NCBI GenBank assembly: GCA_023246095.1
Contig: JAHFJA010000003.1
Coordinates: forward strand, 10,782-74,781
Reading direction: 5' to 3'
Origin: a bacterium
Lineage (GTDB): Bacteria > Patescibacteriota > Patescibacteriia > JACQRZ01
DNA: 64,000 bases
Of this stretch, positions 1-64,000 are shown piece by piece. The notes below the pieces were generated by a model. The model saw only the letters and a program-made list of their open reading frames with translations. It was not told where the DNA came from and did not search any database. Within the stretch, counting starts at the first letter, position 1; the number at the start of each line of letters is the position of its first letter. A program made the position numbers and the translations under genes.

Positions 1-136
1 GCAAGCGCTTTCCGGTATCGAGGATGTAATGATGGAAGATCACCTGGGTACATGCGCGATTCGTCAAATCAAAACCGGTAAAGAGGACAAAGCTAAAGAA
101 GAGATTCTTAAGGTATATCGACTTAAACGAAAATAA
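1..136 (+). CDS. 3' end of an upstream gene, C-terminal fragment (...EDHLGTCAIRQIKTGKEDKAKEEILKVYRLKRK*), function unknown
   Basis: Open frame 2 runs from the window edge to a TAA at 134-136, immediately before the copA start; no recognisable motif. Confidence 0.3.
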   Translation, partial: QALSGIEDVMMEDHLGTCAIRQIKTGKEDKAKEEILKVYRLKRK

Positions 137-139
137 TGT

Positions 140-2455
140 ATGGCAATCACCAAGACATATAACGTAAAAGGAATGCACTGCGCATCGTGTGCAGGTATGA
201 TTGAAAAAACGTTTAAAAAGATAGAAGGAGTGAAGTCTGCTGAAGTGAATTATGGGACGGAAACGGCGAAAGTCTCATTTGATGATAAACAAGTAACTCA
301 TGAACACCTTACAAAGAGTATTGAACCTCTCGGATATTCTTTGACTGATTCTGAATCAACAAAGCATACTATGACTGCGGCTGAAATGGGTATGTCGGAG
401 AGTGAACATGCAGCGCATCTAGGTCTTTCTCAAACAAAAAAAGAGAAACTTGCTGAGTTGTCGGCCATGAAGCGCACGGTTATATCTATAATCCCTCTTG
501 TGTTGTTCAGTGTATTTGTCATGGCTTGGGAGATTGGCGGGCAGTTTGGTATTTTCACTGAGGTTCCGTATTTCTGGAAGGAGTTTTTTCATCACACACT
601 TCCTTTGATGGCGACGTATGTTCTCTTCGTTGTTGGGAAACCATATTTGCTGGGGTTATACCGTTTTCTTCGTTATGGCAAAGCGAATATGGATACATTG
701 ATTGGAATTGGCACATCGGTAGCGTATCTCTATAGTGTGATCATTACTTCGTTTGAGGATACGTTTCGACCATTTCTCAATGTTGATATTACTTACTACG
801 ACGTGACGATTATTGTCATTGCATTTATTTCGCTGGGAAAATATCTTGAGGTGCGATCGAAACTCAAGACGGGGGACGCAATAGAAAAGTTACTTGGTCT
901 GCAAGCGAAAACAGCCCTGGTTATCCGTGAAGGGAAAGAAGTTGAGCTACCAATTGGTCAGGTTATAAAAGGCGATTTTATCATCGTGAAACCGGCTGGA
1001 AAAATCCCCGTTGATGGAGTACTTACCGAGGGGTCATCGTATGTGGATGAATCGATGGTGACAGGGGAATCTATTCCCACACAAAAGGAATTAGGGAGTA
1101 CTGTAGTTGGTGGAACAATTAACACTTCGGGGTCGTTTGTGTTCAGAGCTACCAACATTGGTTCAGAAACATTGCTGGCAAATATTATAAAAATGGTGGG
1201 AGAGGCACAGGGTAGCAAGGCGCCTATTCAAGCTCTTGCCGATAAAATTTCAAGTATTTTTGTCCCTGCTGTGTTGGTGATTGCGTTTGTGACATTGGGC
1301 GTATGGCTATTGATCGGGACGTCGTATCTTGGATTCTCGCAGGCTTTGTCATACGGGCTTGTGTGCTTTGTAGGTATTTTGGTTATCGCATGTCCATGCG
1401 CGCTGGGTTTAGCCACACCAACGGCGATTATTGTTGGAGTAGGAAAAGGAGCACGAGAAGGTATTCTTATTAAAGATGCCGCAACCCTTGAGACACTCCA
1501 CAAAGCTAGTGTTGTAGTAGTTGATAAGACAGGCACCATCACACAAGGAAAGCCGGAACTTACTTCTATAAAGAATTATTCAGACAAGACTGACGTTGAG
1601 CTGATTTCGATTCTTGCTTCGCTTGAAAAAAAGTCCGAACACCCTATTGCGCATGCAATTGTTTCGTATGCGGATGAAAAAAAGATTTCGCTTGCTTCGG
1701 TAAAAAGTTTTGATGCCATTAAAGGGAAGGGTTTGCAGGGGGTGATAGGAAACACTGAGTATTATGCAGGAAATCTCGCATTGATCCAAAGTCTGAAACT
1801 TGATTTTAATATTCGTGATCTAGAAAAAGATACACAGGAAGGAAAGACACCGGTTATCGTGGCGACGACAAAGAAATTGTTGGGTGTGGTAATGGTGGCC
1901 GACGCAGTAAAGCCGGAAGCTGTTGAGGCCGTGAAGAGTCTTCATAAGCAAGGTATTAAAGTGGTTATGTTGACTGGTGACAATAAAAATACTGCGAAGT
2001 ATATCGCAGAGCAGGTAGGTATCGATGAAGTGTTTGCTCAAGTAACTCCGGAACAAAAATTAAAAAAAATAAAGGAGCTTCAAGCGGGAGGAGCGATTGT
2101 AGCAATGGCGGGTGACGGAGTCAATGATGCTCCCGCACTTGCGCAGGCTGATATAGGTATTGCAATGGCCACTGGTACTGATGTTGCAATTGAATCGGCA
2201 GGGATTACGTTGCTTCATGGAGATATCTCAAAATTGGTGAAGGCAATTAATCTTTCAAAGATCACCATGCGGGGGATAAAGCAAAATCTTTTTTGGGCAT
2301 TTGCATATAATGTTATTGGTATTCCTATTGCGGCAGGAATTCTGTATCCGTTTTTTGGGGTATTGCTCTCCCCTGTCTTTGCTGGTCTTGCCATGGCGCT
2401 TTCTAGTGTATCGGTAGTGGGAAATTCTTTGCGCATTAAAACTAAGAAATTGTAA
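140..2455 (+). CDS. copA: Copper-translocating P1B-type ATPase
   Basis: N-terminal HMA domain (GMHCASCAGMIEKTF), CPC transmembrane motif (CPCALGLATP), phosphorylation site DKTGTIT, hinge GDGVNDAPAL; 771 aa. Confidence 0.92.
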   Translation: MAITKTYNVKGMHCASCAGMIEKTFKKIEGVKSAEVNYGTETAKVSFDDKQVTHEHLTKSIEPLGYSLTDSESTKHTMTAAEMGMSESEHAAHLGLSQTKKEKLAELSAMKRTVISIIPLVLFSVFVMAWEIGGQFGIFTEVPYFWKEFFHHTLPLMATYVLFVVGKPYLLGLYRFLRYGKANMDTLIGIGTSVAYLYSVIITSFEDTFRPFLNVDITYYDVTIIVIAFISLGKYLEVRSKLKTGDAIEKLLGLQAKTALVIREGKEVELPIGQVIKGDFIIVKPAGKIPVDGVLTEGSSYVDESMVTGESIPTQKELGSTVVGGTINTSGSFVFRATNIGSETLLANIIKMVGEAQGSKAPIQALADKISSIFVPAVLVIAFVTLGVWLLIGTSYLGFSQALSYGLVCFVGILVIACPCALGLATPTAIIVGVGKGAREGILIKDAATLETLHKASVVVVDKTGTITQGKPELTSIKNYSDKTDVELISILASLEKKSEHPIAHAIVSYADEKKISLASVKSFDAIKGKGLQGVIGNTEYYAGNLALIQSLKLDFNIRDLEKDTQEGKTPVIVATTKKLLGVVMVADAVKPEAVEAVKSLHKQGIKVVMLTGDNKNTAKYIAEQVGIDEVFAQVTPEQKLKKIKELQAGGAIVAMAGDGVNDAPALAQADIGIAMATGTDVAIESAGITLLHGDISKLVKAINLSKITMRGIKQNLFWAFAYNVIGIPIAAGILYPFFGVLLSPVFAGLAMALSSVSVVGNSLRIKTKKL

Positions 2456-2459
2456 CTAT

Positions 2460-3479
2460 ATGAATACATACACTTTCTATGTAAGCGGAATGCATTGCAA
2501 GTCATGTGTTAGCATGATTGACAGCGAATTATCGGAACTTCCCTATATCACTGAAGCAAAATCAAATCTTTCAACGTGTTCAGTGGATGTTGCGGGAGAA
2601 TTTGGTGATAAGTCTCCAGAGAATATTGCACAAGAGCTGACTCAAGTGATTGCAAAACATGGATATCGTTGTTCAGTAGAAAAACAAACACCACCAAAAA
2701 ATTGGTCAGATTTCAAAATGGCAATCCCTGTTGCTGTTGTATTTTTGATATTGTTCGTCGTTTTACAGAAGGTGGGTCTTGTAAATTTTGTAAATACTAG
2801 TAGTGTGTCATATGGAACATCGTTTGCAATTGGTCTTATTGCCTCACTTTCTTCTTGTCTAGCTGTGGTGGGTGGATTGCTGCTTTCGATGTCGGCTACG
2901 TTTGCAAAAGAAGGCGACAAGATGAAGCCACAGTTATTGTTCCACGCGGGTCGTCTTATATCGTTTTTCATTCTTGGCGGCGTAATCGGTGCAGTCGGGG
3001 CTGTGTTTACCTTGAGCCCTGCTGCTACGTTTACTGTGGGTATCATTGTTGGCGTAGTGATGCTCATCCTGGGTATTAATCTTCTGGATGTATTTCCATG
3101 GGCAAAGCGTTTACAGCCTTCAATGCCGAAATTTATAGCAAAACGAGCTCAAGGCGTATCGAAACTGAATCATACCTTCACGCCATTTCTCGTTGGGATT
3201 GTCACATTTTTTCTCCCGTGTGGTTTTACACAATCAATGCAATTATATACACTCACCACGGGAAGCTTTTTGAAAGGGGGATTGACTATGGGGGCGTTTG
3301 CATTGGGAACATTGCCGGTACTTGCGTTGATCAGTTTCAGCTCGTTCAGTATTCAGAATAGTTCAAAGGCGGGCGTATTTTTCAAAACAGCAGGATTGAT
3401 TGTAATTTTATTCGCTTTGTTTAATCTCATTAATAGTCTTGTGGTGATCGGTTTAATACCACCTCTCTTTAATATCTAG
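2460..3479 (+). CDS. HMA (heavy-metal-associated) domain fused to a DsbD_2/CcdA-like or TauE-like multi-TM membrane domain
   Basis: N-terminal MHCKSCVSMID metal-binding motif; about 8 predicted TM helices with conserved Cys in TM helices (SSCLAV, FLPCGF); 5 bp downstream of copA. Confidence 0.55.
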   Translation: MNTYTFYVSGMHCKSCVSMIDSELSELPYITEAKSNLSTCSVDVAGEFGDKSPENIAQELTQVIAKHGYRCSVEKQTPPKNWSDFKMAIPVAVVFLILFVVLQKVGLVNFVNTSSVSYGTSFAIGLIASLSSCLAVVGGLLLSMSATFAKEGDKMKPQLLFHAGRLISFFILGGVIGAVGAVFTLSPAATFTVGIIVGVVMLILGINLLDVFPWAKRLQPSMPKFIAKRAQGVSKLNHTFTPFLVGIVTFFLPCGFTQSMQLYTLTTGSFLKGGLTMGAFALGTLPVLALISFSSFSIQNSSKAGVFFKTAGLIVILFALFNLINSLVVIGLIPPLFNI

Positions 3480-3489
3480 TTCTATCTCT

Positions 3490-3906
3490 ATGTCTCAAGA
3501 AAAGGCGCCAAAATCTACAAAGTTATTTATCATTGCTTTTGTTTCTGTCGTGGTGGTGATGGGCGCGGGGATATTTTTTACACTGAATAAAAAAACGGAA
3601 AGTAACGCAGTGGCAGTGAATAATACCAATATAAGTGGTGATAAACAAATTATTGAAATACATGCGAAAGGTGGATACCAACCTCGCAAGAGTGTTGCAA
3701 AGGCGGGTGTGCCTACCGTCGTACGATTTGTCACCAAAGGGACATTCGATTGTTCGTCAACGATAAGTATTCCAAGTATGAAAATAAGCCGAAGTCTTCC
3801 TCCTTCAGGGTCGACCGATATTGATTTGGGTACGGTCGCAGCAGGGGTGTTGCAAGGAACATGCGGAATGGGTATGTATCCTTTTGAGATTGATTTTCAG
3901 AGTTAA
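3490..3906 (+). CDS. Membrane-anchored cupredoxin-like (Cupredoxin_1-type) copper-binding protein
   Basis: N-terminal TM helix, then AKGGYQPRK...VPTVVRFVTKG...C...C..MGMYPFE, a pattern typical of small cupredoxin-fold proteins in cop operons. Confidence 0.5.
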   Translation: MSQEKAPKSTKLFIIAFVSVVVVMGAGIFFTLNKKTESNAVAVNNTNISGDKQIIEIHAKGGYQPRKSVAKAGVPTVVRFVTKGTFDCSSTISIPSMKISRSLPPSGSTDIDLGTVAAGVLQGTCGMGMYPFEIDFQS

Positions 3907-3922
3907 TCGATTGGCAGACTAT

Positions 3923-3975
3923 TGACACGGCAATGTATATACGTATAATCAATGATTATCAATAAATAATTGATA
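3923..3975 (+). promoter_or_regulatory. Sigma70-like promoter (TTGACA-16-TATAAT) followed by the palindrome TATCAAT-aaata-ATTGATA (operator-like)
   Basis: TTGACA at 3923-3928, TATAAT at 3945-3950; perfect 7 bp inverted repeat at about 3957-3975 upstream of the 4025 gene. Confidence 0.5.
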
Positions 3976-4024
3976 GTCCTCGCCATGGGGTAGCATGGAA
4001 TTATGTACATTTTGGAGGAATAAA

Positions 4025-4282
4025 ATGGGAAAACCATTACATGAGAGTCTAGTATCGGTAATAGAGAATGCTAAACCGGAAGGACTGAAAAGTCTTGCAG
4101 CGCTTATCGTCGCTACTAACATTCCCAAAAATCATGTTGCTATATCTGAAGCCTGGCAGATCCGTGTCAGCGAACTTGAGTTGAGACCCGACGTATACGG
4201 GAATATTCCGCAGGTTCTTGTGGAAAAGGCAGAAGAAGCAAGACAAGCACACCCAAAAAATCAGGAGGTGACCACTCACTAA
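4025..4282 (+). CDS. Hypothetical small protein (85 aa)
   Basis: ORF with GGAGG Shine-Dalgarno 7 nt before the ATG at 4025; the listed ORF start at 3995 lacks an SD. Confidence 0.45.
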   Translation: MGKPLHESLVSVIENAKPEGLKSLAALIVATNIPKNHVAISEAWQIRVSELELRPDVYGNIPQVLVEKAEEARQAHPKNQEVTTH

Positions 4283-4289
4283 AAGTAAC

Positions 4290-4324
4290 AACAGTATTAA
4301 TAAGTGCACGACCTAAGGTACGGC
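4290..4324. terminator. Bidirectional intrinsic terminator between convergent genes
   Basis: AATAAGTGCacgacctaaggtacgGCACTTATT hairpin flanked by A/T runs. Confidence 0.6.
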
Positions 4325-4359
4325 ACTTATTTATTTACAGTACATACCAATTGTTTGAC

Positions 4360-5751
4360 TTACCCCCGCTTTACGCATTTTTGATACAAGTTTTTAAACA
4401 TTCCTTTTGGATCGTACTTTGTTTTTAGTGCATCATAATCCTTTTTATTATAGAGCTGCCAGAATTCGTTTTCGGGATAGTATGAGGATGAGTAAAGGGA
4501 TTTCTTTCCGCCCAGTTCTTTCACTTTGTTTTCGATGAGCCGGTTGTAATGCCCTTCTTCTTTCTCTGACGCTACCGAATCCCAAAAACCAAAGTTTATA
4601 TAGAGCTGTTTTGGTTTGACAGCAAATAAACTAAAAATATTTTCAGAAGGTGTGGTGGGACACGTCCATACTGGTTTAATGCCGATCTCGCGATGAAAGA
4701 AGTCCATGAATTCGGGAGCATGTTCAATAGGAATTTCGACATCCTGGATGATTGATTCTCTTTTTCCGTTAATCGCTGACAAAAGGTTCGTTATTTTATA
4801 CTGGGTCGCAAGTTTCTTTATTTTCCAATACGTCGTAGATCGGAGGAGACGAGGAGTTGCAAGAAAACGAATGAGGGGATTTTGTGCACCAAATACACGG
4901 GAGCACCAAAACCAGTCAGTATCCCATCTCCATATATAATCATGGGTGGTTAGATAGTCTTCTTTTTTTTGGAGGATTGATCGGTAGTATATACCCATGT
5001 AGGTATAGTTACTGACCTGAGGTGCGGTGTCGACAAATTGTCCGATACTCAAATAGTACACCCCGCGATCGAACGCTACACCGTCGATAAAATCAACAAC
5101 GTCATGAGACTTGCCAGATCGATTACATACATCTTTTATTGAATCGAAAAATAATGCCGGATCGGTGAAAGAAGAATGGGTGACGTGAACATATTTTTTT
5201 ATCGGGATGAGGGCGACAGCGAGTATTAGTGCGTATCCGAGAGTGCCGTATGAATTGGGAAAACCAAAAAATAGATCGCGATTTTCATTGTTTGGCGAAC
5301 ATGTCCGTACTATGCCGTCTCCACAGAGAATTTCCATCTCTTGTACTGTCTCATGGACAAATCCATAACGGAACGATGTTGCTTCAATACCAACCCCCGT
5401 GACCGCACCGCCGACAGTGATAGATTTTAGTTCCGGCACGACTGTCGGCATGAGATTGTAAGGCAGGGTTTGTTTCACGAGCTCTTCATAGGTGGTCATC
5501 CCTTCGACGTACGCAATTCGGTTTGTGGGATCGACAGAAACAACTCGATTCAAATTACCGAGATTGAGTTTGTGTATACTTCCTTGAGCGCGATCACGAA
5601 ATAAGTTGGATGTTTTTTTTCCGCCAATAGCAACAGAAGTCCCCGATGTCCGGTGTTTAATAATTTCAGAAAATTCTTGTACTGCTAATTCTTTTTTTGA
5701 TTCGTATTGCTGTGGCGTGTCCATCTCTTGATGAGCATTTTGTTCGTCCAT
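4360..5751 (-). CDS. FAD-linked oxidoreductase (PCMH-type FAD_binding_4 fold; TmsA/BfaA- or DHCR24-like)
   Basis: N-terminal FAD-binding region (VAIGGKKTSN...VGGAVTGVGIEATSFRYGFVHETV...EILCGDGIV...NRDLFFGFPNSYGTLG); start placed at internal Met 5751 because the longer ORF would overlap the upstream gene. Confidence 0.7.
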   Translation of the reverse strand: MDEQNAHQEMDTPQQYESKKELAVQEFSEIIKHRTSGTSVAIGGKKTSNLFRDRAQGSIHKLNLGNLNRVVSVDPTNRIAYVEGMTTYEELVKQTLPYNLMPTVVPELKSITVGGAVTGVGIEATSFRYGFVHETVQEMEILCGDGIVRTCSPNNENRDLFFGFPNSYGTLGYALILAVALIPIKKYVHVTHSSFTDPALFFDSIKDVCNRSGKSHDVVDFIDGVAFDRGVYYLSIGQFVDTAPQVSNYTYMGIYYRSILQKKEDYLTTHDYIWRWDTDWFWCSRVFGAQNPLIRFLATPRLLRSTTYWKIKKLATQYKITNLLSAINGKRESIIQDVEIPIEHAPEFMDFFHREIGIKPVWTCPTTPSENIFSLFAVKPKQLYINFGFWDSVASEKEEGHYNRLIENKVKELGGKKSLYSSSYYPENEFWQLYNKKDYDALKTKYDPKGMFKNLYQKCVKRG

Positions 5752-5758
5752 AGTGTAT

Positions 5759-6886
5759 CTATCTGATAGATTCGTAACCACTTCGTACTCCGCCTTTAGA
5801 ATAAACAATCTGCCACAATTGATTTCGTCGTGAGCGGAAACTGCCGGCGCAGCATAGTAAGTAATATTTCCACATGCGATAGAATCTATCATTAAAGTGA
5901 TCTGACTTGATGGTTGGCCAGTTGCGCTCAAAATTTTCATACCATGCCATCAGGGTTTTGTCGTAGTTGGTGCTCAGGTTATGCCAATCCTCCATCACAA
6001 ATAATCGTTCTGCTGCCTTTGAAAGTTGTGCAATCGACGGAAGCATTGAATTTGGGAAAATATATTTTTCAATCCATGGATCGGTGCCGGTGACTGACTT
6101 GCTTCCACCGATAGTGTGAAGGAAAAATATGCCATCTTGCTTGAGGCAGCGATGCGCAAGTTCCATGAATCCTCGGTAGTTGCGATATCCCACATGTTCA
6201 GCCATACCGATCGATACAACCTTATCGAATACACCGGTAGCTTCGCGGTAATCAGAAAGGATGAACTTTACATCAAGACCCTTTCCTTTTTCTTTTGCAT
6301 ACGCGACCTGCTCTTTCGAAATGTTATAGCCGGTAACTTTCACCCCATAGTTTTTGGCAGCAAAACGAGCGAATCCCCCCCAACCACAGCCGAGTTCCAA
6401 GACCGTCTCGCCGGGTTTTAACATGGCTTTTTTGCAGATCAGGTGCAGTTTATCTTCCTGGGCCTTATTGAGGTCTTTTGCTTCTTTCCAGTAGCCACAG
6501 GTATATTGCATGTTGGGATCCAACATTTTTTCATAAAAGTCATTTCCGAGGTCATAATGCTGCATCGCAACCTTGGTTGAGCGCGCTTTTGTTTGCATGT
6601 TAAGCAAATGTGCTTTGGGTACAAGGAGAAGCGTTTTTAAATCAACATTTACTTGTTTTTCGATATTAGGAACCGAAAGGACTTTATCAAAAAATTGATC
6701 GAGAGCGGGGACATCCCACCATCCATCCATATATGACTCACCAAGGGCTAGTGATCCTTGGGATAAAATACGATGGTAAAATGATTCATTGTTAATCTGA
6801 ATATCCCACGGCTTTCCTCCATTGATTGTTATCCCTGCTAAAGAGAGGATCTCTTGTGCCTTGTCTTGAAAAACACTGTTTGGCAT
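5759..6886 (-). CDS. Cyclopropane-fatty-acyl-phospholipid synthase family SAM-dependent methyltransferase (Cfa/TmsB/BfaB-like)
   Basis: CFA_synthase-family layout with SAM motif VLELGCGWGGFARFAAKNYGVKVTGYNISKEQ and downstream DVKFILSDYRE...SIGMAEHVG. Confidence 0.8.
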   Translation of the reverse strand: MPNSVFQDKAQEILSLAGITINGGKPWDIQINNESFYHRILSQGSLALGESYMDGWWDVPALDQFFDKVLSVPNIEKQVNVDLKTLLLVPKAHLLNMQTKARSTKVAMQHYDLGNDFYEKMLDPNMQYTCGYWKEAKDLNKAQEDKLHLICKKAMLKPGETVLELGCGWGGFARFAAKNYGVKVTGYNISKEQVAYAKEKGKGLDVKFILSDYREATGVFDKVVSIGMAEHVGYRNYRGFMELAHRCLKQDGIFFLHTIGGSKSVTGTDPWIEKYIFPNSMLPSIAQLSKAAERLFVMEDWHNLSTNYDKTLMAWYENFERNWPTIKSDHFNDRFYRMWKYYLLCCAGSFRSRRNQLWQIVYSKGGVRSGYESIR

Positions 6887-7007
6887 ACAGTAAATAATAT
6901 GAATCGGCTAGTACACGTAGTGTACCTTAGATTCTGTAAATATCAAGAGGGAGACAGCAAAAAAGCGGCAATCATGGTACCGCTTTTTTGTGGGGAAACG
7001 AGAGGGT

Positions 7008-7361
7008 TTATTGTGTGATTGGTTTTTGATCAACACTTCCTTTGAGTAGGGCGTTGATAATTGAGAGCACAAGACTAAATAACAGTGCCCACCAAAATCC
7101 GTTTACTGAAAAACCTGGAACGATTTGAGCGGCAAGTAAAATCATAAGTGCATTCACGACGAATGTAAATAGCCCGAGCGTGAGGATGTTGAGCGGGAGG
7201 GTGATTAGGAGGACAAGGGGACGGATCAGGGCGTTAATAAGCCCGAGAACTATCGCAAGTACCAACGCGGTAAGGAAATTATTCACATCGACGCCCGGTA
7301 AAATATAGGCGGCTACGAGGATGGCAAGCGCAGAAATAAGCCAGTTAAGGAGAATGGCCAT
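7008..7361 (-). CDS. DUF360/phage-holin-4-like small membrane protein (YvlD-type)
   Basis: 117 aa, 4 TM, internally repeated LPG..VNGFW / LINALIRP motifs. Confidence 0.5.
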   Translation of the reverse strand: MAILLNWLISALAILVAAYILPGVDVNNFLTALVLAIVLGLINALIRPLVLLITLPLNILTLGLFTFVVNALMILLAAQIVPGFSVNGFWWALLFSLVLSIINALLKGSVDQKPITQ

Positions 7362-7384
7362 AAAGAGGAAAGATATTAAGAATA

Positions 7385-8275
7385 ATGATATTGTATTACA
7401 ATAAGTATACTCTTTATTCCCCTATGTCCCCAATGAAACGTCAACCCTACTCAGGACCGCATTATACCCCCATGATTCTCGCATTGGTTGCAATGGGGAT
7501 ACTGGTAGGCGCGTATTTCTTTTTTCAAAAAACTCCGGCTAAAGAAGACGTGTCGACCGCGAACTCCGAACAAGTGGCGCCATTAATCCCTGTTCCTACT
7601 ACCGCCGTAGTACCTGTTATCGAACCGCCAAAAGAAGAACCTATCGTAATTGAGAAAAAAACGACAGAAGAGAAGAATCCTGAGTTTGGCATCACAACCG
7701 CATATCCGGCTCTCAAAAAAGGGGACGTGAGTGTTGATGACATCAATGCGACGATACGAATTTTCGTTGATGGCACCATAAAACAATTTAAAGACGATTT
7801 TAATAATGCAAAAAAAGAAGGAAGTACGGGTAACCCTGATGAGACATGGAGTTTGACGATTGGTTATGATACTCCCTACCAATCTTCAGATTATATTTCA
7901 CTTGAGTTATCGGTCGATAGTTATGAAGGTGGTGCCCATCCAAATGGAACAGTAAAAACGTTTGTCGTTGATGTGAAGAATCAGAAAATACTTTCCCTTG
8001 ATGATATCCTTATCTCAAATACGTCGCTCAAAGATCTTTCCGCACTTGCGATTGCAGATTTAAAAAAGCGGAATGTATCAGATGATGATTGGATTACAAG
8101 CGGTGCATCTGGCAAAACAGAAAATTATCAGGCGTGGTACCTCTCTTCAAACGGTTTGACGATATTATTTTCATCATATCAAGTCGCGCCGTATGCAGCG
8201 GGGGTACAAGAAGTGACGATTTCCCCATTAAAGTTATCGGATTTAATTAAGCCAGAATATATCCTGACCAAGTAG
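7385..8275 (+). CDS. Membrane-anchored DUF3298/DUF4163 (RsiV-like) domain protein
   Basis: N-terminal TM helix; C-terminal SLELSVDSYEGGAHPNGTVKTFVVD motif typical of DUF3298; exact start uncertain (Met at 7385, 7424 or 7433). Confidence 0.5.
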   Translation: MILYYNKYTLYSPMSPMKRQPYSGPHYTPMILALVAMGILVGAYFFFQKTPAKEDVSTANSEQVAPLIPVPTTAVVPVIEPPKEEPIVIEKKTTEEKNPEFGITTAYPALKKGDVSVDDINATIRIFVDGTIKQFKDDFNNAKKEGSTGNPDETWSLTIGYDTPYQSSDYISLELSVDSYEGGAHPNGTVKTFVVDVKNQKILSLDDILISNTSLKDLSALAIADLKKRNVSDDDWITSGASGKTENYQAWYLSSNGLTILFSSYQVAPYAAGVQEVTISPLKLSDLIKPEYILTK

Positions 8276-8331
8276 AGAATGTATTTTATTTAAGCGTTGC
8301 AGTACACGTGGTAAATTTTTTAATAGTTCAA

Positions 8332-8340
8332 TGCTATAAT
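8332..8340 (+). promoter_or_regulatory. Extended -10 element TGCTATAAT upstream of ABC exporter copy 1
   Basis: TGnTATAAT 10 nt upstream of the ATG at 8350; same element and flanks duplicated at 10156. Confidence 0.45.
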
Positions 8341-8349
8341 GAGCATACT

Positions 8350-10128
8350 ATGACATCTTCTTCGTCGGCTACAGATTCAAAAAGAGAATATTCTACTGTT
8401 GAACTGCTTCGTGATTTGTGGGGCCTCATGAAAGGTAAACGGTTTACCTTTGTCTTAGGATCACTAATGAAACTCTTCGCAAGAGTTTTGTCTTTGTATC
8501 CCGTCTACGCATTTGCGAAAATCGTATCATTCTTTAGTGGATTTCATGCAGGGATATCCCTCCAACCAGTATGGACGTATCTTGCTTTGTGGTTTCTCAG
8601 TATGATCGCAAGAATATTTTTTGGATACTTTTCAAATTGGCTGGTGTTCCACATTACGGTGCGAACTTGGTTGAATGGTGAAGTGGCTGCCCTGTATCAT
8701 GTACTGCTCCTCGATATTTCATGGCACGAGCACGAGAACACGGGTAACAAATTAAAGCGTATTAATCGCGGCGCAATGGCGTTTGATGGACTGCTTCGAC
8801 TTTGGCATAATCAAGTACTTACGGTGGTCGTAAGCTTTGTCGGTGTGATTACTATAATTGCAATGATTGATATTGTTGCCGCAGGAAGTATCGCTCTTTA
8901 TCTTATCGTCTACTACGTAGTGGCTTCGCGTCTCACTGTAAAAACAAGGACGGCTTCACGAGCGGTAAATATTGCAGAGGAAGAGGCGAGTGGACTCAGT
9001 TTTGAAGTGTTAAACAACGTAAGAACGGTCAAAGTACTGGGCATGACTAATGGGTTCAAATCACATATACAAAAAGCGGCTAATAATATATTTGAAAAAT
9101 TTCACGGAAGAGTATTTTGGTTTCAACTAAGAGGAGGTATCCTCGATTCGATCTCCTCGATATTTACTATCGTTACTTTGGTCTACATTGTGTATGGGAT
9201 ATCTCAAGGCCGTTATAATGTAGGCTTTCTCGTACTATTTTTTGGGTACTTTGAACAAGTGACAAACGCAATTGATCGTGTTGCGGAGCTTGCGCAGGAT
9301 TATCTGCTCATGCAACAAAATATTGTGAGGCTAAAAGAGCTGACCGACATTCCTGTCGGCATTGATGAGGATACTGGCAAGCGATCATTTCCAAAAAACT
9401 GGCAAACACTTACGCTCTCTAACGTCTCATTTCACTATCGTGACAATGAAGTTTTGAAAAATATAACGCTTGAAATTAATCGTGGAGAAAAGATCGGTAT
9501 TGTAGGTCTTTCGGGGGCAGGAAAGTCGACGTTGTTTAAATTATTGCTCAAAGAATACGAAGATTATACCGGAGATATTATGGTCAACGATGTGGCGCTC
9601 AAGAATATCCGCCGTAGTGCATACCTTGATCATATCGCTGTCGTTATGCAAGAAACAGAAGTGTTTAATTTTTCTCTCAAGGAGAATATCGTGATGGCAA
9701 ATCCTTCAGCGAGACGTGATAAGGCATTTCTTTCTCGGGCTATGCAGACTGCTCATGTGACGGATTTTATATCTAAACTGCCGGAAGGGGTTGACACTCT
9801 TATTGGTGAAAAGGGCGTGAAGCTATCTGGCGGAGAAAAACAACGCCTTGGTATTGCCCGCGCGATTTTTAAAAAGCCGGAGATACTTTTCATGGATGAG
9901 GCAACTTCACATCTCGATTTGGAGTCTGAAGAAAAGATTCGTGATTCGCTGCACAAGTTTTTCAAAGACATTACTGCTGTCGTAATTGCACACCGCCTCA
10001 CGACAGTAAAACTGATGGATCGGATTATCGTTTTGGAAGGTGGACGCATTATCGAACAAGGGACGTTCGATCAGCTCATGAAACAAGAAGGACGATTTTA
10101 CACTCTTTGGCAGAAACAGCAGTTGTAG
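8350..10128 (+). CDS. ABC transporter, fused permease/ATP-binding half-transporter (exporter type), paralog 1
   Basis: 6-TM N-terminal domain; Walker A GLSGAGKST, signature LSGGEKQRLGIARA, Walker B ILFMDEATSHLD, H-loop IAHRL. Confidence 0.88.
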   Translation: MTSSSSATDSKREYSTVELLRDLWGLMKGKRFTFVLGSLMKLFARVLSLYPVYAFAKIVSFFSGFHAGISLQPVWTYLALWFLSMIARIFFGYFSNWLVFHITVRTWLNGEVAALYHVLLLDISWHEHENTGNKLKRINRGAMAFDGLLRLWHNQVLTVVVSFVGVITIIAMIDIVAAGSIALYLIVYYVVASRLTVKTRTASRAVNIAEEEASGLSFEVLNNVRTVKVLGMTNGFKSHIQKAANNIFEKFHGRVFWFQLRGGILDSISSIFTIVTLVYIVYGISQGRYNVGFLVLFFGYFEQVTNAIDRVAELAQDYLLMQQNIVRLKELTDIPVGIDEDTGKRSFPKNWQTLTLSNVSFHYRDNEVLKNITLEINRGEKIGIVGLSGAGKSTLFKLLLKEYEDYTGDIMVNDVALKNIRRSAYLDHIAVVMQETEVFNFSLKENIVMANPSARRDKAFLSRAMQTAHVTDFISKLPEGVDTLIGEKGVKLSGGEKQRLGIARAIFKKPEILFMDEATSHLDLESEEKIRDSLHKFFKDITAVVIAHRLTTVKLMDRIIVLEGGRIIEQGTFDQLMKQEGRFYTLWQKQQL

Positions 10129-10155
10129 GTGAGTGTAGTTATCATTATAGTACGA

Positions 10156-10164
10156 TGCTATAAT
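10156..10164 (+). promoter_or_regulatory. Extended -10 element TGCTATAAT upstream of ABC exporter copy 2
   Basis: Duplicate of the 8332 element inside an approximately 60 nt nearly identical block. Confidence 0.45.
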
Positions 10165-10173
10165 GATCATACT

Positions 10174-11955
10174 ATGGCATCTTCTTCATCTGCTACAGAT
10201 TCAAAAATAGAATATCCAACACGTGCGCTTGTTCGAGATTTGTGGATTGCATTAAAAGGCAAACTCCTGTTATTTATTATTGGTTCATGTTTGCGATTGT
10301 GCGCAACCGTGTTGTGGTTATACCCCGCTTTTGCGTTTTCGCGTGTCGTTTCAGAATTAAGTCATGGCATTTCCTCATCTACGATATGGTGGGTTTGGTT
10401 TTTTTTACTATCATGGGTGGGTGTATTAACGGTGGCGAATACTCTCAACTTTATCGCAAACAATATTGTTTTTCGCATTACTAATGAGATTAAACTGAAG
10501 ACAGAAGTTTCAGCACTTGAACACTTACTTCATCTGGACTCAGCATGGCACGAAAAAGAAAATGCTGGAAATAAAATTAAAAAAATTGATCGAGGTTCGA
10601 ATTCGATGGGCGATATACTGGAGATTTGGTACAATCAAATACTACAAATTCTCGTAAGTTTTGTCGGTGCCTTGATCATTATTTCGGCGTTTGATTTTAC
10701 GGTGACAGGAATAATGCTTGGCTTTATAGCGATTTATTACTTTGTATCAATGAAACTTACGAAAGCAACCCGTGCTGCAGTGAAGGACGCAAATATTGCT
10801 GAGGAGGAGTTAGGCGGACTGGAGTACGAGGCGGTAGATAATGTACGCACCATAAAAGTGTTGGGTATGAATCGATCGATGATGCGTCTCGTTTTAAAAT
10901 CAGTTGATGTACTATACAAAAAAATAATGAGGCGCATGTTTTGCTTTACGCGTCGTACATATGTTCTCGATAGTATCTCTGTAATATTCCGTACTCTCAG
11001 CCTGGCATACATTATCATTGGTATTATTCATGGCACTAAGGACGTCGGATTCCTCGTTCTTTTTTTTGGATATTACGGTTCGATTGAATCAGCGGTTGTT
11101 CGTTTTGCTGAAATGACGCAGAATTACATGATTGGTAGACAAAGTATTACTCGCCTCAAAGAAATTACTAATACACCGATAAATATAGATGCAGAAATAG
11201 GTAAGAAGCAATTCCCTAAGCAATGGAAGCGTCTGGCGCTTTCTCATGTCACTTTTCGCTATCACGATAATATTGTGCTCAATGATATTTCTCTTGAGAT
11301 CAATCGTGGAGAAAAAATCGGCATTATAGGTCTTTCGGGTGCAGGAAAATCAACGCTTTTTAAGCTCCTTCTTAAGGAGTATGAAGATTTCGAAGGTGAC
11401 ATTTTTGTGGATAATATTTCGTTGAAGACGATACGTCGTAGTGATTATCTCCTTCACGTCGCAGCGGTAATGCAAGAGACAGAAGTATTTAACTTCACGT
11501 TGAAGGAAAATATTATGATTGCAAATCCTTCTGTTCGTCACGGTGATAAGGTATTTCTTGATCGTGCTATGAAGACGGCGCACGTAACTGATTTCATTAA
11601 AAAATTACCTGAAGGTGCAGATACTATGATTGGTGAAAAGGGAGTTAAACTTTCGGGCGGGGAAAAACAGCGTCTTGGTATTGCTCGTGCAATATTTAAA
11701 AGACCAGAGATACTGTTTTTGGACGAAGCAACGTCGCACCTTGATTTGGAGTCAGAAGAAAAGATCAGAGATTCATTGCATAAGTTTTTTAAAGATATCA
11801 CTGCGGTTGTAATAGCGCATAGGTTGACTACCATAAAAGAAATGGATCGAATCATTGTCCTTGAGGGTGGTCGTATCATAGAACAAGGAACATTTGATCA
11901 GCTTATGAAACAAGAAGGGCGATTTTACACTCTTTGGCAGAAACAGCAGTTGTAG
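10174..11955 (+). CDS. ABC transporter, fused permease/ATP-binding half-transporter, paralog 2 (tandem duplicate)
   Basis: Same motifs (GLSGAGKST, LSGGEKQRLGIARA, LDEATSHLD); N-terminal MASSSSATDSK and C-terminal ...QEGRFYTLWQKQQL identical to copy 1. Confidence 0.88.
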   Translation: MASSSSATDSKIEYPTRALVRDLWIALKGKLLLFIIGSCLRLCATVLWLYPAFAFSRVVSELSHGISSSTIWWVWFFLLSWVGVLTVANTLNFIANNIVFRITNEIKLKTEVSALEHLLHLDSAWHEKENAGNKIKKIDRGSNSMGDILEIWYNQILQILVSFVGALIIISAFDFTVTGIMLGFIAIYYFVSMKLTKATRAAVKDANIAEEELGGLEYEAVDNVRTIKVLGMNRSMMRLVLKSVDVLYKKIMRRMFCFTRRTYVLDSISVIFRTLSLAYIIIGIIHGTKDVGFLVLFFGYYGSIESAVVRFAEMTQNYMIGRQSITRLKEITNTPINIDAEIGKKQFPKQWKRLALSHVTFRYHDNIVLNDISLEINRGEKIGIIGLSGAGKSTLFKLLLKEYEDFEGDIFVDNISLKTIRRSDYLLHVAAVMQETEVFNFTLKENIMIANPSVRHGDKVFLDRAMKTAHVTDFIKKLPEGADTMIGEKGVKLSGGEKQRLGIARAIFKRPEILFLDEATSHLDLESEEKIRDSLHKFFKDITAVVIAHRLTTIKEMDRIIVLEGGRIIEQGTFDQLMKQEGRFYTLWQKQQL

Positions 11956-11996
11956 AAAAGGTCGTATTTATGAGGAAATCTGTGTCATAAGTACTA

Positions 11997-12025
11997 TTGA
12001 CAAATATTGACTTTTATGCTATACT
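11997..12025 (+). promoter_or_regulatory. Sigma70-like promoter TTGACA-17-TATACT
   Basis: TTGACA 11997-12002, TATACT 12020-12025, upstream of the lipoprotein gene. Confidence 0.5.
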
Positions 12026-12104
12026 TAAGTCATGTAAAAGGTTTGATAAGAGCATTTTATATAAAATAAATTATTACAATTGTTGGTTTCCAGGAGGAAA
12101 AAAA

Positions 12105-12560
12105 ATGAAGAGTTTGGTTATTTTTTTGATGGTTTTGGTTGGACTTATGGTAACTGGTTGTGGACACCAGTCTGCAATTACTCAAGCCGTTAGTTACCCG
12201 ACCGACAGTGGAGAGGTCAAATCATCGTCCACGTCCATATCTTCTTCCGGATTTTCACTAACTATCACAGTACCCGAACCAAAAAAGGTAGATAAGGTAG
12301 TTCCGGCTTGGGTATGGATAGCACAGGAGACGTTGCCGTTGAAGGTTGGTACTAATTTTCAATTAGACGGGAAAGTCATTTATAATGACGACACGTTTAA
12401 TGATAGAATTAAGTGGACCAGTAGCGACCAGAGTATTGTTGCGGTGAATGAAGTCACCGGCTTATTGATAGGAGTGGGAAAAGGGGAGACTACTATTACA
12501 GCATACGCAGTCGAAGATATGCGGAAATCAAAACAGCTAAAAGTTATAGTAGTAAAATAA
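12105..12560 (+). CDS. Lipoprotein with C-terminal bacterial Ig-like (Big_2) domain
   Basis: SD GGAGGAAAAAAAATG; signal peptide plus lipobox (LMVTGC); C-terminal WTSSDQSIVAVNEVTGLLIGVGKGETTITAYA is Big_2-like. Confidence 0.6.
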   Translation: MKSLVIFLMVLVGLMVTGCGHQSAITQAVSYPTDSGEVKSSSTSISSSGFSLTITVPEPKKVDKVVPAWVWIAQETLPLKVGTNFQLDGKVIYNDDTFNDRIKWTSSDQSIVAVNEVTGLLIGVGKGETTITAYAVEDMRKSKQLKVIVVK

Positions 12561-12628
12561 AATTTTCTAATATTATAAAATGGCTCCGACAAATTCGGAG
12601 TCTATTTTGTTTGAAAAAAATATCCATC

Positions 12629-12657
12629 TTGGTAAAAGCGCATATTCACGATATACT
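12629..12657 (+). promoter_or_regulatory. Sigma70-like promoter TTGGTA-17-TATACT carrying an ATATTCACGA motif in the spacer
   Basis: TTGGTA 12629-12634, TATACT 12652-12657; spacer contains ATTCACGAT, the same half-site as the Fic operator. Confidence 0.45.
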
Positions 12658-12671
12658 ATAGGTATACAAAT

Positions 12672-13118
12672 ATGTTATTCCAACGAACAAAAAAAATTGA
12701 CGCACATACGACCGACCAACAATGGTGGGCTGATGCATCGCATGCCGCAACAGAAGGGAACTCTTGGGAGGCACTTGCTGAAGGTCAGTTGATGGTGGAC
12801 GTATATGATCGACCTGATGCAGTGGTCGTAAGGTCGCTTATCGCGGGAGTCAACGCAGAGGACTTGGAGATCTCTCTCAATGGCGACATGCTGACATTGC
12901 GCGGTACTCGTGAAGAAACTGAAGAGATTGCGGATGATCAGTTTTTTGCTCGTGAATGCTATTGGGGTTCCTTTTCTCGATCGATTATTATTCCCTCACA
13001 GATACAACCCGACAAAATAAAAGCTTTTTCAAAAAATGGCGTAGTAGTGATAATCCTTCCTAAAATAATACAATCAACGGATATATCAGTACGAACAGAA
13101 GACGACTATTTGGATTAA
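12672..13118 (+). CDS. Small heat-shock protein, Hsp20/alpha-crystallin family
   Basis: ACD core: LMVDVYDRPDAVVVRSLIAGVNAEDLEISLNGDMLTLRG...FSKNGVVVIILPK. Confidence 0.8.
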   Translation: MLFQRTKKIDAHTTDQQWWADASHAATEGNSWEALAEGQLMVDVYDRPDAVVVRSLIAGVNAEDLEISLNGDMLTLRGTREETEEIADDQFFARECYWGSFSRSIIIPSQIQPDKIKAFSKNGVVVIILPKIIQSTDISVRTEDDYLD

Positions 13119-13120
13119 CA

Positions 13121-13150
13121 AAAAATACCGCCACCAAGGCGGTATTTTTA
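13121..13150 (+). terminator. Rho-independent terminator
   Basis: AAAATACCGCCaccaaGGCGGTATTTTT. Confidence 0.7.
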
Positions 13151-13363
13151 CAAAAGAAAAACGATCAATGATCTCCAGACAAGAAAATGCAATCCCCCCG
13201 CATTTCAAGCCGTAGCCCGAAATGAGGAACATTACATCCCCATGCTTGTCGTGTCTGGAGGTCGCTGACCGCTGTCAATACTCGTTCAAGCCCAACTATA
13301 TCATAATAAAAAAGATTTGTCAAGAGTATTCCTCCGATCGTCTGAATCATTCTCGTGTTCGCC

Positions 13364-14359
13364 CTATATTATCTTATGAATAGGGGATTTTCCTTCGATC
13401 GTCTCAATAATGTTTTCTGCGGCGATGCGAGACATTGCATCTCGGGCAGCGATGGTTGCGGATGCGATGTGAGGGGTCATAATGACCGTATTGAGCTCTT
13501 TTAGTTCGTAATAATCGTTGGGATTGCAATCAATAGAAGGTTCGCATTCAAGGACGTCCAAGCCATATCCACCAAGCTTATTTTCATACAATACATGAAG
13601 TACTGCTGTTTCATCGACGATAGGTCCGCGAGCTGTGTTGATCAATATTGAATCTCGCTTCATGAGCTTGAGAGTTTTTTCATTGATGAGGTGGCGAGTG
13701 GTAGGAAGGAGCGGTACATGAAGTGACACAATATCTGATTGTTTTAAAAGATCTTTTTGTGTGACATACACTGCGCCATATTCTTTTTCAAATGAAGGGT
13801 CTTGTTTCATGTCGTTGTAGAGTACTTTCATTCCGAATCCTTTGACTGCACGATGAACGACCCCTTTGCCGATATTTCCTAATCCGATGACGCCCAAGGT
13901 CAAACCGCCAAGGTCACGACCGATTAAGAGATTGGGATCCCATCCACTATATTTTTTTGCACGAGTAAAAGCATCCGCTTCAACTATTCTTCGAGAGAGT
14001 GAAAGTATAAGTGCAAATGTATGTTCGGAAACGGCATTACTGACTTCTTGGCACGGTGTATTGGCGACAATAATAGATTTATTTTTTGCCGCTTCAATAT
14101 CGATGTTGTCATACCCTACTGCATAATTTGAAATGACTTTGAGTTGTGGGCCTGCAGCATTCAGTATTTTTGCATCAAAACGGTTGGTAAGGAGACTGAG
14201 GATTGCGTCATATTCTTTGACAGCGGATGTCAGAGCACGTGATGAAATATCTATATCTTTTGGTTGGAGGTCAACTTTATATCCTTTTTTCTTTAACATT
14301 GAGATGCCGGGTCCGGGTATAGGGCGCGTAACAAAGACTCGCGGTTTTGATGATTTCAT
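13364..14359 (-). CDS. D-isomer-specific 2-hydroxyacid dehydrogenase (glycerate/hydroxypyruvate/phosphoglycerate dehydrogenase family)
   Basis: NAD-binding GVIGLGNIGKGVVHRAVKGFGMKVLYND; catalytic region ...NTARG...HIASAT. Confidence 0.8.
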   Translation of the reverse strand: MKSSKPRVFVTRPIPGPGISMLKKKGYKVDLQPKDIDISSRALTSAVKEYDAILSLLTNRFDAKILNAAGPQLKVISNYAVGYDNIDIEAAKNKSIIVANTPCQEVSNAVSEHTFALILSLSRRIVEADAFTRAKKYSGWDPNLLIGRDLGGLTLGVIGLGNIGKGVVHRAVKGFGMKVLYNDMKQDPSFEKEYGAVYVTQKDLLKQSDIVSLHVPLLPTTRHLINEKTLKLMKRDSILINTARGPIVDETAVLHVLYENKLGGYGLDVLECEPSIDCNPNDYYELKELNTVIMTPHIASATIAARDAMSRIAAENIIETIEGKSPIHKII

Positions 14360-14371
14360 AAACAGATATAG

Positions 14372-15310
14372 TTATGATTTAATGGCGCTTCCAAAGAGAG
14401 TTATCTTTTGAGCGACAACTTGTTTTACAAGGTCACGGCCTTTGCTGAGAATGTCTCGAGGGTCATATGCGTCGGGTTTGTCGAGAAGGGCATTACGCAT
14501 TCCTGCAGTAAAGGCGAGCCGGAGGTCGGAATCAATATTGATTTTGTTAATACCCAATGATATTGCTTTTTTGATTGCGCTATCAGAAACGCCATGCGCT
14601 CCCGCGACACGCTTACAGTCGTGCAACTCGGTACAACGATTATGAAGAAGGTTTGTAATCTTTGTAGAGATACCACTGGCACCGTGAAGTACAAGAGGAA
14701 GGTGGGTCAGCTCTTTGATTTTTGTTAATCGTTTGAAATCAAGCACAGTGTTTCCTTCAAATTTAAATGGTCCATGTGCAGTGCCGATGGAAATAGCGAG
14801 CGAGTCAATTTTTGTTTTTTTTACAAAGTCTACTGCTTGGATGGGGTCGGTGAACAAGACCGCACGTGCGGCAATATCAATTTTATCTTCCTTTCCTTTA
14901 ATCGCACCGAGTTCCGCTTCTACGGAAACACCTTTTGCGGCCGCCCATGAAACCACTTGCTGTGTCTTTGCTATGTTCTCTTCATATGGCAATGATGATC
15001 CATCAAACATGACTGATGTCCATCCTAGGTCAATACATCTTTTAATCGTTTTTAAATCTTTTCCGTGGTCAACATGGAGTGCGATTTTTATTGGATAGAG
15101 TTTAGCGGCGGTAGTAACTAATGCATAGAGAAAATCTACTCCTGCATATTCAATTGCGCTTTCGGTAGTTTGGATAATAACAGGTGATTTCAACGAGGTA
15201 GCGGATTCCATGATACCCTGAAGTGTTTCAAGGTTGCTGATGTTAAACGCGGGGACTGCATAATTTTGACGGTACGCTTTTTGAAGAAGTTGTTTTGCGG
15301 GGACAAGCAT
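14372..15310 (-). CDS. fba: Class II fructose/ketose-bisphosphate aldolase
   Basis: N-terminal AVPAFNISNLE, HVDHG, GxHG motifs of the F_bP_aldolase (class II) family. Confidence 0.8.
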   Translation of the reverse strand: MLVPAKQLLQKAYRQNYAVPAFNISNLETLQGIMESATSLKSPVIIQTTESAIEYAGVDFLYALVTTAAKLYPIKIALHVDHGKDLKTIKRCIDLGWTSVMFDGSSLPYEENIAKTQQVVSWAAAKGVSVEAELGAIKGKEDKIDIAARAVLFTDPIQAVDFVKKTKIDSLAISIGTAHGPFKFEGNTVLDFKRLTKIKELTHLPLVLHGASGISTKITNLLHNRCTELHDCKRVAGAHGVSDSAIKKAISLGINKINIDSDLRLAFTAGMRNALLDKPDAYDPRDILSKGRDLVKQVVAQKITLFGSAIKS

Positions 15311-15322
15311 GTTTGTGTGTGA

Positions 15323-16315
15323 TTATAATTCTATTGCACAGCACTTACCTTTTTTGATTCGTGCAAGAAGGGCGGGCGTGGTCAGTAATCCCGCTTGTGG
15401 TCCGACGTGTTCGATAACGGAGGCTGCATTCGTGGCACCCCACACTAGTCCATCGGCAATCGTTTTTCCGTGACACAATGCGGCAAGAAATGCTGTTGAA
15501 AAACTATCTCCCGCTCCTGTGCGTTCGACAACTTTCGATGCGGGAGGATGTACGCGGTATTGTTGCCTTCCGTCATATGCATACGCGCCCCGCTCACCAT
15601 CAGTGATTACTACAATTTCAGGCCCCATGAGGCGTAGTTGCTCCATGAGTTGAGGAACAGGATCTTGTGTGTGATCCCCGAGGAGTAATTGTGCCTCCTG
15701 TTTATTTACCAACAAGACTTGGCATCGTTTAAGTATCGGTGCCAATGCTTTAGTCCCTGCAAGAAGCTGGTGAGTACCAGGATTGAAGGCCAATGACGCA
15801 CCGTTGTGTTTGAGTTGCTCAAGTAGCTGTTTGTGTACAGGAGGGAACTCTTTACCTAGCGAAGTCAAATAGATCCATTTTGAAGGGGAAAGGACGGGGA
15901 GTGTATAGCGGCGTGGCTGGTGGTATACCAGAATCGTGCGTTCGGTTTTGAATCTTAGTGCAATTGAGAGATTGCTTGCGCTTCTTTTTTGTACAGTGAG
16001 ATATTTAAGGGAAACTTTTTCTTGTTTGATGAGTTTGAGTATTTTTTGTCCGACATCGTCATCTCCAATGGTACTAAAAAATGCTGCTTTTAGTCCTAAT
16101 CGTGCCGAACCAACGGCGTTGTTACACGCGTTTCCGCCAATAGTAGAAATAAGCTCTTCAATCGGAATCTTTTCAGAATAGTTGAGACACAGCCAACAGT
16201 TGTCTGCATTGATGTTGCAAAGAAGTGATGCGGTGTTCAGTTGAACAAAATGATCGAGTGTGGCGTCTCCTATGGAAATAATATCATGAACAGTTCGTCT
16301 GGTTTTTGTTGGCAT
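15323..16315 (-). CDS. PfkB-family carbohydrate kinase (ribokinase/phosphofructokinase-B type)
   Basis: N-terminal GGNACNNAVGSARLG and C-terminal TGAGDSFSTAFLAAL (PfkB signatures). Confidence 0.75.
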   Translation of the reverse strand: MPTKTRRTVHDIISIGDATLDHFVQLNTASLLCNINADNCWLCLNYSEKIPIEELISTIGGNACNNAVGSARLGLKAAFFSTIGDDDVGQKILKLIKQEKVSLKYLTVQKRSASNLSIALRFKTERTILVYHQPRRYTLPVLSPSKWIYLTSLGKEFPPVHKQLLEQLKHNGASLAFNPGTHQLLAGTKALAPILKRCQVLLVNKQEAQLLLGDHTQDPVPQLMEQLRLMGPEIVVITDGERGAYAYDGRQQYRVHPPASKVVERTGAGDSFSTAFLAALCHGKTIADGLVWGATNAASVIEHVGPQAGLLTTPALLARIKKGKCCAIEL

Positions 16316-16358
16316 ATTCTTAGAAAAACATAAGTGAATATACCATTAGTATATCACA

Positions 16359-16691
16359 CTATTGTTTTTCTTTCTTGGATGCAATGGCAATGGCGCGAGC
16401 GAGTTTCGTTACATCTTGATGTAATTTTTCGAGGCGCGCCGTTGTGCGGAAGAGAAGATAAAAAATAACTATCAATGATATGTATAACACTGCATCCGCA
16501 CCACGTCCGATATGAAGGACGTGTGCCACGATTGTACTGATGTTGGGATACCAGACAACAACCCCCATTGCGATCCACAGACTTATCCAAATGATAAACA
16601 CCGTAAGGGTGAAGGTTTTTTGGCGCAGTTTGGCGACAGCGTTAATAATTACCAGAAGCGCGACTATTGAGATGAGAAGTTGAATTACCAT
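16359..16691 (-). CDS. DUF2304 small membrane protein (GT2-associated)
   Basis: 110 aa, 3 TM, conserved IGRGADAVLYISLIVIFYLLFR...RLEKL motif; immediately downstream of GT2. Confidence 0.65.
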   Translation of the reverse strand: MVIQLLISIVALLVIINAVAKLRQKTFTLTVFIIWISLWIAMGVVVWYPNISTIVAHVLHIGRGADAVLYISLIVIFYLLFRTTARLEKLHQDVTKLARAIAIASKKEKQ

Positions 16692-16694
16692 AGG

Positions 16695-17423
16695 TTATGA
16701 AAGAAGTTTACCCCAAATTACCCTGCCGGCAATTTTTATGGCATTGAATGAATTTTGGCCTCGTGCGCGGGCAGCGGCCATCGCCTCGTCACTGTAGGTT
16801 ACGGTGACAGGCACTTCGACATAGCGAAGTTTGTGTTTCGCAATTTCATCAAGAATTTCAGACGCATGGGAGTATCGATCTTGTACAATGTGGATTTTTT
16901 CCGCTGCATATCGATTCATGGCACGAAAGCCATTGTGTGTGTCGGTCAAATCAAGACCGGAAATAATACGGGTAAACAAGATACCTCCTTTTAGTATCAT
17001 TTGGCGCAGAGGAGGGATATTGCTTTTTTGAGTTAAGAAGCGTGATCCCAGTGCAATGTCTGCTTCACCGCGAATGACAGGCTGAATCATGTGGGGAATT
17101 TGTTCTGGTTGCATTTGGCCATCTGCATCAAAGTGCACGATAATGTCAGCTCCTTGTTGGAGTGCGTAATCCATCCCCGTGCGCAGTGCAGCTCCTTGGC
17201 CGCGATTGATGGGGTGTCGGAGAACATGTGCTCCTCCTTTTAGCGCTTCATCGCTCGTATGATCTTTTGAACAGTCATCTACGACCACTACATTGGGTAT
17301 GTAACGCTGAACTTGTTGAACTGCTTCCCGAACACCACGCTGTTCGTTATATGCGGGAATAACCACCCATACGGAGGTATACATGGCGGGAACGGATGGA
17401 TTGATTGAAGTCGTTTCATTCAT
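16695..17423 (-). CDS. Family 2 glycosyltransferase (Dpm1/GtrB-like polyprenyl-phosphate sugar transferase)
   Basis: VVIPAYNE...DDCSKD...DADGQ motifs (DxD-type GT-A fold). Confidence 0.8.
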   Translation of the reverse strand: MNETTSINPSVPAMYTSVWVVIPAYNEQRGVREAVQQVQRYIPNVVVVDDCSKDHTSDEALKGGAHVLRHPINRGQGAALRTGMDYALQQGADIIVHFDADGQMQPEQIPHMIQPVIRGEADIALGSRFLTQKSNIPPLRQMILKGGILFTRIISGLDLTDTHNGFRAMNRYAAEKIHIVQDRYSHASEILDEIAKHKLRYVEVPVTVTYSDEAMAAARARGQNSFNAIKIAGRVIWGKLLS

Positions 17424-17512
17424 AATTTTTTTGTAGGTACCACCATCCTATCAGGAGAAGACGTAATTTGGCAAGAAGAGCCTGTTTTATAAGGGTTTTG
17501 TCGTTAATGGGG

Positions 17513-17541
17513 TTGACAAAATGGTATTTTTGTGCTATAGT
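17513..17541 (+). promoter_or_regulatory. Sigma70-like promoter TTGACA-17-TATAGT with extended TGc
   Basis: TTGACA 17513-17518; tgcTATAGT 17533-17541. Confidence 0.55.
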
Positions 17542-17585
17542 TGAGTTGTTATCATATAGTTAGTTTTTTGAAAGGAGGGGGCACT

Positions 17586-17891
17586 ATGGCTCTCGCAATC
17601 GGTGGTTTGTTTTTTATTGTAGGGGCAATCTCAGCCATATATGTGCGCCGTCCTTGGCGAATTTTGTTGGGGCTTGTTGTTGCTTGTCTGGTCGAATTGG
17701 TCGATTACAGGGGGTACGGATCATATCTCTTACTCTATTCCAATAAGGGACACTGGCAACCCCTGATAGTTGTAAGTTTCATTCTTTTCTTTGCTGGCGG
17801 GGTAACACTTGCGAGCACATTTCGACTCCTCTTGAACGGAGAAGAAAAAAAGTCGAAACCTCGCAGTTTTCAGGGAACACTAAAGTCTTGA
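17586..17891 (+). CDS. Small hypothetical membrane protein (3 TM)
   Basis: Strong SD GGAGGGGG 6 nt upstream of ATG 17586; hydrophobic helices. Confidence 0.5.
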   Translation: MALAIGGLFFIVGAISAIYVRRPWRILLGLVVACLVELVDYRGYGSYLLLYSNKGHWQPLIVVSFILFFAGGVTLASTFRLLLNGEEKKSKPRSFQGTLKS

Positions 17892-17910
17892 AAAACAATT
17901 GTTTACCCAG

Positions 17911-17948
17911 TAACTTTTTAGATAATTTCTAAGAGGTTATTTTTTTAT
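17911..17948 (+). terminator. Terminator-like hairpin with core TTAGATAATTTCTAAGAGG (repeat family with 21741-21779)
   Basis: Imperfect inverted repeat followed by a T7 run. Confidence 0.45.
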
Positions 17949-18031
17949 AAAACAAACGTAATTAACTCCGCTACGTACTCGGATTTGGCTCAAGTTTAAA
18001 AACAGTGGTAAGGTGATAATAAGATTATTGA

Positions 18032-18859
18032 TTGCATTATATGACCCCTACTATTGGTATTATTGGGTACGGTTTTGTCGGGAAAGCGCAGGAATACCTC
18101 TTTAAGACAAAAAACGTGCCGATTCTGTGTTATGACAAATTTATAGAAAGTTCGTCTCTTGAAGACGTCGTGAAGGGATCAGATTATATATTTGTTTGTG
18201 TACCTACTCCTTATAAGGATGAAGCTATTGACCTGACGATCATGGATGAGGTAATCGGTTCTATCGCCTCGCTGGTTTCGGGAAGCGATAAGATTATCAT
18301 TATCAAATCAACCGTCATTCCAGGCACGACCGCGAATTACGCCAAGCAATATCCCGAGTGTCATTTTGCGATGAGCCCGGAGTTTTTAAGAGAGAAACAT
18401 TACGAGGAAGATGTCATGAAACCGGATCGCATCGTCGTCGGGAGTGATGAAGTAGGTATTGCCGCTCGTGTATCGGCACTTTACAAATTTGCACTTCCTG
18501 ATGCTCTTATATTTGAATCGGGTGCAACTGCAGCGGAAATGGTGAAATATATGTCGAACTGCTTTTTGGCGACGAAGATTATTTTTGCCAATGAGATGTT
18601 TGACCTTTGCGAGGTTCTCAAAATTGATTACGATGCGGTGAAAGTAATGGTATCGGCAGACGCGCGCATCGGTGGTTACTTGGATGTAACGGCACTTCGC
18701 GGGTTTGGCGATAAATGTTTCCCAAAGGACATGATCGCGTTACGGGGCTTATTTAAAAAAATGGGAGTTGATGATGAGCTCTTAAAAACGGTATGGGAAA
18801 AGAATCTTCGGATTCGAAAGGTGCGAAATTGGGAAGATATACCGTTTGTAAAATCGTAG
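18032..18859 (+). CDS. UDP-glucose/GDP-mannose dehydrogenase family protein, short form apparently lacking the C-terminal UDP-binding domain
   Basis: Rossmann motif GIIGYGFVG, VCVPTP, NPEFLREG-like SPEFLREKH and catalytic GFGDKCFPKD; only about 272 aa. Confidence 0.6.
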   Translation: MHYMTPTIGIIGYGFVGKAQEYLFKTKNVPILCYDKFIESSSLEDVVKGSDYIFVCVPTPYKDEAIDLTIMDEVIGSIASLVSGSDKIIIIKSTVIPGTTANYAKQYPECHFAMSPEFLREKHYEEDVMKPDRIVVGSDEVGIAARVSALYKFALPDALIFESGATAAEMVKYMSNCFLATKIIFANEMFDLCEVLKIDYDAVKVMVSADARIGGYLDVTALRGFGDKCFPKDMIALRGLFKKMGVDDELLKTVWEKNLRIRKVRNWEDIPFVKS

Positions 18860-18864
18860 ACAAA

Positions 18865-18892
18865 AAATCCGCCACGTCGGCGGATTTTTAAG
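18865..18892. terminator. Bidirectional intrinsic terminator
   Basis: AAAAATCCGCCacgtcGGCGGATTTTT between convergent genes. Confidence 0.7.
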
Positions 18893-18894
18893 CG

Positions 18895-19971
18895 CTATTT
18901 TTTAAGTGTTTTGACATCGACGACGCGGTCATATCGTCGCCCATCGAACATGATCGTCGGTATCTTGATGGTTCTGATTTTTTTCTCAACAATGTCGATG
19001 TTTTTTTTGATTTGTTCGGTGACGGCATCAGAATGAGCGGATGTTTTTAATTCAGCTTGTTCATTCTCGTTATATCCAATACTGCCAAGGAGTCGCAAGA
19101 TAGTATCCTCTGCTTCTTTATCGGTATATATTGTATTGAATTTTACTTGCAACGCAGTTCCGTCGGTATCATTTTCTAAAAGAACTTTTTCAAGGAGTTG
19201 CCAGTCATCGGGGATGCCATTATGGATACCTTTTTTAATTCTCAATGCTTCAAGGTACCTTGTGATAAGGTATGACTGTTTAAATTTGTGTCCGTCTTCA
19301 TAGAGAGTGCTGGGAATAGGGTACGCAATGTAGGTCAGATTATATTTTTGATCAAACCCTGCTTCTTTTATATTTCTCAATAATTGCGCGCAAAAATGAC
19401 AACCGGGATCAATGACTTCCAGCGCGGTCGGTTTTGATTGGTCAAAAGACTGGAGATAGGTGGTGTTTTCGGAAAGGTAATTTTCTGCGCGCCATGTTTT
19501 GATTCGGTCAGGAATCCGAATGATTGTTTTCCCAAACAGGATAAAAGGATCTGATACCCAAGTGCCTAACTTGCCGTTCTGTATTGCGGCGATAAATCCA
19601 ATACTTGATTGGTCGACTCCGCATGATTCGCCTCCCAATGAACATGATTGTACATTACGAGGATTGCAGGTGTCATATACATAGAGATTAAGACCGGCGT
19701 TGAGTACTGAGAGAAGGCTCCAAATCGTTAATATTACAAAGATAGCGGCAATAACGTTGCTCCACTTATTTACAAAGCGAGCAAGAAGAGGACTGCGCTT
19801 CATGATACTTCCTAAGAGTTTCCCCTTTACTTCTTGATCAAAATTGATATCGCACGGACGAAAGGTGATTTTTCGAAAAACACAGTACCATGCTTTCTTG
19901 GCGAGTGGCCGATAGCTCGCGGAAAAAAGTCCTAAGATGGCAAAAATGATAAATGAAGCAATGCAAAACAT
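18895..19971 (-). CDS. Membrane-anchored DsbA-like thioredoxin-fold thiol:disulfide oxidoreductase with a Cys-rich 2-TM N-terminal region
   Basis: C-terminal DsbA-like domain with CxxC (DPGCHFC); N-terminal region has 2 TM helices and paired Cys (CVFRKITFRPC; CNPRNVQSC). Confidence 0.45.
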   Translation of the reverse strand: MFCIASFIIFAILGLFSASYRPLAKKAWYCVFRKITFRPCDINFDQEVKGKLLGSIMKRSPLLARFVNKWSNVIAAIFVILTIWSLLSVLNAGLNLYVYDTCNPRNVQSCSLGGESCGVDQSSIGFIAAIQNGKLGTWVSDPFILFGKTIIRIPDRIKTWRAENYLSENTTYLQSFDQSKPTALEVIDPGCHFCAQLLRNIKEAGFDQKYNLTYIAYPIPSTLYEDGHKFKQSYLITRYLEALRIKKGIHNGIPDDWQLLEKVLLENDTDGTALQVKFNTIYTDKEAEDTILRLLGSIGYNENEQAELKTSAHSDAVTEQIKKNIDIVEKKIRTIKIPTIMFDGRRYDRVVDVKTLKK

Positions 19972-19973
19972 AG

Positions 19974-21188
19974 TTAGCGTAATATAGAAAGAATTGTCTG
20001 TGTGGCCGAAATGATTTTTTCAACGTCGGCATCTGTATTGTGCGCGCCAAACGACATACGTACAAGCGGAGGAAGATTTTTTACGTGTTGCAAAAAGTAG
20101 TGACAGCAAAAATATCCGCTGCGTACCATGATGTCACTCTTGGAATACATGAGGGCAATCGCATGAGAATCAATGTTTTCGGCGTACCATGCAAACGTGG
20201 ATGAAGGAGATGGGTTGAGCATCACGACGCCCGGCATTTCTTTTAGGCCGTCGCGCGTTGCCGTTGCAAGTTTTAACGCCCCTTCATATCGATCTTCTTC
20301 TGATAACCATTTTAATGCGGCAGAAAATCCTGCAATCGCCGCCCAATCCTGAAGGCCAGGCTCAAGGCGTGTGTACAATTGGTTTTCATCTTGGATAAGA
20401 GTATATGAATCTTTCAAAACATCCGACACCATGCTACCTCCTATAAAAAAGGGAGTGCCATTCTTTAATAACGTTTTTTTGATGACGACAAACCCTAGGC
20501 TGGGCCCGTACATTTTGTGGGATGAACCGAATAGACAATCGAAATCCAGATCAGACAATAGTTTCCGTTGGCCGATCATTGCTTGTGCTGCGTCTACACA
20601 GAGTATTCCTCCTTTTTCGTGGATGTCTGATGCTAGTTCTTTTATTTTGGAAAGAGGTCGTCCGTCTATATTGGAAACGCTATTCATAATGACTAACGCT
20701 TTTTCTAACTGTTCGGGTACATATACTACAGATCCATCATCGTTTCGTGAAAGTACTATTCGTTCAAGTCCTAACCTCTGAGCCAGATTTATCGTGGGGA
20801 GCATGACTGAATTGTGTTCTATTTCGGACGTTATTATTTGTTTGTATCCTTTGAGATCAAGAAGATTCAGAACCATGTTCACTCCATAGGTAGTGTTGAC
20901 AGTAAAAGCAACTTCGTATTCGTTCGACGATTTTCCAAGGTAAGCCAACAACTGTTGTCTGGTGCCATCAACTTTCTTGTCTACTTCTTCACCCCATCGG
21001 TATTTTACGCGTCCACCGCAGGCGTTGTATTTTTGGTAATATTCCATTTCGGCATCAACGATGCTTTGCGGACGAAGTGATTGGCAGGCGGAGTCGATAT
21101 AACAATCTTCTGGGCGAAGATAGGCAAAATCTCCTTTTCGCTCTTGTTTCCCTTTTTGGAAGATATTCATATGTATACATGTAACCAA
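19974..21188 (-). CDS. Class V aminotransferase-fold PLP enzyme (cysteine desulfurase-like)
   Basis: PLP-lysine motif FGSSHKMYGP, class V fold length (404 aa). Confidence 0.65.
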   Translation of the reverse strand: MVTCIHMNIFQKGKQERKGDFAYLRPEDCYIDSACQSLRPQSIVDAEMEYYQKYNACGGRVKYRWGEEVDKKVDGTRQQLLAYLGKSSNEYEVAFTVNTTYGVNMVLNLLDLKGYKQIITSEIEHNSVMLPTINLAQRLGLERIVLSRNDDGSVVYVPEQLEKALVIMNSVSNIDGRPLSKIKELASDIHEKGGILCVDAAQAMIGQRKLLSDLDFDCLFGSSHKMYGPSLGFVVIKKTLLKNGTPFFIGGSMVSDVLKDSYTLIQDENQLYTRLEPGLQDWAAIAGFSAALKWLSEEDRYEGALKLATATRDGLKEMPGVVMLNPSPSSTFAWYAENIDSHAIALMYSKSDIMVRSGYFCCHYFLQHVKNLPPLVRMSFGAHNTDADVEKIISATQTILSILR

Positions 21189-21301
21189 GTATTGGGGGTC
21201 TTGACAAGATAGGCGATGTGCGATAGGGTGGTTTCAAGTACATTTATTGTATTTATTGATCACAATAGTAGGCTCTCGTTGGGAGCAATAGGGGAAAGAA
21301 A

Positions 21302-21721
21302 ATGAGCGAAATCTTACAATTTGCTGATCCAAAAGATCAGTGGAAGTACAATGCCGTTATCTCAGGTATTGTAAAGAAATGTTTGGATGAGAAACAGTTA
21401 TATTCTCTCCATTCTTATGAGCTTATACCTGCTCTATTGAAAGGTAAGGAATCACAGCATTATGAGATGCTGAAGAGCATTCCTGGTTTTGATGAGCAGT
21501 TTGAAATAAACAAGAAACAGCTTGCGTTCATTAAAGCAGCCGGTGGTATGACTGAAAAGATGGCAAGCCAGATGCTTGCTATCCATGAGGTTACTGCACC
21601 TGTATATGCAGCGCTGTTATTTTGCAAGACAAAGTTCATTGATCAGACAGAGAAACAAATTTTTTCTCAGTTTGATGCTTTGTTTGCCGAGGTAGCAGTT
21701 TTAATAAAAAAGACTTCCTAA
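21302..21721 (+). CDS. Hypothetical protein (139 aa)
   Basis: ORF followed by a perfect terminator. Confidence 0.4.
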   Translation: MSEILQFADPKDQWKYNAVISGIVKKCLDEKQLYSLHSYELIPALLKGKESQHYEMLKSIPGFDEQFEINKKQLAFIKAAGGMTEKMASQMLAIHEVTAPVYAALLFCKTKFIDQTEKQIFSQFDALFAEVAVLIKKTS

Positions 21722-21740
21722 CTCAGGCAATAATTTTTCA

Positions 21741-21779
21741 AATAGCCTCTTAGATAATTTTTAAGAGGCTATTTTATTA
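21741..21779 (+). terminator. Rho-independent terminator AATAGCCTCTTAgataatttttTAAGAGGCTATT
   Basis: 12 bp perfect stem plus T-run. Confidence 0.75.
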
Positions 21780-21803
21780 CCTATTTTTTTGTATGTTTGG
21801 GGG

Positions 21804-21832
21804 TTGACAATATAGATAATATGTGCTAATAT
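21804..21832 (+). promoter_or_regulatory. Sigma70-like promoter TTGACA-17-TAATAT with extended TGc
   Basis: TTGACA 21804-21809; gtgcTAATAT 21823-21832. Confidence 0.55.
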
Positions 21833-21899
21833 TTGGCCTAAATAAAGGCGAATTAATGAACCTTTATTAAATTATTGTTACGCAAGGAGACGCGAAACA

Positions 21900-22201
21900 T
21901 GCCAAAGAAATTTGTCGTGGAAACGGCAGGTTATATAGACAATTTTAGGAATGCCATCACATCAGATGATCCTTTGCTATTACATATCGCAGGAGCAGAC
22001 ATGGCTTCTATGACAGTATTATTGGGGATTTCAGAAATGAAAAAAGTTGATGTCGGCGTTCCGCAGTTCGAGATCAAAGGAGTTTTACTTGCTTTAACAA
22101 AGGGTTTGGCGTCCAGTGCGGTAAGGATTCCTGTTACAGGGTTTCTGAATTACACTGATCGTACAAAACCCGGCGTTGGAACTCTTAAAGAAAGAGCATA
22201 A
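21900..22201 (+). CDS. Hypothetical protein (100 aa)
   Basis: SD AGGAGA upstream of ATG 21900. Confidence 0.45.
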
Positions 22202-22263
22202 GAATTTTAAAAAAAGGACTCTTAATGATTCAGAGTTCTTTTTTATTTTAGCCAAATAATTAT

Positions 22264-23310
22264 TTAATACTCATTTTCGATGTCTTTATATTTTGATCCA
22301 GTATATGTATCGGCTAGTTTTCTATAACGTTCATAAATTGTTTCATCAGTATTCTCAGTTTGGGCAAAATTATTTTCAATATTGGAGATATTTTGAAAAC
22401 AGAATGGATCACCTCTTTCTTGCATTTTGTAACTGATTTGGAGTGCAAGATCCCTGGGGGAATGCGCTAAAATACTTTCTTTTGTGTATGAAGAAGAAAC
22501 GGTTCCTAGTTCAAGGAGTTTTGTATAAAAACGTGTCGCGAGCGCATCACCTTTTTGGTACGCCTTATCTAAGGCAAGTGCAAGGAAAAATAGGGGCATT
22601 CCTTTGTAGTCCCATTGCCATTCTTTGATTCCGCTCATATCCCCATGGCCGTACATCATCTTTAATTCTTCTGATAGTAATACTGCTTTCCATACTAATT
22701 TTGGGTGAAGTCCTTCTTCTTCGAATGTATAACTACGCCAACTATCAGACTCGTATTGTGTGGGTTGAACTAATTTTTTTTCTAAATCATTTAACGCCTC
22801 AGGGGTTGTAATCAGTTCATCATCCAGCAACAAAACTTCATTTAGGACAAAATCTCGCGTAGAAAAATATTCCGCCAACGATTCAATTCTAACACCATGT
22901 CCGCGCGCATAATCATCCTGCATGTATTTTTTGGCCAGCTCATCTCTAATGGCAGGGGTTGTGTCTGGGTGAGCATCTGTTATCGCAACAATATCGATGT
23001 CTCGAGGGGGCATTACATCATGACCTAGTGCTTGAAGAGCAGCATTACGAGCAACGCCCCCCGAAAACCCATAACCTTTTGGTAGTGTGGCGGGTAATTT
23101 CTCTGTGAAGGGAATATGAACAAGAGAATAGGATTCATTTGTACTGGCTTCTTTGTCAGGACTTGTACGTATTATTTTTTCTACACGAAATCCACCTCCT
23201 CTGTTCTGTAATTTTTTTAATACTTCTTCATTGAGATTCAAAGATGAAGTCGGTTCGATTTCATGGTTATCTTTTTTTACATTTTCTGACACTGCCTTGT
23301 ACTTTTCCAT
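22264..23310 (-). CDS. Hypothetical protein with a Pol-beta-superfamily nucleotidyltransferase-like motif
   Basis: YGFSGGVARNAALQALGHDVMPPRDIDIVAI fits the hG[GS]...[DE]h[DE]h NTase signature; remainder unrecognised. Confidence 0.35.
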   Translation of the reverse strand: MEKYKAVSENVKKDNHEIEPTSSLNLNEEVLKKLQNRGGGFRVEKIIRTSPDKEASTNESYSLVHIPFTEKLPATLPKGYGFSGGVARNAALQALGHDVMPPRDIDIVAITDAHPDTTPAIRDELAKKYMQDDYARGHGVRIESLAEYFSTRDFVLNEVLLLDDELITTPEALNDLEKKLVQPTQYESDSWRSYTFEEEGLHPKLVWKAVLLSEELKMMYGHGDMSGIKEWQWDYKGMPLFFLALALDKAYQKGDALATRFYTKLLELGTVSSSYTKESILAHSPRDLALQISYKMQERGDPFCFQNISNIENNFAQTENTDETIYERYRKLADTYTGSKYKDIENEY

Positions 23311-23386
23311 AGCATCTTCTTTAGAGGTATATCCTTTGCATAAATATTGATATCATCTTTTTCGAGGGAATTATTTGACGGGATAG

Positions 23387-23563
23387 TGTACAGTATTAGC
23401 CGTAGTATTTTCCGACCTTGTAGCCAGCCCAGATACCAAGTATTCCACCGATTGTTGAAAGAAGGATGGAAGAAAAAGAAAAAATACCCGCACCCCACAG
23501 GCTAGGAATCAGACTACCAATCGTTGAACCTATAAAGAGACCTATCCAAATGAATGATTTCAT
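23387..23563 (-). CDS. GlsB/YeaQ/YmgE-family small membrane protein (58 aa)
   Basis: Hand-translated MKSFIWIGLFIGSTIGSLIPSLWGAGIFSFSSILLSTIGGILGIWAGYKVGKYYG, GxxxG-rich 2 TM; not in the ORF track because it is under 60 aa. Confidence 0.5.
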
Positions 23564-23613
23564 AGTAATGCTAGTGTAGCATATATAAAATTTTTTTTTA
23601 AAGTATCATGCTA

Positions 23614-23650
23614 CAAAAAAGCCCTCACTTTCGGGAGGGCTCTATTGGAG
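23614..23650 (-). repeat. Copy A of the tRNA-Gly downstream terminator repeat (CAAAAAAGCCCTC..GAGGGCTCT.TTGGAG)
   Basis: 7 bp perfect hairpin plus A6 (a T-run on the minus strand); also present at 24840 (attached to tRNA-Gly) and 49798. Confidence 0.6.
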
Positions 23651-23788
23651 TTGATTGGTGGACGACATTGAAAGCAATTGGGCGCGAATAGGTATCCCTT
23701 GACTTTTGGTAAAAATAATATAGAGTGGGGACAAACGGCTAGCTCGTTGAGCTCGTTTACAAATTATTGTTATTGGAGGAAACGGATT

Positions 23789-24154
23789 ATGAATGCAGAC
23801 GTCAAAGAGCAGAGAGTGTTTGTATTAGATCAAAGTGAGCTATCAAATAATACATATGCCGTATGGAATGTGATAATTTCGTATACCGTGAGGCTTATGT
23901 CAGATGGTAGCTTAGTCCAGGTTATTTCTTTGGTTCAGAAAGGAATTTCCGGGCGTCTGGAAGGTGAAGATGTTTGGCGTATTGGTCAATCGACAAAAAA
24001 CTACGCAGACCTGCTTAATTTTGATAGAAATGACGCAGCGAAGTTATTTGAGATGTGGTACACATCTAGGGGGAGAAATAAAGCGGCAGTGGCCGAGTGG
24101 CTACACAGCAGGTTTAGTTCCACTAGAAGTATATTTAAAAAATTATTGTTTTAA
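23789..24154 (+). CDS. Hypothetical protein (121 aa)
   Basis: SD GGAGG before ATG 23789. Confidence 0.45.
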   Translation: MNADVKEQRVFVLDQSELSNNTYAVWNVIISYTVRLMSDGSLVQVISLVQKGISGRLEGEDVWRIGQSTKNYADLLNFDRNDAAKLFEMWYTSRGRNKAAVAEWLHSRFSSTRSIFKKLLF

Positions 24155-24165
24155 GGAGGTAAGGG

Positions 24166-24591
24166 ATGAGTGAGGTTATTCAGTATTTTATTGGGGGGCA
24201 GTATTGTGCGGCACATGGTTCCATTGGTGATACTCTAAAGCAAAGTCGTGTTTTAGAGAATTGTATAGATCATTCAATTGAGATCATTCCACCAAACGAT
24301 ATTCAGTCTATAGACAAACTCAGAAAGTGTTTGAAAGACGTGGAAAAGGAATTTTTAGACCTAGACTGTGATAATGCCCCGGCAGACTACGATCATGCAA
24401 AAAGAAATGTTGCTCGACTAAAAATGGGTATTATTACGGAAATCCTTCTGACTGGAAAGGTAAATACAGCTAATTACAAAATACATGCGAGGGAAATAAA
24501 GTTACACCACAACTATACGGATTATCAATATGATTGTGCTTGCAATGAGATTGTAGGTTTATGGGAAGAAGGGGGTAAAGAGGATGAGTAA
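24166..24591 (+). CDS. Hypothetical protein (141 aa)
   Basis: SD AAGGAGG before ATG 24166. Confidence 0.45.
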   Translation: MSEVIQYFIGGQYCAAHGSIGDTLKQSRVLENCIDHSIEIIPPNDIQSIDKLRKCLKDVEKEFLDLDCDNAPADYDHAKRNVARLKMGIITEILLTGKVNTANYKIHAREIKLHHNYTDYQYDCACNEIVGLWEEGGKEDE

Positions 24592-24839
24592 GTTTGAATA
24601 TGGGGATCTTGATATATCTGTATTGGTTAATCTTTCTGAATGCCGAAGCCTTAGTAAATAGTAGACTTTGTATTATTTCTCTTAAACCTAGTGCTAAAGA
24701 TTACGATATAGAACTTGATGGGCCGGAAATGGACGGGTTACATATAGAGTAATTTAAATTGTATGTTTGGGTTTATTTGCGAGGTAGTTAATTACTGCCT
24801 CTTTTTTTATTTTTCCTAATTTCTCATCCCTCTATTATC

Positions 24840-24871
24840 AAAAAAGCCCTCCTTTTTGGGAGAGCTCTCTT
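24840..24871 (-). terminator. Terminator of tRNA-Gly (copy B of the repeat)
   Basis: GAGAGCTCTCCCaaaaaGGAGGGCTTTTTTG on the minus strand immediately 3' of the tRNA. Confidence 0.6.
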
Positions 24872-24946
24872 GGAGCGGGTAACGGGAATCGGACCCGTAT
24901 CTCGACCTTGGCAAGGTCATATAATAACCATTATACGATACCCGCG
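24872..24946 (-). tRNA. tRNA-Gly (anticodon GCC)
   Basis: Hand-folded: acceptor GCGGGTA/TACCCGC, anticodon loop TTGCCAA, T-arm with CGATTCC, CCA encoded. Confidence 0.8.
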
Positions 24947-24948
24947 TA

Positions 24949-25419
24949 CTAGTAGTGGTACGTCTTTTTCCTCATGATGCAAAATGCACGATACAACTGT
25001 TCATGCAACAATACTCTAGCAATCTGGTGGGTAACCGTCAAGGGAGAAAGAGACCATGTAATATCAGCCTTGGAGGTGATCTCATCTGATATCCCTAAGG
25101 GGCCGCCGATTACAAAAGTTAGTGGTGAACCGATATCGACTTTGCTCTCAAGAAGGTGAGAAAATTTTTCAGAGGTATATTCTTTTCCATGAACATCGAG
25201 CGCAACAAGAACACCCTGCTGAGGGATGTGTTTCAGAATGAGGCTTGCTTCTTTTTTTAATACTTCAGGTTTTGCATTCGCGTGAGAAAACGGCACTTCT
25301 TTAATCTCTTTAACCTCAACCGACGCCCATTGAGAAAGGCGTTTAGTATATTCTTTTTCAGCATCTTTCCAATAGCTCTCTTTCAGAGATCCGACCGATA
25401 TAATAGTGATTGAATGCAT
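24949..25419 (-). CDS. rlmH: 23S rRNA (pseudouridine1915-N3)-methyltransferase RlmH (SPOUT)
   Basis: 156 aa; C-terminal VIGGPLGIS...SLSPLTVTHQIARVLLHEQLYRAF typical of RlmH/YbeA. Confidence 0.8.
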   Translation of the reverse strand: MHSITIISVGSLKESYWKDAEKEYTKRLSQWASVEVKEIKEVPFSHANAKPEVLKKEASLILKHIPQQGVLVALDVHGKEYTSEKFSHLLESKVDIGSPLTFVIGGPLGISDEITSKADITWSLSPLTVTHQIARVLLHEQLYRAFCIMRKKTYHY

Positions 25420-25421
25420 AA

Positions 25422-28400
25422 TTATTTTTTGGGTGACCTCCGGCGTATATACATACTGCTTGCGAGGAATACTATACTAAAGAGTGAGACAACGCCAATT
25501 TGAATTAAGGGAATCGGTTTGTCTGATGCAGTGAGTGTCAATGTAGAGTTGTCATTTTTTTGGGGAGTGGATGGGGTCTGGGGGTTGGCGATGTTTGTTG
25601 TTGTGAGGATGAGATCATCTTTCGTGCGGGGGAGGATTCGATAGCCTGTGGATGTTTGACTGACAATGCCCGTTGCTTGTAGAGTACTCGCTTTGTCGAT
25701 TTTCATTCTGGTGATACCAGTTGAGGTTTTGACATACACTCGCGCTTCATCTGTTCCATCATCGATGTAAATACTGGGCCATTGGGTCTTTACCACCTCT
25801 CCTTTGATTGTTACCAGACTGCCTTCGTACTCTTCACCGACATCAGTGATTGAAATGGGGTGAGCGATGGGAGGCGGGCCATGACTTATAAATCGGATTG
25901 TATTATCCTTACCAACCTTGATTCTCGCTTCATCACTGATTTGTGATCGGACACCAGTAAGCTGTACAGTATCACCGATGAGTAACTTTGGCATCTGGTT
26001 TTTTGAAACATATATTTGCATACCCGAGCCGGCCAAGTAGAAAATGTTTGCACCGAGCGAACCTGGGGTGGACGAGACTACCCCTTTTACACTTACCGAC
26101 GTGTCCAAAGGAAGGTCGCGCGCCTGAGCGAGAGTAGTTTGGATTATATCTGGCGTCGATTTTTTGCTGGTTGCCTTTGATGCGGTCGTTTTTGAGGAAG
26201 CGGTGACTGTATTCGATTTGGAAAGGGTGCTTTGTGGTCCTGAAAGTTCGATGTCCGACATTGGGGATGCATTACTTGAATTTTGCTTGCCAGAAGTAAC
26301 GCTGGTTGACCAAACAAAATCTCCTTCTTTTGTGCGCATGAGACTTTGGGCTTCGGGAGCGTCTTCATACGATACAACATCCATGAAATCACCTTGGCTG
26401 TTATACAGAGTGACAGTGTCAGCGGCATTGCGTAATTGAATTTTATTGGCCGTAGGAGTTAAAACTAACAATGCTCCGGGGTCGATGCGGGATCCGGCAG
26501 GAAAGGTATATGATTTTTTCCCAAGCTGATAGGTGACACGCCAGCCAGACACATCGATGAAAACATTGGAAATATTTGTCAGCTCGATGAATTCATTGGT
26601 GTCCTTTCCTTTGGGGTTTGGCGCGATTTCATTGATAACGACTGGTGAAATACCCGCTATGCTTTGGGGGATTTCTTCAGGGGGTAGCTTGCTCATGGGT
26701 TGTGGTGAAACTGTTTGAGAAGCTGCTTCGATAACGATCGTCTTAGTCGCTTTCTTTTCATTTGTCGGATCTTTGACGGTGAGGCTTACTTTGTATCGAC
26801 CTGCCGTCGAATAATGATGACTGAGTTGCACGCTATCTCCTTGTTGTCCGTCGCCAAAATCCCAATGATAGGTCAGCGGATCTTGTTCAGCGTCTGTCGT
26901 ATCTGACGCATCGAACATTAACTCTTCTAAAATGGCACCACTGTTGGGCATTTCCATATCAGGATCAGGTGGTTCATTGGCAAGTGTTTTGATGTTTGCC
27001 ACGCCGGGGGTGGGAGTAGTAGTCCAGCCGTTTTCTTGATCGCTGAAAAAAGCATATGAATGTCCTTGGATTGTTTTTTCTTTATACGCGAGTGTTGCAT
27101 TCGGTTTTTCACCGTTGGGTTGATAGAGCGTTACTGAATCGCCTCCTGTGTTTTTAAGTGCAAGACCAGTTACAGGGCGTTCAAAAATAAAATAGGATTT
27201 TGCTTTGATTGTTGTATCTTTAAGTTTCTTGTTATCGACGATGTATTTGCGACCCGCTGCGTTTACGATTTCCCAACCGAGAAGGTCGATATCTTTATCT
27301 CCTTTATTGTAGAGTTCAATAAATTCTGTTTTGGAATCAACGCCGATCGGGTCAGGGAGAAGCTCTGAAATGATTATATCTTTAATAAATGGCGCGGTAG
27401 CATCATCTGCTGGGATTGCGGGGTCGATAATGACATTTGAACTTCCTTTTGTCGGTTTGGTAGTGACTTGAAAATCAAATGCATTGTTGTAACTATTGTG
27501 GCCATCTTTGAGACGTGCAGTTGAAGATGGGTCAGCGGCTTTTGGTGCATTATTGAGGGTGTTGCCGTCATCCCAGTTACCAAAAGACACGTCGTCAACG
27601 GTGATGCCGTTGGGATCTTTGAGAATAATGAGATCACCCGCGTTATTCAGTTTCCCTTTCGGATTTTCAACAATAAAAAAGCGATTGTTTGCGCTGGATC
27701 CAATTTTCCCCGAAAGATTTGTTTTTGTGTTTGATCCATCTTCTATCGACCATCCCGTAAGGTCGATATCTTTTATTTGAGGATTATACAATTCTATCCA
27801 TTCGACATCGTCGTCGGTAGGGTCTGAGACAAATTCGTTTATGTACATATCCCCTCGCGCGTAATAGGTCGCTTGTGGTTGTGCGGGTACAGCGGGAGGT
27901 GTCGTTGGGGGTACGACGACAGGAGGAGGGTCTGCTGGGGGTGGATCAACGACTATGGGTGGCGATATGGGAGCACTTGCCGCATTGATCGTGCCGATGG
28001 TATTGCCGCTCGCATGTTCTTTCCAGTTGGTGGCAGTATAATCTGTTTTTGTCGCGTCGACGCGTTCCAATGAATGAGTCGGAGCCGCGATGTATGCAAA
28101 CTGTTCGATGAATGCCCCTGTGTTATCTTTCAATGCGATTGATTCTCCTGCTTCCGTGAGCGTTGTCCACGCGCTGTCGATAATGGTACCTGTGAATGAT
28201 GGATAATCAGCAGCAGTGTTTGCAGCGACATCGGCGATGATCGCATATTCACCAGGCTCAATAGTCATGTCTCCTTGGAAAGCGGAGAGTCCATGATTGG
28301 TGTCAGCTTCAAAAAATTTCCACCCGGTCATATCAACGGGTGCAGTACCTTTATTATATATTTCAAACCATTCGTGATCGGAATTTTCCGATGCACCGAT

Positions 28401-28502
28401 TTCGTTAATGACTATATCGGTTGTCGCTGCTCGGACAGGAGTAATAGTGATAGGTGAACTTATAAAAACAATGAGAAGTGCGAACGTAAAAGTTCGAGAC
28501 AT
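25422..28502 (-). CDS. Giant secreted, C-terminally membrane-anchored surface protein with 4 lamin-tail domains (LTD) and a PKD domain
   Basis: Signal peptide; four LTD signatures (INEI...EWFEIYNKG; EWIELYNPQ; EFIELYNKGD; EFIELTNIS); PKD motif WDFGDG...YSTAGRYKVSLTVKD; Pro-rich linker; C-terminal TM plus RRRSPKK. Confidence 0.7.
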   Translation of the reverse strand: MSRTFTFALLIVFISSPITITPVRAATTDIVINEIGASENSDHEWFEIYNKGTAPVDMTGWKFFEADTNHGLSAFQGDMTIEPGEYAIIADVAANTAADYPSFTGTIIDSAWTTLTEAGESIALKDNTGAFIEQFAYIAAPTHSLERVDATKTDYTATNWKEHASGNTIGTINAASAPISPPIVVDPPPADPPPVVVPPTTPPAVPAQPQATYYARGDMYINEFVSDPTDDDVEWIELYNPQIKDIDLTGWSIEDGSNTKTNLSGKIGSSANNRFFIVENPKGKLNNAGDLIILKDPNGITVDDVSFGNWDDGNTLNNAPKAADPSSTARLKDGHNSYNNAFDFQVTTKPTKGSSNVIIDPAIPADDATAPFIKDIIISELLPDPIGVDSKTEFIELYNKGDKDIDLLGWEIVNAAGRKYIVDNKKLKDTTIKAKSYFIFERPVTGLALKNTGGDSVTLYQPNGEKPNATLAYKEKTIQGHSYAFFSDQENGWTTTPTPGVANIKTLANEPPDPDMEMPNSGAILEELMFDASDTTDAEQDPLTYHWDFGDGQQGDSVQLSHHYSTAGRYKVSLTVKDPTNEKKATKTIVIEAASQTVSPQPMSKLPPEEIPQSIAGISPVVINEIAPNPKGKDTNEFIELTNISNVFIDVSGWRVTYQLGKKSYTFPAGSRIDPGALLVLTPTANKIQLRNAADTVTLYNSQGDFMDVVSYEDAPEAQSLMRTKEGDFVWSTSVTSGKQNSSNASPMSDIELSGPQSTLSKSNTVTASSKTTASKATSKKSTPDIIQTTLAQARDLPLDTSVSVKGVVSSTPGSLGANIFYLAGSGMQIYVSKNQMPKLLIGDTVQLTGVRSQISDEARIKVGKDNTIRFISHGPPPIAHPISITDVGEEYEGSLVTIKGEVVKTQWPSIYIDDGTDEARVYVKTSTGITRMKIDKASTLQATGIVSQTSTGYRILPRTKDDLILTTTNIANPQTPSTPQKNDNSTLTLTASDKPIPLIQIGVVSLFSIVFLASSMYIRRRSPKK

Positions 28503-28649
28503 AGTATAAAAAGAAAAATGAGCAAGGTAGTATTAGTATACCAAAACCGTATATTATAACGCTAATTGTCCATATTTTTGTTGACAGTATTCAAACTGTG
28601 TGCTACGGTAGTTGCGTTAGTATTATAGTTAAAATTAGGAGACGTATTA

Positions 28650-29054
28650 ATGCCGATAGTATTGAGAGATACAGATGAGTACAAAGATGGGAATACACAA
28701 AAGGTGGTTGAGAAGATTATCGTGAGACACGACATTAAAGATTTCAGCGGAGCTATTAACGTGCTCGAACCTCTCACAAGAAAATATCCAGACAATGATC
28801 TCATGAGTTATGCTTTGGCGGATCTGTATGCAAAAGAGGAACGCTATGAGGATGCGATGAAGATATTTTTTTCTTTAGCTATGAAACAGTGGGGACCTCA
28901 TAGCGATACCTTGAGAATAAAGTATCTTTTAGACGCTGCAAAGTGCTATGAAAAGTATATAGAAAATCAGGACAAGTCTGTAACACAAACAGAACTAAAG
29001 ATTGGAGAAGTACTGTTCTTTATGACGGATTATAAAAAAGACAATATTCAATAG
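28650..29054 (+). CDS. Hypothetical TPR-like helical protein (134 aa)
   Basis: SD AGGAGA; helical repeats (ALADLYAKEERYEDAMKIFF). Confidence 0.4.
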   Translation: MPIVLRDTDEYKDGNTQKVVEKIIVRHDIKDFSGAINVLEPLTRKYPDNDLMSYALADLYAKEERYEDAMKIFFSLAMKQWGPHSDTLRIKYLLDAAKCYEKYIENQDKSVTQTELKIGEVLFFMTDYKKDNIQ

Positions 29055-29126
29055 AAATAATAAGGTACCTGAATAAAACAGGTACTTTTATATTTCTGCT
29101 CATAACCTGATATACTATCTCTATCT

Positions 29127-30485
29127 ATGGCTATGAAACTTCAATTTTGCGGCGGTGCACAGACAGTGACAGGCGCGTGCTATTATTTGGAAATAAATAC
29201 CCTCCATGTTCTTGTTGATTGTGGATTGTTTCAAGGTGAACATTTTGCGGAAAGCCGTAATGAAGAAAAATTTTTATTCGATCCTCGTGAGATTGATTAT
29301 GTTTTTCTGACCCACGCTCATGCTGATCATATCGGCCGTCTTCCAAAATTGGTAGACGATGGATTCAAAGGGATTATTATTGCGACTGCCCCGACGCGTG
29401 ATCTTGTTGAAGTTATGCTTGCCGATTCTGCAAAGGTGATGATGTATGAAGCCCAGGATCATGGGACCAAGCCGCTCTATACACAAGAAGACGTTGCGGC
29501 TACCATGCGCTTGTTTCGTACAGAAAATTATAATCAACTCATCGAACTTCCCGAAGCTACCAGTGTATATTTGCGCGATTCGGCCCATATTCTTGGATCT
29601 TGTATGGTGGAAATAAATGCAGATGACACGCGCATTGTGTTTACGGGTGATTTGGGTAATCCGCCTACACCACTTCTTGCCAATCCTTATTCACTTGAAC
29701 ACACTGATTATCTCGTGATGGAATCAGTCTATGGCGATCGTGTTCATGAAGGCGGCGAAGATCGAAAACTTAAACTTGAGCGACTTATTGAAGATACTTA
29801 TACAAAGAAAGGAGTGTTGATCATTCCCGCATTTGCATTGGAGCGTACTCAAGAACTCCTCGCTGAACTCAATGAACTCGTTGAGCATAATCGTGTGCCG
29901 GCCATGCCTATCTTTATTGATAGTCCCCTCGCGTATCATACGACCGAAGTATATAAAAAACATATTTCATTTTTTAATCCTGACGCACAAGCGATTATTC
30001 GATCAGGCGATGATCTTTTTAATGTGCCGGGTTTGAAATTTACGGTTACCCGCGAAGAGTCAAAAATGATCAACGATGTTCCTTCTCCGAAAATAATCAT
30101 TACCGGCAATCCTCATGGATATGGAAGTCGCATCTCACATCATTTTTTGCGATATTTGTCTGATCCGCGCAATACCGTTTTGTTTGTGGGATACCAACAG
30201 CCTGGCAGTATCGGACGCAAACTCGTTGAAGGGGAAAAAGAAGTAAGGGTGATGGACCATCCTATTACCGTGAATGCAAGTATTAGCCATATTACTGGAT
30301 ATTCTTCCCATGCCGACCAGAATCAACTGCGTGCGTTTTTGGAAAAATTACAAAAACCGATAAAGACCATTTTTGTTGCCATGGGAGAACCTCCCGCATC
30401 CAATGCTGTTGCACAAATTATTCGCGATGAAATGGGGGTCAACGCAGTGGTGCCACAATACGGTGCTGTGGTAGAATTAGACTAA
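29127..30485 (+). CDS. MBL-fold beta-CASP ribonuclease (RNase J/CPSF-like RNA-metabolising metallo-beta-lactamase)
   Basis: HxHxDH motif (THAHADHIG), beta-CASP region, C-terminal GYSSHAD. Confidence 0.7.
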   Translation: MAMKLQFCGGAQTVTGACYYLEINTLHVLVDCGLFQGEHFAESRNEEKFLFDPREIDYVFLTHAHADHIGRLPKLVDDGFKGIIIATAPTRDLVEVMLADSAKVMMYEAQDHGTKPLYTQEDVAATMRLFRTENYNQLIELPEATSVYLRDSAHILGSCMVEINADDTRIVFTGDLGNPPTPLLANPYSLEHTDYLVMESVYGDRVHEGGEDRKLKLERLIEDTYTKKGVLIIPAFALERTQELLAELNELVEHNRVPAMPIFIDSPLAYHTTEVYKKHISFFNPDAQAIIRSGDDLFNVPGLKFTVTREESKMINDVPSPKIIITGNPHGYGSRISHHFLRYLSDPRNTVLFVGYQQPGSIGRKLVEGEKEVRVMDHPITVNASISHITGYSSHADQNQLRAFLEKLQKPIKTIFVAMGEPPASNAVAQIIRDEMGVNAVVPQYGAVVELD

Positions 30486-30497
30486 TAAGAAAAATAC

Positions 30498-31157
30498 ATG
30501 CCTATACAAAAACTCATGCAGATGGTTGGTGCCGCCCCAAAGATTCGCGATACATATTTAAAATACAAAATTTGCGTGTCAGGATCGGCGGCGACAAACG
30601 GATGCGGAACTGAATCGCTTGAAACGGCGAAAGAGATTGGCAAACAAATCGTCATGCACAATGGTGTACTGGTGACTGGTGCAACGACCGGCATTCCTTA
30701 CTGGGCAGCGATTGGGGCTAAGGAGGCAGGCGGTATTAGTATTGGTTTTTCACCGGCTGCAACGGAGCTTGCTCACGTGAAGCAATACCGTCTTCCGGTT
30801 GACTACTTTGATCTTATCGTCTACACCGGATTTGAATATTCGGGACGCAACTTGATTCTGACCCGCAGTGCTGATGCGGTTATTATCGTATGCGGGCGCA
30901 TCGGCACCCTCAATGAATTCACTATCGCCTTTGAAGACCAAAAACCGATTGGTGTTTTGATAGGACAGGGGGGTACTGCTGATATGATAAAAACCATTGT
31001 TGAAAATAGTCACCGAGGGCAAGGGAAGATTGTGTATGATACTGACCCCAAAGCACTGGTGGAGCGCCTTATCGAGTTGATTGATCGAGAGAAAGTTGTA
31101 CCTATTCCAAAAGAAGCATACGCCACTGTAAAAACGGCAAAACGTAAACGAGGGTAA
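30498..31157 (+). CDS. TIGR00725/LOG(SLOG)-family Rossmann-fold protein
   Basis: ICVSGSA...GVLVTGATTGIPYWAA...ADAVIIVCGRIGTLNEF pattern of LOG-like nucleotide-binding proteins. Confidence 0.55.
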   Translation: MPIQKLMQMVGAAPKIRDTYLKYKICVSGSAATNGCGTESLETAKEIGKQIVMHNGVLVTGATTGIPYWAAIGAKEAGGISIGFSPAATELAHVKQYRLPVDYFDLIVYTGFEYSGRNLILTRSADAVIIVCGRIGTLNEFTIAFEDQKPIGVLIGQGGTADMIKTIVENSHRGQGKIVYDTDPKALVERLIELIDREKVVPIPKEAYATVKTAKRKRG

Positions 31158-31179
31158 GTGTTGTGTCTATAAGGATATT

Positions 31180-31629
31180 ATGAAAAAAGACATTATTGCC
31201 ATCGCCTCTGATCATGGAGGATTTCTCAGAAAGGAAATGTTGAAACGATACGTTGAATCGTTGGGTTTTATTGTTCATGATCTTGGCGCAACTATATATA
31301 ATGGAAAAGATGATTATCCTCAGTACGCATTTGCAGTGGCGGAAGAAGTGTCATCGAAACGTAATGTGCGAGGCATTTTGATATGTGGAAGCGGACAGGG
31401 TGTGTGTATTGCCGCCAATCGCGTAAAAGGCGTACGCGCTGCACTCGCTTGGAACATCGCTTCGGCGCAGGCAGGTCGTAATGATGATGATGTGAATATA
31501 CTGTGTCTCGGTGAACGATTGATTTCAGCAAAACAATCAAAAGATATCGTGAAAGTATGGTTGGAAACGCCGTTTTCAAAAGAGGCGAGATTTAAACGAA
31601 GGATAAAGAAAATTGATGAGAGGAGGTAG
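31180..31629 (+). CDS. rpiB: Ribose-5-phosphate isomerase B
   Basis: IAIASDHGGF...ILICGSGQGVCIAANRVKGVRAAL...LCLGERLI (RpiB/LacAB). Confidence 0.85.
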   Translation: MKKDIIAIASDHGGFLRKEMLKRYVESLGFIVHDLGATIYNGKDDYPQYAFAVAEEVSSKRNVRGILICGSGQGVCIAANRVKGVRAALAWNIASAQAGRNDDDVNILCLGERLISAKQSKDIVKVWLETPFSKEARFKRRIKKIDERR

Positions 31630-31716
31630 AAGACGGACCGAGACAGGTCTGTTTTTTGAAAAGAAAAAGACCCATCGACATCCATGTCTTTGGGTCTGGA
31701 GATTTGATCACCTCCT

Positions 31717-31839
31717 TTAAGCTTTAATTGCAACGAACTGGCCATCCTTGGCCGGTCTGTTTTGTTCGATGTAGATCATTACGTGATCTACAATCTGTTT
31801 TGTTTCTTTTTGTGGCCAATTCATTTTAATTTTTTTCAT
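31717..31839 (-). CDS. Small hypothetical protein, 40 aa (MKKIKMNWPQKETKQIVDHVMIYIEQNRPAKDGQFVAIKA)
   Basis: Strong SD AAAGGAGAG 6 nt upstream; followed on the minus strand by an AGACCCA...TGGGTCT hairpin plus T-run terminator (31650-31700). Confidence 0.4.
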   Translation of the reverse strand: MKKIKMNWPQKETKQIVDHVMIYIEQNRPAKDGQFVAIKA

Positions 31840-31959
31840 TTTTCTCTCCTTTAATGAAAAAATAATTGTAATTTTTTTATTCTATTCTTTCGAACCATCT
31901 GGCGACGGTACCGTACGTGACGATGTATCGCCAAATGGCTTGGAAGAATACATTCTTCT

Positions 31960-32125
31960 CTCGACTATGATGAAGGTAATAAGCGTGGAAGATAGGGAAA
32001 TACATGGATGGATTTTAACCCTTCATTCCACAAGATATGCCAGATAACCCCCGATACGGCGGTCGTAACCAACGTGTCAGGAATAGGGCATGGTTTTGTA
32101 CTCACTCCTCCTTCATCATGCTCGA
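31960..32125. ncRNA. Candidate structured RNA, about 166 nt, closed by a 15-17 bp long-range helix (strand and family unknown)
   Basis: CTCGActATGATGAAGG (31960-31976) pairs with CCTTCATCATgCTCGAG (32109-32125); internal hairpins; lies in a 420 bp non-coding gap. Confidence 0.35.
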
Positions 32126-32281
32126 GATAAGTTATTTGTCAATTTGTTTTCTGACCATCATATTGTTCACTTACAAAGGAAGTATATCACGTATTGATAT
32201 GGATGTCAATAGTATTTATGACATAAAAGGCCATAATATTGCTGTTTCCCTATAAATATAGGGTATAATGAAGGTACACAT

Positions 32282-32905
32282 ATGAAATCATTGCCAAAAA
32301 GCATTACAAAACACATCATCCCTGCCCTTTTGACGCACTCAAAAGCAGAGTTTTTGAAGGAAATAGATATTGTGAAAAACGCTCATCCGAAGGCAAAACT
32401 CGTCCAATTGGACGTTGCGGATGGTAAATTTGTCCATAATACGACATGGGGAACACCTGCTCAAGTGAAATCGCTCCATCTAACGGTACCTTTTGAAGCT
32501 CATTTGATGGTTCAAAACCCCGAAAAAGCGTATAAATACTGGGTTCATGCGGGTGCTTCACGAATCGTTTTTCATTGTGAAACAACAAAAGACCCTATTT
32601 TCCTTGCAAAAGCGATAAAAACAGCAGGCGTAAAGCCTATAATGGCGATCGATCCAGAGACAAAAATTGACCTTGAACCATTGATTTTAAAGGAAATCTA
32701 TGGTATACTGGTCATGGGTGTACATCCGGGATTTGGTGGCCAGACGATGGTTGCAGGCACCATGAAAAGGATCCGTACATTACGAAAAAAATACCCCCGA
32801 CTCCGTATTGGTGTTGATGGAGGGGTGAATATAAAAAATGCACAAAAACTTCTCGATGCTGGCGCAACTGAGCTGGTTATGGGAAGTGCATATTTCAAAC
32901 TATGA
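32282..32905 (+). CDS. rpe: Ribulose-phosphate 3-epimerase
   Basis: VQLDVADGKFVHN, HLMV, VMGVHPGFGGQ, VDGGV motifs; TATAAT at 32260-32265 upstream. Confidence 0.8.
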   Translation: MKSLPKSITKHIIPALLTHSKAEFLKEIDIVKNAHPKAKLVQLDVADGKFVHNTTWGTPAQVKSLHLTVPFEAHLMVQNPEKAYKYWVHAGASRIVFHCETTKDPIFLAKAIKTAGVKPIMAIDPETKIDLEPLILKEIYGILVMGVHPGFGGQTMVAGTMKRIRTLRKKYPRLRIGVDGGVNIKNAQKLLDAGATELVMGSAYFKL

Positions 32906-33609
32906 AGAAAATTTCTGTTGTTATTCCTGCATATAATGAAGAGCGCTATATTGGCGCGACTCTTGATGCTCTTTTGCGTCAGGATTTTAACCGTGAAGAT
33001 TTTGAAATTATTGTCGTCGATAACGCGAGTGACGATTTGACTGCTAGTGTTGCCAATGTGCATGGCGCTGATCGTGTGCTTAGCGAGATGCGACGAGGAA
33101 CCAATCGAGCACGACAAACTGGTGTAGAAGCCAGCGAGGGAGAGATTATCGCATTTTTGGACGCTGATTGTTCGCCGGGTCCGCAGTGGCTCTCTCGTAT
33201 TTGGGAATATTTTCAACAAGATCGTACTCGCATGGTCGCGGTGGCAGGGCCGTATGAATATACCGATGATCCTCGTTTACACTTTATGATATTTCAACGC
33301 ATCGCATGGCGTGTCGTGTTTCCGTTGGTAAGCGTTGTTATGGGCCGTATGTTCGGTCGCGGGGGAGTTATGCTTGGGGGCAATTTTGCTACTCCTCGCA
33401 AACACCTTGATTCGCTTCACGGTCTTGATACAACCTATGAATTTTTTGGCGATGATGCCAGTATCGCGCGAAGTTTTGGAAAGATCGGGTATGTAAAACT
33501 TGATTCGAGCCTTACCGTGGAAAGCTCAGCGCGTCGATATCAGAGAGAAGGTTTGATTCACACCAACTGGAACTACATTACGAACTATTTCAAAGTGATG
33601 ATGCGATAG
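32902..33609 (+). CDS. Family 2 glycosyltransferase
   Basis: ISVVIPAYNEE...VVDNASDD...FLDADC; 4 nt ATGA overlap with rpe. Confidence 0.75.
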   Translation: MKKISVVIPAYNEERYIGATLDALLRQDFNREDFEIIVVDNASDDLTASVANVHGADRVLSEMRRGTNRARQTGVEASEGEIIAFLDADCSPGPQWLSRIWEYFQQDRTRMVAVAGPYEYTDDPRLHFMIFQRIAWRVVFPLVSVVMGRMFGRGGVMLGGNFATPRKHLDSLHGLDTTYEFFGDDASIARSFGKIGYVKLDSSLTVESSARRYQREGLIHTNWNYITNYFKVMMR

Positions 33610-33624
33610 TGATTTGATACTAAA

Positions 33625-33716
33625 AACCGTGAATATTGAGCCAAATCTGGCATATATTCACGATTTATTGACAAAATACCGTGAATGTGCTATAGTATAG
33701 CTATATCATTCACGAT
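33625..33716 (+). promoter_or_regulatory. Promoter (TTGACA-17-tgcTATAGT) overlapped by two nested inverted repeats CCGTGAAT(A/G)...(C/T)ATTCACG (operator)
   Basis: IR1 33627-33636/33653-33661; IR2 33679-33687/33708-33715; -35 at 33668-33673, -10 at 33691-33696; central GCTATAgTATAGC palindrome. Confidence 0.6.
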
Positions 33717-33719
33717 TTT

Positions 33720-34610
33720 ATGGCTCTTTCCTTAGCGTTTCAGAAGAAAATCGATACACTAAAAAAAGAATATGACACCCTGCGCATCGGCAAGGGTGAT
33801 CTTTTGCGTTTGCTGGATGAGTCGGAATTGCCCGAAAGCGTGTTTAACTCCAACGCGATTGAAAACTCGACGTTGACGTTGCGCGAAACAGAAAAGATCT
33901 TGCTTGAAATGGAAGTGTCTCGTGATGTATCGGTGCGAGAAGTGTTTGAAGCAAAAAATCTTGCCCGTATTATGGGGTATATTCAAAAGAAAACAGCAGA
34001 AAAAGATGTCGATAAGGAACTCATTTTGTTTTTGCACCAGATGCTTATCGGCGGAATCAACGATGACATTGCAGGGCGGTTTCGCGCGAAAGGAGAATAC
34101 GTGCGCGTGGGGACATACATCGCTCCTGCTCCGGAAAAGATTGACGGTATGATCGATGATTTACTGACAACGTGGCGCACAAGCACTGGATATGTGGTCG
34201 ATCGCATTGCGCAATTTCATCTGGAGTTTGAAACAATCCACCCATTCATAGACGGTAACGGTCGCATGGGGCGCATACTGATGAATTACCAGCTCACGCG
34301 ATTGGGATTTCCCAATATTATTATCCGCGATAAAGAGAAGCGCGAGTATTACGCTATTTTTGCGCCGTATCGCACACGAAAAAACACGGCATATTTGGAA
34401 CGTATCCTCGCACTTGCGTTGATGGAATCATTTCATCGTCGGCTTGCATATCTCAAAGGATTTTCGATCGTTACGTTAGCCGAACATGCAAAAGAAAAGC
34501 GAATGTCTTTGTCTGCACTGCTTAACATGGCAAAACGGCAGACCACGCCGGCATTTCGTGAGCGCGGGGTGTGGAAGATCGGGGTGAAGACGGGAAAGAG
34601 GGGGAAATAA
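33720..34610 (+). CDS. Fic/Doc-family protein (AMPylase-type), class II with N-terminal autoinhibitory [S/T]xxxE[G/N] motif
   Basis: Canonical Fic motif HPFIDGNGRMGR; upstream SNAIEN matches the inhibitory-helix motif; C-terminal about 60 aa basic helical tail. Confidence 0.85.
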   Translation: MALSLAFQKKIDTLKKEYDTLRIGKGDLLRLLDESELPESVFNSNAIENSTLTLRETEKILLEMEVSRDVSVREVFEAKNLARIMGYIQKKTAEKDVDKELILFLHQMLIGGINDDIAGRFRAKGEYVRVGTYIAPAPEKIDGMIDDLLTTWRTSTGYVVDRIAQFHLEFETIHPFIDGNGRMGRILMNYQLTRLGFPNIIIRDKEKREYYAIFAPYRTRKNTAYLERILALALMESFHRRLAYLKGFSIVTLAEHAKEKRMSLSALLNMAKRQTTPAFRERGVWKIGVKTGKRGK

Positions 34611-34617
34611 TAAAAGT

Positions 34618-34655
34618 GAGAAACATTGTTTTTGTTTCTCACTTTTATTATTTAC
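34618..34655. terminator. Bidirectional terminator AAAAGTGAGAAACattgtttttGTTTCTCACTTTT
   Basis: 13 bp perfect stem with A/T flanks between convergent genes. Confidence 0.75.
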
Positions 34656-34659
34656 TTAA

Positions 34660-35259
34660 TTAATCGTCTGCCCAATCAACTGTTACATTTTTAAATGCGG
34701 AGAAATCTCTTGCTGCCAATTTTCCGCTTTCGCCGTGGTTTCCCCACCATGTTGTGTATGTTCCAACAGGTGCATGCTCTACAAACACTAGACCTTTACA
34801 TGGGAAATCTTGATTTAAACCTTCTTCGTTTGTTACTCCTTCTACACTTGCAACACTGAGGTCTCCTCTGTATCCATCTTCTGTATATGAGGCGGCAACC
34901 GTTTTTGGTACTGTGAAGTACTGAAGATAGTTTTGGGCGTCACTAATCCATTTAGGGTCTGTGATTTCAAGAAACCTTTGGGTTAATAAATTATCTTTGA
35001 TAATGAATTCTTCATTAAAGTATAATCCATCAGGCATTAATGAAAAATTTTCTTTGATCCAAGGGGTCAATATTTTTTCGTATGGATCCTCAGTATATGA
35101 ATCCTGGTCACTTAGTTGAATTCCTTCAAACCAAAATCCATACAATTCGCCTTTTTCAGGACAGCCCCATATTACTTTAGGTTTATTGTAATGATACTTG
35201 ACTTCATTCAATAAGGCCTTAACAATTTCAGGGGTAATTAAAGTAGCTGTTTTATTCAT
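34660..35259 (-). CDS. Hypothetical protein (about 199 aa)
   Basis: Start at Met 35259 with SD GGAGAAAG; the longer ORF to 35361 lacks an SD. Confidence 0.45.
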   Translation of the reverse strand: MNKTATLITPEIVKALLNEVKYHYNKPKVIWGCPEKGELYGFWFEGIQLSDQDSYTEDPYEKILTPWIKENFSLMPDGLYFNEEFIIKDNLLTQRFLEITDPKWISDAQNYLQYFTVPKTVAASYTEDGYRGDLSVASVEGVTNEEGLNQDFPCKGLVFVEHAPVGTYTTWWGNHGESGKLAARDFSAFKNVTVDWADD

Positions 35260-35536
35260 TTTTCTTTCTCCTCGGTTCACGATCCGAAAACGCTTAAAAT
35301 TGTAATTAACTAATATAAGTATAGCATAAAACTCAAGATAAGTCAAGCGTTTTATGGACATTTATATCCTTATAAATATAAGCTTTTTAGACGTATACTG
35401 GGTTTACTTGTAAATATAAGGAGAAACAGTATTTTATGGCTATTTTTGTCGAAAATAGGGGTAAAACAGGTAATTCAATAAAATAGCCCTTTTCTCTGTT
35501 TTTGCGTATACTATAAAGATCAATACCCTTACTCCC

Positions 35537-36394
35537 ATGCTCCTCCATGATAAAAAACTAAAAATCCTCGAAGAAAAGGCAAACGAGATCCGCAAAGATA
35601 TCATCAAAATGCTTGAGCATGCTGGTTCGGGGCATTCTGCCGGACCTTTAGGTATGGCGGATATTTTTACCGCGTTATATTTCCATGTTTTGCATCATAA
35701 TCCCAAAAAGCCCAATTGGCCGGAACGTGATCGCTTGGTGCTTTCAAACGGACATATTTGTCCAGTGCGGTATGTGACAATGGCGCATGCGGGGTATTTT
35801 CCTAAAAAAGAATTGATGACGTTGCGCCAGCTCGGGTCGCGTTTGCAGGGGCATCCGGAGAGGTCAATGCTTCCAGGACTTGAGACGAGCAATGGTCCTC
35901 TTGGTCAAGGACTTTCACAGGCAGTCGGTATGGCATTAGCAGGGCGCATGGACAAGAAAAAATATCACGTGTATTGCGCGATGAGTGATGGTGAACATCA
36001 GGAGGGACAAACGTGGGAGGCGGTCATGGCGGCGGGGAAGTACAAACTACGCAATCTTACGGGAATTCTTGATCGCAATAATATCCAGATTGATGGATAT
36101 ACAGAAGATGTGATGCCGTTGGAGTCATTGGCTGATAAGTACAAGGCATTTGGGTGGCATGTGCTTGAGATCGATGGGCACAATATGCGAGCATTTGTTG
36201 ACGCATGCGAAGAGGCAAAAACAATTTATGAAAAACCAACGATCATCATCGCGCACACCATTCCGGGACGCGGGGTGAGCTATATGGAAAATGATTATCT
36301 CTGGCATGGCAATCCGCCCAACGCAGAACAAGCGAGGCAAGCGCTTTCTGAATTACGGACATTGGGAGGGAAGATTGAAAGTGAACATCAATAA
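35537..36394 (+). CDS. tktA_N: Transketolase, N-terminal (TPP-binding) subunit
   Basis: GHSAGPLGMADIF...SNGH...GPLGQG motifs; split-gene arrangement. Confidence 0.85.
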   Translation: MLLHDKKLKILEEKANEIRKDIIKMLEHAGSGHSAGPLGMADIFTALYFHVLHHNPKKPNWPERDRLVLSNGHICPVRYVTMAHAGYFPKKELMTLRQLGSRLQGHPERSMLPGLETSNGPLGQGLSQAVGMALAGRMDKKKYHVYCAMSDGEHQEGQTWEAVMAAGKYKLRNLTGILDRNNIQIDGYTEDVMPLESLADKYKAFGWHVLEIDGHNMRAFVDACEEAKTIYEKPTIIIAHTIPGRGVSYMENDYLWHGNPPNAEQARQALSELRTLGGKIESEHQ

Positions 36395-36395
36395 T

Positions 36396-37382
36396 ATGTT
36401 CAACAAAGATCTTCATCTCAATCCTCACCTTTTCGACGCCGATGTCGAACAAATCCCTACGCGCAATGGGTATGGCGATGGGCTTTTAATACTGGGCGAG
36501 AAAAATAAAAACGTTGTCGTCTTGACAGCAGACTTAGCAGAATCCACTCGTGTTTTAAAATTTGGAGAAAAATATCCTGAACGTTTTATCGAATGCGGCG
36601 TGGCAGAACAAAACATGATGAGTATGGCGTCTGGTTTGGCGCTATCGGGAAAAATTCCATTTGTGTCTAGCTACGCAGTATTTAATCCGGGACGCAATTG
36701 GGATCAGTTGCGTGTCAGTGTTTGTGTTAATAATGCAAACGTAAAAGTTGTCGGTGCACATGCGGGGATTTCGGTGGGTCCCGATGGGATGACACATCAA
36801 GCGCTGGAAGACATTGCAATTACACGCGTACTACCACGCATGATTGTTGTCGTTCCTTGTGACTACGAAGAAACAAAAAAAGCAACGATTGCTCTCGGAG
36901 AGTTGGTCGGTCCTACGTACTTCCGTTTTGCTCGTGAAAAAACTCCTGTGATTACGACATCCGAAACGTCGTTCAATATCGGCCAAGCGGAAGTTTTGAT
37001 AAAAGGAAAAGATGTTTCAATTTTTGCATCAGGGCCTTTGCTATATCAAGCTCTTGTGGCGGCAAAGATGCTCAAATCAAAAGGTATCTCTGTTGAGGTC
37101 ATCAACAATCACACCATAAAACCACTGGATGAAAAGACACTTATTGCATCCGCAAAGAAGACTCGCGCGGTCGTGACCGTGGAAGAACATCAAATCATGG
37201 GCGGAGCAGGAAGTGCGGTTGCCGAGCTCCTAGCGCAAAAGTATCCTGTTCCTGTTGAAATGATCGGAATGCCTAATTCATTTGGTGAATCCGGAAAACC
37301 ACTTGAACTTATTGCCAAATATGGTATGGATACCCCTGCTATTATCAAAGCTATTACTCGCGTACTGAAACGCAAAGCATAA
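36396..37382 (+). CDS. tktA_C: Transketolase, C-terminal (pyrimidine-binding) subunit
   Basis: Transket_pyr region (ECGVAEQNMMSMASGLA), C-terminal domain; starts 2 nt after the N-subunit stop. Confidence 0.85.
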   Translation: MFNKDLHLNPHLFDADVEQIPTRNGYGDGLLILGEKNKNVVVLTADLAESTRVLKFGEKYPERFIECGVAEQNMMSMASGLALSGKIPFVSSYAVFNPGRNWDQLRVSVCVNNANVKVVGAHAGISVGPDGMTHQALEDIAITRVLPRMIVVVPCDYEETKKATIALGELVGPTYFRFAREKTPVITTSETSFNIGQAEVLIKGKDVSIFASGPLLYQALVAAKMLKSKGISVEVINNHTIKPLDEKTLIASAKKTRAVVTVEEHQIMGGAGSAVAELLAQKYPVPVEMIGMPNSFGESGKPLELIAKYGMDTPAIIKAITRVLKRKA

Positions 37383-37400
37383 TTTTAAGTTATCGGTTGT

Positions 37401-38138
37401 ATGTCACATCTTCATTTCCCTGATGGAATTTTGCCTATTTGGCTATGGGTGAGCGCGTATGCGGTAGTCGCGGTGTTGTTGGCTCTTTCTTTGTGGTATC
37501 TTTCGCGTAAAGACATTGCTCGAAAAATTCCCTTGATCGGCGTGTTGTCTGCAATGATGATTGTGGGGATGTCGTTTGAAATCATTGCTTTGGCGTATCA
37601 CATCAATCTTGCTGTTCCTACTGCCATTCTGTTAGGACCTGCGGGGACGTTGGTAGCCGCGTTTGTTACCAATTTTTTTCTCGCACTATTTGGTCACGGG
37701 GGAATAACAGTTGTAGGTCTCAATACTCTCATGCTGGCTATAGAAGGAATACTTGGATACTTTCTATTTTATTACGTCATTCGTGTGTCATCGTTGTTTT
37801 GGCGCGCAGCGAGTGCGACATTTATAGCATTAATGATATCGAGTGTGCTGGCAATTGGTATAACTGTCTGGGTGGCGCCCCAAGAATTGTCCAAACATGA
37901 GACAGGAGGCAACGGTATCCTTCGTCTAGAATTATTCATTCCTCAGTCGTCCGAAGGAGTGACATCGGAAATAGTTCCATCAACACAAGAGCAAAAAAAG
38001 GCAGACATAAAGCGGTTTATTGAAATATCTTTGACGCTTGGTGCGATTGGTTGGGTATTGGAAAGTTTGTTATCGGGATTTGTAGTTTCTTATATTGGTC
38101 GAGTCAAACCGGATCTTATTACTATGAAACGACGATAG
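37401..38138 (+). CDS. cbiM: ECF transporter substrate-capture component, CbiM/NikM family (Co/Ni)
   Basis: N-terminal MSHLHFPDGILP resembles the CbiM MHIxEGxLP start; polytopic membrane protein. Confidence 0.6.
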   Translation: MSHLHFPDGILPIWLWVSAYAVVAVLLALSLWYLSRKDIARKIPLIGVLSAMMIVGMSFEIIALAYHINLAVPTAILLGPAGTLVAAFVTNFFLALFGHGGITVVGLNTLMLAIEGILGYFLFYYVIRVSSLFWRAASATFIALMISSVLAIGITVWVAPQELSKHETGGNGILRLELFIPQSSEGVTSEIVPSTQEQKKADIKRFIEISLTLGAIGWVLESLLSGFVVSYIGRVKPDLITMKRR

Positions 38139-38140
38139 TT

Positions 38141-38851
38141 ATGTCTGTTGCATCACTTGATTATTATGCATACCACTCAGATAGCACGTTTTCGCGTGCG
38201 AGTGTTTGGGTAAAGTTATTACTTATTGTCGTTGTCGTGACGGGTATAGTCACGGGCAACGATATTCGTTTTTTGTTGTCGCTGTATGTGCTAACGCTGG
38301 CGGCACTGGTTGTCGCGAGTGAACAATCTTTTTTTGAACTATTTGCCACTTCGCTGTACCCGCTGATTTTTGCCGTCATTCTTGTTGTGGGGTTTTATGG
38401 ATTTAATCTCTCAATATTTTTTATTATTGCGTGTAAGGTGCTTGCGGCAAGTACGATTATGCTTGCTGTTCTTTCGACAACACCCTATCCGGCATTGTTT
38501 CGAGCGCTTGGATTTGTTATCACGCCGTTGTTGTCATCAATCATGATGCTCACCTATCGTTCATTTTTTCTTCTCATCAATGTGTTTACTGAAAGCTACG
38601 CGATGGTGCGTTTGCGAGGAGGTATAATGGCAACTCGTCCTATTCGGAGTTTGAAAAATCTTGCTTCGATAGTTGCGTTGACATTGGTTCGCGCTATCGA
38701 GCTGTCGGAAGTGCAATATGAATCCATGCGATTGCGCGGATTTTCAGGCTGTATGTACTATACTCCCCGAAAAAAGGCTTTACCAAGAGCGACGTTCGCG
38801 CTATTGTGTCTGTCAGCAGTTATCGCTATTATAGCTGTTCTTGCTTATTAG
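38141..38851 (+). CDS. cbiQ: ECF transporter transmembrane (T) component, CbiQ/EcfT family
   Basis: Polytopic membrane protein between the S and A components; starts 3 nt after the cbiM stop. Confidence 0.55.
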   Translation: MSVASLDYYAYHSDSTFSRASVWVKLLLIVVVVTGIVTGNDIRFLLSLYVLTLAALVVASEQSFFELFATSLYPLIFAVILVVGFYGFNLSIFFIIACKVLAASTIMLAVLSTTPYPALFRALGFVITPLLSSIMMLTYRSFFLLINVFTESYAMVRLRGGIMATRPIRSLKNLASIVALTLVRAIELSEVQYESMRLRGFSGCMYYTPRKKALPRATFALLCLSAVIAIIAVLAY

Positions 38852-38857
38852 TATTGT

Positions 38858-39682
38858 ATGGAAACAATCATCCACGCATCGTGTCTTAAACACGTATATC
38901 CTGATAAAACCGAAGTTGATCTTTGTGGTCTTGATTTTATTGTAAAAGAAAATGAACGTGTCGCGATTCTTGGGCCAAGCGGTTCGGGTAAGACGACGTT
39001 GCTTCGCCATATTTTGGGTTTGTTGACGCCTGCTGAAGGAAGCATCGAAGTATTCGGTTTTTCACCAACAAAGGAATTTGCAAAGATTCGCCATCGTATC
39101 GGATTTGTCATGCAAAATGTCGACGAACAGCTGACCCAGCCGACCGTGTTTGATGAGATTGCATTTAGTCCGCGTAACTTTGGACACAAAGAAGATGAGG
39201 TTATCGCTTTAACGGAAAGCATCATGACAAAGACAGGTATCATGGATTTGCGAGATAAGGTTCCGCATTATCTTTCAGGTGGGCAAAAGCGTAAAGTGGC
39301 GCTTGCGTCGGCTTTGGTGCTTTCACCGGAATTATTGATTTTTGATGAACCGTTTCAAGGTCTTGATCCGCAATCACGTAATGAATATATCGAGCTTCTC
39401 AATCATTTGACGAAAAACGAAAAAATTTCGACGGTAATGACCTTGCACGAAGTCGACCTCGTACCATTGCTTGCTGATGCGGTGTACTTGCTCAAACCGG
39501 GCGGTATGATCAGCAAAAAAGGGACACCGGAACAGGTATTTACGGATTATGAAAGCCTTAAAGAGTATCATTTAGAGCCGCCGGTACTGTTTCGGTTGTT
39601 TGCAGAGTTGAAAAAGAAACATCCTTCCATTACAATTCCTTTGACCGTAGAAGAAGCGGTTAAGGAGATTGGGGAGATATAG
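38858..39682 (+). CDS. cbiO: ECF transporter ATPase component (CbiO/EcfA)
   Basis: Walker A GPSGSGKTT, signature LSGGQKRKVALA, Walker B LIFDEP. Confidence 0.85.
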   Translation: METIIHASCLKHVYPDKTEVDLCGLDFIVKENERVAILGPSGSGKTTLLRHILGLLTPAEGSIEVFGFSPTKEFAKIRHRIGFVMQNVDEQLTQPTVFDEIAFSPRNFGHKEDEVIALTESIMTKTGIMDLRDKVPHYLSGGQKRKVALASALVLSPELLIFDEPFQGLDPQSRNEYIELLNHLTKNEKISTVMTLHEVDLVPLLADAVYLLKPGGMISKKGTPEQVFTDYESLKEYHLEPPVLFRLFAELKKKHPSITIPLTVEEAVKEIGEI

Positions 39683-39720
39683 TCCCGAAAGGACCCCTTT
39701 GGGGTGTGAATATTTGCATG

Positions 39721-39807
39721 CCGCGGTGGCGGAACTGGTATACGCACAGGACTTAAAATCCTGGGCTCGTAAGAGATTGAGGGTTCGATTCCCTCCCGCG
39801 GCACCAA
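39721..39807 (+). tRNA. tRNA-Leu (anticodon TAA), class II with long variable arm
   Basis: Hand-folded: acceptor GCCGCGG/CCGCGGC, anticodon loop CTTAAAA, T-arm GAGGGTTCGATTCCCTC, CCA encoded; 87 nt. Confidence 0.85.
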
Positions 39808-39843
39808 GGGTGTCTCTTTGAGACAGTTTGTGAATTTTTTATT

Positions 39844-40863
39844 ATGGAAGACGATTTTCTTACCAATGCTCAAGAGCAGCCCGATGAGCAGACGCTCGAT
39901 GTGCAGTTGCGCCCGCAGACGCTCGGACAATACATTGGTCAGGATACGATCAAGGAGAGTCTTTTGATATTTATAAACGCGGCAAAGCAACGTGATGAAG
40001 CAATGGAGCATGTGCTGCTCTCCGGGCCACCGGGGCTGGGAAAGACCACACTGGCCCACATCATCGCAAAAGAGCGGGGAGTCAACGTGCGTGTCACTTC
40101 AGGGCCTGCTATTGAGCGTGTGGGCGACCTGGCCGCGATTTTAACAAATCTTGCTCCTGGCGATGTTCTTTTTATTGATGAGATACATCGCCTCGGTAAA
40201 GTCATTGCTGAATGTCTCTATCCAGCCATGGAGGATTACGCACTTGATATTATTTTAGGCAAAGGACCAACCGCAAAAACAATTCGTCTTGATCTGCCAA
40301 AGTTTACGTTGATCGGTGCAACGACGCGCATGAGCCTGTTGGCGGCACCGCTTCGTGATCGCTTTGGTAATCACTATCATTTAGAGTTTTATACTCCTGA
40401 CCACATTTCACAAATCATAAAACGATCAGCATCTTTGTTGAGCGTGATTTTACCCGAGACCGCTGCATATGAAATTGCCACCCGTGCTCGTGCAACGCCA
40501 CGTATCGCAAACAGACTTTTGAAACGAGTTCGTGATTACGCACAAGTAAAAAATGCCGGCACTATTACAGAAGAAAATGCCATCGAGGCACTTCATGCAC
40601 TCGGGATTGACGATCTTGGCCTCGATAATCTTGATCGAAAAATTCTGGAAACAATTATTCAAAAATTTAATGGGGGGCCTGTTGGTCTGGGCACGATCGC
40701 TGCTTCACTTTCAGAAGACACGGAAACGATCGAAGAAGTGTATGAACCGTTTCTCATGCAAAAGGGATTTTTACAACGAACACCGCGAGGACGTATCGCT
40801 ACGGAACAAGCATATCTTCATTTAGGTCTTGAAGTGCCTGTCATGCAAAAACCGATGTGGTAG
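39844..40863 (+). CDS. ruvB: Holliday junction branch-migration helicase RuvB
   Basis: Walker [18 protein letters not shown], sensor and arginine-finger regions. Confidence 0.92.
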
Positions 40864-40874
40864 GTCTAAGTTTG

Positions 40875-40907
40875 GAATGTAAAAAAGGAAGTATTGTAAA
40901 CTTCCTT
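40875..40907. terminator. Bidirectional terminator AAAAAGGAAGTattgtaaaACTTCCTTTTTT
   Basis: Perfect 11 bp stem with A/T flanks. Confidence 0.75.
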
Positions 40908-40921
40908 TTTTGTTTTTTTAT

Positions 40922-41506
40922 CTATAGAAACATCAACAGTTGAAACGTTGGTGTCTGTGAAAATCCGTCGGTCATACCTATTTGGTGCAAGTACTCAATT
41001 CCGATAGATCCGAACTGTGTGTTGAATATATAACGCAGAGTAGGACCTATTGCTGGGTGCAGATTTTCTCCTAATACGAATGAACCCGCAAACAGATTAG
41101 GCAATATTTCATAACGTATGCTGCCACTGTAAAAATATGTAGGTTTTGAGATGCCGATTACATCCATTTCTAACGAGTAAGATATCTTGTCTGTTAGGGC
41201 ACCCCACGTAGAAATACTTACCATCGGCTGGTGTTCACCGACGGGGTAGTTCATTGAAATTCCTGGTTGGATAGCAATTTTTTGTCCTTTTAAGTACTCA
41301 TAAGAAATTCCTCCATAAATGAAAAATTGATTTACGCTTTTTGTAGTTTCCAGTGAGTTGAACACATTAAATTCCAAGGAAAAGTTTGAATCACCCAATT
41401 TTTTTTCTACATTCAGTACATTAAAGAGCCAAACGTCTGCCTGGGCTGGGCTTGCCAGCAATAATACCAGCACTCCTACTGACAACACACTGATTAATTT
41501 TTTCAT
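40922..41506 (-). CDS. Secreted beta-rich hypothetical protein (signal peptide, ends in aromatic residue)
   Basis: Start at Met 41506 with SD AAGGAGA; signal peptide MKKLISVLSVGVLVLLLASPAQA; alternating hydrophobic pattern. Confidence 0.45.
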   Translation of the reverse strand: MKKLISVLSVGVLVLLLASPAQADVWLFNVLNVEKKLGDSNFSLEFNVFNSLETTKSVNQFFIYGGISYEYLKGQKIAIQPGISMNYPVGEHQPMVSISTWGALTDKISYSLEMDVIGISKPTYFYSGSIRYEILPNLFAGSFVLGENLHPAIGPTLRYIFNTQFGSIGIEYLHQIGMTDGFSQTPTFQLLMFL

Positions 41507-41704
41507 TTTAATGATCTCCTTTTTTACAATATATATTTTTGAAATGGTTTTGTTGTAGGACATCAAATTTCCATTTCGAAGGGAGTATATCAGTTTCAGA
41601 AGATTTTGTCAATAGTTTGTTTACTAATATATAAATAGTCTCAAAACTTGATACTTTCTTGGAAATGTGTTATCCTATATATATCGTAATCTAGCGCTGT
41701 CACT

Positions 41705-42538
41705 ATGCTCTCCTACGACCCCTTACACCCTATACAAAGCGGAATCATACAATTGGTTGGAAAAGAGCCGGGGATTGAGGTACCTACTATTTTGGCTAAA
41801 TTAAAGACAGAATTCGGCGTTATGGTTTCAAAACAGAATCTTTATAAAATAATCGGGAAGCTTATTGATCATCAAGTGCTCGTTAAAAATAGACAGGCAG
41901 TTACTCTCCATCAGCCGTGGCTTGAAAACATGTATACTTTTATATCTAATGCCAAAGAGGTGTATCAAAATAAGGAATACATACAGGATTTTCAACTCGA
42001 AGAAGGTGAACAAAAGGTGTTTATGGCAGATTCGCTTGCTTTGTTGGATGGGACATGGGGGCACATCATGGGAAGTGTGTGTGATATAGCGCATTCTCAT
42101 CATTATTTTGTCTATCATCCGCACCCCTACTATCGGTTTGGTATGGCCGATATAGAACGGCGATACTGGCAGAGCATCTCCGACAAAGGCATTGCAATAC
42201 ATTTGTTGTATGGTAACAAAACATATCTTGATATGTATTCAAGTCAGGCAACGCCGATGCCGGGAACTCAGGATGTGTTGACCGACACACCACCGTTTCC
42301 TAAGGAGGGGTATTTTTTAAATGTGTATGATGATTATATAACAGAGGTGTATATCACTGACGAGATCGCGAGCAGATTTAAGTATTTTTATGATCAAGTT
42401 ACCGATATTTCACAGTTTGATATAGAACATTTTAATGATATTTTTCGAATGAAGGCACAAACGAAGTTTATTTTTAGACGATCAAAAAAAGATGCAGAAT
42501 TGTTAAAAGAAAAGTTTAGGAAGTATTTTTCAATATAG
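41705..42538 (+). CDS. Hypothetical protein with N-terminal winged-helix-like region
   Basis: N-terminal about 70 aa resemble a wHTH (LAKLKTEFGVMVSKQNLYKIIGKLIDHQVLV). Confidence 0.4.
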   Translation: MLSYDPLHPIQSGIIQLVGKEPGIEVPTILAKLKTEFGVMVSKQNLYKIIGKLIDHQVLVKNRQAVTLHQPWLENMYTFISNAKEVYQNKEYIQDFQLEEGEQKVFMADSLALLDGTWGHIMGSVCDIAHSHHYFVYHPHPYYRFGMADIERRYWQSISDKGIAIHLLYGNKTYLDMYSSQATPMPGTQDVLTDTPPFPKEGYFLNVYDDYITEVYITDEIASRFKYFYDQVTDISQFDIEHFNDIFRMKAQTKFIFRRSKKDAELLKEKFRKYFSI

Positions 42539-42613
42539 TATTAGACTATTTCTGCCCAGGGTGTACGCTATAATTACGTAATATGGAATTGAAAATCAAA
42601 AAAGGAGGATGTT

Positions 42614-42874
42614 ATGGACATTGATTATTCAAAAATCATGATTATTGCAGGAGATCAACAAGTACTATCGCATGCTACTGATAAAGATATTACATGGGTC
42701 AAACGATCAGAATGTGATCTTGCGGATGAAATTGCGATGAGTAAATTGTTGGCTCGACACACACCAACGTTGCTGATAGTGATAGGTTTGGAGACGCTTC
42801 CCTATAAAGCGGGTGGATTATTGGGAATCGAAAGACTTTGCAAAGAACGCAAAACCACGTATTTGATTCATTAA
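42614..42874 (+). CDS. Hypothetical protein (86 aa)
   Basis: SD AAAGGAGG before ATG. Confidence 0.4.
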   Translation: MDIDYSKIMIIAGDQQVLSHATDKDITWVKRSECDLADEIAMSKLLARHTPTLLIVIGLETLPYKAGGLLGIERLCKERKTTYLIH

Positions 42875-43019
42875 AGGTTATCGTACCTAATAATGAGTAT
42901 TGTCTTACATAATGTAAGACTTTTATTTTTTTGCCATATTCGGCAGTAAAACCATTGACAAGGAGTGGAAATACGGTATAGTCGGAAGTGTTATATAGTA
43001 GTCACAAGGAGTTCTTTTT

Positions 43020-43883
43020 ATGAAGAAAGGTTTGTTTGATAAAGTTGTAGTCATTGGCGAAAATGGTCAACTTGGCCAAGAGCTTATGAAGGTGTTTTCT
43101 GACGTAAAGCCGAGAGGTTTTTCGAGAGAAGAGATTGACTTAAGTAAACCAATGGATATTGGTGCGGTTTTGGCTAATTTCAGTCCAACACTCGTGATAA
43201 ATGCGGCAGCGATGACTAATGTTGATGCGTGTCAGATTAAGGCCAATCAGGAACCAGCAATGATAATCAATGCGATTGCACCTACTCTTATGGCTAGATA
43301 TTGTGAAGATCATCATATTCCTTTTGTTACGTATTCGTCTGATTATGCGGTCGCAGGGGCGAACAAACGAAAAGGATTATATTTTGAGACTGATGAGCCG
43401 TTGCCGCTAGAAAACAATTACTACGCAAGGACAAAAGCATCCATGGAAGAAATGGTTAATCGCAAAGGAGTATACACCGTCAGAACTTCATTTGTCTTTG
43501 GCAACGGAAAAAACTTTTTTAAAGCTGTATTAGAAAACGCGAAACATGGTAAGTCGATTCGTGTTGTTAATGATCAATTCCAATGTGCGACGTACGCAGT
43601 CGATCTGGCACGTCAGACACGATTGATGCTTGAAAAGGATATGCCTTCTGGTGTTTATCACGTCGTCAATGTAGGTGCATACACTCTCTCAGATATTGCT
43701 CGCAGAGTCATAGAGATAGCCGGTATTAAATGCGAAGTTATTCCGGTCACTACCAAGGAATATTACAAAGAAGCAACAACCGCTTTTGCATCTCGTCCTC
43801 GTCGGTCAGTATTGGTAAATACAAAATTACCGCCACTGCGCCATCTCGTAGAGGCACTCATGGAATATGTCGGTACACTATAA
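43020..43883 (+). CDS. rmlD: dTDP-4-dehydrorhamnose reductase
   Basis: RmlD_sub_bind pattern: VVVIGENGQLGQEL, VINAAAMTNVD, YARTK. Confidence 0.75.
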   Translation: MKKGLFDKVVVIGENGQLGQELMKVFSDVKPRGFSREEIDLSKPMDIGAVLANFSPTLVINAAAMTNVDACQIKANQEPAMIINAIAPTLMARYCEDHHIPFVTYSSDYAVAGANKRKGLYFETDEPLPLENNYYARTKASMEEMVNRKGVYTVRTSFVFGNGKNFFKAVLENAKHGKSIRVVNDQFQCATYAVDLARQTRLMLEKDMPSGVYHVVNVGAYTLSDIARRVIEIAGIKCEVIPVTTKEYYKEATTAFASRPRRSVLVNTKLPPLRHLVEALMEYVGTL

Positions 43884-43930
43884 AATAATCAGAATGATAT
43901 TGTCGTCGGCCCTACTTACCTGTAGGGCTT

Positions 43931-44719
43931 TTATTTTTGCTTACCAACTGAGATCACTACTTTAGCGCCATGTTCCATATCGTCGCCATTCCAATCATGT
44001 ATGGCGTTCATTATCGTCGCAAATTTGTATGTATAATTTTCACCCTTTGTATTGGTGCCCGGATCTTCTGTGATGAAATATCCACTAGGTGTGTATCCTT
44101 TTATTACCAGCATATGATACAGCGGTCCTGGAGCATGGAAATAGGGGTTACCGAGCATTCGTCCTGCGGAAGGCACCATGATGACCTTTTCCTGTGCTAG
44201 TTGCATTTTTATATCATCGATTGTTGGGTTCTGTATAAGCGTAACGTCAGTGAGACCGTAAAATTCTTTCAGAATACGTGTGGTTTCCAATGCGGTGGTA
44301 TCTTCGTAATGTCCAATGTTTTTATCTTCAAAGTCTTTTATTCGTAGCAGTTCGGTACTGATCCCTTCTGGTGAAGGAACTTTTTTCCCTAGAGCATAAA
44401 AAGCCGCGATTAATGACGATGCTTCTTCACAAAAATCTTGAAAAGGAAGATCCCAATTTCGCAAAGGCGCTTGAGAAGCAAACTGAACATCTTTCAGTAT
44501 AATACTTGATGGAAGTGTCGATAGCGGGATTGTCTTGGTGGGGGTTTGTGTTTTAGTTGGTTGAACTTTTTGCGGAAGCGTAAACGTGGGAATACTGGTA
44601 TTAAACGGTGTGGCTGACGTTTGTGTAGCCCCTGAATCGTAGGAGGTAGTATTTGATAATACAATAAATGCACCAACACCAATGAGAGTAACGACGATTA
44701 TGGGGATGTAAGGTTTCAT
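43931..44719 (-). CDS. Secreted peptidase_C39-like (papain-fold) domain protein
   Basis: N-terminal TM/signal, Pro/Thr-rich linker, C-terminal domain with candidate catalytic Cys (QDFCEEAS) and His (PLYHMLVIKGY). Confidence 0.45.
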   Translation of the reverse strand: MKPYIPIIVVTLIGVGAFIVLSNTTSYDSGATQTSATPFNTSIPTFTLPQKVQPTKTQTPTKTIPLSTLPSSIILKDVQFASQAPLRNWDLPFQDFCEEASSLIAAFYALGKKVPSPEGISTELLRIKDFEDKNIGHYEDTTALETTRILKEFYGLTDVTLIQNPTIDDIKMQLAQEKVIMVPSAGRMLGNPYFHAPGPLYHMLVIKGYTPSGYFITEDPGTNTKGENYTYKFATIMNAIHDWNGDDMEHGAKVVISVGKQK

Positions 44720-44842
44720 ATGCGTTCAATGATATCAAAAATGCGTACAAAAATCAAGGTTTATATAAAAAAGAAGAACATTGACGTTGGTGTCGGATAG
44801 GATACACTACACGTAGTTCATTTTAATGGAGAGGAACAGGTC

Positions 44843-45328
44843 ATGAAAAAATTTGTTCAATGGTTCTTGCGAACTTGGATAGGAAGAAAAATAGCTGAAA
44901 AGATAAACAGAGGCGCCCTGAACGAACAGAGAAAGAATTGGATGTTTTTTTATAGCGCAATTCTAGGAAGGGAAATTGAAATATCGATAGAAGAAATTCC
45001 TTCGCGTCCTGAATGTCCTCATGAGATATGTACGCTTTTTATCGGGATGTCATCAATACCGAGTACGGAGATTTTAGAAAATATTATTGAGTGGTTGCAA
45101 CTCGATGAATTTAAAGGGTTAGACGTCAGTTCTATACAGAACGATTTGAATGGAGATAGGAGTATCTACGCTGTATGGGTATGTAACATAGAAGAACTTT
45201 CTATACAGGAGCGTTTGTTGTATGAGTTTATGATGGTAACAGAAACTGATTTTGCCTCACCCTGGTTTTTTGAATTTTGTACAAAACTATCTCAAACAAC
45301 CCACTCTTCCTCTATCGTGGAGAAATAA
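44843..45328 (+). CDS. Hypothetical protein (161 aa)
   Basis: ORF only. Confidence 0.35.
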   Translation: MKKFVQWFLRTWIGRKIAEKINRGALNEQRKNWMFFYSAILGREIEISIEEIPSRPECPHEICTLFIGMSSIPSTEILENIIEWLQLDEFKGLDVSSIQNDLNGDRSIYAVWVCNIEELSIQERLLYEFMMVTETDFASPWFFEFCTKLSQTTHSSSIVEK

Positions 45329-45455
45329 ATATATACTAACAATGTAGTAACGAGGGAATCAACCTCGTTATTTTAATTTGTTGACTCTTGACGGAAAGCG
45401 AAATGTAGCGTAGTATCCAGTGGTTGTTATTTTGGGCCAATGGAGGTACCACACA

Positions 45456-45992
45456 ATGCAGAAAATAATACTGTTGTTTGTTCTTTTATTAATTACCTTA
45501 TATCCTCGTCATGCGTTTGCGAGGGTCGTTTCAGTGCCGACATATCATGCTCAAGTAGTATTCACTCGATACGACCCATTCGATATCCGACAAGCACCGG
45601 GAAATGGAATTACGCGTTCAGGGTTGCGCGCAACGATTCCCGCTGTCAATTCCAATACTCCGATGTATGTGGCGGCTGCTCGCTCTACGAGTAAATATTT
45701 TGGCAAACTATATTATGCAAATTTGCGCCACGGGAAAGCACGTCTTACGTGTTTTTTATATGTCATAGACACAGGTAATTTGTCTCCGAACCAAATTGAT
45801 ATTGCGGTAAACGGTAAGCACATAAAGCGTGTTTCACCGTTTATGAGTTGGAAAGGGAATTTACGTTATTTTAAGCTCAAAGAAATAGCATCTTTTGTCC
45901 GACCGGGAAAAAAGTATAGAGAAGGATCGTTGCCTGATCCACGAAAGGTTGAAAAAAGAATTAAGAAGGGGGAATTTAATTATATGATTTAA
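45456..45992 (+). CDS. Secreted hypothetical protein
   Basis: Signal peptide MQKIILLFVLLLITLYPRHAFA. Confidence 0.4.
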   Translation: MQKIILLFVLLLITLYPRHAFARVVSVPTYHAQVVFTRYDPFDIRQAPGNGITRSGLRATIPAVNSNTPMYVAAARSTSKYFGKLYYANLRHGKARLTCFLYVIDTGNLSPNQIDIAVNGKHIKRVSPFMSWKGNLRYFKLKEIASFVRPGKKYREGSLPDPRKVEKRIKKGEFNYMI

Positions 45993-46002
45993 ACCAATTT
46001 CT

Positions 46003-46033
46003 ATAGCTCTGCTTCTTAATGAGGCAGAGCTAT
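46003..46033. terminator. Bidirectional terminator ATAGCTCTGCttcttaatgagGCAGAGCTAT
   Basis: 10 bp perfect stem. Confidence 0.7.
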
Positions 46034-46052
46034 TTAATATCAAGATTATAAA

Positions 46053-46994
46053 TTATTTAATGGGACACACAAATTTTCTGACGATGTACTTAAACGGCAA
46101 TAACATCAGCGCCCATGGGAATATTATTAAAACCGACATTGTTAGCACGTTCGGATCTGAGAAAAATGCATTAGCGAGATATATCGCTAATGTGAAATTA
46201 AGAAACGTCAGACATACGGCTATCGTTAGACGGTCAGAGCAATTTCTCCAAAAGGAAACGTGGTATCCCGCAATGAGCAAAAGAGCGACAAAAATAAACA
46301 GTACGACTATTTGAATCAGCATCGCAGGGCCAATACTTTGGAAAATAATCGATGACTGTTTTGCGACGGCGCCCGCAATAAGTAAGCCGAGTAACAGCAA
46401 CGATATTGGTTTGAATGTAAAAAAAGTAATCTTTAGCTGTCGATGCCAGAAGTGACGTATTATTTGAGCAATGGCAAAAGGAATGACGATGACGGTGAAT
46501 AATGAGGTGAACATAGTCATGGCACTGACAGTGACAGCGGTTCCGGCAAATACGTTAATGACAAGAGGTATAGTAAAAGGAGCAAGTAGTGATGTTGTGA
46601 TAGTGAGTACCAATGCGAGGCTCTGTTTACCCCCCACGACCTCTGCAAGAAGCGGTGATGTCATACCACTAGGCATTGCAGCAAGAAGCATTAGTGGTAT
46701 AGCAAGCGATGGTGAAATTTGGTTGGCGATGATAAAGGTGATTGCGGGTAAAATGAGCAACATGAATAGTGTGGAGAGTACTACCATTTTTATATCTTTT
46801 GCTTCTTTCATTACTTCTTTTAGGTCCAGTTTTAGGCTGGTAAGTAAGAAGATAATTTGCAGGAAAAGAGTAGTGTAAGGATTGAGAGCAACAAATGTAT
46901 CTGCAAAAAATAACCCTGCCATGAGAGCTGCAAGGACGATAAACAAGTATGACTCTAGTAATGTAAGAAAAAGACGGGTGACGCGGTTTATCAT
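46053..46994 (-). CDS. Bile acid:sodium symporter (BASS/SBF) family transporter
   Basis: About 9-10 TM; SBF-like motifs (LLAAMPSGMTSPLLAEVVGG). Confidence 0.6.
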   Translation of the reverse strand: MINRVTRLFLTLLESYLFIVLAALMAGLFFADTFVALNPYTTLFLQIIFLLTSLKLDLKEVMKEAKDIKMVVLSTLFMLLILPAITFIIANQISPSLAIPLMLLAAMPSGMTSPLLAEVVGGKQSLALVLTITTSLLAPFTIPLVINVFAGTAVTVSAMTMFTSLFTVIVIPFAIAQIIRHFWHRQLKITFFTFKPISLLLLGLLIAGAVAKQSSIIFQSIGPAMLIQIVVLFIFVALLLIAGYHVSFWRNCSDRLTIAVCLTFLNFTLAIYLANAFFSDPNVLTMSVLIIFPWALMLLPFKYIVRKFVCPIK

Positions 46995-47143
46995 ATTTCA
47001 GATCAATAAGATTTGTATGAGGACTATCGTACCATTTTCTTTGAACAAAAACACGTTTATGTCTATTTTCTCTAGTTGACATATTGTTGTATAGGGTATA
47101 TATATTTGGTGGGTATATGAAGTAATGAAGAAGGAGATCGATA

Positions 47144-47734
47144 ATGAGTATAGTAAAAAATATTTTTGATGGTATAGAGGTGGAAGTTACAAATCTTACT
47201 TCAGTTATTGGGGGAAAGTATAGTCAACTTAGTCGGTGGGTGACCTATGATTTGTATGACGACCAAGTGAATCTCAGATTTGATTTTCAATGGTACAAGA
47301 ATCATAACTATGAGGCGTGTTCTGACTATCTTTTGGTAAGGTTGATATGTTCATTGGCACACAAGGGAGATCATTGTTGCCGCAGAGAGTATTTGAGTAG
47401 GAAAATGATTGTTCAGAGAACATATGACAATATACTCGATATTATATTGTCGGAACAAAAGCTGGTTTACAGAGAGAAAAAGTATTATTCGTTTGATTTC
47501 AAATCAAGTAGGGAGGGTTTTTGGTTTTATTTTTCATTGGGTAGTACAGCAAAAGTTGGTATCCCTGGCAGTTTATTTTCCGATGAATTCAAACTTAATA
47601 GGGATCAGTTCCGAGAGAAACCATCGCAGGAATTACGAGAAAAACTTATAGAGCTGTTATCTGAAGAAGTAGGGGAAAAAGTATTGGGTATTTATTACAA
47701 AGGAGAGAATGTAAAAAACAAGTTCAATCAATGA
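47144..47734 (+). CDS. Hypothetical protein (196 aa)
   Basis: SD GAAGGAGA before ATG. Confidence 0.4.
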   Translation: MSIVKNIFDGIEVEVTNLTSVIGGKYSQLSRWVTYDLYDDQVNLRFDFQWYKNHNYEACSDYLLVRLICSLAHKGDHCCRREYLSRKMIVQRTYDNILDIILSEQKLVYREKKYYSFDFKSSREGFWFYFSLGSTAKVGIPGSLFSDEFKLNRDQFREKPSQELREKLIELLSEEVGEKVLGIYYKGENVKNKFNQ

Positions 47735-47857
47735 TCGTATTAAATTTCGCCCCTGGATGTTTTTCATCCCGGGGTATTGATTTTTTATAGTCCTTCATAT
47801 TAATGGTTTGTGGCTGAGGGTAAACAGAAACGCCTCCGTAAGGGAGATGTCTTTGTA

Positions 47858-47883
47858 GGGTCACGTGGCGGAGGAAGTAGGAG
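47858..47883 (+). repeat. Short repeat GGGTCACGTGGCGGAGGAAGTAGGAG (copy of the degenerate tRNA-His 3'-end-like segment also at 48287-48312)
   Basis: About 24 of 27 identity with 48287-48313. Confidence 0.5.
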
Positions 47884-47929
47884 TTTTGAACGATAGCAAG
47901 GAAGTAATTAACCATCTATAATAGTTACT

Positions 47930-48145
47930 ATGAAATTTCCGCTTCACGAAACCTGGAAACGATCTCTTGTTAAGGCAATTACCTACAGGGTGTTCATTAT
48001 TATTCTGGATTTTTTAACTATATGGTTGATTACCAAAAGAGCTGAGTTCGCAATTGGATTTGTCGTTATAAGTAACATTTATACTACCATCGCATATTTT
48101 TTTCATGAAAGGTTCTGGAACCGAGTTCCTTGGGGGAAAAAATAA
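47930..48145 (+). CDS. DUF2061-family small membrane protein
   Basis: 71 aa; SLVKAITYRV...YFFHERFWNRVPWG pattern. Confidence 0.55.
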   Translation: MKFPLHETWKRSLVKAITYRVFIIILDFLTIWLITKRAEFAIGFVVISNIYTTIAYFFHERFWNRVPWGKK

Positions 48146-48223
48146 TCTGTTTATGCGTACCCAAACCTAAATACACCGTTTCTCTTTTTATCAGTATTCT
48201 CATTTGGTTCAAAGTTTATGGAT

Positions 48224-48315
48224 GTTAGAACTAAAATTAATATCTAGCCAAAACAAAAATTGAACTGTTTCCAATTCAATTCCTGTTGGGGTCACGTGGT
48301 GAAGGAAGTGGGGAC
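48224..48315 (+). repeat. Direct repeat copy R2: GTTAGAAC...AAAATTGAACTGTTTCCAATTCAATTC..GTTGGGGTCACG plus a decayed tRNA-His 3'-end-like tail
   Basis: Aligns over about 78 bp with 49862-49935 (the flank plus 3' end of tRNA-His). Confidence 0.6.
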
Positions 48316-48336
48316 TTTAGTTATTTCTAATTGCTG

Positions 48337-49134
48337 TTACAACGTTTCCAAAAAAGCATCTTTGATCGGTGGTTTGTAAGTACTTACTTTAGAAATATTC
48401 CATACCACTTCAAATTGTGCGCGCATCAGTTCTGCAAAGTCTTTGCTTTGGACAATGAATCCAAATGTTTCTTTTCTCGATGAGATGAACGCGACCTTAT
48501 TTTCATAGATTGTGTGTCCCATGTTCCAGGTCATGTTCAGCGGTGCAATACGAAGGTCTCGCAGGTGTTTCTTCCCAATCCCGAGAAAAGGAAATTGGTC
48601 TATGTTCACTGTTTTGTCTTTTGGCCAGATGACGCGCAAATGATTTTTGTTTTTGATCCGTTTGCGATTAAAGTTTTCTAGGTAGTGCGTTCCTAACACT
48701 GCGATCATTTCTTCCATCGGCCAAATCGAGAGGATCTGTGTATGATCGTACCAATACAGGTCATTCAAAATTTTGCGCACTTGTTCGGTCCCTCTGAAAT
48801 GTCTAATCTTTGGTTCATTATTTTTTTCCTGCTGGATGGGATGGTATCTGTCTATGTTTTTACTCTGTATTTCAAGGCTCTCAATCTTATTTTTCATGAG
48901 TTGTTTTAATTGTCCTATGTCATTGATTTGAAATAGTTTTTTGCTGTCTTCATCCTGTTCGATGATGAGGCCATTTTCAAGAAGAATATTCAGATGGTCA
49001 TAAATCGAAGAGCGTGGCATGCTGATTGTTTCGGCAAGTTGGCGCGCTGAACTGCTTCCTCGCTCAAGAAGGCGAGTATATACGAGGGTCGTATTTTCAG
49101 AAAAGCCTAATTCTTTGAGGATTGCTTCTATCAT
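48337..49134 (-). CDS. TrmB-family transcriptional regulator
   Basis: N-terminal wHTH (TRLLERGSSSARQLAETISMPRSSIYDHLNILLENGLI) plus TrmB-like C-terminal domain. Confidence 0.55.
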   Translation of the reverse strand: MIEAILKELGFSENTTLVYTRLLERGSSSARQLAETISMPRSSIYDHLNILLENGLIIEQDEDSKKLFQINDIGQLKQLMKNKIESLEIQSKNIDRYHPIQQEKNNEPKIRHFRGTEQVRKILNDLYWYDHTQILSIWPMEEMIAVLGTHYLENFNRKRIKNKNHLRVIWPKDKTVNIDQFPFLGIGKKHLRDLRIAPLNMTWNMGHTIYENKVAFISSRKETFGFIVQSKDFAELMRAQFEVVWNISKVSTYKPPIKDAFLETL

Positions 49135-49232
49135 AGATATTTGTCGATATTCGACGACATATTGACATAATAGGGTTTTCGTACCATGATGTCAAACGGT
49201 AATATGAATGATTAAGTAAAGGAGGAATAGAA

Positions 49233-49748
49233 ATGGTTATTGTGAATGTATTGATTAATAACCCTGCATTTTGGCTGTTAATTGGTGTATTGGTACATTT
49301 TCACGTGCGCAAAATTCCTCGTGTGAAAAATCTTAGGAAATATATTAGAACGGCAGACTTTGTATATTGGCCAGGTATCGAGAGGCACAGAATGGAATAC
49401 TTTCAACTACTTGTAAGTGCCATATGCGCTGTTATGTTATCTGCTTCTCTGGGGGCGATTATGGATGATACTCGTTTTATGTATCTTGAAAATTGGAATG
49501 ATATACTTCATGTGGCAAGGGCTTTGTATTTACTGTGCATATTTCCGGGACTTACAATTCCTATATTTGCATCCCTTGCTTCGATAGTGCAGACTATTGA
49601 GTATATTTTTAAAATATACCGCCATATCAAAATGGAGGATTATGATCACGAAAGTTATATTTTTGAAGGTGGGCTGATTGTACGATTCTTGGAAATGATC
49701 CCGATACTATCATTTATTGTCATATTGGTGAGTGGAAGAAAATTATAA
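49233..49748 (+). CDS. Hypothetical membrane protein (171 aa)
   Basis: SD AAGGAGG; 4-5 TM. Confidence 0.4.
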   Translation: MVIVNVLINNPAFWLLIGVLVHFHVRKIPRVKNLRKYIRTADFVYWPGIERHRMEYFQLLVSAICAVMLSASLGAIMDDTRFMYLENWNDILHVARALYLLCIFPGLTIPIFASLASIVQTIEYIFKIYRHIKMEDYDHESYIFEGGLIVRFLEMIPILSFIVILVSGRKL

Positions 49749-49797
49749 CTATAAACATTGGACTAAGATAACATCAAGGTCCTTTTATTTTTGTGTA

Positions 49798-49835
49798 TCA
49801 AAAAATCCCTCTTTCGAGAGACTCTTTGGAGCGAG
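49798..49835 (-). repeat. Copy C (decayed) of the tRNA-Gly downstream terminator repeat
   Basis: CAAAAAATCCCTCTTTCGAGAGACTCTTTGGAGCGAG versus 24840 CAAAAAAGCCCTCCTTTTTGGGAGAGCTCTCTTGGAGCGGG. Confidence 0.5.
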
Positions 49836-49861
49836 ATATGAATATATAAAAATTTTATCTA

Positions 49862-49924
49862 GTTAGAACCGCTTTTGATATTTAACCAAAATAAAAATCG
49901 AACTGTTTCCAGTTCAATTCGCGT
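49862..49924 (+). repeat. Direct repeat copy R3 (flank immediately 3' of tRNA-His)
   Basis: Matches 48224-48290. Confidence 0.6.
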
Positions 49925-49999
49925 TGGGGTGACCGACGAGGATCGAACTCGCGATGGGAGGACCACAACCTCCTGTGTTACCACTACACCACGGCCACC
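49925..49999 (-). tRNA. tRNA-His (anticodon GTG) with encoded G-1
   Basis: Hand-folded: G-1 plus acceptor GTGGCCG, anticodon arm GGAGG-TTGTGGT-CCTCC, T-loop TTCGATC, discriminator C plus CCA. Confidence 0.8.
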
Positions 50000-50006
50000 A
50001 TGCTTA

Positions 50007-50366
50007 TTATTTGTACGACAACAATACAAGCCCGATAATGACCACCAGCATACCAACAACATTCAAGAGTGTCAATGTCTCATGGAGAAAGAAGTACGAG
50101 GCGATATCAACCAGGACAAAGGTACTTCCGGCGATGACCGGCATCGCAATATGCAGCGGCATGCGTACGAATACTTCAGTATAAAATGGGAAGCTGCCAA
50201 CAAGCAGCAATACTCCTACAATAATATACGGATTTCGCACTGCGGAAAGTAAAAATGCAAGGTCAATGCTCTTTGAAGTGATTCGCTGAGTGCCGAGTTT
50301 GATAAGCACGTTTCCCATCGCACCCGCAATGATCGTGATTGCAAGAAAAATATAGGTCTGTAGCAT
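50007..50366 (-). CDS. Small 4-TM DMT-superfamily (EamA/ArnE-like) membrane protein
   Basis: 119 aa, 4 TM. Confidence 0.45.
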   Translation of the reverse strand: MLQTYIFLAITIIAGAMGNVLIKLGTQRITSKSIDLAFLLSAVRNPYIIVGVLLLVGSFPFYTEVFVRMPLHIAMPVIAGSTFVLVDIASYFFLHETLTLLNVVGMLVVIIGLVLLSYK

Positions 50367-50483
50367 ATATTATTAGTGTACTGCATCAAGGCGGGGCTCG
50401 TCAAAATTAATGAACTCTGTTAACATTAAAGCCCTCATGTAATACTCTATAATGAAGATATTATTACTATAACGACCATTCTT

Positions 50484-51101
50484 ATGGATTACACCACGTT
50501 GGCTGCTAGTCAAGTCGTAAAAGAGACTATTGGGTCATTGGGGAAAAGACATATTGAGGTACTAAGTGTAGAAAATGGGGCCCAGGCGCTAGACAAAATA
50601 AAGGAGCTCATTCCGACCGGCGCTTCAGTAATGAATGGTTCTTCACGAACCCTTGAACAAATTGGTTTCGTTGATTACCTCAAAGCAGGCACTCATGGCT
50701 GGAATAATCTTCATGAAGGAATTTTGGCCGAAAAAGATTCTGCTAAACAAGCACTACTTCGCAAGCAAGCAGTACTTTCTGATTATTACTTGGGTAGCGT
50801 TCATGGTCTTGCCCAAACAGGAGAGTTTGTTATCGCTTCAAATACTGGTAGCCAGCTACCTCACATTGTTTTTACTTCACCAAATCTTATCTTTGTCGTA
50901 AGTACTAAAAAAATCGTACCCACCCTCGCGGATGCAATGGCACGCCTACAAGAACATGTAATTCCTCTAGAAGAAAAACATATGCAAGAGCTATATGGTG
51001 TCCATACTGCACCAAATAAAGTTCTTATTTTTCAAGGTGAGAATCCAATGCTGGAAAGAAAAGTACGCGTAATTCTTGTAAACGAAGATCTTGGGTTTTA
51101 A
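50484..51101 (+). CDS. LUD-domain (LutC/YkgG-like, DUF162) protein
   Basis: 205 aa; ...YYLGSVHGLAQTGEFVIASNTGS... pattern. Confidence 0.5.
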   Translation: MDYTTLAASQVVKETIGSLGKRHIEVLSVENGAQALDKIKELIPTGASVMNGSSRTLEQIGFVDYLKAGTHGWNNLHEGILAEKDSAKQALLRKQAVLSDYYLGSVHGLAQTGEFVIASNTGSQLPHIVFTSPNLIFVVSTKKIVPTLADAMARLQEHVIPLEEKHMQELYGVHTAPNKVLIFQGENPMLERKVRVILVNEDLGF

Positions 51102-51102
51102 T

Positions 51103-52827
51103 ATGCAACAAAAGAATCAGCCGAACTTATTTGGACTATTAAAACCATATTGGAAGCTGGTCGCTTCGTTGGTTGTTTTGGCGTTGCTCAGTAATGGTTT
51201 GACGTTATGGCTGCCTCGATTACTATCTCATGGTATTGATGGTTTTTTGATGGGCACATCGCTCCATCCTATATTGTGGAAATTTTCTATTGCTTCGGTT
51301 TTGATATTTGTCCTTACTTATCTGCAAAGTATTGTCCAGACATATGCGTCAGAGCGAGTGGCGCGGGACCTGCGCGCTGATCTTTCCAGAAAAATATCGA
51401 CCCAGAGCTTTGCCCAAGTGCAAGCAGTAACGCCGTCAAGATTACTGACCAATCTCACGTCTGACATTGATTCGATTAAAAGTTTTGTTTCCCAAGCGAT
51501 CGTGAATATTGTGTCATCCGCCTTTATTATATTAGGGGGAAGTGTGCTGCTTCTTTCTATTGATTGGAAACTTGGTTTGGCTGTATTAACGATTTTGCCG
51601 ATTATTGCTGTTACGTTCTTTTTGATATTGGGCAAAGTAAGGAAGTTGTTTCTCGAAACGCGAGAGATAATTGACTGGTTAAACAAAGTTATTAACGAAA
51701 GCATCCTCGGCGCGGCGTTGATTCGCGTGTTGCATTCTCAACGATGGGAACACCAAAAGTTTATTGATGCCAACGGCAAGGCTCGAGATGTTGGAGTGAA
51801 GATTTTGAAATTGTTTTCGGCAATGATTCCCATCATTACGTTTGCTTCAAATCTTGCTATTGTCATCATCCTTGTGTTGGGAGGAAAATTTATCATTGAG
51901 GGAAGCATGAGCTTGGGGGATTTTGCTTCATTCAACAGTTATCTGGCGATCCTGATATTCCCCATCATGATTATCGGTTTCATGAGTAATATTATTGCAC
52001 AGGCCCAGGCGTCCTATGGCAGAATTGTCGACGTATTATCGTCACCGGAAACAAAAGACGAGGGTACTACTATAACACCACTCGACGGTAGTATTCAAAT
52101 AGAAAAGGTCACATTGATATACGGGCAAAGGGCAGTCTTAAAGGATGTTTCCTTCTCGATTGAACCCCACAGCAAAGTAGCCATCATTGGTCCGACCGCC
52201 GCCGGTAAAACGCAGTTGCTCAATCTCCTTATTGGACTGATCCAACCGACAAAAGGAGAAGTAAAATATGACCACCGCAATCTGGGTGAGTATCAGCGGG
52301 AAAATCTTTATAAGCAGGTTGGTATCGTTTTCCAGGACAGCAATATTTTTAATATTAGCGTGCGGGAAAATATTGCATTTAACACTGATGTTACCAAAGA
52401 AGATATGGAAAAGGCTATTGAAACTGCAGAGTTGTCTGAGTTCATTAGTGGCTTGCCTTTGGGGCTTGAGACGGTTGCCTCTGAACGGGGTATGAGCTTA
52501 TCGGGCGGGCAAAAACAACGTATTATGCTTGCTCGCGCGCTTGCCATCAATCCAAAAATTTTATTACTTGATGACTTCACTGCGCGTGTCGATGCGAATA
52601 CTGAGAAAAAAATTCTTGAAAATGTTGCAAAAAATTATCCTGAATTAACATTGGTATCGGTAACACAAAAGATCGCTTCCGTTGAGCATTATGACCAGAT
52701 TATTGTATTGATGGAGGGTGAAGTGATCGCGACGGGAAAACATGAAGACTTGATTCACACATCGCCGGAATATGTACAGATATATAATTCACAGCAAAGT
52801 ACCAGTACGTATGAACTACAATCTTAG
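51103..52827 (+). CDS. ABC transporter, fused permease/ATP-binding (exporter) subunit A
   Basis: 6 TM plus Walker A GPTAAGKTQ, signature LSGGQKQRIMLARA, Walker B LLLDD. Confidence 0.85.
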   Translation: MQQKNQPNLFGLLKPYWKLVASLVVLALLSNGLTLWLPRLLSHGIDGFLMGTSLHPILWKFSIASVLIFVLTYLQSIVQTYASERVARDLRADLSRKISTQSFAQVQAVTPSRLLTNLTSDIDSIKSFVSQAIVNIVSSAFIILGGSVLLLSIDWKLGLAVLTILPIIAVTFFLILGKVRKLFLETREIIDWLNKVINESILGAALIRVLHSQRWEHQKFIDANGKARDVGVKILKLFSAMIPIITFASNLAIVIILVLGGKFIIEGSMSLGDFASFNSYLAILIFPIMIIGFMSNIIAQAQASYGRIVDVLSSPETKDEGTTITPLDGSIQIEKVTLIYGQRAVLKDVSFSIEPHSKVAIIGPTAAGKTQLLNLLIGLIQPTKGEVKYDHRNLGEYQRENLYKQVGIVFQDSNIFNISVRENIAFNTDVTKEDMEKAIETAELSEFISGLPLGLETVASERGMSLSGGQKQRIMLARALAINPKILLLDDFTARVDANTEKKILENVAKNYPELTLVSVTQKIASVEHYDQIIVLMEGEVIATGKHEDLIHTSPEYVQIYNSQQSTSTYELQS

Positions 52828-54568
52828 TACAATAGATCCGGGTAAAAAAACATCCCTTTTGCAGGCGATCAAAACACTTTGGCCTTTGATTGTCCAAGAA
52901 AAGACGATAATGGTTTTCGCCTTGGTTGCTGTAGTCATCAACTCCCTTTTGAACCTCATCGCTCCTCGACTGATCGCCCATGCGGTCGATACCTATATTA
53001 TTGCACGCGATTACCATGGAGTTCTGATGTATGCGGGAATCATTTTGGCAATGTATGTGTGTGGTTTGTTAACCAGCTACATGCAAATTCGCCTTATGGG
53101 GGGTGTGGGACAGCGGGTACTGTATCGTTTGCGCAATCAAGTATTTAATAAACTTCAGGCGCTTCCTATTGCATTTTTTAATCAAAACAAAGCAGGTGAT
53201 TTGATTTCTCGCATCAATAATGACACTGATAAGATCAATCAGTTTTTTTCCCAGGCTTTAGTCCAGTTTATCGGAAATATTTTTCTCATGACCGGCGCGG
53301 CGATATTTTTACTTAGTCTCAATATTCGCTTGGGCGCTGCTACATTGGCACCTGCCGCGGGGCTGCTTATTATTACCAGTCTCCTCTCAGCGTGGGTAAA
53401 GAAGAAAAATCTGGTGAGTTCCAGAACGTTGGGGGGAATGAGCGCTGAGATCCAGGAAAGCCTTAATAATTTTAAAGTGATTATCGCCTTTAACCGAAGA
53501 GACTTTTTTAAAAAGCGATTTCAAGAAGTGAATGATGAAAATTATACTGCGTCGGTGGGGGCAGGAATTGCTAATAACACATTTACACCGATGTACGGTC
53601 TTGCTTCAAACATTGGACAAATGATTGTGTTAGCATACGGTATCTCGTTGATTTTGTCTGGTCATTTTACGGTGGGTTTGCTGATTAGTTTTCTTTCATA
53701 TGCCAATAGTTTCTACAGCCCCTTGCGCCAACTTGCGGCGCTTTGGGCAAGCCTCCAGGCGGCGATGGCAAGTTGGGATCGAGTGCACGACATATTGATG
53801 TTGGAAAGTGATTTGCCGGTACTTACCGAGTCCGCTGAAGCAAATTATCAGACAGCACTAGAACTTAGGAATGTACATTTCACGTACCCTGACGGCAAAG
53901 AGGTTCTGCATAATATCAATATACAATTGGAAAAAGGAAAAACATATGCACTGGTGGGACCTACTGGAGGAGGGAAGACAACAACTGCGTCGTTGATGGC
54001 GCGTTTGTATGATCCGACTATAGGAACAATATTTTTAAATGGTAAAGACATTCGCAGTTACTCTCCCCAAGAACGCACACAAAAAATTGGTTTCATTTTG
54101 CAGGAGCCTGTGCTGTTTACGGGAAGCGTACGGGAAAACATTTTGTATGGAAATGAGGAGTACCAATCTCATAGCAATGAACAACTAGAAGCGCTTATTC
54201 ATGACGCCGGTTTGGAAAAATTATTGAAACGATTTGATCAAGGACTGGAAACGAAACTAACTGCCAGTGGAGATGCGGTAAGTCTTGGTCAAAAACAGCT
54301 CATCGCGTTTATTCGTGCTGTGCTTCGTAACCCAGACGTATTGATTCTGGACGAAGCGACGGCGAATATTGACACGGTAACCGAAGAATTGCTCGAAGAG
54401 ATTTTGCGCAATCTTCCCTCAAGCACAACAAAGGTGATTATCGCCCATCGCCTTAACACGATTGAAAACGCTGATGAAATATTCTTTGTAAATGCCGGTG
54501 AAGTGATCAAAGCAGGTTCGATGGAAAACGCATTGGAGATGCTGTTGCACCAGGATATGAGGAGTTAG
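52814..54568 (+). CDS. ABC transporter, fused permease/ATP-binding (exporter) subunit B
   Basis: 6 TM plus Walker A GPTGGGKTT, signature-like VSLGQKQLIAFIRA, Walker B LILDEATANID; overlaps subunit A by 14 nt. Confidence 0.85.
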   Translation, partial: NYNLSTIDPGKKTSLLQAIKTLWPLIVQEKTIMVFALVAVVINSLLNLIAPRLIAHAVDTYIIARDYHGVLMYAGIILAMYVCGLLTSYMQIRLMGGVGQRVLYRLRNQVFNKLQALPIAFFNQNKAGDLISRINNDTDKINQFFSQALVQFIGNIFLMTGAAIFLLSLNIRLGAATLAPAAGLLIITSLLSAWVKKKNLVSSRTLGGMSAEIQESLNNFKVIIAFNRRDFFKKRFQEVNDENYTASVGAGIANNTFTPMYGLASNIGQMIVLAYGISLILSGHFTVGLLISFLSYANSFYSPLRQLAALWASLQAAMASWDRVHDILMLESDLPVLTESAEANYQTALELRNVHFTYPDGKEVLHNINIQLEKGKTYALVGPTGGGKTTTASLMARLYDPTIGTIFLNGKDIRSYSPQERTQKIGFILQEPVLFTGSVRENILYGNEEYQSHSNEQLEALIHDAGLEKLLKRFDQGLETKLTASGDAVSLGQKQLIAFIRAVLRNPDVLILDEATANIDTVTEELLEEILRNLPSSTTKVIIAHRLNTIENADEIFFVNAGEVIKAGSMENALEMLLHQDMRS

Positions 54569-54591
54569 GGTAATTTGGTATAATCCGGAGT

Positions 54592-55221
54592 ATGAAAGCC
54601 TTCTTTCCACAAGACAGATCTTCACTCTTCTCTCTTGTCCCGCTTGTTATCGTAAATATCATCCCTCTTGTTGGGGTGTTGTTTCTTGATTGGAGCTTGT
54701 TCCAAGTACTTTTTTTGTATTGGGTCGAAAGCGGTGTTATTGGTGTTTATAATATATTCAAACTCATTATAGTAGCTCGTTTATCAAGCATTATAGCGGT
54801 GCCTTTTTTTATCATCCACTATAGTCTGTTCATGCTTATCCATTTGCTATTTATTATTGTTCTTTTTGCTCCTGACCTACGTTCTGATTCCCTCTTTCCT
54901 TCTGGCGCTGTTATTGTCACACTGCTTGGTAGGAATGTAGTACCTGTTTTACTGTTGTTTATAAGTCATGGCGTGTCATTTTTTTGGAATTTCATTAAAG
55001 GTCGAGAGTATGAAAATACCGACGTTCGCAAACAAATGAATGCACCCTATGAAAGAGTTTTAATAATGCACTTTACGATTATATTTGGAAGCTGGCTGGT
55101 ATTTTCCTTTGGTAAGCCGGTATTAGGAGTAGTATTTTTGATTGTTTTCAAAACCTTTATCGATGTGTTTTCTCATCTGCGGGTACACGGATTTATAAAA
55201 AGCCAATATAGCAAATATTAG
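54592..55221 (+). CDS. Hypothetical polytopic membrane protein
   Basis: 6 TM, 209 aa. Confidence 0.4.
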   Translation: MKAFFPQDRSSLFSLVPLVIVNIIPLVGVLFLDWSLFQVLFLYWVESGVIGVYNIFKLIIVARLSSIIAVPFFIIHYSLFMLIHLLFIIVLFAPDLRSDSLFPSGAVIVTLLGRNVVPVLLLFISHGVSFFWNFIKGREYENTDVRKQMNAPYERVLIMHFTIIFGSWLVFSFGKPVLGVVFLIVFKTFIDVFSHLRVHGFIKSQYSKY

Positions 55222-55262
55222 TTTTCGAATGTAAACGAATTATTTTTTTCTTAGTGTAATTC

Positions 55263-55337
55263 TGGTGCGCCCTGCAGGAATCGAACCTACATAACAGGCT
55301 TAGAAGTCCTGTGTTCTATCCATTGAACTAAGGGCGC
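55263..55337 (-). tRNA. tRNA-Arg (anticodon TCT)
   Basis: Hand-folded: acceptor GCGCCCT/AGGGCGC, anticodon loop CTTCTAA, T-loop TTCGATT, CCA encoded. Confidence 0.75.
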
Positions 55338-55380
55338 ATGTCATGGATACAGTACGAAATTCGAGAATGATTGTCAATCA

Positions 55381-56364
55381 CTACTTCTTTCTTTTCTTCC
55401 CATGAAACGCTTTGTGAACGTCGCGCAATTGCTGGTTGGTAATATGAGTGTAGATTTGCGTGGTGGTGATACTAGAGTGCCCCAAGAGTGCTTGTACTGA
55501 TCGGATGTCAGCTCCGTTGATCAAAAGATCAGTCGCAAAGGTGTGGCGCATGACATGGGGGGTAATATGTTTTGTAATCCCGGCGGCGTGGGAATATTTT
55601 TGTACGAGACGCTGCATGCTGCGAGGAGTGAGGTGAAGATTGTCATCATCTTCATCGAGAGCTTTGCCGGTAAACGCGCGATCATGGCGGATGAAAAGTG
55701 GGTTGAATACGTCAGTGCGCAATGCAAGATAGTCTCGGATACGATCTTTTGCATTTTTTGAAAGAAATACGATGCGATATTTGTCGCCTTTTCCTTTTAC
55801 GGTGAATTCATCCTTGGCTAAATTGATGCTACCACGACGCAAGGCGGCTAACTCGGACACGCGAAGCCCCGATGAAAAAAATAACTCTAAGATTGCCGCA
55901 TCACGCTGTTTGGTAATCTCTGGTTCATGCGTACGAGCGGGTGCTTGAAGAAACCGTTCAAGGTCGTCTCCTTCCATGAAGTCAACCGTTCGCTGAGGCA
56001 TTTTTGCGAGTTCTATTTTTTCTGGAGCCAGGGTGCGAATGTCGCGCTTTGCGAGATACTTTAAAAATGACCGCACTGCGATGAGGTGATAATTTTGCGT
56101 ATTCTTTTTCAGTGGTGTATCCCCGTTGAGTCGATTGAGCCAGAGGCGAAATGCGCGAACAGTATCTAAACTAATTTGTGCCGGTGCGGTAACTTTATTT
56201 TCTCGCGCCCACTTTTCAAAACGGTTGAGATAAAACGCGTAATTCTCAATCGTGTTTGGTGAGCGGTTTTTTTCAATCTCAATATGTTCGAGATAATCGC
56301 GGATCAATTTTTTGAGAAGTGATGGGGGAGGCATAGTCCTTTTATTGTACGACACTATTGACAA
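55381..56364 (-). CDS. Tyrosine site-specific recombinase, XerC/XerD family
   Basis: N-terminal SAM-like core-binding domain; C-terminal catalytic region ...HVMRHTFATDLLINGADIRSVQALLGHSSITTTQIYTHI (R..H..R..Y). Confidence 0.85.
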   Translation of the reverse strand: MSIVSYNKRTMPPPSLLKKLIRDYLEHIEIEKNRSPNTIENYAFYLNRFEKWARENKVTAPAQISLDTVRAFRLWLNRLNGDTPLKKNTQNYHLIAVRSFLKYLAKRDIRTLAPEKIELAKMPQRTVDFMEGDDLERFLQAPARTHEPEITKQRDAAILELFFSSGLRVSELAALRRGSINLAKDEFTVKGKGDKYRIVFLSKNAKDRIRDYLALRTDVFNPLFIRHDRAFTGKALDEDDDNLHLTPRSMQRLVQKYSHAAGITKHITPHVMRHTFATDLLINGADIRSVQALLGHSSITTTQIYTHITNQQLRDVHKAFHGKKRKK

Positions 56365-56444
56365 AAAGGGAAAAATGTGATATGGTAGCGATTGTAATAA
56401 TTATGGATGTACTGGTGAGAAGTCAGTGAAAAAAGGAGAATATA

Positions 56445-56735
56445 ATGTCGAAAAAAGAGTTTTTCTATTCTGAAACCGAAAAATTAGCATTCTACATAAC
56501 GGGTGAAGATAATTCTTTCAATGTAGTAAAGATAATCGACATGTTGAATGCAGGTGCTGATGCTTTAGTTTCTGCTGCACCATCTATTGACCGAGCAACA
56601 GTAGGGACTGCGTTCATTAGAAAGTCATTCCGTTATCAGAATCGACGATATTTCTATGCTACGGCAGCGGAAGTACCTGATACTTTTTTTAAGCTTGGTG
56701 AAGATTGGACAATGCAAAAGTGGATAGAAAGGTAA
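56445..56735 (+). CDS. Hypothetical protein (96 aa)
   Basis: SD AAAGGAGAA; TTGACA-17-TATGGT-like promoter at 56361-56389. Confidence 0.4.
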   Translation: MSKKEFFYSETEKLAFYITGEDNSFNVVKIIDMLNAGADALVSAAPSIDRATVGTAFIRKSFRYQNRRYFYATAAEVPDTFFKLGEDWTMQKWIER

Positions 56736-56918
56736 CATCCTTCAAAAGGAAATAAAATGTATGAAGCCAACCTAATTTAGGAAGGCTTTTGTTTTACTGT
56801 TATTGACAGAACAGTGGACTCGGGATAGTTTCTGTTACAGAATATTCCTTTGAAGGAATGTTCGTCGCTGTATCGTTATTTTAAAATTATTATTTTGTAG
56901 AATAAGGGGTCGTTAAGA

Positions 56919-58121
56919 ATGAATGAGAAACCACGAGTATTATTTGTTACAGGAACATTAGTAAAGAGAGGGGGTCCTTATGTTATTTCTCGCATTATGG
57001 AGAAACTACACAAGGAAGGTATCGAAACAAAACTTGCTGCTTGTTATCTGCAAGGAAGTTCAGCTTCTGAGGCAGAGGAATGGTGGCCAGAAAAAAATAT
57101 CGATTGGATCACCGTTGTCACAACAGGTGATTCAACAATGCGACAGATTGCGGGTATCGAAGAAGTGAAAAAATACCTGAGAATACATGCTCATGAATAT
57201 ACCCATATCATTTTAGACAGTTGGAATGTATTTCATGCATGGATTACATCAGGGGTTTCACACTCAAATGTATTTCATCTCATGCAGTCAGAAGGACCAT
57301 TTGAAGCAGAAGACCCGTCAGTAGTTTGGAAGGCAGAATTATATAATGTGCTCGCAACACTCCCTGCATCACGCATTGTTGTGTCTCGGTATTTGGCAGC
57401 AGTTCAGAAACGTAGGTCCGAAGCGTCGGTGTACTATATGCCCCTTTTCATTGATAAAGCATTTTTTGAGGCAGAATATTTTGTAAAAGACCGGGAACAT
57501 CTTACGGTGGTAAGTACCTCCGGAGACTTCCTTGGGCGAGAAAAAGGACTGGATGTTTTGATTGAAACATTAACAGAATGGCATGCGCATTTTCCCCGTT
57601 TCAGCCTAACTTTGGTGTCGTCAAGAGAGATCCCGGAAGATCGGCTAAAAGCACCGTTTCCGATAACAGTATGCTCTGCGAAAGATCCGGCCGACTCAAT
57701 ACGAATCTTGCAGACTGCTGATGTGGCGGTGTTTACCTCTACTAATGAAGGGTGGGGATTATGTAATGCAGAGGCAATCGCATTAGGCATCCCAACTATT
57801 GCTCTGTATGCAGGAGGAAACCAAGATTTTATGCTCGGTTCAAATGCTGTACTTGTCTCAAACGGCACTGGTTCATTACTGAGTACACTGATTTCCATGC
57901 AGGATTATGCGACTCGCCAAATGATTCATATGAATGCGCGGGAAAGCATGAGGCATTATCAAATCGACGAAACAGTACGAATATTTAAAGAGATATTACA
58001 GATTAAGCAATTAGGAGGAAATTCTGTGTCTGTAGAAGATGAAAATTTTGTTAAAACTTTTGGAGAAAATGACAACCAAGAAGATGAGGAGGATGAAACA
58101 GGAAGGTCTGCACTTGACTAA
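56919..58121 (+). CDS. GT-B fold glycosyltransferase, family 4 (group 1)
   Basis: C-terminal EGWGLCNAEAIALGIPTIA motif (the E-x7-E region of GT4). Confidence 0.7.
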   Translation: MNEKPRVLFVTGTLVKRGGPYVISRIMEKLHKEGIETKLAACYLQGSSASEAEEWWPEKNIDWITVVTTGDSTMRQIAGIEEVKKYLRIHAHEYTHIILDSWNVFHAWITSGVSHSNVFHLMQSEGPFEAEDPSVVWKAELYNVLATLPASRIVVSRYLAAVQKRRSEASVYYMPLFIDKAFFEAEYFVKDREHLTVVSTSGDFLGREKGLDVLIETLTEWHAHFPRFSLTLVSSREIPEDRLKAPFPITVCSAKDPADSIRILQTADVAVFTSTNEGWGLCNAEAIALGIPTIALYAGGNQDFMLGSNAVLVSNGTGSLLSTLISMQDYATRQMIHMNARESMRHYQIDETVRIFKEILQIKQLGGNSVSVEDENFVKTFGENDNQEDEEDETGRSALD

Positions 58122-58353
58122 CTAGTTTTTGTTCGTTTTTTCGTAAAGAATCTGATAATCAGCGAGGAATATAGTGGTTGAACTTAATATGTTTTACCAC
58201 TTTTTTATTACTTCTTACCTCCCTTGCCTTTTCCCTCAATCCATGGTACTATTGGATCGCTTTAATTATTAAATGACGATGACTCGGTATTTCCTTTTGA
58301 ACAGCAGCTTGTTCGGGATTAAGGACTACTGGCGTTGTAAGTCACTACACTCT

Positions 58354-58689
58354 ATGTTGGACAAGAAGGCAAAAGAGAAGTTGATCGCGAAATTCGCGAC
58401 TCACAAGGGCGACACGGGTTCGACCCAGGTCCAATCGGCTATCCTCACTGAGGAAATCAACCGTTTGGCAGAACATTTGCAGATGCACAAGAAGGACCAT
58501 TCTTCACGCCGCGGTCTTATTAAAAAAGTCGGCGAACGACGCAGACTCCTTCGCTACCTTGCTTCAGAGGATGCAAAAGCCTATGAAGAACTGTCAAAGA
58601 AGCTTAAGATAAAGAAGCGACAGTTCGCGCAAGAGAAAAATGAGTTGGATATGGATGATATGCCAATGCCAGCCGTTATCGAAGAGTAA
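58354..58689 (+). CDS. rpsO: 30S ribosomal protein S15 with an about 23 aa C-terminal extension
   Basis: [51 protein letters not shown]; start chosen at Met 58354. Confidence 0.8.
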
Positions 58690-58760
58690 GCGTTATTTTT
58701 TAAAAGAGGAGGAGCCCCAAGAGGGGTCCCTTCGGGAAGTCTCAAAGAAGTGTACATTAT

Positions 58761-59303
58761 ATGATTAAACATAAAGATCAGAGAGTAGGGGTGTTTGTCG
58801 ATGTGGGCAATATGTATCATTCGGCAAAAAATCTTTACAAAGCACGCGTGAATTTCCAGGAAGTGCTCAAAGCCGCAGTCGCGGGGCGCAAACTCATTCG
58901 TGCATCGGCGTATGTGATCAAATCACAGACGCAAGAAGAGCAAAGTTTTTTTGAAGCACTATCAAAGCAAGGGTTTGACCTTCGAATGAAGGATTTGCAA
59001 GTTTTTGCGGGCGGTGCAAAAAAAGGAGATTGGGATGTCGGTATGTCAGTTGATGCGATTAAATCCGCTGACAAACTCGATGTCGTTATCTTGGTCACTG
59101 GTGACGGTGATTACGTCCCTCTTGTGACGTATTTGAACGAAAACAAAGGATGCCAAGTAGAAGTATTGGGTTTTGGTGAGACGACCTCACTCAAACTCAA
59201 AGAAGCAGTTGATGATTTTATCGATTTGAGTGAAGATCTTGGTACATACTTGCTGCGTGAGAATCGCAGTGGGGGTACAAGACGTCGTTCAAGCAGTAAA
59301 TAA
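58761..59303 (+). CDS. NYN-domain (LabA-like) protein
   Basis: VGVFVDVGNMYHSAKN...VILVTGDGDYVPLV pattern of NYN/LabA nucleases. Confidence 0.7.
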   Translation: MIKHKDQRVGVFVDVGNMYHSAKNLYKARVNFQEVLKAAVAGRKLIRASAYVIKSQTQEEQSFFEALSKQGFDLRMKDLQVFAGGAKKGDWDVGMSVDAIKSADKLDVVILVTGDGDYVPLVTYLNENKGCQVEVLGFGETTSLKLKEAVDDFIDLSEDLGTYLLRENRSGGTRRRSSSK

Positions 59304-59453
59304 CACCACAGGGAGGGTGTAAAAGCCCTCCTATCGAGTGTGTTCCTAAACAATAATTATTATTTTTTGCTGATCCGCAGATAGGTAGATTCCACATACG
59401 GTGCATGGGCACAGTGGGGGACCTAAAATCTTCGGGTCAGCACCCGTTATACT

Positions 59454-61586
59454 ATGATCAAACGATATGAGACCGAGATAGGAGGACGAACTCTTGTTAT
59501 CGAAACAGGAAAATTAGCAAAGCAAGCAGGGGCCGCTGTTGTGTGTCAATATGGAGAAACAACCGTTCTTGCAACAGTGGTAATCGGCAACGAACCACGT
59601 GCAGGTATTGATTACTTTCCTCTCATGGTTGATTACGAGGAAAAGCTTTACGCAGCAGGAAAAATCAAGAGCTCACGTTTTATCAAACGAGAAGGACGTG
59701 CTACCGATGAGGCTATTTTGACCTCGCGACTTATCGATCGCGCGATTCGTCCTCTGTTTGATGACAGCATTAAAAATGACGTACAAGTGATTCTTACCGT
59801 ATTGTCGATGGATGGTGAAAATGATCCGGATGTTCCTGCGATGATTGCTGCATCAGCTGCTTTAAGTATTTCAAATATTCCATGGGATGGTCCTATTGGG
59901 GGCATCCGTATTGGCCAGATCAATGGTGAATGGACGATCAATACAACATATACTGCGAGAGAAAAGAGTACACTCGATTTGTACGTGGCAGGTACGGGCG
60001 ATAAGGTTATTATGATTGAGGCAGGTGCTCAAGAAGTACCCGAACAGGTGTGTTATGACGCAATTCAATTTGCCTTAAAACATTTGGGTCCCATTTGTAC
60101 GTTTATTAAAGGGATTCAAGATGAAATCGGCCAGCCAAAACGTATAGTGAGCCCCGTTGAAAAGAAGGAAGAAGAGGCGGAAGATGAATTGACTGAAGAT
60201 GTCGTCACAAAAACAGACAGTTGGCTTAAAGAGCATCTTCCTCGGTACATTAACGGAGCGCCGAAAGAAACAAAATCTGAACGTAAGGCTTTGCTTGTGC
60301 AACTTAAACGCGAGCTTGATGAATATTTGAAGGCAGAACAAGTTGGTAAAGAAAAACGTCGCAAGGCTCTCGATATTTTGGAAGAGGAAGCAGAAGCAGA
60401 GGTATCGCGTACGATTATTCGTGATGGATGGCGTGTTGATGGTCGCGGTTTGACTGATATTCGTACACTTTCTTGTGATGTTGCGGTGTTGCCTCGTATT
60501 CATGGGTCTGGACTTTTTTCACGCGGTGAAACGCAAGTACTTTCTATCGTGACTCTGGGGTCTCCTGGAGATGAGCAGACGCTCGATGGTATGGAAGAAG
60601 TGGGGAAGAAACGTTATATGCATCATTATAATTTCCCTCCATTTTCTGTTGGTGAGGCAAAGCCGATGCGTGGTCCGGGCCGTCGTGAAATTGGCCACGG
60701 TGCGTTAGCAGAAAAGGCGTTGGTGCCAGTGCTACCTTCAAAAGAGGAGTTTCCTTACACTATTCGTGTTGTTTCTGAAGTTCTTGGGTCAAATGGTTCC
60801 AGCTCTATGGCATCGACGTGCGGTTCGACATTGGCACTTATGGATGCCGGTGTGCCGATCAAAAAGCCTGTTGCGGGCATTGCTATGGGTCTTGCGTCAA
60901 ATGATAAGGGTGAATATCGCATTCTTACAGACCTTCAGGATTTAGAAGACGGGCAAGGGGGAATGGATTTCAAAATTGCCGGTACCGCCGACGGCATTAC
61001 CGCGATTCAGCTTGATACTAAAACAAAAGGTTTGACCCTCGAAATGGTGCAATTGACTCTCACACAAGGAAAAGAAGCTCGAATTCGCATTCTCGCGGAG
61101 ATGACAGCGGTCATTGCAGCACCCCGCGACAATCTCTCACCATATGCTCCTCGAATAATTACCCTCCACATCAATCCGGAAAAAATTCGAGATGTTATTG
61201 GGCCTGGTGGCAAGATGATTAATCAGATTATTGATGAAACAGGGGTCCAGATCGATATTGAACAGGATGGAACAGTATTAATTACCTCAAACAATGAAGA
61301 AGGTTCTGCTCGTGCAGTAGAATGGGTGAAGCGCATTACCAAAGAGGTAGTAGTAGGAGAAGTGTTTGTCGGCAAGGTTACTCGGATTATGAACTTTGGT
61401 GCTTTCGTTGAAATAGCCCCACGCCAGGAAGGTTTAGTTCATATTTCTGAAATAGCTCCACAGCGCATCGATAAGGTTGAAGATGTTCTTAAACTGGGAC
61501 AAGAAGTGAAAGTAAAAGTGATAGAAATTGATGATATGGGGCGAGTAAATCTCTCTATAAAGCGCGTTATTCCAGCGCAGGAATAA
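59454..61586 (+). CDS. pnp: Polynucleotide phosphorylase
   Basis: Two RNase PH domains, KH (GPGGKMINQII), S1 domain (GEVFVGKVTRIMNFGAFVEI); 710 aa. Confidence 0.95.
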   Translation: MIKRYETEIGGRTLVIETGKLAKQAGAAVVCQYGETTVLATVVIGNEPRAGIDYFPLMVDYEEKLYAAGKIKSSRFIKREGRATDEAILTSRLIDRAIRPLFDDSIKNDVQVILTVLSMDGENDPDVPAMIAASAALSISNIPWDGPIGGIRIGQINGEWTINTTYTAREKSTLDLYVAGTGDKVIMIEAGAQEVPEQVCYDAIQFALKHLGPICTFIKGIQDEIGQPKRIVSPVEKKEEEAEDELTEDVVTKTDSWLKEHLPRYINGAPKETKSERKALLVQLKRELDEYLKAEQVGKEKRRKALDILEEEAEAEVSRTIIRDGWRVDGRGLTDIRTLSCDVAVLPRIHGSGLFSRGETQVLSIVTLGSPGDEQTLDGMEEVGKKRYMHHYNFPPFSVGEAKPMRGPGRREIGHGALAEKALVPVLPSKEEFPYTIRVVSEVLGSNGSSSMASTCGSTLALMDAGVPIKKPVAGIAMGLASNDKGEYRILTDLQDLEDGQGGMDFKIAGTADGITAIQLDTKTKGLTLEMVQLTLTQGKEARIRILAEMTAVIAAPRDNLSPYAPRIITLHINPEKIRDVIGPGGKMINQIIDETGVQIDIEQDGTVLITSNNEEGSARAVEWVKRITKEVVVGEVFVGKVTRIMNFGAFVEIAPRQEGLVHISEIAPQRIDKVEDVLKLGQEVKVKVIEIDDMGRVNLSIKRVIPAQE

Positions 61587-62445
61587 GCAAACAAGTTGTA
61601 CCGTTTTGTGAAAAGTATCCTATGATTGGGTACTTTTCTGTTAGTGGGCTGTGCATAACTCTTGTGTTCACTGAAAACGATTGGTGATTGCTGGGCGAAG
61701 TTAAAATTCACTGTTCTTTCTTTAAAAAGAAAAGGAATAATTATGTAAATAAGCTACAGAGTACCATACCGGGAGCGTTGACCAAGGGCCCAAATAATGG
61801 TATTATTAGTGATGTAAGTTATTTTACAACAGCACACATTTCGACGGAGCTACCAGTGGGAAATTTCAAATACAAAACAAAACCCGTTCTTTATAAAATC
61901 GTCACGCCTTGCCAAACAGGCAGTGACACCCACCAGTAGTACGAAGTCAATCTGGCATACAACACAAAAATAAAATGATTCCGGCCAGATCATTCATCCT
62001 AATCAGAGGATAATACGATTTCATCTTGAGAAACACGTGCAAATAAAAAAGTGGCTTTGCTTCTCCTCTTAATTGCAGGACAAAAACCGACTGTCCTTGC
62101 GTCAAAATAAAAACAAAATGAAATATCCAGGTTGGAATTTGGTGATGGGTAATCCTTGGCGGGTAGCTATACTAGCTAACCTTTGAAGATTACCCATTGC
62201 CCTAGGAAGACCGATGAGGGGTTTTAAAGCCAGCGAATCCTGTCGGGAATTCGCGCCCTGTCTTTTGATAAAATCTTTATACTCATTTTTTAAATGGGTA
62301 CATAGTGGTCATACAGACAGCAAAGGCGCATGAGCGAAATTAAATTTATTACTTTTACCAAGTAAAAGTAGCGCTTTATGCGCCTCTTTTAGTATATGAG
62401 TTAAGATGAGTATACACATTCAGATTTATATTTTATACTGTAAGT

Positions 62446-62814
62446 ATGTTAGACAAAGCAACAATTGAAGAGATGCGAGCATATATTCTTGGCGAGAAGG
62501 ATCGTCTTGAAAGTGAGCTAGGAAGTTTTGCAAAGGAAAACCCTCAAGCGGAGGGTGGTTTTGAGTCGAAATGGGAAAATTTGGGCAATAGTGAGGAAGA
62601 CAATGCGGTTGAAGTTGCAGAATACATTAATACGATTGGTGTTGAGCGAGAGCTTGAAGCCCGTCTTGGTGAAATGCGTCAGGCATTAGAACGCGTTGAT
62701 AACGGTACATATGGTGTATGTGCAAATTGTGGTCAAGATATTCCCCCAGCACGGTTGAAAATCAAACCTGAAGCGATTTATTGCATCCCTTGTTCGGAAA
62801 AATTACAGCGGTAG
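62446..62814 (+). CDS. DksA/TraR-family C4 zinc-finger protein
   Basis: Coiled-coil N-terminus plus CANCGQDIPPARLKIKPEAIYCIPC. Confidence 0.75.
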   Translation: MLDKATIEEMRAYILGEKDRLESELGSFAKENPQAEGGFESKWENLGNSEEDNAVEVAEYINTIGVERELEARLGEMRQALERVDNGTYGVCANCGQDIPPARLKIKPEAIYCIPCSEKLQR

Positions 62815-63137
62815 TGTTTATGTATCCGGGCTTAGCTGAGTTGCCTCTTTATCTGGTAATTTGTATGTTTTTGATAGCGTGCGTAAGCGCGCTATTTATT
62901 TTACTTAAAAATCATCGAGTTGGTACGGTGGTGGGTGTTTGTATGGTGCTTGGAGGCGGTGTCAGCAACCTCACAGAGCGTCTCATTTACGGACACGTTG
63001 TCGATTGGATACCGGTTGGTGAGGTATTCGTTACTAACGTAGCAGATGCTATCATTGTTATAGGCATACTTATTTGTGTGTATTATTTCTATGATAGCTC
63101 GCGTACTATCAACCGCGCTCATCGGACTAGAAAGTGA
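62781..63137 (+). CDS. lspA: Lipoprotein signal peptidase-like protein, N-terminally short (possible truncated LspA)
   Basis: LGGGVSNLTERLIYGHVVDWI and FVTNVADAIIVIG match LspA C-terminal motifs, but the NxGxAFG region is absent; overlaps the DksA-like gene 3' end and the comM start. Confidence 0.4.
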   Translation: MHPLFGKITAVVFMYPGLAELPLYLVICMFLIACVSALFILLKNHRVGTVVGVCMVLGGGVSNLTERLIYGHVVDWIPVGEVFVTNVADAIIVIGILICVYYFYDSSRTINRAHRTRK

Positions 63138-64000
63138 GTTAGTGGAAGTCGAATGTGATGCCGGATTCGGTCAAGCACTGTTTATTATTGTGGGACTGCC
63201 TGATACCTCGGTTCAAGAGTCTCGAGAACGAGTGCGCGCAGCATTTCGGAATAGTGATGTTCCGTTTCCACGAGGGCGGGTTACCGTCAATCTTGCGCCG
63301 GCGGATATAAAAAAAGAAGGTCCGTCATATGATATACCGATTGCACTGAGTATAATTCTTGCCCATGAAGATATTGGCCCTACTATTGCACCAGGAATAA
63401 GAGATGAACTCTCAAAAAGTGTTTTTTTGGGCGAACTTGCACTTGACGGGGGTGTCCGTCCTGTCCGTGGTGTATTATCAAGTGTATGGTCCGCAAAACA
63501 AAGGGGTGTTTTGGAAATATTTGTTCCTGCCGCTAATGCAGCCGAGGCGGCGTTGGTAAAAGACATTATTATTTACCCCGTTCGTCATTTGAAAGAGTTG
63601 ATATCTCATGTAACACAAAAGGTACAATTGAGGCCTGTCGTTCGTGAATCGTCTTCTGTAGTACAGGAAAGTTTTTATCCTACTGATATGTCTCATGTAC
63701 AGGGTCAGTCTCACGTAAAGCGTGCACTCGAAATTGCTGCTGCGGGAGGTCACAATGTTATTTTGTCGGGTTCTCCTGGTGCAGGAAAAACTCTTTTGGC
63801 TCGGGCGATCCCGAGTATTTTACCTACAATGAGTGAAGAAGAAATGTTTGATGTCACCCGTCTTTATAGTGTTGCAGGGTTGATCACCGTTGATGCACCA
63901 ATGATCACCCAGCGTCCTTTTCGAAGTCCGCATCATAGTTCGTCGGTACCCTCAATGGTGGGTGGGGGGAGCGTTCCTCGGCCTGGCGAGATTAGTCTTG
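63091..64000 (+). CDS. comM: Mg-chelatase-family AAA+ ATPase ComM/YifB (5' partial, runs off the window end)
   Basis: Hand-translated MIARVLSTALIGLESELVEVECDAGFG...PDTSVQESRERVRAAFRNS...GSPGAGKTLLARAIPSILP; no stop before 64000. Confidence 0.8.
   Translation, partial: MIARVLSTALIGLESELVEVECDAGFGQALFIIVGLPDTSVQESRERVRAAFRNSDVPFPRGRVTVNLAPADIKKEGPSYDIPIALSIILAHEDIGPTIAPGIRDELSKSVFLGELALDGGVRPVRGVLSSVWSAKQRGVLEIFVPAANAAEAALVKDIIIYPVRHLKELISHVTQKVQLRPVVRESSSVVQESFYPTDMSHVQGQSHVKRALEIAAAGGHNVILSGSPGAGKTLLARAIPSILPTMSEEEMFDVTRLYSVAGLITVDAPMITQRPFRSPHHSSSVPSMVGGGSVPRPGEISL

Follow-up and report, generated by a model that had tools for sequence, protein, structure and literature searches.

A Cfa/TmpB-type methyltransferase gene adjoining a BfaA-type reductase gene in a Patescibacteria MAG: a probable route to mid-chain methyl-branched acyl chains

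Analysis of a 64,000-nucleotide stretch of contig JAHFJA010000003.1 (the window) identified an operon in which the gene of a SAM-dependent CMAS-family methyltransferase (MT) is followed by that of a BfaA/TmsA-type FAD oxidoreductase (OX). The operon probably converts phospholipid acyl chains in situ to saturated mid-chain methyl-branched chains. The substrate would be cis-monounsaturated chains carried by phospholipids that are already part of the membrane. MT would pass the SAM methyl group to the double bond, and the carbocation would give rise to an exocyclic methylene instead of a cyclopropane ring, after which OX would reduce the methylene via FAD, with NADPH as the donor by analogy with the BfaA of T. 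curvata. The predicted product is 10-methyl-16:0/18:0, or an 11-methyl chain from a delta-11 substrate. Chemistry of this kind would act on finished lipids and would therefore not need fatty-acid synthesis, so that a Patescibacteria cell could re-tailor the lipids that it scavenges.

The gene pair and its boundaries

The two genes lie on the same strand (Table 1). The MT stop codon (TAG, 5761-5759) is followed by the spacer and then by the OX start codon, an ATG at 5751, and both reading frames and the 7-nt gap are those of the original prediction. The spacer is too short to hold a promoter, as had also been claimed, and MT and OX should be co-transcribed. No canonical Shine-Dalgarno sequence was found before either gene, the spacer included. 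The long ORF of OX spans 4360-5940 on the minus strand, and translation from the internal ATG yields the 463-aa protein; the N-termini of homologues align with this ATG, in agreement with the internal methionine proposed earlier as the start. One public gene call uses a GTG at 5781, 30 nt upstream, which would give a protein of 473 aa and overlap the 3′ end of MT by 23 nt. MT and OX are genuine genes and not chance ORFs, because they match PF02353, NF008686, and PF01565 and have more than 8000 database homologues each. Antisense ORFs inside the genes (4706-4939 and 6116-6421, plus strand) were taken as spurious.

Upstream of the pair, a stem-loop (AAAAAAGCGGUA...UGCCGCUUUUUU; −17 kcal/mol, z = −4.77, equaled by 0 of 200 shuffles) sets the two genes apart from the holin-like gene. 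The promoter candidate, read from 6946 to 6919, has 9 of 12 consensus matches and lies in a region with no overall enrichment relative to shuffles. Downstream, the 80-nt region containing the second hairpin folds with an MFE of −18.7 kcal/mol (z = −2.2; an equally stable fold in 6 of 200 shuffles), and a T-rich tail is present on the plus strand only; this hairpin is possibly a bidirectional terminator. The expectation that no fatty-acid-synthesis genes would be visible holds for the 42 window ORFs scanned, none of which encodes such a protein. The nearest named relatives of the RuvB encoded in the window are from Ca. Uhrbacteria.

Table 1. Features of the MT-OX locus, in window coordinates
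Feature	Position	Strand	Basis or remark
Hairpin between the OX stop and a convergent 95-aa ORF (3995-4282)	4299..4331		Operon downstream boundary
BfaA/TmsA-type FAD (PCMH fold) oxidoreductase (OX), 463 aa	4360..5751	-	Homology, motifs, AF2 model
7-nt intergenic spacer ATACACT	5752..5758	-	Sequence
SAM-dependent CMAS-family methyltransferase (MT), 375 aa, E. coli Cfa/Desulfobacter TmpB type	5759..6886	-	HMM, identity
Sigma-70-like promoter candidate TTGATA-16-TACACT	6919..6946	-	33 nt upstream of the MT start
Hairpin serving as terminator for the holin-like gene (7008-7361) upstream of MT	6955..6992	-	Operon upstream boundary

The reductase and its conserved partner

OX is 47.6, 48.0, 46.3, and 44.5% identical to the BfaA proteins of T. 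curvata, R. opacus, M. smegmatis, and M. tuberculosis (Rv3719), respectively, in alignments of 425 to 445 residues with E values of 1e-126 to 1e-147. OX and the BfaA homologues align from one terminus to the other, are invariant at about 110 columns when the references are included, and share the motifs TSNLFR (residue 47), VVPELKSIT (104), WRWDTDWFWCS (274), and KSLYS (417). By these alignments, OX classifies as a full-length orthologue of the 10-methylene-fatty-acid reductase BfaA/TmsA. The methylene intermediate is the sole demonstrated substrate of BfaA (PMC5660069, PMC7791843), and the bfaAB operons of T. curvata, R. opacus, and M. smegmatis gave 10-methylstearate in E. coli (PMC7791843, Table 1). 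NADPH-dependent reduction of the 10-methylene to the 10-methyl group was shown for extracts of T. curvata BfaA only (PMC7791843, Table S3), and by analogy OX is predicted to be an NADPH-dependent reductase of an exocyclic methylene.

The OX match to PF01565 scores 55 bits, and the AF2 model (pLDDT 85.3, pTM 0.86) has a two-domain VAO/PCMH fold. A Foldseek search returned CKX and DprE1 as the nearest solved structures (TM 0.62 to 0.66). Only the FAD domain aligns with them by sequence (E about 1e-12), structural alignment gives 14 to 17% identity, and the score against the DprE1 model NF053785 (62 bits) is below the cut-off of 500. No DHCR24 entry was found among the PDB matches of OX. Matches of about 900 aa (P0396, P0399, P0423, P0425, and P0436), considered as Rosetta-stone fusions of MT and OX, turned out to be tandem BfaA-like duplications.

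BfaA loci were present in at least 598 species genomes (GTDB), and synteny was compared across the best 80 of these loci; 4 of the 80 have cut flanks and 76 are informative. A complete, same-strand, adjacent CMAS methyltransferase gene is present in 66 of the 80 loci, and in 6 more the gene is truncated, frameshifted, or located within 1.4 kb. Overall, a CMAS methyltransferase is encoded no more than 1.4 kb from BfaA in 72 of the 76 informative loci, and the arrangements fall into three architectures. The 4 loci without one are gammaproteobacterial (L012, L038, L046, and L072), and their flanks, with translations judged by eye, hold no alternative partner; the ORFs there, e.g., those for transporter-like membrane proteins, seem to have no relation to lipid modification. 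The arrangement seen in the window, a Cfa/TmpB-like methyltransferase followed by BfaA, is found in Nitrospiraceae, Acidobacteriota, Chlamydiae, Verrucomicrobia, Patescibacteria, and DPANN archaea and is the architecture that extends across the most phyla among the 80 loci, whereas the reductase gene precedes the methyltransferase gene in all 31 BfaB-type loci. Across the three methyltransferase classes, BfaA proteins are 49 to 52% identical, compared with 30 to 32% for their partners. The reductase is far better kept than the methyltransferases, which suggests that one reductase serves three divergent lineages of methylene synthases. Three of the loci with the methyltransferase-first module are from Nitrospiraceae (L010, L022, and L037), and Nitrospira produces 11-methyl-hexadecanoic acid (PMC5516240). 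The copper sensitivity of a delta-Rv3719 mutant (PMC11925245) led us to look at the copper-resistance cluster adjacent to the pair; this adjacency is missing in a syntenic relative (L001) and in the other loci and was dismissed as coincidence.

The methyltransferase and its predicted product

MT scores 275 bits against PF02353 and 577 bits against the NCBIfam Cfa model NF008686 (cut-off, 400). It is 54.6 to 55.3% identical to the TmpB proteins of D. postgatei and D. toluolica over 366 to 369 residues and 51% identical to E. coli Cfa over the full length, while the 31 to 33% identity to BfaB covers the catalytic domain only. In an NJ tree on Kimura distances, MT, TmpB, and E. coli Cfa form a joint clade with a bootstrap value of 97.5%, within which the separation of E. 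coli Cfa from the BfaA-linked methyltransferases has a support of only 19%, and BfaB falls in a different clade; this tree resolves the three methyltransferase classes and not the placement of E. coli Cfa within its own clade. MT carries the SAM motif LELGCGWGG at residue 163, has the N-terminal domain of E. coli Cfa in full (alignment from residue 8), and retains the bicarbonate ligands C130, E230, H257, I259, and Y308, equivalent to C139, E239, H266, I268, and Y317 in the ligand list of E. coli Cfa (PMC3132707). BfaB and TmpB likewise retain these ligands (PMC7791843).

The original prediction had described the pair as a two-step module resembling TmsB/TmsA (BfaB/BfaA). This description is borne out by the 44 to 48% full-length identity of OX to four characterised BfaA/TmsA proteins and by the membership of MT among the lipid CMAS enzymes, and the two Pfam assignments proposed along with it (PF02353 and PF01565) were recovered. 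OX did not group with glycolate oxidase, D-LDH, or Mur-type enzymes, nor MT with non-lipid methyltransferases, which had been named as the groupings that would speak against the module. The likeness to BfaB/BfaA stands for the reductase but not for MT, which is of the Cfa/TmpB type (51 to 55% identity) and not BfaB/TmsB-like.

The proven TmpB methylene synthases score 593 to 596 bits on NF008686, above MT, and therefore the Cfa name or model says nothing of the product. The TmpB proteins of D. postgatei and D. toluolica converted 31.5% and 11.8% of palmitoleate, respectively, to 10-methylene-palmitate in E. coli (PMC7791843). From its sequence, MT is predicted to be an acyl-chain methylene synthase.

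Residues S138 and F238 of E. coli Cfa, which lie next to the bicarbonate ligands C139 and E239, correspond to T129 and A229 in MT. The combination of S138 and F238 is present in 7 of 7 solved cyclopropane synthases and also in MmaA4, though this enzyme is not a cyclopropane maker. All 8 BfaB and TmpB sequences from the supplement of PMC7791843, five of them from operons yielding product in E. coli, have T138 together with T, L, or M at 238, and T138 with a residue other than F at 238 occurs in 66 of 67 BfaA-linked methyltransferases. Both combinations are candidate signatures derived in this analysis and not established criteria. Among 11 close homologues of MT, BfaA adjoins all 4 proteins with T/C, T/M, or T/G at the two positions and none of the 7 with S/F, T/F, S/I, T/I, or T/V. 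The a priori rule that T138 and non-F238 predict linkage was wrong in 2 of the 11 cases (T/I and T/V), and its refined form is post hoc. The two positions are a target for mutagenesis and may control the cyclopropane versus methylene outcome.

It is unlikely that MT is an ordinary cyclopropane synthase and that OX is unrelated in role or acts on the cyclopropane product. Counting against a methylene product, none of the five bicarbonate ligands is missing from MT, and half of its residues are shared with a genuine cyclopropane synthase; its NF008686 score clears the cut-off, and stand-alone close homologues occur in CPR-like contexts (P0201 and P0236). However, proven methylene synthases score higher on this model, OX is orthologous to an enzyme known to act on the methylene intermediate alone, and the pairing is kept across phyla in nearly all informative loci. 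In addition, T129/A229 resembles the linked methyltransferases and not the S/F proteins, and in the stand-alone homologues the second position is F, I, or V.

The same chemistry could also be directed to another olefinic lipid, either isoprenoid or ether-lipid chains or host-derived free or lyso-lipids, which we regard as distinctly improbable. The pair is found on DPANN-assigned contigs, e.g., beside a wyosine-formation gene in Woesearchaeota (L084), Nanoarchaeota and Woesearchaeota names also appear among the homologue matches, and the lipids expected in DPANN archaea are isoprenoid ethers. The nearest folds of OX, CKX and DprE1, use prenyl-type substrates, and an enrichment in lysolipids has been reported for CPR bacteria (bioRxiv 10.1101/465690). 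Against this, MT has the complete N-terminal domain of E. coli Cfa, all characterised relatives of MT and OX act on fatty acyl chains (PMC7791843), and no isoprenoid genes adjoin the pair. The idea that OX is cytokinin oxidase/dehydrogenase-like, as hypothesised for its orthologue Rv3719, with MT an incidental neighbor, was rejected as hardly tenable: plant cytokinin oxidases are the best PDB matches of OX by sequence and fold, and Rv3719 was chosen as the M. tuberculosis protein closest to maize CKX (PMC11925245), but OX and CKX share 14 to 17% identity at a TM-score of about 0.63, the Rv3719 study saw no cytokinin-related phenotype (PMC11925245), the M. smegmatis, R. opacus, and T. curvata orthologues are proven in 10-methylstearate synthesis (PMC7791843), and the conserved linkage to a CMAS methyltransferase would be left unexplained.

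A pair that methyl-branches phospholipid acyl chains would provide a concrete means for CPR cells to modify acquired membrane lipids without fatty-acid synthesis. The locus adds a third, hybrid architecture to the bfa and tmp routes for 10-methyl fatty acids, suggests that the PLFA biomarkers 10Me16:0 and 10Me18:0 are not lineage-specific, and points to a systematic annotation error in which BfaA partners carry the name cyclopropane synthase. We found no prior description in the literature of cyclopropane or methyl-branched acids in CPR/Patescibacteria, of 10-methyl acids in Wenzhouxiangella, or of BfaA outside actinomycetes. A broader proposal, which we consider tentative and rather doubtful, is that CPR and DPANN symbionts re-tailor host lipids via this operon and that a switch at 138/238 sets the product CMAS-wide. 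Ultra-small symbionts unable to make fatty acids would then turn stolen host lipids into oxidation-resistant methyl-branched chains, and the change from S138 to T, with F238 replaced by a small or sulfur-containing residue, would decide between cyclopropane and methylene. If true, some DPANN membranes would contain fatty-acyl lipids, a lipid-editing cassette would have been exchanged between the CPR and DPANN radiations, thousands of "Cfa" genes would be misnamed, and 10-/11-methyl fatty-acid biomarkers would be much less taxon-specific than assumed.

Comparison with known systems

E. coli Cfa (PDB 6BQC) has the same N-terminal lipid-binding domain, SAM motif, five bicarbonate ligands, and NCBIfam model as MT. 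It differs in being encoded by a stand-alone gene and in having S138/F238, whereas MT combines T129/A229 with an obligate-looking reductase partner. An analogous logic is found in ERG6/SMT and DHCR24/DWF1, in which SAM-dependent methylation of an olefin yields an exocyclic methylene that is then reduced by a PCMH flavoprotein; the substrates of these enzymes are sterols and not acyl chains.

The bfaAB (tmsAB) system of the actinomycetes M. chlorophenolicum, M. smegmatis, and T. curvata (Machida 2017, PMC5660069; Blitzblau 2021, PMC7791843) has a reductase of the same family with the same motifs, and likewise consists of two adjoining genes of the same orientation, whose products, a CMAS methyltransferase and a FAD flavoprotein, act on membrane lipid acyl chains. 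It differs from the locus described here in the CMAS subfamily of the methyltransferase, in the gene order (bfaA-bfaB versus MT-OX), and in the host, an actinomycete versus a Patescibacteria MAG. In the tmpBA (ten-methyl-palmitate) system of Desulfobacter and Desulfobacula (Blitzblau 2021), the methyltransferase gene comes first, and TmpB is the closest characterised relative of MT, likewise with T at 138 and a residue other than F at 238. Its partner TmpA, which showed no activity in either E. coli or yeast (PMC7791843), is a geranylgeranyl-reductase-like flavoprotein unrelated to the BfaA-type partner of MT, and no TmpA-like gene lies near the window pair. By the published account, the bfa route of actinomycetes and the tmp route of Desulfobacter and gammaproteobacteria arose independently and use unrelated reductases (PMC7791843). 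Because its methyltransferase is of the Cfa/TmpB type while its reductase is of the BfaA type, the locus appears to be a hybrid of these two published systems.

Protein families of the gene pair

The minus-strand oxidoreductase (OX) aligns over essentially its entire length with four BfaA proteins, the 10-methylene fatty-acyl reductases of actinomycetes, at 47.6% identity for T. curvata, 48.0% for R. opacus, 46.3% for M. smegmatis, and 44.5% for M. tuberculosis (Rv3719); reference BfaA, BfaB, and TmpB sequences came from the supplement of Blitzblau et al. 2021 (PMC7791843). Mean column identity is 62% in an alignment of 11 sequences, two BfaA references among them, which shows the long invariant motifs TSNLFR, VVP[EQ]LK[ST]IT, WRWDTDWFWCS, and KSLYS. 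OX is thus a BfaA orthologue, in line with the original likening to a TmsA/BfaA-type flavoprotein. The AlphaFold model of OX (pLDDT 85, pTM 0.86) has a two-domain PCMH/VAO fold. Five proteins of about 900 aa (P0396, P0399, P0423, P0425, and P0436) each match OX twice; they were rejected as methyltransferase fusions because both halves are BfaA-like, and they represent tandem duplications with two FAD_binding_4 stretches and 27 to 32% identity to OX.

Profile searches placed both genes in the expected families. The methyltransferase (MT) matches PF02353 (mycolic acid/cyclopropane synthase, CMAS) with 275 bits and the NCBIfam equivalog NF008686 (cyclopropane fatty acyl phospholipid synthase) with 577 bits (cut-off 400), while the sole family match of OX is PF01565 (FAD_binding_4) and its NCBIfam profile search gave nothing above a cut-off. 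The earlier likening to TmsB/TmsA holds for the BfaA-type reductase and for a lipid CMAS methyltransferase, but MT is not BfaB-like: it is 31 to 33% identical to BfaB in the catalytic domain alone, versus 51% to E. coli Cfa and 55% to the TmpB of Desulfobacter/Desulfobacula across the whole protein, N-terminal domain included. The TmpB enzymes of D. postgatei and D. toluolica are 10-methylene-palmitate synthases by experiment, with 31.5% and 11.8% conversion in E. coli (PMC7791843). They score 593 to 596 bits on NF008686, above MT, and therefore cyclopropane and methylene makers can be told apart neither by the curated model nor by overall similarity. The name "cyclopropane fatty acyl phospholipid synthase," given to close MT relatives by several public sources, is uninformative on product. 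A neighbor-joining tree of 79 CMAS enzymes united MT, the other BfaA-linked Cfa-type methyltransferases, and Desulfobacter TmpB with E. coli Cfa at 97.5% bootstrap; the same tree does not settle where in this clade E. coli Cfa belongs.

Pairing across phyla and residues beside the bicarbonate ligands

When one genome per GTDB species was scanned with a sequence pattern, BfaA homologues turned up in at least 598 genomes. Among the best 80 loci, a complete CMAS methyltransferase is directly adjacent on the same strand in 66; in a further 4 the adjacent gene is frameshifted or cut by the contig end, in 2 it lies on the other strand or one gene away, and in 4 the relevant flank is missing. The last 4 (L012, L038, L046, and L072), all labelled gammaproteobacterial and one Ectothiorhodospiraceae, have solitary BfaA homologues: the 6 kb to each side contain no CMAS methyltransferase, and any partner must be encoded elsewhere.

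Three architectures were distinguished. Actinomycetota carry OX followed by a BfaB-type methyltransferase (31 loci), and Betaproteobacteria, including Burkholderiales, Casimicrobiaceae, Usitatibacter, and Pelomicrobium, carry a methyltransferase related to gammaproteobacterial TmpB followed by OX (14 loci). The window type, a Cfa/Desulfobacter-TmpB-type methyltransferase with OX, occurs at 21 loci plus the window, in Nitrospiraceae, Acidobacteriota (Solibacter, Bryobacteraceae, and Acidobacteriaceae), Chlamydiae, Thermodesulfobacteriota, Syntrophus, Verrucomicrobia, Wenzhouxiangella sediminis, Saccharibacteria, and other Patescibacteria; the methyltransferase mostly comes first, and the order is reversed in three Patescibacteria loci. 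Between architectures the reductases are 49 to 52% identical versus just 30 to 32% for the methyltransferases, which points to one conserved reductase combined with three divergent methyltransferase lineages, as would be expected if all three supply the same kind of substrate.

We searched for alignment columns invariant in four cyclopropane synthases (Cfa of E. coli, L. acidophilus, and A. aeolicus, and M. tuberculosis CmaA1) whose residue never occurs in eight BfaB/TmpB references. Exactly two columns were found, E. coli S138 and F238, the residues just before bicarbonate ligands C139 and E239 (ligands as listed in PMC3132707). PcaA, MmaA2, and CmaA2 likewise have S/F. Position 138 is T in all BfaB/TmpB references and in 67/67 BfaA-linked methyltransferases, and position 238 is T, L, M, C, A, or S in 66 of these 67. 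The sole exception is the downstream methyltransferase of L003 (Saccharibacteria, L003:1-3135), with F at the 238 equivalent; at this locus the BfaA homologue lies between two Cfa-type genes, and the second, on the other side of OX, is partial. MT itself carries T129 and A229, a signature that places it with the reductase-linked type, and its five bicarbonate ligands are all retained.

Both residue states occur among the 120 closest database homologues of MT, and the genomic context of 11 was examined. A BfaA homologue lies immediately downstream in all four with T/C (P0171, P0156), T/M (P0184), and T/G (P0209), and is absent there in those with S/F (P0202), T/F (P0201, P0236, P0235), S/I (P0182), T/I (P0225), and T/V (P0216). 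All 17 methyltransferase matches whose contig has the same length as that of an OX match have T plus C, A, or G. The rule stated beforehand, that T and non-F means linked, mispredicted the T/I and T/V cases among the 11. Absence of BfaA linkage does not equal a cyclopropane product, and MmaA4, which forms no ring product, is also S/F. Given these mispredictions and MmaA4, the signature is offered as a lead for mutagenesis and not as proof.

Gene organization and genomic setting

The coordinates and sequence agree with the earlier description of two minus-strand ORFs 7 nt apart, the gap running from the MT stop TAG to the internal ATG of OX. Homologue alignments also bear out this internal Met as the OX start, to within a few residues; one public gene call prefers a GTG at 5781, 30 nt upstream, giving 473 aa and a 23-nt overlap with the MT 3′ end. 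No Shine-Dalgarno sequence was recognisable at ATG 5751, GTG 5781, or the MT start. The flanking hairpins and candidate promoter mark the pair as a self-contained two-gene transcription unit.

Features of the window around and beyond the gene pair
Feature	Position	Strand	Remarks
MT ORF	5759-6886	-	375 aa; PF02353, NF008686
OX long ORF	4360-5940	-	526 aa; internal ATG at 5751; PF01565
Strong hairpin then T-run	6955-6992		terminator of upstream holin-like gene; z = -4.8
TTGATA-16-TACACT site	6946-6919		candidate promoter upstream of MT
Weaker hairpin	4299-4331		3′ of OX
CopA-type P1B ATPase	140-2455	+	HMA domain
HMA + DsbD_2 membrane protein	2460-3479	+	
Cupredoxin-like protein	3490-3906	+	
ABC exporter, two genes	8308-10128 and 10129-11955		one corresponding region in L001
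1026-aa protein	25422-28502	-	four Lamin-tail domains, PKD domain
tRNA-Arg(tct)	55263-55337	-	beside integrase gene
Tyrosine recombinase/integrase	55381-56364 (within 55263-56364)	-	directly adjoins tRNA-Arg(tct)

The window has an even GC content (38 to 46%) and genes typical of Patescibacteria (a split transketolase, a class-II aldolase, a large LTD/PKD surface protein, and many glycosyltransferases). Its RuvB is 70 to 73% identical to Candidatus Uhrbacteria proteins, and the nearest relatives of both MT and OX carry a Patescibacteria label. The Lamin-tail/PKD protein is a large surface protein of a kind typical for CPR episymbionts, and an integrase adjoining a tRNA usually marks an integrated mobile element. 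No fatty-acid-synthesis enzyme is encoded among the 42 scanned window ORFs (40 besides MT and OX), in keeping with the original remark that none was visible; CPR bacteria are reported to be generally unable to make membrane lipids (bioRxiv 10.1101/465690; PMC12455944).

Upstream of the pair lie a holin-like PF04020 protein, a PdaC/DUF3298 protein, and the ABC exporter (7008-8275, 8308-11955), a block syntenic in L001:1237-4745 at 46 to 80% amino-acid identity. L001, labelled gammaproteobacterial, is probably a mislabelled related Patescibacteria genome. A copper-handling cluster (140-3906, +) is convergent to the pair, and the longer public contig adds a CsoR-like repressor and a patatin-like phospholipase further upstream of it; this adjacency is not kept in L001.

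Predicted chemistry and comparison with known systems

With BfaA orthology, Cfa/TmpB clade membership, and conserved pairing, the originally proposed two-step methyl-branching module stands as a homology-based prediction: MT and OX quite probably methylenate and then reduce phospholipid acyl chains. Every step past those three findings we infer from sequence. The operon would be transcribed from upstream of MT, which would bind the bilayer and use SAM to methylate a cis double bond of a phospholipid acyl chain; the carbocation would yield an exocyclic methylene, and OX would reduce it to a saturated methyl branch via FAD, with NADPH as probable donor. T. curvata BfaA extracts require NADPH, the bfaAB operons of T. 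curvata, R. opacus, and M. smegmatis yield 10-methylstearate in E. coli (PMC7791843), and the methylene intermediate was demonstrated by Machida et al. (PMC5660069). The window-type module is present in genomes of Nitrospira, known for its 11-methyl-hexadecanoic acid (PMC5516240), which fits the predicted product class.

The foremost alternative, that MT is a true cyclopropane synthase and the flavoprotein is unrelated, is unlikely, being at odds with both the conserved pairing and the 138/238 signature. Somewhat less likely still is the same chemistry on another olefinic lipid, a reading suggested by DPANN occurrences of the pair. Fatty-acyl-modifying enzymes would be unexpected in archaea. 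In L084:3001-5438 (GCA_014729505.1, 84.6-kb contig WJJS01000009.1, assigned to Ca. Woesearchaeota), MT precedes OX (62% and 50% identical to the window proteins) directly upstream of a Radical_SAM + Wyosine_form gene, a type found in archaea and eukaryotes. Related entries are L002, P0013, P0156, P0164, and P0177, and several matches are labelled Nanoarchaeota or Woesearchaeota; CPR-DPANN gene transfer and mis-binning are alternative accounts of such pairs. A cytokinin-oxidase-like role for OX is very improbable: the solved structures nearest its model are plant cytokinin oxidases and DprE1 (TM 0.62 to 0.66, 14 to 17% identity; no BfaA-family structure was found by PDB sequence and fold comparison), and Rv3719, chosen as a candidate cytokinin oxidase by Yoo et al., showed on deletion in M. 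tuberculosis only mild copper hypersensitivity, the cytokinin-oxidase phenotype being unsupported (PMC11925245).

The two-step chemistry and the two protein families were known before, and the system is therefore not categorically new. What is new is the hybrid architecture and its breadth across phyla, together with the presence of the pair in CPR bacteria and DPANN archaea, both considered incapable of synthesising lipids for themselves. New, too, is the observation that methylene synthases hidden under Cfa annotation can be recognised by the reductase partner and possibly by the two active-site-adjacent residues. This homology-based prediction should be useful to lipid biochemists, users of methyl-branched PLFA biomarkers, and students of CPR/DPANN biology. 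Literature searches found no other description of the architecture. According to Blitzblau et al., bfa and tmp evolved independently, given their unrelated reductases and differing gene orders (PMC7791843); the window locus, absent from their description, is a hybrid of both.

Follow-up and report, generated by a model that had tools for sequence, protein, structure and literature searches.

Displaced tRNA ends and terminators at two low-GC islets beside tRNA genes of a Patescibacteria genome

The tRNA-Gly locus and its repeated 3' flank

The window, a 64-kb stretch of the host genome, contains a minus-strand tRNA-Gly(GCC) gene whose linkage to rlmH is kept in seven relatives, and whose 3' side carries a low-GC region bearing two copies of the tRNA-Gly 3' flank (Table 1). 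Copy B follows the tRNA gene directly and evidently serves it, and copy A lies at the far side of a small islet whose genes run convergent to tRNA-Gly. The two ORFs with strong ribosome-binding sites and the plus-strand terminator that the earlier note placed between copies A and B are present. G+C content is 0.377 in this proximal islet and 0.374 in the distal part of the island, as against 0.417 in the whole window, and both tRNA-linked regions, at tRNA-Gly and at tRNA-His, rank in the lowest 1-3% of windows of the same length. A Logan contig from a separate assembly (L001) is 100% identical over 20204-24888, a span that includes both copies and the islet between them, so the arrangement did not arise from the misassembly of a single contig. 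Two lesser similarities in the region, a 13-nt repeat TTGTATGTTTGGG at 21789 and 24759 and a 24-nt 5'-UTR similarity between 21869 and 23761, are too weak to interpret.

Table 1. Features of the tRNA-Gly and tRNA-His loci, in window coordinates
Feature	Position	Strand	Basis or remark
rlmH	24949-25419		tRNA-Gly lies directly 3' of it
tRNA-Gly(GCC), encoded CCA end	24871-24945	minus	ARAGORN; Rfam agrees
Copy B, working intrinsic terminator of tRNA-Gly	24839-24875	minus	CTCCAAGAGAGCTCTCCCAAAAAGGAGGGCTTTTTTG; first 5 nt are the tRNA-Gly end
Proximal islet, 1.19 kb, between copies A and B	23651-24838	plus	
Terminator of proximal islet	24781-24808	plus	
ORF, 50 aa	24600-24752	plus	called also in two public assemblies
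ORF, 141 aa	24166-24591	plus	AGGAGG-type ribosome-binding site
ORF, 121 aa	23789-24154	plus	AGGAGG-type ribosome-binding site
Promoter-like site of proximal islet	23699-23726		
Copy A, last 5 nt of tRNA-Gly plus terminator, displaced	23614-23650	minus	CTCCAATAGAGCCCTCCCGAAAGTGAGGGCTTTTTTG
Distal part of tRNA-Gly island	21216-23613		
Possible membrane ORF, 55 aa, distal part	23396-23563	minus	
ORF, 348 aa, distal part	22264-23310	minus	
ORF, 100 aa, distal part	21899-22201	plus	
ORF, 139 aa, distal part	21302-21721	plus	
tRNA-His(GTG)	49925-49998	minus	ARAGORN; Rfam agrees
Own terminator of tRNA-His (His copy 1, with tRNA end)	49893-49917	minus	hairpin scan
Copy C, tRNA-Gly-type 3' end (CTCGCTCCA) plus terminator	49797-49835	minus	within tRNA-His islet
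Membrane ORF, 171 aa, His islet	49233-49748	plus	
TrmB-like regulator, His islet	48337-49134	minus	Pfam
His copy 2, last ~10 nt of tRNA-His plus terminator and ~35 nt of flank	48221-48296	minus	nhmmer E=6.9e-9; alignment
His copy 3, 21-nt arm ACTTCCTCCGCCACGTGACCC	47858-47878	minus	

Copies A and B form the longest direct repeat in 21100-25000, with 32 of 37 nt identical (86%) and no exact core of more than 13 nt. The pattern AAAAAGCCCTCNNTTNNGGGAGNGCTCT matches these two copies and no other site, and had 0 matches in 100 shuffles of the window, bearing out the recurrence of the tRNA-Gly terminator that had been proposed from inspection. With tRNA-Gly and its flank as the query, nhmmer retrieved copy A at E=1.2e-4, and a profile of the 3' flanks of three genuine tRNA-Gly genes (copy B and those of the relatives L026 and L025) retrieved copy A at E=1.3e-7 and a third copy, C, at E=1.3e-4, with all other sites in the window at E>0.1. 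On the minus strand, all three copies form stable G+C hairpins that run into T6, at -18.1 kcal/mol for copy A, -20.8 kcal/mol for copy B (z = -4.2) and -16.5 kcal/mol for copy C. Copy B is 92% identical to the terminator that follows tRNA-Gly in L026, and copy A is diverged by 11-14% from both; the loop reads GAAAG in copy A, as in L026, and AAAAA in copy B.

The A/B similarity includes the non-hairpin leader CTCCAA.AGAG. Copy A shares CTCCA alone (5 nt) with tRNA-Gly itself, and upstream of there similarity is about 40%, the repeat being mostly terminator and flank with little tRNA body. The tRNA 3' end that the earlier note described inside the copies is thus present in copy A as these 5 nt, and TTGGAGCG, which was implied for every copy, is absent from it. 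The Rfam tRNA model, run at permissive thresholds, returned no partial tRNA at copy A or at the copies of the tRNA-His locus, but terminator-like noise alone. Copy A lies on the strand of tRNA-Gly and on its 3' side, in direct orientation, and has no upstream minus-strand gene to terminate; the DNA beyond copy A and that beyond copy B have no mutual similarity.

A generic family of terminators or REP-like hairpins was considered as the source of the copies and rejected. About 54 terminator-like hairpins are found in the window, and of these only copies A and C group with the 3' flanks of real tRNA-Gly genes; the same profile, applied to 386 kb of fetched loci, retrieved genuine tRNA-Gly ends and the copy A of the same strain, with no extras. 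This specificity, in the window and in the 386 kb, shows that the copies do not belong to such a family, and the recurrence of the repeat at many terminators, which the earlier note had named as the result that would overturn its reading, was not seen.

Copy C and the tRNA-His locus

The weaker third copy exists as described, reading TTGGAGCGAG where copy B reads TTGGAGCGGG, and adjoins tRNA-His, from which its end is 89 nt away. Its similarity to the tRNA-Gly flanks spans 9 nt of the tRNA acceptor end and a TTTTTTGATAC tail. Copy C is 74-78% identical to the tRNA-Gly 3' flanks of copy B, L026 and L025, which are equally alike among themselves, and its CTCGC variant matches the L025 acceptor stem; nhmmer with the window's own tRNA-Gly flank as sole query did not find copy C at E<10. 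An orientation test for tRNA-Gly places copy C not on the 3' side but on the 5' side, 25 kb off, and it cannot therefore bound an island at this tRNA-Gly.

Near copy C the tRNA-His end and terminator are themselves duplicated, as His copy 2, placed 1.6 kb 3' of tRNA-His. The islet between them (48297-49892) has a G+C content of 0.372 and contains copy C. His copy 3 consists of an arm, ACTTCCTCCGCCACGTGACCC, that it has in common with 48289-48309, just 5' of His copy 2, and that is absent from tRNA-His; the arm has 2 matches against 0 expected, and a profile from His copies 1 and 2 did not retrieve His copy 3. Relative to tRNA-His, these two copies are in direct orientation (minus strand) and lie on its 3' side. 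A comparison of the tRNA-Gly and tRNA-His islets for paralogy found none apart from copy C. The tRNA-His locus is an independent case, and it strengthens the reading of these regions as products of integration.

Cargo, mobility genes and related loci

The 121- and 141-aa proteins of the proximal islet returned self-matches alone in a search of 5.8 billion protein clusters, belong to no Pfam, PHROG or PADLOC family (with no PHROG match at E<0.02), and gave no tblastn match in 50,697 phage records; their AlphaFold models (single-sequence, pLDDT 63-65) had no Foldseek match in the PDB below E=0.8. The affinity to phages or plasmids that the earlier note suggested looking for in the cargo was thus not borne out in the PHROGs or in the phage records, and phage-related genes were not found when the bracketed DNA was examined as a prophage or phage satellite. 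The 348-aa gene of the distal part has a 55%-identical homologue at a different location in a related genome. Several orphan genes are probable accessory cargo.

A Pfam search of the ORFs of both islets found no integrase or other mobility gene, in line with the earlier observation that no integrase lies between copies A and B. One match, at 55381-56364 and outside the islets, came from a phmmer search of all ORFs of at least 70 aa with a XerD query. Viral contigs (IMG/VR) scanned with the tRNA-Gly and tRNA-His repeat patterns gave no match, and a cognate integrative element or integrase was found neither in the 64-kb window nor in the IMG/VR viral contigs or the fetched relatives. Lacking a recombinase gene, the islets would now be immobile remnants, or movable only in trans.

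Both L025 and L026 are collinear with the window through a gene for an LTD-domain protein, rlmH, tRNA-Gly and its terminator, and homology with the window then ends, at 24839 for L025 and at 24833 for L026; the DNA 3' of tRNA-Gly differs in all seven relatives. In L025 the tRNA-Gly terminator abuts the promoter of an aminotransferase gene, at which the alignment resumes, so that 78 nt there stand against about 3.6 kb (21216-24838) in the window. At a nucleotide identity of about 73-75%, L025 thus provides an unoccupied site for a 3.6-kb island at the species level. The empty site that L025 offers lacks this island of about 3.6 kb rather than the 1.2-kb A-B interval, making the A-B islet the tRNA-proximal third of a larger low-GC island. 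No significant distal repeat of the island was found by the aminotransferase gene; a candidate at 21272-21295 was set aside, its alignment being unconvincing and not significant. In a search for close strains, all eight flanking proteins tested (8/8) were singletons at 90% clustering, and scans of GTDB genomes and JGI metagenomes retrieved only relatives with a RlmH identity of at most 51%. With no strain at 90% protein identity or above in the collections, the 1.2-kb compartment has no empty site of its own, and in the comparison with L025 gain and loss are inseparable.

Origin of the repeats

The account towards which we lean, with some reserve, is that DNA bearing its own "3' end plus terminator" was inserted time after time at tRNA 3' ends, and that the repeats are what decay has left of these insertions. 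Each incoming DNA would bring a replacement module, made up of the last tRNA bases and a terminator, which would leave the tRNA intact and properly terminated after insertion (copy B; His copy 1), and the insert would separate the old 3' end and terminator from the tRNA, leaving them at its distal border (copy A; His copy 2). A small low-GC island, about 3.6 kb long at tRNA-Gly, would grow by one insertion after another, with the A-B islet as its youngest compartment, and copy C may be a tRNA-Gly-type module carried along with DNA now at tRNA-His. The arm that His copies 2 and 3 have in common, and that the tRNA lacks, is expected if related elements inserted twice. The inserted DNA is probably foreign and would have been joined by site-specific or Campbell-type recombination; we infer this order of insertion events, the role of copy B, rather than copy A, as the imported copy, and the mobility of the DNA by an integrase-based mechanism.

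The integration at tRNA-Gly that the earlier note proposed is supported in part, by the direct repeats, the 3'-side position of copy A, the low-GC and lineage-specific DNA, the orphan cargo and the parallel at tRNA-His. The 1.2-kb islet that it described is one compartment of the larger island. Several observations count against successive insertions as we describe them, namely the absence of a mobility gene, the short stretch of tRNA in the repeats (just 5 nt in copy A and about 10 nt in His copy 2), the want of a distal repeat at the 3.6-kb island, the 11-14% divergence of copy A, and the failure of the repeat sequences to appear in viral contigs. It is conceivable, but quite improbable, that the insertions targeted the dyad-symmetric terminator hairpin after the tRNA rather than the tRNA body. 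The inserts would then belong to a family of mini-cassettes of candidate-phyla-radiation bacteria that have no integrase, recombine within tRNA terminators and each bring a new terminator. A host recombinase, for instance the single Xer-like protein encoded at 55381-56364, would act on them in trans, with the 13-nt A/B block (T-run and 3' stem arm) as the crossover; if so, the fresh terminator of each cassette would keep the tRNA expressed.

Less probable than successive insertion, though still to be taken seriously, is a flexible islet, in which strains exchange the DNA lying between the conserved tRNA-Gly and aminotransferase genes through homologous recombination in conserved flanks, no site-specific element takes part, and the duplicated terminators are by-products, for instance a donor tRNA flank on imported segments. 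Such exchange would fit DNA that differs 3' of tRNA-Gly in every relative and is collinear on the 5' side, the lack of an integrase, a repeat that is mostly flank and not tRNA, and the resemblance of copy C to the tRNA-Gly flank of another lineage. Double-crossover replacement creates no direct repeats, however, and a tRNA end and terminator are duplicated at a second tRNA too, with a shared arm that is not tRNA; a single crossover of a circular molecule does yield repeats, but is itself integration and merges with the insertion account.

We regard it as unlikely that the terminator was duplicated locally, by slippage, illegitimate recombination, or tandem duplication and then divergence, with orphan ORFs that originated or degenerated where they now lie. 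A local event would suit a short repeat that is essentially a terminator, cargo that has no relatives, as young or spurious genes would not, and the absence of mobility genes. Against it, no minus-strand gene stands upstream of copy A for it to terminate, the dissimilar segments beyond copies A and B leave no trace of a tandem duplication, the low G+C content and the lack of this DNA in L025 speak for acquisition, and the tRNA-His parallel and copy C would require three independent accidents, each at a tRNA 3' flank. Chance or convergent likeness of intrinsic terminators (A-tract, G+C stem and T-tract), with no historical tie to a tRNA, is highly improbable. Terminators are indeed constrained, and copy C is weak with the window tRNA flank as sole query, but within the available sequence the absence of the A/B pattern from the shuffles, profile E values of 1e-7 and 1e-4 against more than 0.1 for other hairpins, and the lack of further copies in 386 kb of other loci largely refute a likeness of this kind, as do the match of the leader CTCCAA.AGAG and, in copy C, that of the 9-nt acceptor end and TTTTTTGATAC tail.

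Bacteria of the candidate phyla radiation, to which the Patescibacteria host belongs, have tiny genomes, and lineage-specific gene gain in them is poorly documented; to our knowledge, descriptions of their mobile elements are few. The window holds two tRNA genes, each with a small low-GC islet marked by a displaced tRNA end and terminator, which suggests that tRNA 3' flanks are sites of gene acquisition in this lineage, as in better-studied bacteria. These repeats offer a searchable signature, of modest practical value, for islets or active parent elements in other metagenome-assembled genomes.

The scars are of a familiar genomic kind, here without a recognisable mobility gene. Islands integrated at tRNAs are delimited by a regenerated tRNA gene and a displaced 3' fragment (Islander, PMC4383910; Klebsiella survey, bioRxiv 10.1101/2020.11.02.365908), and the present loci resemble them in the intact tRNA, the direct 3'-side repeat, the low-GC lineage-specific cargo, the unoccupied locus in a relative, and a repeat length of 37-76 nt, within the reported 15-221 bp. 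Islander looks for an intact tRNA and a fragment of the same tRNA in the same orientation, the 3' fragment downstream, a tyrosine integrase and a length of at least 2 kb (PMC4383910). Copy A and His copies 2 and 3 have the orientation sought, but there is no tyrosine integrase, the repeat is 86% rather than fully identical, and the bracketed intervals, 1.19 kb (A-B) and about 1.6 kb (His), are below the 2-3.5 kb minimum of the surveys, the 3.6-kb island having no distal repeat. Known crossovers map to the anticodon loop, the T loop or the T/acceptor junction (PMC4383910), whereas the similarity here takes in no more of the tRNA than its last 5 nt in copy A, 9 nt in copy C and about 10 nt in His copy 2; the 5-10 nt of tRNA in the repeat, the rest being terminator and flank, are far shorter than defining fragments, and of the described classes the "asymmetric 3' end" sublocation comes closest (bioRxiv 10.1101/2020.11.02.365908).

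CIMEs are islands without integration or transfer genes that have kept attL and attR (ICEberg 2.0, PMC6323972). Like them, the present loci have cargo between direct repeats at a tRNA locus and no recombination or transfer genes, and accretion arrays are expected of both; unlike them, these repeats have no known cognate integrative element or integrase, and CIMEs come mainly from Firmicutes, beside conjugative elements. At 86% identity and with a longest exact block of 13 nt, it is doubtful that the A/B repeats would still be competent for recombination. In the tRNA-linked islands of Prochlorococcus, new arrivals push older elements inward, and partial tRNAs stay behind along with degenerate remnants (bioRxiv 10.1101/2020.12.28.424599). 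These islands of tycheposon remnants share with ours a streamlined genome, a position next to tRNAs, and partial tRNA copies and remnants, but their host is of another phylum, their partial tRNAs are substantial gene fragments, and tycheposons have tyrosine recombinases and replication modules, which are absent here. Ordinary intrinsic (Rho-independent) terminators, lastly, are matched by copies A, B and C in fold, a hairpin followed by T6. Unlike such terminators, copy A has no gene to serve, and copies A and C have more leader and tail sequence in common with genuine tRNA-Gly flanks than a terminator would require.

Copies of the tRNA-Gly 3' flank

Seen from the minus strand, tRNA-Gly finishes in ...CCCGCTCCA and leads directly into copy B, AGAGAGCTCTCCCAAAAAGGAGGGCTTTTTTGAT, whose hairpin (-20.8 kcal/mol) precedes T6. 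The claim of an earlier note that this terminator recurs as copies A and C was confirmed. Copies A and B form the longest direct repeat within 21100-25000 (37 nt, 32 identical), and a degenerate A+B pattern matches only these two sites in the window, with 0 matches in 100 shuffles. The same note had the repeat include the tRNA 3' end, which holds for CTCCA in copy A and for nothing more of the tRNA there; exact blocks within the repeats reach 13 nt at most. An independent Logan contig of the same strain (L001) is 100% identical to the window across 20204-24888, so the layout is not an artefact of a single assembly. This contig ends at window position 24888, and that of a relative (L028) ends 34 nt past tRNA-Gly; such breaks inside or shortly past tRNA-Gly might be due to branches in the assembly graph where a conserved tRNA meets variable DNA.

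A profile built from three genuine tRNA-Gly 3' flanks, those of copy B and of contigs L026 and L025 from related genomes, retrieves from the window, after B itself, copy A at E=1.3e-7 and copy C at E=1.3e-4, with all else at E>0.1, and over 386 kb of fetched loci only real tRNA-Gly ends and copy A in the same-strain contig. A hairpin and T-run scan of the window gave 54 terminator-like sites. A generic terminator family, which the earlier note had associated with the same repeat at many terminators, was rejected, as only A and C join the tRNA-Gly flanks in the sequence available (the 54 sites of the window and the 386 kb of loci). Against the flanks of B, L026 and L025, copy C has 74-78% identity, where these flanks have 59-92% among themselves, and it shares a CTCGC acceptor variant with L025 and a TTTTTTGATAC tail with L027, a further relative; judged by these likenesses, copy C is a genuine tRNA-Gly-type 3' flank located elsewhere. 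In a three-way comparison A has 3 private changes, B 2 and L026 1, and A retains the GAAAG loop of L026, which argues against A having been copied from B very recently; its divergence would be compatible with A being an older, displaced version.

Features in and around the two tRNA flanks
Feature	Position	Strand	Remarks
tRNA-Gly(GCC)	24871-24945	-	ARAGORN, Rfam
Copy A	23614-23650	-	repeat; reads CTCCAATAGAGCCCTCCCGAAAGTGAGGGCTTTTTTG
Copy C	49797-49835	-	repeat; reads CTCGCTCCAAAGAGTCTCTCGAAAGAGGGATTTTTTGATAC; end 89 nt from tRNA-His
Third islet ORF	24600-24752		50 aa; called in two public assemblies
348-aa ORF	22264-23310	-	
tRNA-His(GTG)	49925-49998	-	ARAGORN, Rfam
His islet			TrmB-like regulator, 171-aa membrane ORF, copy C
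DUF2061 gene	47930-48145		small; between two 21-nt arms
Xer-type recombinase	55381-56364	-	43 nt 5' of tRNA-Arg
tRNA-Arg(TCT)	55263-55337	-	

Variable DNA beside tRNA-Gly and its cargo

The source genome belongs to the candidate phyla radiation (Patescibacteria), the nearest species representatives by RlmH being Candidatus Magasanikbacteria (45-49%) and a Candidatus Uhrbacteria protein (53%). All window proteins looked up are singletons at 90% clustering, so that in effect a single sample represents the lineage; 3 useful contigs came from RlmH homologues of 72-80% identity. The order rlmH then tRNA-Gly(GCC) is kept in 7 of 7 relatives examined. By blastn, L025 63-1637 corresponds to window 26444-24839 (LTD-domain gene, rlmH, tRNA-Gly and terminator) and L025 1715-9151 to window 21134-13193, fully collinear from the aminotransferase gene onward. 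The TTGACA of the aminotransferase promoter abuts the T-run of the tRNA terminator in L025, and the homologue of this promoter lies at ~21171-21215 in the window; the blastn gap and promoter position thus set 78 nt in L025 against ~3.6 kb (21216-24838) in the window. In L026 (RlmH 80%) a terminator 92% identical to B is followed by an unrelated secreted-protein gene, and L027 and four more distant relatives each carry different DNA again 3' of tRNA-Gly, so that synteny is lost precisely where the tRNA terminator ends. On this anatomy, copy A divides a larger island, whose tRNA-proximal third is the 1.19-kb A-B islet. The difference may reflect gain in this lineage or loss in L025. Upstream of rlmH, 25422-28502 (minus strand) encodes a 1026-aa protein with four lamin-tail domains and a PKD domain, an arrangement kept in L025, L026 and L028.

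No significant repeat was found at the distal border of the 3.6-kb island. A candidate at 21272-21295, ~60 nt inside that border, was weak and not statistically significant and was dropped; on the minus strand it reads CCCCTATTGCTCCCAACGAGAGCC, with a loose likeness to the end of tRNA-Gly and the terminator leader, and it might represent the oldest scar in a heavily decayed state.

GC content of the island is 0.376 versus 0.417 for the whole window, and a value this low occurs in only 1.2% of stretches of equal length. The islet ORFs, their ribosome-binding sites and a plus-strand terminator (24781-24808) are as previously described, and the reported lack of an integrase was borne out, none of the island ORFs having recombinase likeness. 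With either the 121-aa or the 141-aa protein as query, 5.8 billion clusters yielded nothing beyond the query itself. Neither protein belongs to a Pfam, PHROG or PADLOC family, and neither gave a significant fold match with its low-confidence model (pLDDT 63-65); the phage search suggested for them returned no phage tblastn match. The 348-aa protein has 485 homologues in no named family; Pfam, NCBIfam and PDB offer no relative. The nearest homologue (55%; L032, 6001-7002) immediately follows a CCA-adding enzyme gene at a different genomic position, in a related genome that has a cluster of four genes in common with the window; this indicates that the gene has moved between positions. The ORF seems to represent a family not yet characterised, perhaps with a link to tRNA; it carries a GFSGG...DIDIV motif, by eye reminiscent of Pol-beta-type nucleotidyltransferases. 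The 5' untranslated leaders of the 100-aa and 121-aa island genes (21869-21892 and 23761-23784) share 24 nt at 79%, AAATTATTGTTA....AGGAG.ACG, which could be an expression signal or chance.

The tRNA-His replicate

In the hairpin scan the terminator of tRNA-His turned out to recur as well, with a second flank copy (His copy 2) at 48221-48296 (nhmmer E=6.9e-9). The block it shares with the tRNA's own flank (His copy 1) runs from ~10 nt inside the tRNA end (GT.ACCCCA) through the terminator and ~35 nt of flank to GTTCTAAC, and the 1.6-kb islet between the copies has a GC of 0.372. Directly 5' of His copy 2 lies a 21-nt arm, ACTTCCTTCACCACGTGACCC, which does not belong to tRNA-His and recurs with two changes at 47858-47878 (His copy 3), the expected number of matches being 0. 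On the minus strand the arms (47858-47878 and 48289-48309, 431 nt apart) read ACTTCCTYCRCCACGTGACCC, with a CACGTG palindrome.

The footprint is therefore present at 2 of the 4 window tRNAs (Gly and His), and a search of the window found none at tRNA-Leu or tRNA-Arg. A third low-GC stretch (41000-43000, 0.36-0.37) lies 1-3 kb beyond tRNA-Leu(TAA) and ruvB, with ORFs at 40922-41566 (minus) and 41705-42538 (plus), both without a Pfam match; no tRNA-Leu fragment was detected.

Proposed serial insertion and its alternatives

The repeats, synteny break, cargo and His case agree with serial insertion of DNA at the 3' ends of tRNAs, a reading that we hold to be slightly more likely than not. This reading draws on direct repeats lying 3' of a tRNA, a sharp synteny break at the terminator, low-GC cargo consisting mostly of ORFs without homologue or named family, and a second tRNA with the same pattern and a shared non-tRNA arm. 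An insert replacing a tRNA 3' end would have to bring a terminator too, and a terminator so supplied would extend the repeats past the tRNA. The long similarity of His copies 1 and 2 would then be the likeness of two related inserts, and the arm in His copies 2 and 3 the insert-side arm of the far junction. We infer this history from anatomy. The feature is real, and its replication at tRNA-His gives it stronger support than a lone repeat.

Turnover of a flexible islet by homologous recombination would account for the variability of the DNA but leaves the direct repeats unexplained unless a circular molecule was joined by a single crossover, which is integration, and we regard it as unlikely. 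Local duplication of a terminator, to which a short, terminator-centred repeat and orphan ORFs are suited, is similarly unlikely; it requires three independent accidents, every one at tRNA flanks, and leaves copy A without a gene to terminate. Chance or convergent likeness of terminators is highly improbable in view of the empty shuffles, the profile E-values, the search of the 386 kb of loci and the flank identities. Terminator-targeting mini-cassettes mobilised in trans are a very unlikely further reading.

Several features argue against a plain assignment to the known islands at tRNA genes. An integrase is lacking, and the repeats are diverged. The intervals between repeats, 1.2 kb (Gly) and 1.6 kb (His), are under the size filters for such islands; the tRNA portion of the repeats is just 5-10 nt, and they do not start at known crossover sites (PMC4383910); and copy C, given the side of tRNA-Gly on which it lies, cannot be the boundary of an island there. 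The Xer-type enzyme, the sole tyrosine recombinase of the window in a coarse phmmer screen with an approximate XerD query, falls short of the equivalog cut-offs for XerC and XerD, and no repeat of a fragment of its neighbour tRNA-Arg was found. No cognate integrative element was found in the window, relatives or viral contigs.

Islands integrated at tRNA genes consist of a regenerated tRNA gene and a displaced fragment (PMC4383910), with direct repeats of 15-221 bp (bioRxiv 10.1101/2020.11.02.365908), and incoming elements displace earlier arrivals towards the interior, where partial tRNAs and degenerate remnants stay behind (bioRxiv 10.1101/2020.12.28.424599). The closest class to the present repeats is the asymmetric 3' end sublocation (bioRxiv 10.1101/2020.11.02.365908). 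Scars of this kind are well known, and the present one comes from a phylum with sparse sampling; its unusual trait, as read from the repeats, is a unit centred on the terminator and not the tRNA. The closest functional analogy to the islets is the cis-mobilizable element, which keeps att sites and has lost mobility genes (PMC6323972).

Follow-up and report, generated by a model that had tools for sequence, protein, structure and literature searches.

The window, i.e., the whole 64-kb stretch of DNA that was analysed, carries a Fic gene with four copies of a short half-site, here designated S1 to S4, in and around its promoter. The features are collected in Table 1. The hairpin behind the gene is likely a bidirectional intrinsic terminator.

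Table 1. Features of the Fic locus, with positions in the window.
Feature	Position	Strand	Basis or remark
Half-site S1, CGTGAAT (extended AAAAACCGTGAATAT, 33622-33636), distal arm of upstream operator O1	33628..33634	+	exact match
Half-site S2 (ATTCACG on the + strand), proximal arm of O1, ends 5 nt before -35	33656..33662	-	exact match
-35 hexamer TTGACA	33668..33673	+	promoter search; near-invariant in 80 loci
Half-site S3, CGTGAAT, in the 17-nt -35/-10 spacer, first arm of operator O2	33680..33686	+	exact match
Extended -10, TG-c-TATAGT	33688..33696 (TATAGT 33691-96)	+	TG present; orthologue consensus TATAAT
Half-site S4 (ATTCACG), second arm of O2, about +6..+12 of the predicted transcript	33708..33714	-	exact match
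Fic gene, class II	33720..34610	+	296 aa; Pfam, PDB and Foldseek matches
Inhibitory motif SNAIEN (S44-N-A-I-E48-N49)	33849..33866	+	fits (S/T)xxxE(G/N)
Fic active-site motif HPFIDGNGRMGR, H174-R185	34239..34274	+	motif search; H, F, D, G, N, G, R, R invariant in homologues
Predicted winged helix-turn-helix, residues 249-289	34464..34586	+	AlphaFold2 and fold matches
Predicted recognition helix and specificity residues, S263-T275	34506..34544	+	S265 and T275 vary together with bases of the operator
Hairpin AAUAAAAGUGAGAAAC...GUUUCUCACUUUUAUU between convergent genes	34611..34647		RNAfold, -18.7 kcal/mol

The reading frame matched the Pfam family Fic (PF02661) at 3.8e-20 with 73 bits (cut-off 24) and contains the HxFx(D/E)GNGRxxR motif, which together place it among the Fic/Fido AMP-transferases. 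In the PDB sequence comparison its closest solved relatives were FICD/HYPE (2.7e-21 over residues 11-214), and Foldseek returned FICD, BtFic and SoFic. [quoted passage not shown] The SNAIEN segment aligned with the inhibitory motif TVAIEG of FICD, and the residues from N43 to L52 were invariant in 30 homologues. As expected of class II, one polypeptide carries both the Fic core and, on its N-terminal side, the (S/T)xxxE(G/N) motif, judged by sequence, with the packing of the helix modelled at low confidence (AlphaFold pLDDT below 50 for residues 37-76, the inhibitory-helix region). A separate antitoxin gene with an inhibitory helix was absent, judged by the roughly 80 loci treated below, in which no neighbour was conserved, and no second Fic gene was found in the 64-kb window. 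The Pfam match and the alignment with FICD thus bear out the initial annotation, which had described a class II Fic protein with a built-in inhibitory motif, and the reading frame was found at the position it gave, with both motifs.

The promoter is near consensus, with 11 of 12 hexamer positions matching across a 17-nt spacer and with the TG of an extended -10. From the position of the -10 hexamer, transcription would start near 33703, and S4 lies within a leader of approximately 17 nt which has no Shine-Dalgarno sequence. O1 and O2 have identical geometry, with the core CGTGAAT-N21-ATTCACG. They are arranged in tandem, 52 bp apart, and not nested as first described, and the gaps, reported earlier as 16 and 20 nt, measured 17 and 19 nt with extended arms. 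Four or more of the 7-mers within 90 bp were obtained in none of 2000 block shuffles, where the maximum was three and was reached once. The repressor-operator layout that had been proposed for this promoter was upheld. Four exact half-sites surround a near-consensus promoter, and both sites and promoter are conserved with the gene.

For autoregulation the initial annotation had pointed to a basic helical tail of the Fic protein. The role of the C-terminus is backed by the 80 loci and by protein-DNA covariation, but the tail itself gave way to a predicted winged helix-turn-helix of approximately 45 residues with beta-alpha-alpha-beta-beta topology. AlphaFold2 modelled this domain with pLDDT above 90 in the full protein and 75.7 when it was taken alone. 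The best fold matches were to BldC (rmsd 2.0-2.3 Å over 40-42 residues, prob 0.97), and phage HTH/excisionase proteins matched at rmsd 1.2-1.5 Å (prob approximately 1.0), the E-values being weak (0.05-0.13) because the domain is small. On the basis of a superposable fold, the C-terminus is predicted to be an excisionase/BldC-type minimal winged helix of the MerR superfamily. By sequence, the C-terminal 60 residues gave noise alone in Pfam at E up to 10 (AbiEi_4 0.094, Phage_Cox 0.12) and no match to HTH_17 or MerR; a PDB profile search with the domain returned nothing below E=0.3, and in NCBIfam there was no specific family. A profile search for the winged helix-turn-helix among 1.84 billion representatives yielded 221 proteins. 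Those of approximately 290-310 aa aligned at the C-terminus as in the window Fic family, the short ones were apparent fragments, and no other architecture was suggested among the 221 matches, judged by lengths and match positions. The likeness to BldC and the excisionases (Xis, HTH_17, MerR superfamily) consists in the predicted topology, superposed over approximately 40 residues. However, those are stand-alone small proteins, usually placed on direct repeats head-to-tail, whereas the window domain forms part of an enzyme and its sites alternate in orientation. A-tracts are present beside each half-site, which would fit a contact of the wing with the minor groove.

The comparison set comprised 80 orthologous loci, with 57-66% identity and originating from Patescibacteria, Deltaproteobacteria/Syntrophales, Nitrospirae, Elusimicrobia, Lentisphaerae, Planctomycetota and others. 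Their common layout was S1-N20/21-S2-N6-TTGACA-N7-S3-N4-TATAAT, and the information content of the aligned upstream regions was highest on the half-sites and the hexamers. S1 kept a constant place, -39 to -34 relative to the -35 hexamer, in most of the loci. S2 was the best-conserved upstream block, its start lying 12 nt from the start of the -35 in 76 of 77 loci, while S3 was found at +13 from the -35 start in all 65 scorable loci. S4, allowing one mismatch and a distance of 26-27 nt from S3, was present in 24 of the 51 loci that have a leader; approximately 29 of the 80 are leaderless and lack it. In an 85%-identical orthologue all four half-sites were kept, although the spacer between S1 and S2 was mostly substituted. 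The same order of site, -35, site and -10 accompanied the gene in unrelated genomic contexts. No partner gene such as an antitoxin or an integrase was conserved, the commonest neighbour family occurring in 7 of approximately 80 loci, so the Fic protein itself is the sole protein always found alongside the sites. The neighbourhoods were rich in restriction-modification and toxin-antitoxin genes and resembled defence islands, and tRNA genes adjoined some of the loci. The family as a whole is abundant: species-representative genomes gave more than 580 matches, and protein clusters at 90% identity numbered in the thousands, mostly from Patescibacteria.

Variation among the loci gave two associations between protein and DNA. 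Firstly, residue 275 (RRQ[X]I) was N where A precedes GTGAAT (17 loci) and T where C precedes it (31 loci), with no exceptions. Secondly, N or H at residue 265 went with GTTAAT (18:1) and other residues with GTGAAT (42:2); the Fisher values, 2e-13 and 1e-12, respectively, are inflated by kinship, the N/A class at residue 275 being largely one clade. Mutual information had its maxima at the same places, 0.93 bit between residue 275 and the base 5' of GTGAAT, and 0.5-0.6 bit between residues 264/265 and core base 3. The two arms of O1 also varied together: the base 5' of GTGAAT was the same in S1 and S2 in 61 of 75 loci (31 expected) and core base 3 in 71 of 75 (44 expected), and for neither was a value as high reached in 5000 permutations. 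On the Fic-domain tree, 12-13 changes of the pair of residue 275 and its base and 8 changes of core base 3 were counted, several of the switches being independent. Natural variation thus gives a two-position code, in which residue 275 is read against the base before GTGAAT and residue 265 against core base 3, and the window protein (S265, T275) fits this code at S1, S2, S3 and S4.

Fic enzymes are widespread as toxins, effectors and defence proteins, and their cellular control is partly known. CccR of Yersinia pseudotuberculosis is a class II Fic toxin with a C-terminal HTH, which acts as an autorepressor by binding AGATAATCAT-N26-ATGATAATCT near the -35 and -10 of its own promoter, and its structure was solved in the same study (PMC9755527). 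In CccR self-repression depends on the dimer, and two widely spaced inverted half-sites near the -35 and -10, such as CccR uses, are predicted for the window protein as well. The spacing is half-integral in both, 36 bp (approximately 3.4 helical turns) in CccR and 26-27 bp (approximately 2.5) here. At the sequence level, cis layout, conservation and covariation all fit the autorepressing class that CccR defines. However, the DNA-binding region of CccR (201-380) is a large SoFic-type domain, and CccR has one operator, whereas the window Fic family has three or four half-sites and two operators, a Fic core nearest to FICD and no T6SS context.

Dimers of SoFic were reported to bind the promoter of their own gene (bioRxiv 10.64898/2026.07.09.737422), and the activity of CbFic2 is modulated by DNA (PMC10628234). 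Both consist of DUF4172, Fic and a C-terminal wHTH (IPR048770), and SoFic has also been named an anti-phage defence gene. [quoted passage not shown] Indeed, the architecture of SoFic, CccR and CbFic2, i.e., DUF4172/Fic_N with a SoFic-like C-terminal domain of approximately 100-150 residues, was not found in it. FICD/HYPE, the BiP AMPylase/deAMPylase of the animal ER, is the best match to the window core in both sequence and fold, including the inhibitory helix, but has an N-terminus with TPR and membrane anchor and no DNA-binding domain. Type II toxin-antitoxin systems such as Phd-Doc resemble the locus in a toxin-like enzyme of Fido fold and in negative autoregulation at a promoter-overlapping operator, which for the window is predicted. 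The difference is that the window Fic holds inhibitor (alpha-inh), enzyme and repressor domain in one chain, with no separate antitoxin or DNA-binding partner. Fic autorepression itself is known already, shown for CccR and suggested for SoFic; by comparison, what appears to be new is a non-homologous and much smaller DNA-binding domain. This predicted DNA-binding variant is conserved in at least 80 of the genomes examined, from several phyla.

Conservation and covariation, as read from the sequences, argue strongly for direct negative autoregulation of the Fic gene, and we consider it probable that transcription of the gene is repressed by its own product. In the proposed mechanism, the excisionase/BldC-type winged helix of the Fic protein would read the half-site (A-tract)-N-CGTGAAT, and two-fold symmetric dimers would probably occupy O1 (S1 and S2, just upstream of the -35) and O2 (S3 and S4). 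Occupied S2 and S3 would bracket the -35 hexamer and, together with S4, exclude RNA polymerase from what is a near-consensus extended -10 sigma-70 promoter. The result would be that an auto-inhibited, potentially toxic class II AMP-transferase is held at a low, self-limiting level. Half-sites placed 26-27 bp centre to centre are approximately 2.5 helical turns apart and therefore lie on opposite faces of the DNA when paired, which would call for bent DNA or a dimer of unusual geometry. Which sites pair is uncertain, since S3 has no downstream partner in the approximately 29 leaderless loci of the 80. For the window protein we infer the binding itself, the stoichiometry of the dimer, the pairing of sites and repression as opposed to activation, as well as enzymatic activity and target.

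Promoter, operators and gene would form a self-contained cassette of approximately 1 kb, which has probably passed by horizontal transfer between Patescibacteria and a number of other phyla. The entire circuit, with a consensus promoter, three to four half-sites and often a leaderless mRNA, moves with the gene. We tentatively put forward a further reading, although we regard it as rather unlikely, in which promoter, operators and the Fic-wHTH gene are a horizontally mobile single-gene addiction or defence cassette, whose operators both repress and hold an inactive or deAMPylating dimer on the DNA, as has been proposed for CbFic2, and whose HTH/operator pairs have diversified into orthogonal groups. 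If this were true, expression and AMPylation would be released together once operator binding was lost or titrated, and with orthogonal pairs (AGTGAAT, CGTGAAT, CGTTAAT, GTGAAA and others) several cassettes could exist side by side free of cross-talk.

The sites could also be bound mainly for another purpose, with DNA controlling the enzyme allosterically, in that dimerisation on it would toggle between AMPylation and deAMPylation as proposed for CbFic2, or with the Fic protein serving as an activator, so that repression would be secondary or absent. CbFic2 is stimulated by DNA binding and shifted towards deAMPylation (PMC10628234), PDB titles indicate that oligomeric state acts as a switch in FICD, which among solved relatives is nearest in sequence, and S2 has its centre approximately 45 nt before the predicted start, a position which activators also use. 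Nevertheless, S3 lies invariantly in a 17-nt spacer of optimal length, the promoter is a consensus one that needs no activation, and CccR, with a comparable layout, is a repressor, which makes this an improbable main role. An allosteric role of DNA and repression are compatible and not mutually exclusive.

Another explanation is that the half-sites are operators of a separately encoded host regulator, for instance a stress regulator which also acts on Hsp20, and that the C-terminus of Fic is otherwise employed. The initial annotation had placed the half-site in the promoter spacer of an Hsp20 gene and upstream of a neighbouring gene, as a hint of a small stress regulon. The former site is real, with an exact ATTCACGAT at 12644-12652 between the hexamers of a promoter-like site, TTGGTA-18-TATACT, which precedes an Hsp20-like ORF. 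The latter was misquoted as ATTCACGAT at 35266-35274; the actual sequence is GTTCACGAT, with one mismatch, at 35275-35283, in the 5' UTR of a minus-strand gene with a promoter-like site at 35346-35318, and it adjoins the Shine-Dalgarno sequence. The enrichment scan suggested earlier was run on the 64-kb window and gave no enrichment, with 11 occurrences of CGTGAAT/ATTCACG against 11.16 expected, and the 9-mer with up to one mismatch occurred 27 times against 25.8 expected. The outlying half-sites are therefore at chance level. A scan of the 64 kb for paired sites, with at most one mismatch per arm, found the Fic operators alone, and both outlying sites lack a second half-site at the distance required. 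A stress regulon including Hsp20 and the neighbouring gene was accordingly rejected for the window and removed as a false lead. Apart from the Hsp20-like site, a separate regulator would agree with the C-terminal domain belonging to no recognised DNA-binding family by sequence. It is highly improbable, however, in view of sites that accompany the gene across phyla in unrelated neighbourhoods with no conserved partner gene, site variants that follow residues of the Fic protein's own helix-turn-helix, and a 7-mer that is unenriched, with no other paired operator in the window.

Hardly credible is the reading of the inverted repeats as nucleic-acid structure (RNA hairpin or attenuator, DNA cruciform) or as mobile-element ends or recombination sites: it could draw on the excisionase-like fold of the domain, on tRNA genes beside some loci and on neighbourhoods that look like defence or toxin-antitoxin islands, but the repeat arms are just 7-13 bp with loops of 17-19 nt, the sites are confined to the 5' end in fixed register with the -35 and -10, integrases and recombinases are absent from the recurrent neighbour families (the commonest in 7 of approximately 80 loci), and RNA structure was ruled out, since transcription is predicted to start downstream of S1-S3, which are thus unable to form mRNA hairpins.

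With autorepression by the Fic protein as the preferred reading, the family could supply compact orthogonal repressor/operator pairs. In database models directed at related proteins, the NCBIfam SoFic equivalog scored the window Fic at 32 bits against a cut-off of 550, while the PADLOC models matched the Fic core, SoFic at 1.6e-26 and the single-gene candidate PDC-S04 at 6.8e-35.

The protein encoded by the Fic gene contained a single domain recognized by Pfam, the Fic domain (E = 3.8e-20), and codons 174-185 encode the Fic motif, HPFIDGNGRMGR. In the PDB comparison its nearest solved structures by sequence were those of FICD/HYPE (2.7e-21, residues 11-214), and in the same alignment the inhibitory motif of FICD, TVAIEG, fell on SNAIEN (S44-N49). 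Since the segment from N43 to L52 was also invariant across 30 homologues, the class II assignment made in the initial annotation was borne out. Upstream of the gene, four CGTGAAT half-sites, designated S1 to S4, make up two units of the same geometry, CGTGAAT-N21-ATTCACG, offset by exactly 52 bp; S1 and S2 would form operator O1, and S3 and S4 operator O2. These two palindromes had been noticed before, described as nested and with gaps of 16 and 20 nt. They are arranged in tandem, and the gaps with the same longer arms are 17 and 19 nt. The leader is about 17 nt long and has no Shine-Dalgarno sequence, and the transcription start is inferred from the -10 position to be near 33703. In the whole window 11 copies of the CGTGAAT 7-mer were observed versus 11.16 expected, four of which fall within 87 bp at the Fic promoter. 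The largest cluster per 90 bp in 2000 block shuffles was three, seen once.

Positions of the Fic gene, its operator and promoter elements, and neighbouring or outlying features
Feature	Position	Strand	Remarks
Outlying half-site ATTCACGAT	12644-12652		exact; in spacer of TTGGTA-18-TATACT before Hsp20-like ORF
S1 half-site CGTGAAT	33628	+	exact match
S2 half-site CGTGAAT	33656	-	exact match; ends 5 nt short of -35 hexamer
-35 hexamer TTGACA	33668-73	+	followed by 17-nt spacer
S3 half-site CGTGAAT	33680	+	exact match; within -35/-10 spacer
Extended -10 TG-c-TATAGT	33688-96	+	promoter matches consensus at 11/12 positions
S4 half-site CGTGAAT	33708	-	exact match; about +6..+12 of leader
Fic gene	33720-34610	+	ORF, product 296 aa
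Hairpin	34611-34647		directly 3' of Fic stop codon; A and T runs on both sides; -18.7 kcal/mol
Downstream convergent gene	34660-35259	-	199 aa from ATG at 35259; ORF reaches 35361
Outlying site GTTCACGAT	35275-35283		one mismatch; 5' UTR, beside Shine-Dalgarno of neighbouring gene

The homologue search returned at least 8000 proteins at E up to 1e-5. The best 120 of these were all full-length (about 290-320 aa). Leaving aside the window's protein itself and a single relative at 85%, they shared 62-67% identity with the query. They came mainly from Patescibacteria, and from Deltaproteobacteria and Nitrospirota too. The 85%-identical orthologue, locus L001, is situated downstream of the same glycosyltransferase gene as the window's Fic and keeps all four half-sites with the S1-S2 spacer mostly substituted, a classic phylogenetic footprint. 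The same layout was found in L003, a 66%-identical orthologue in another context, after a tRNA-Trp gene, with CGTTAAT/ATTAACG as half-sites. From more than 587 matches, 80 loci were retrieved from species-representative genomes of Patescibacteria, Syntrophales and other Deltaproteobacteria, Nitrospirae, Elusimicrobia, Lentisphaerae, Planctomycetota, and others, and their upstream regions were aligned ungapped, anchored on the -35 hexamer. Almost all loci conformed to the consensus taaAAAa...GT.AAT-(spacer)-ATTCACgaaATA-TTGACA-Ataa..cGTgAATatg.-TATAAT, the information content having its maxima on three half-sites and two hexamers and being near zero between. The start of S2 preceded the start of the -35 by 12 nt in 76 of 77 loci, and the -35 start preceded that of S3 by 13 nt in 65 of 65; the spacing was 26 or 27 nt both for S1-S2 (69/69) and for S3-S4 (19/19). 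A GGC..TTTT element was weakly conserved in the middle of the S1-S2 spacer (33637-33653 in the window, and equivalents), the remaining spacer being free to vary, and may serve as a bending aid or an extra contact. In about 29 of the 80 loci (e.g., L020, L030, L040, and L076) the ATG follows the -10 by only 3-12 nt (mode 6), so that their mRNAs are predicted to be leaderless. S4 was absent from these loci. The other 51 possess a leader, and 24 of them, the window included, carry S4; in the window, as in some 50 further loci, the leader was short, A/T-rich and without a Shine-Dalgarno sequence. Two loci, L012 and L013, from MAGs with the labels 'Patescibacteria group bacterium' and 'Candidatus Saccharibacteria', respectively, did not differ in the 130 bp of promoter region upstream of Fic or in the protein C-terminus. 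A single organism, differing binning or labelling, or a very recent transfer could explain this.

Half-site variants differed between loci and agreed inside one locus. S1 and S2 had the same base 5' of GTGAAT in 61 of 75 loci versus 31 expected, and the same core base 3 in 71 of 75 versus 44 expected; none of 5000 permutations matched either value. The top mutual information with the protein was found for residue 275, the variable position of the near-invariant RRQ[X]I, and residue 265, at the N-terminal end of the recognition helix (0.93 and 0.6 bit, respectively). Among loci where S1 = S2, residue 275 paired without exception with the base 5' of GTGAAT (N with A in 17 loci, T with C in 31). 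Residue 265 went with the core, N/H with GTTAAT (18:1) and others with GTGAAT (42:2); the Fisher values of 2e-13 and 1e-12, respectively, overstate independence, as most of the large N/A class falls in a single clade. In a tree of the Fic domain only, the residue/base states changed 8-13 times, and the association recurred in separate clades, N/A for example in L069 and L011, and N/H with T in several. Alanine at residue 275 was found in two loci, L083 and L029, both with ATG immediately 5' of the core (ATGTGAAT in S1 and S2 of L083; ATGATTAA in L029, the sites of which scored too low for inclusion in the counts). Where this position was lysine, the base 5' of the core was mixed and the core itself was often GTGAAA. 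The window's protein (S265, T275) obeys this residue-base code at all four of its own sites.

In the predicted structure, residues 249-289 form a strand, two helices (253-260 and 264-272) and a two-strand wing with pLDDT above 90, a topology that was unchanged when the domain was modelled by itself. Small phage HTH/excisionase/PrtN proteins matched this winged HTH (wHTH) domain with rmsd 1.2-1.5 A and probability about 1.0, and BldC matched the predicted domain with rmsd 2.0-2.3 A over 40-42 residues and probability 0.97; the small size of the domain keeps the E-values of the structural matches weak (0.05-0.13). In sequence the domain is an orphan. The Pfam search with it gave no family up to E = 10, and the PDB profile search nothing below E = 0.3. 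Its profile found 221 proteins among 1.84 billion representatives; the long ones (about 290-310 aa) matched at the C-terminus, as in this Fic family, whereas the short ones appear to be fragmentary.

Direct negative autoregulation of the Fic gene by its own predicted wHTH is strongly supported by the comparative genomics. Autoregulation through the C-terminus had been suggested earlier, with a basic helical tail in place of the wHTH predicted here. The wHTH would read xCGTGAAT in the major groove, and the conserved wing, PAFRExGVWKI, would plausibly touch the A-tract beside each site. We favour S1/S2 and S3/S4 as the binding units because of their common 26/27-nt spacing, with the best sequence agreement between S1 and S2. 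Each would be taken by a symmetric Fic dimer. S3 lacks a partner in the leaderless loci, which makes this pairing scheme tentative. The centre-to-centre distance of 26-27 bp is close to 2.5 helical turns, so the paired half-sites would lie on opposite faces of the DNA. Occupation of S2, S3 and S4 would occlude an otherwise near-consensus promoter.

The principle of autorepression is already established for related Fic proteins. EMSA, footprinting, reporter fusions and ITC showed that the class II Fic CccR, whose HTH is C-terminal, is a repressor of its own promoter, acting via AGATAATCAT-N26-ATGATAATCT near the -35/-10 (PMC9755527). Its spacing is 36 bp, half-integral, and the dimer is back-to-back with HTH helices 70 A apart (PMC9755527). 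The SoFic dimer binds its own promoter (bioRxiv 10.64898/2026.07.09.737422), and DNA binding acts as a switch on CbFic2 (PMC10628234). The window's Fic would share the logic of CccR and has a comparable half-integral spacing (26-27 bp versus 36 bp), but its DNA-binding domain is non-homologous and much smaller, a minimal excisionase-type winged helix as predicted. Neither the DUF4172 domain nor the SoFic-type C-terminal domain was detected in it, the NCBIfam SoFic model gave 32 bits where its cut-off is 550, and PDB alignments with SoFic and 7XUX were confined to the Fic core, which was nearest to FICD. Judged by these comparisons, the family does not belong to the SoFic/CccR/CbFic2 architecture. 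Its variant of the CccR logic further includes a multi-site operator in fixed register with a portable consensus promoter, and a readable specificity code. For Fic specialists this holds no conceptual surprise; the system is widespread, clean and testable at once.

The initial annotation had extended the half-site to the promoters of an Hsp20 gene and a neighbouring gene as a hint of a small stress regulon. An exact copy is indeed located in the Hsp20 promoter spacer, where it is single, oriented opposite to S3 and without a partner. The second site had been misquoted in both sequence and coordinates; the real one lies in the 5' UTR instead of the promoter-like site of that gene (35346-35318). 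These outlying copies behave as chance, and with the 7-mer at chance level and no converging or diverging pairs (up to one mismatch per arm) besides the Fic sites in the 64-kb window, the regulon is unsupported there. In the Hsp20-like gene (12672-13118) no more than 14 nt separate the end of the promoter-like -10 from the ATG, without a Shine-Dalgarno sequence, and this region (12628-12672) is a further near-leaderless arrangement.

No conserved neighbouring gene was found across about 80 loci, the commonest neighbour family being present in 7 only, and Fic itself is thus the sole protein always present with the sites. Recurrent, non-universal neighbours in the flanks of L004-L083 were type I HsdM (7 loci), Doc-like toxin (6), type III Mod methylase (6), GIY-YIG (5), RadC/JAB (4), and a second Fic with an N-terminal HTH (4). 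Such restriction-modification and toxin content is island-like, typical of defence or toxin-antitoxin islands. The Fic core was matched by the PADLOC models of the single-gene defence candidate PDC-S04 (6.8e-35) and SoFic (1.6e-26), and on the basis of these matches and neighbourhoods a defence or addiction role is plausible but unproven. The downstream convergent gene had no match in Pfam, NCBIfam or PADLOC, and is situated in a low-GC patch (31-36% versus 43-49% around). It is probably a recent insertion, since it is absent from the syntenic L001. In the sister genome (L001 1729-2179; L002 2-190), HicB-like and HicA toxin-antitoxin genes lie between the ribulose-phosphate epimerase gene and the glycosyltransferase gene just upstream of Fic; they are missing from the window, and this interval therefore seems to be a variable spot. 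The tRNA-Asn gene of L007 (2354-2429) ends exactly at the expected position of S1, leaving that cassette with S2, S3 and S4 only, and in L003 the tRNA-Trp gene (2758-2829) is about 170 bp upstream, which suggests insertion of the cassette at, or an insertion beside it at, tRNA 3' ends.
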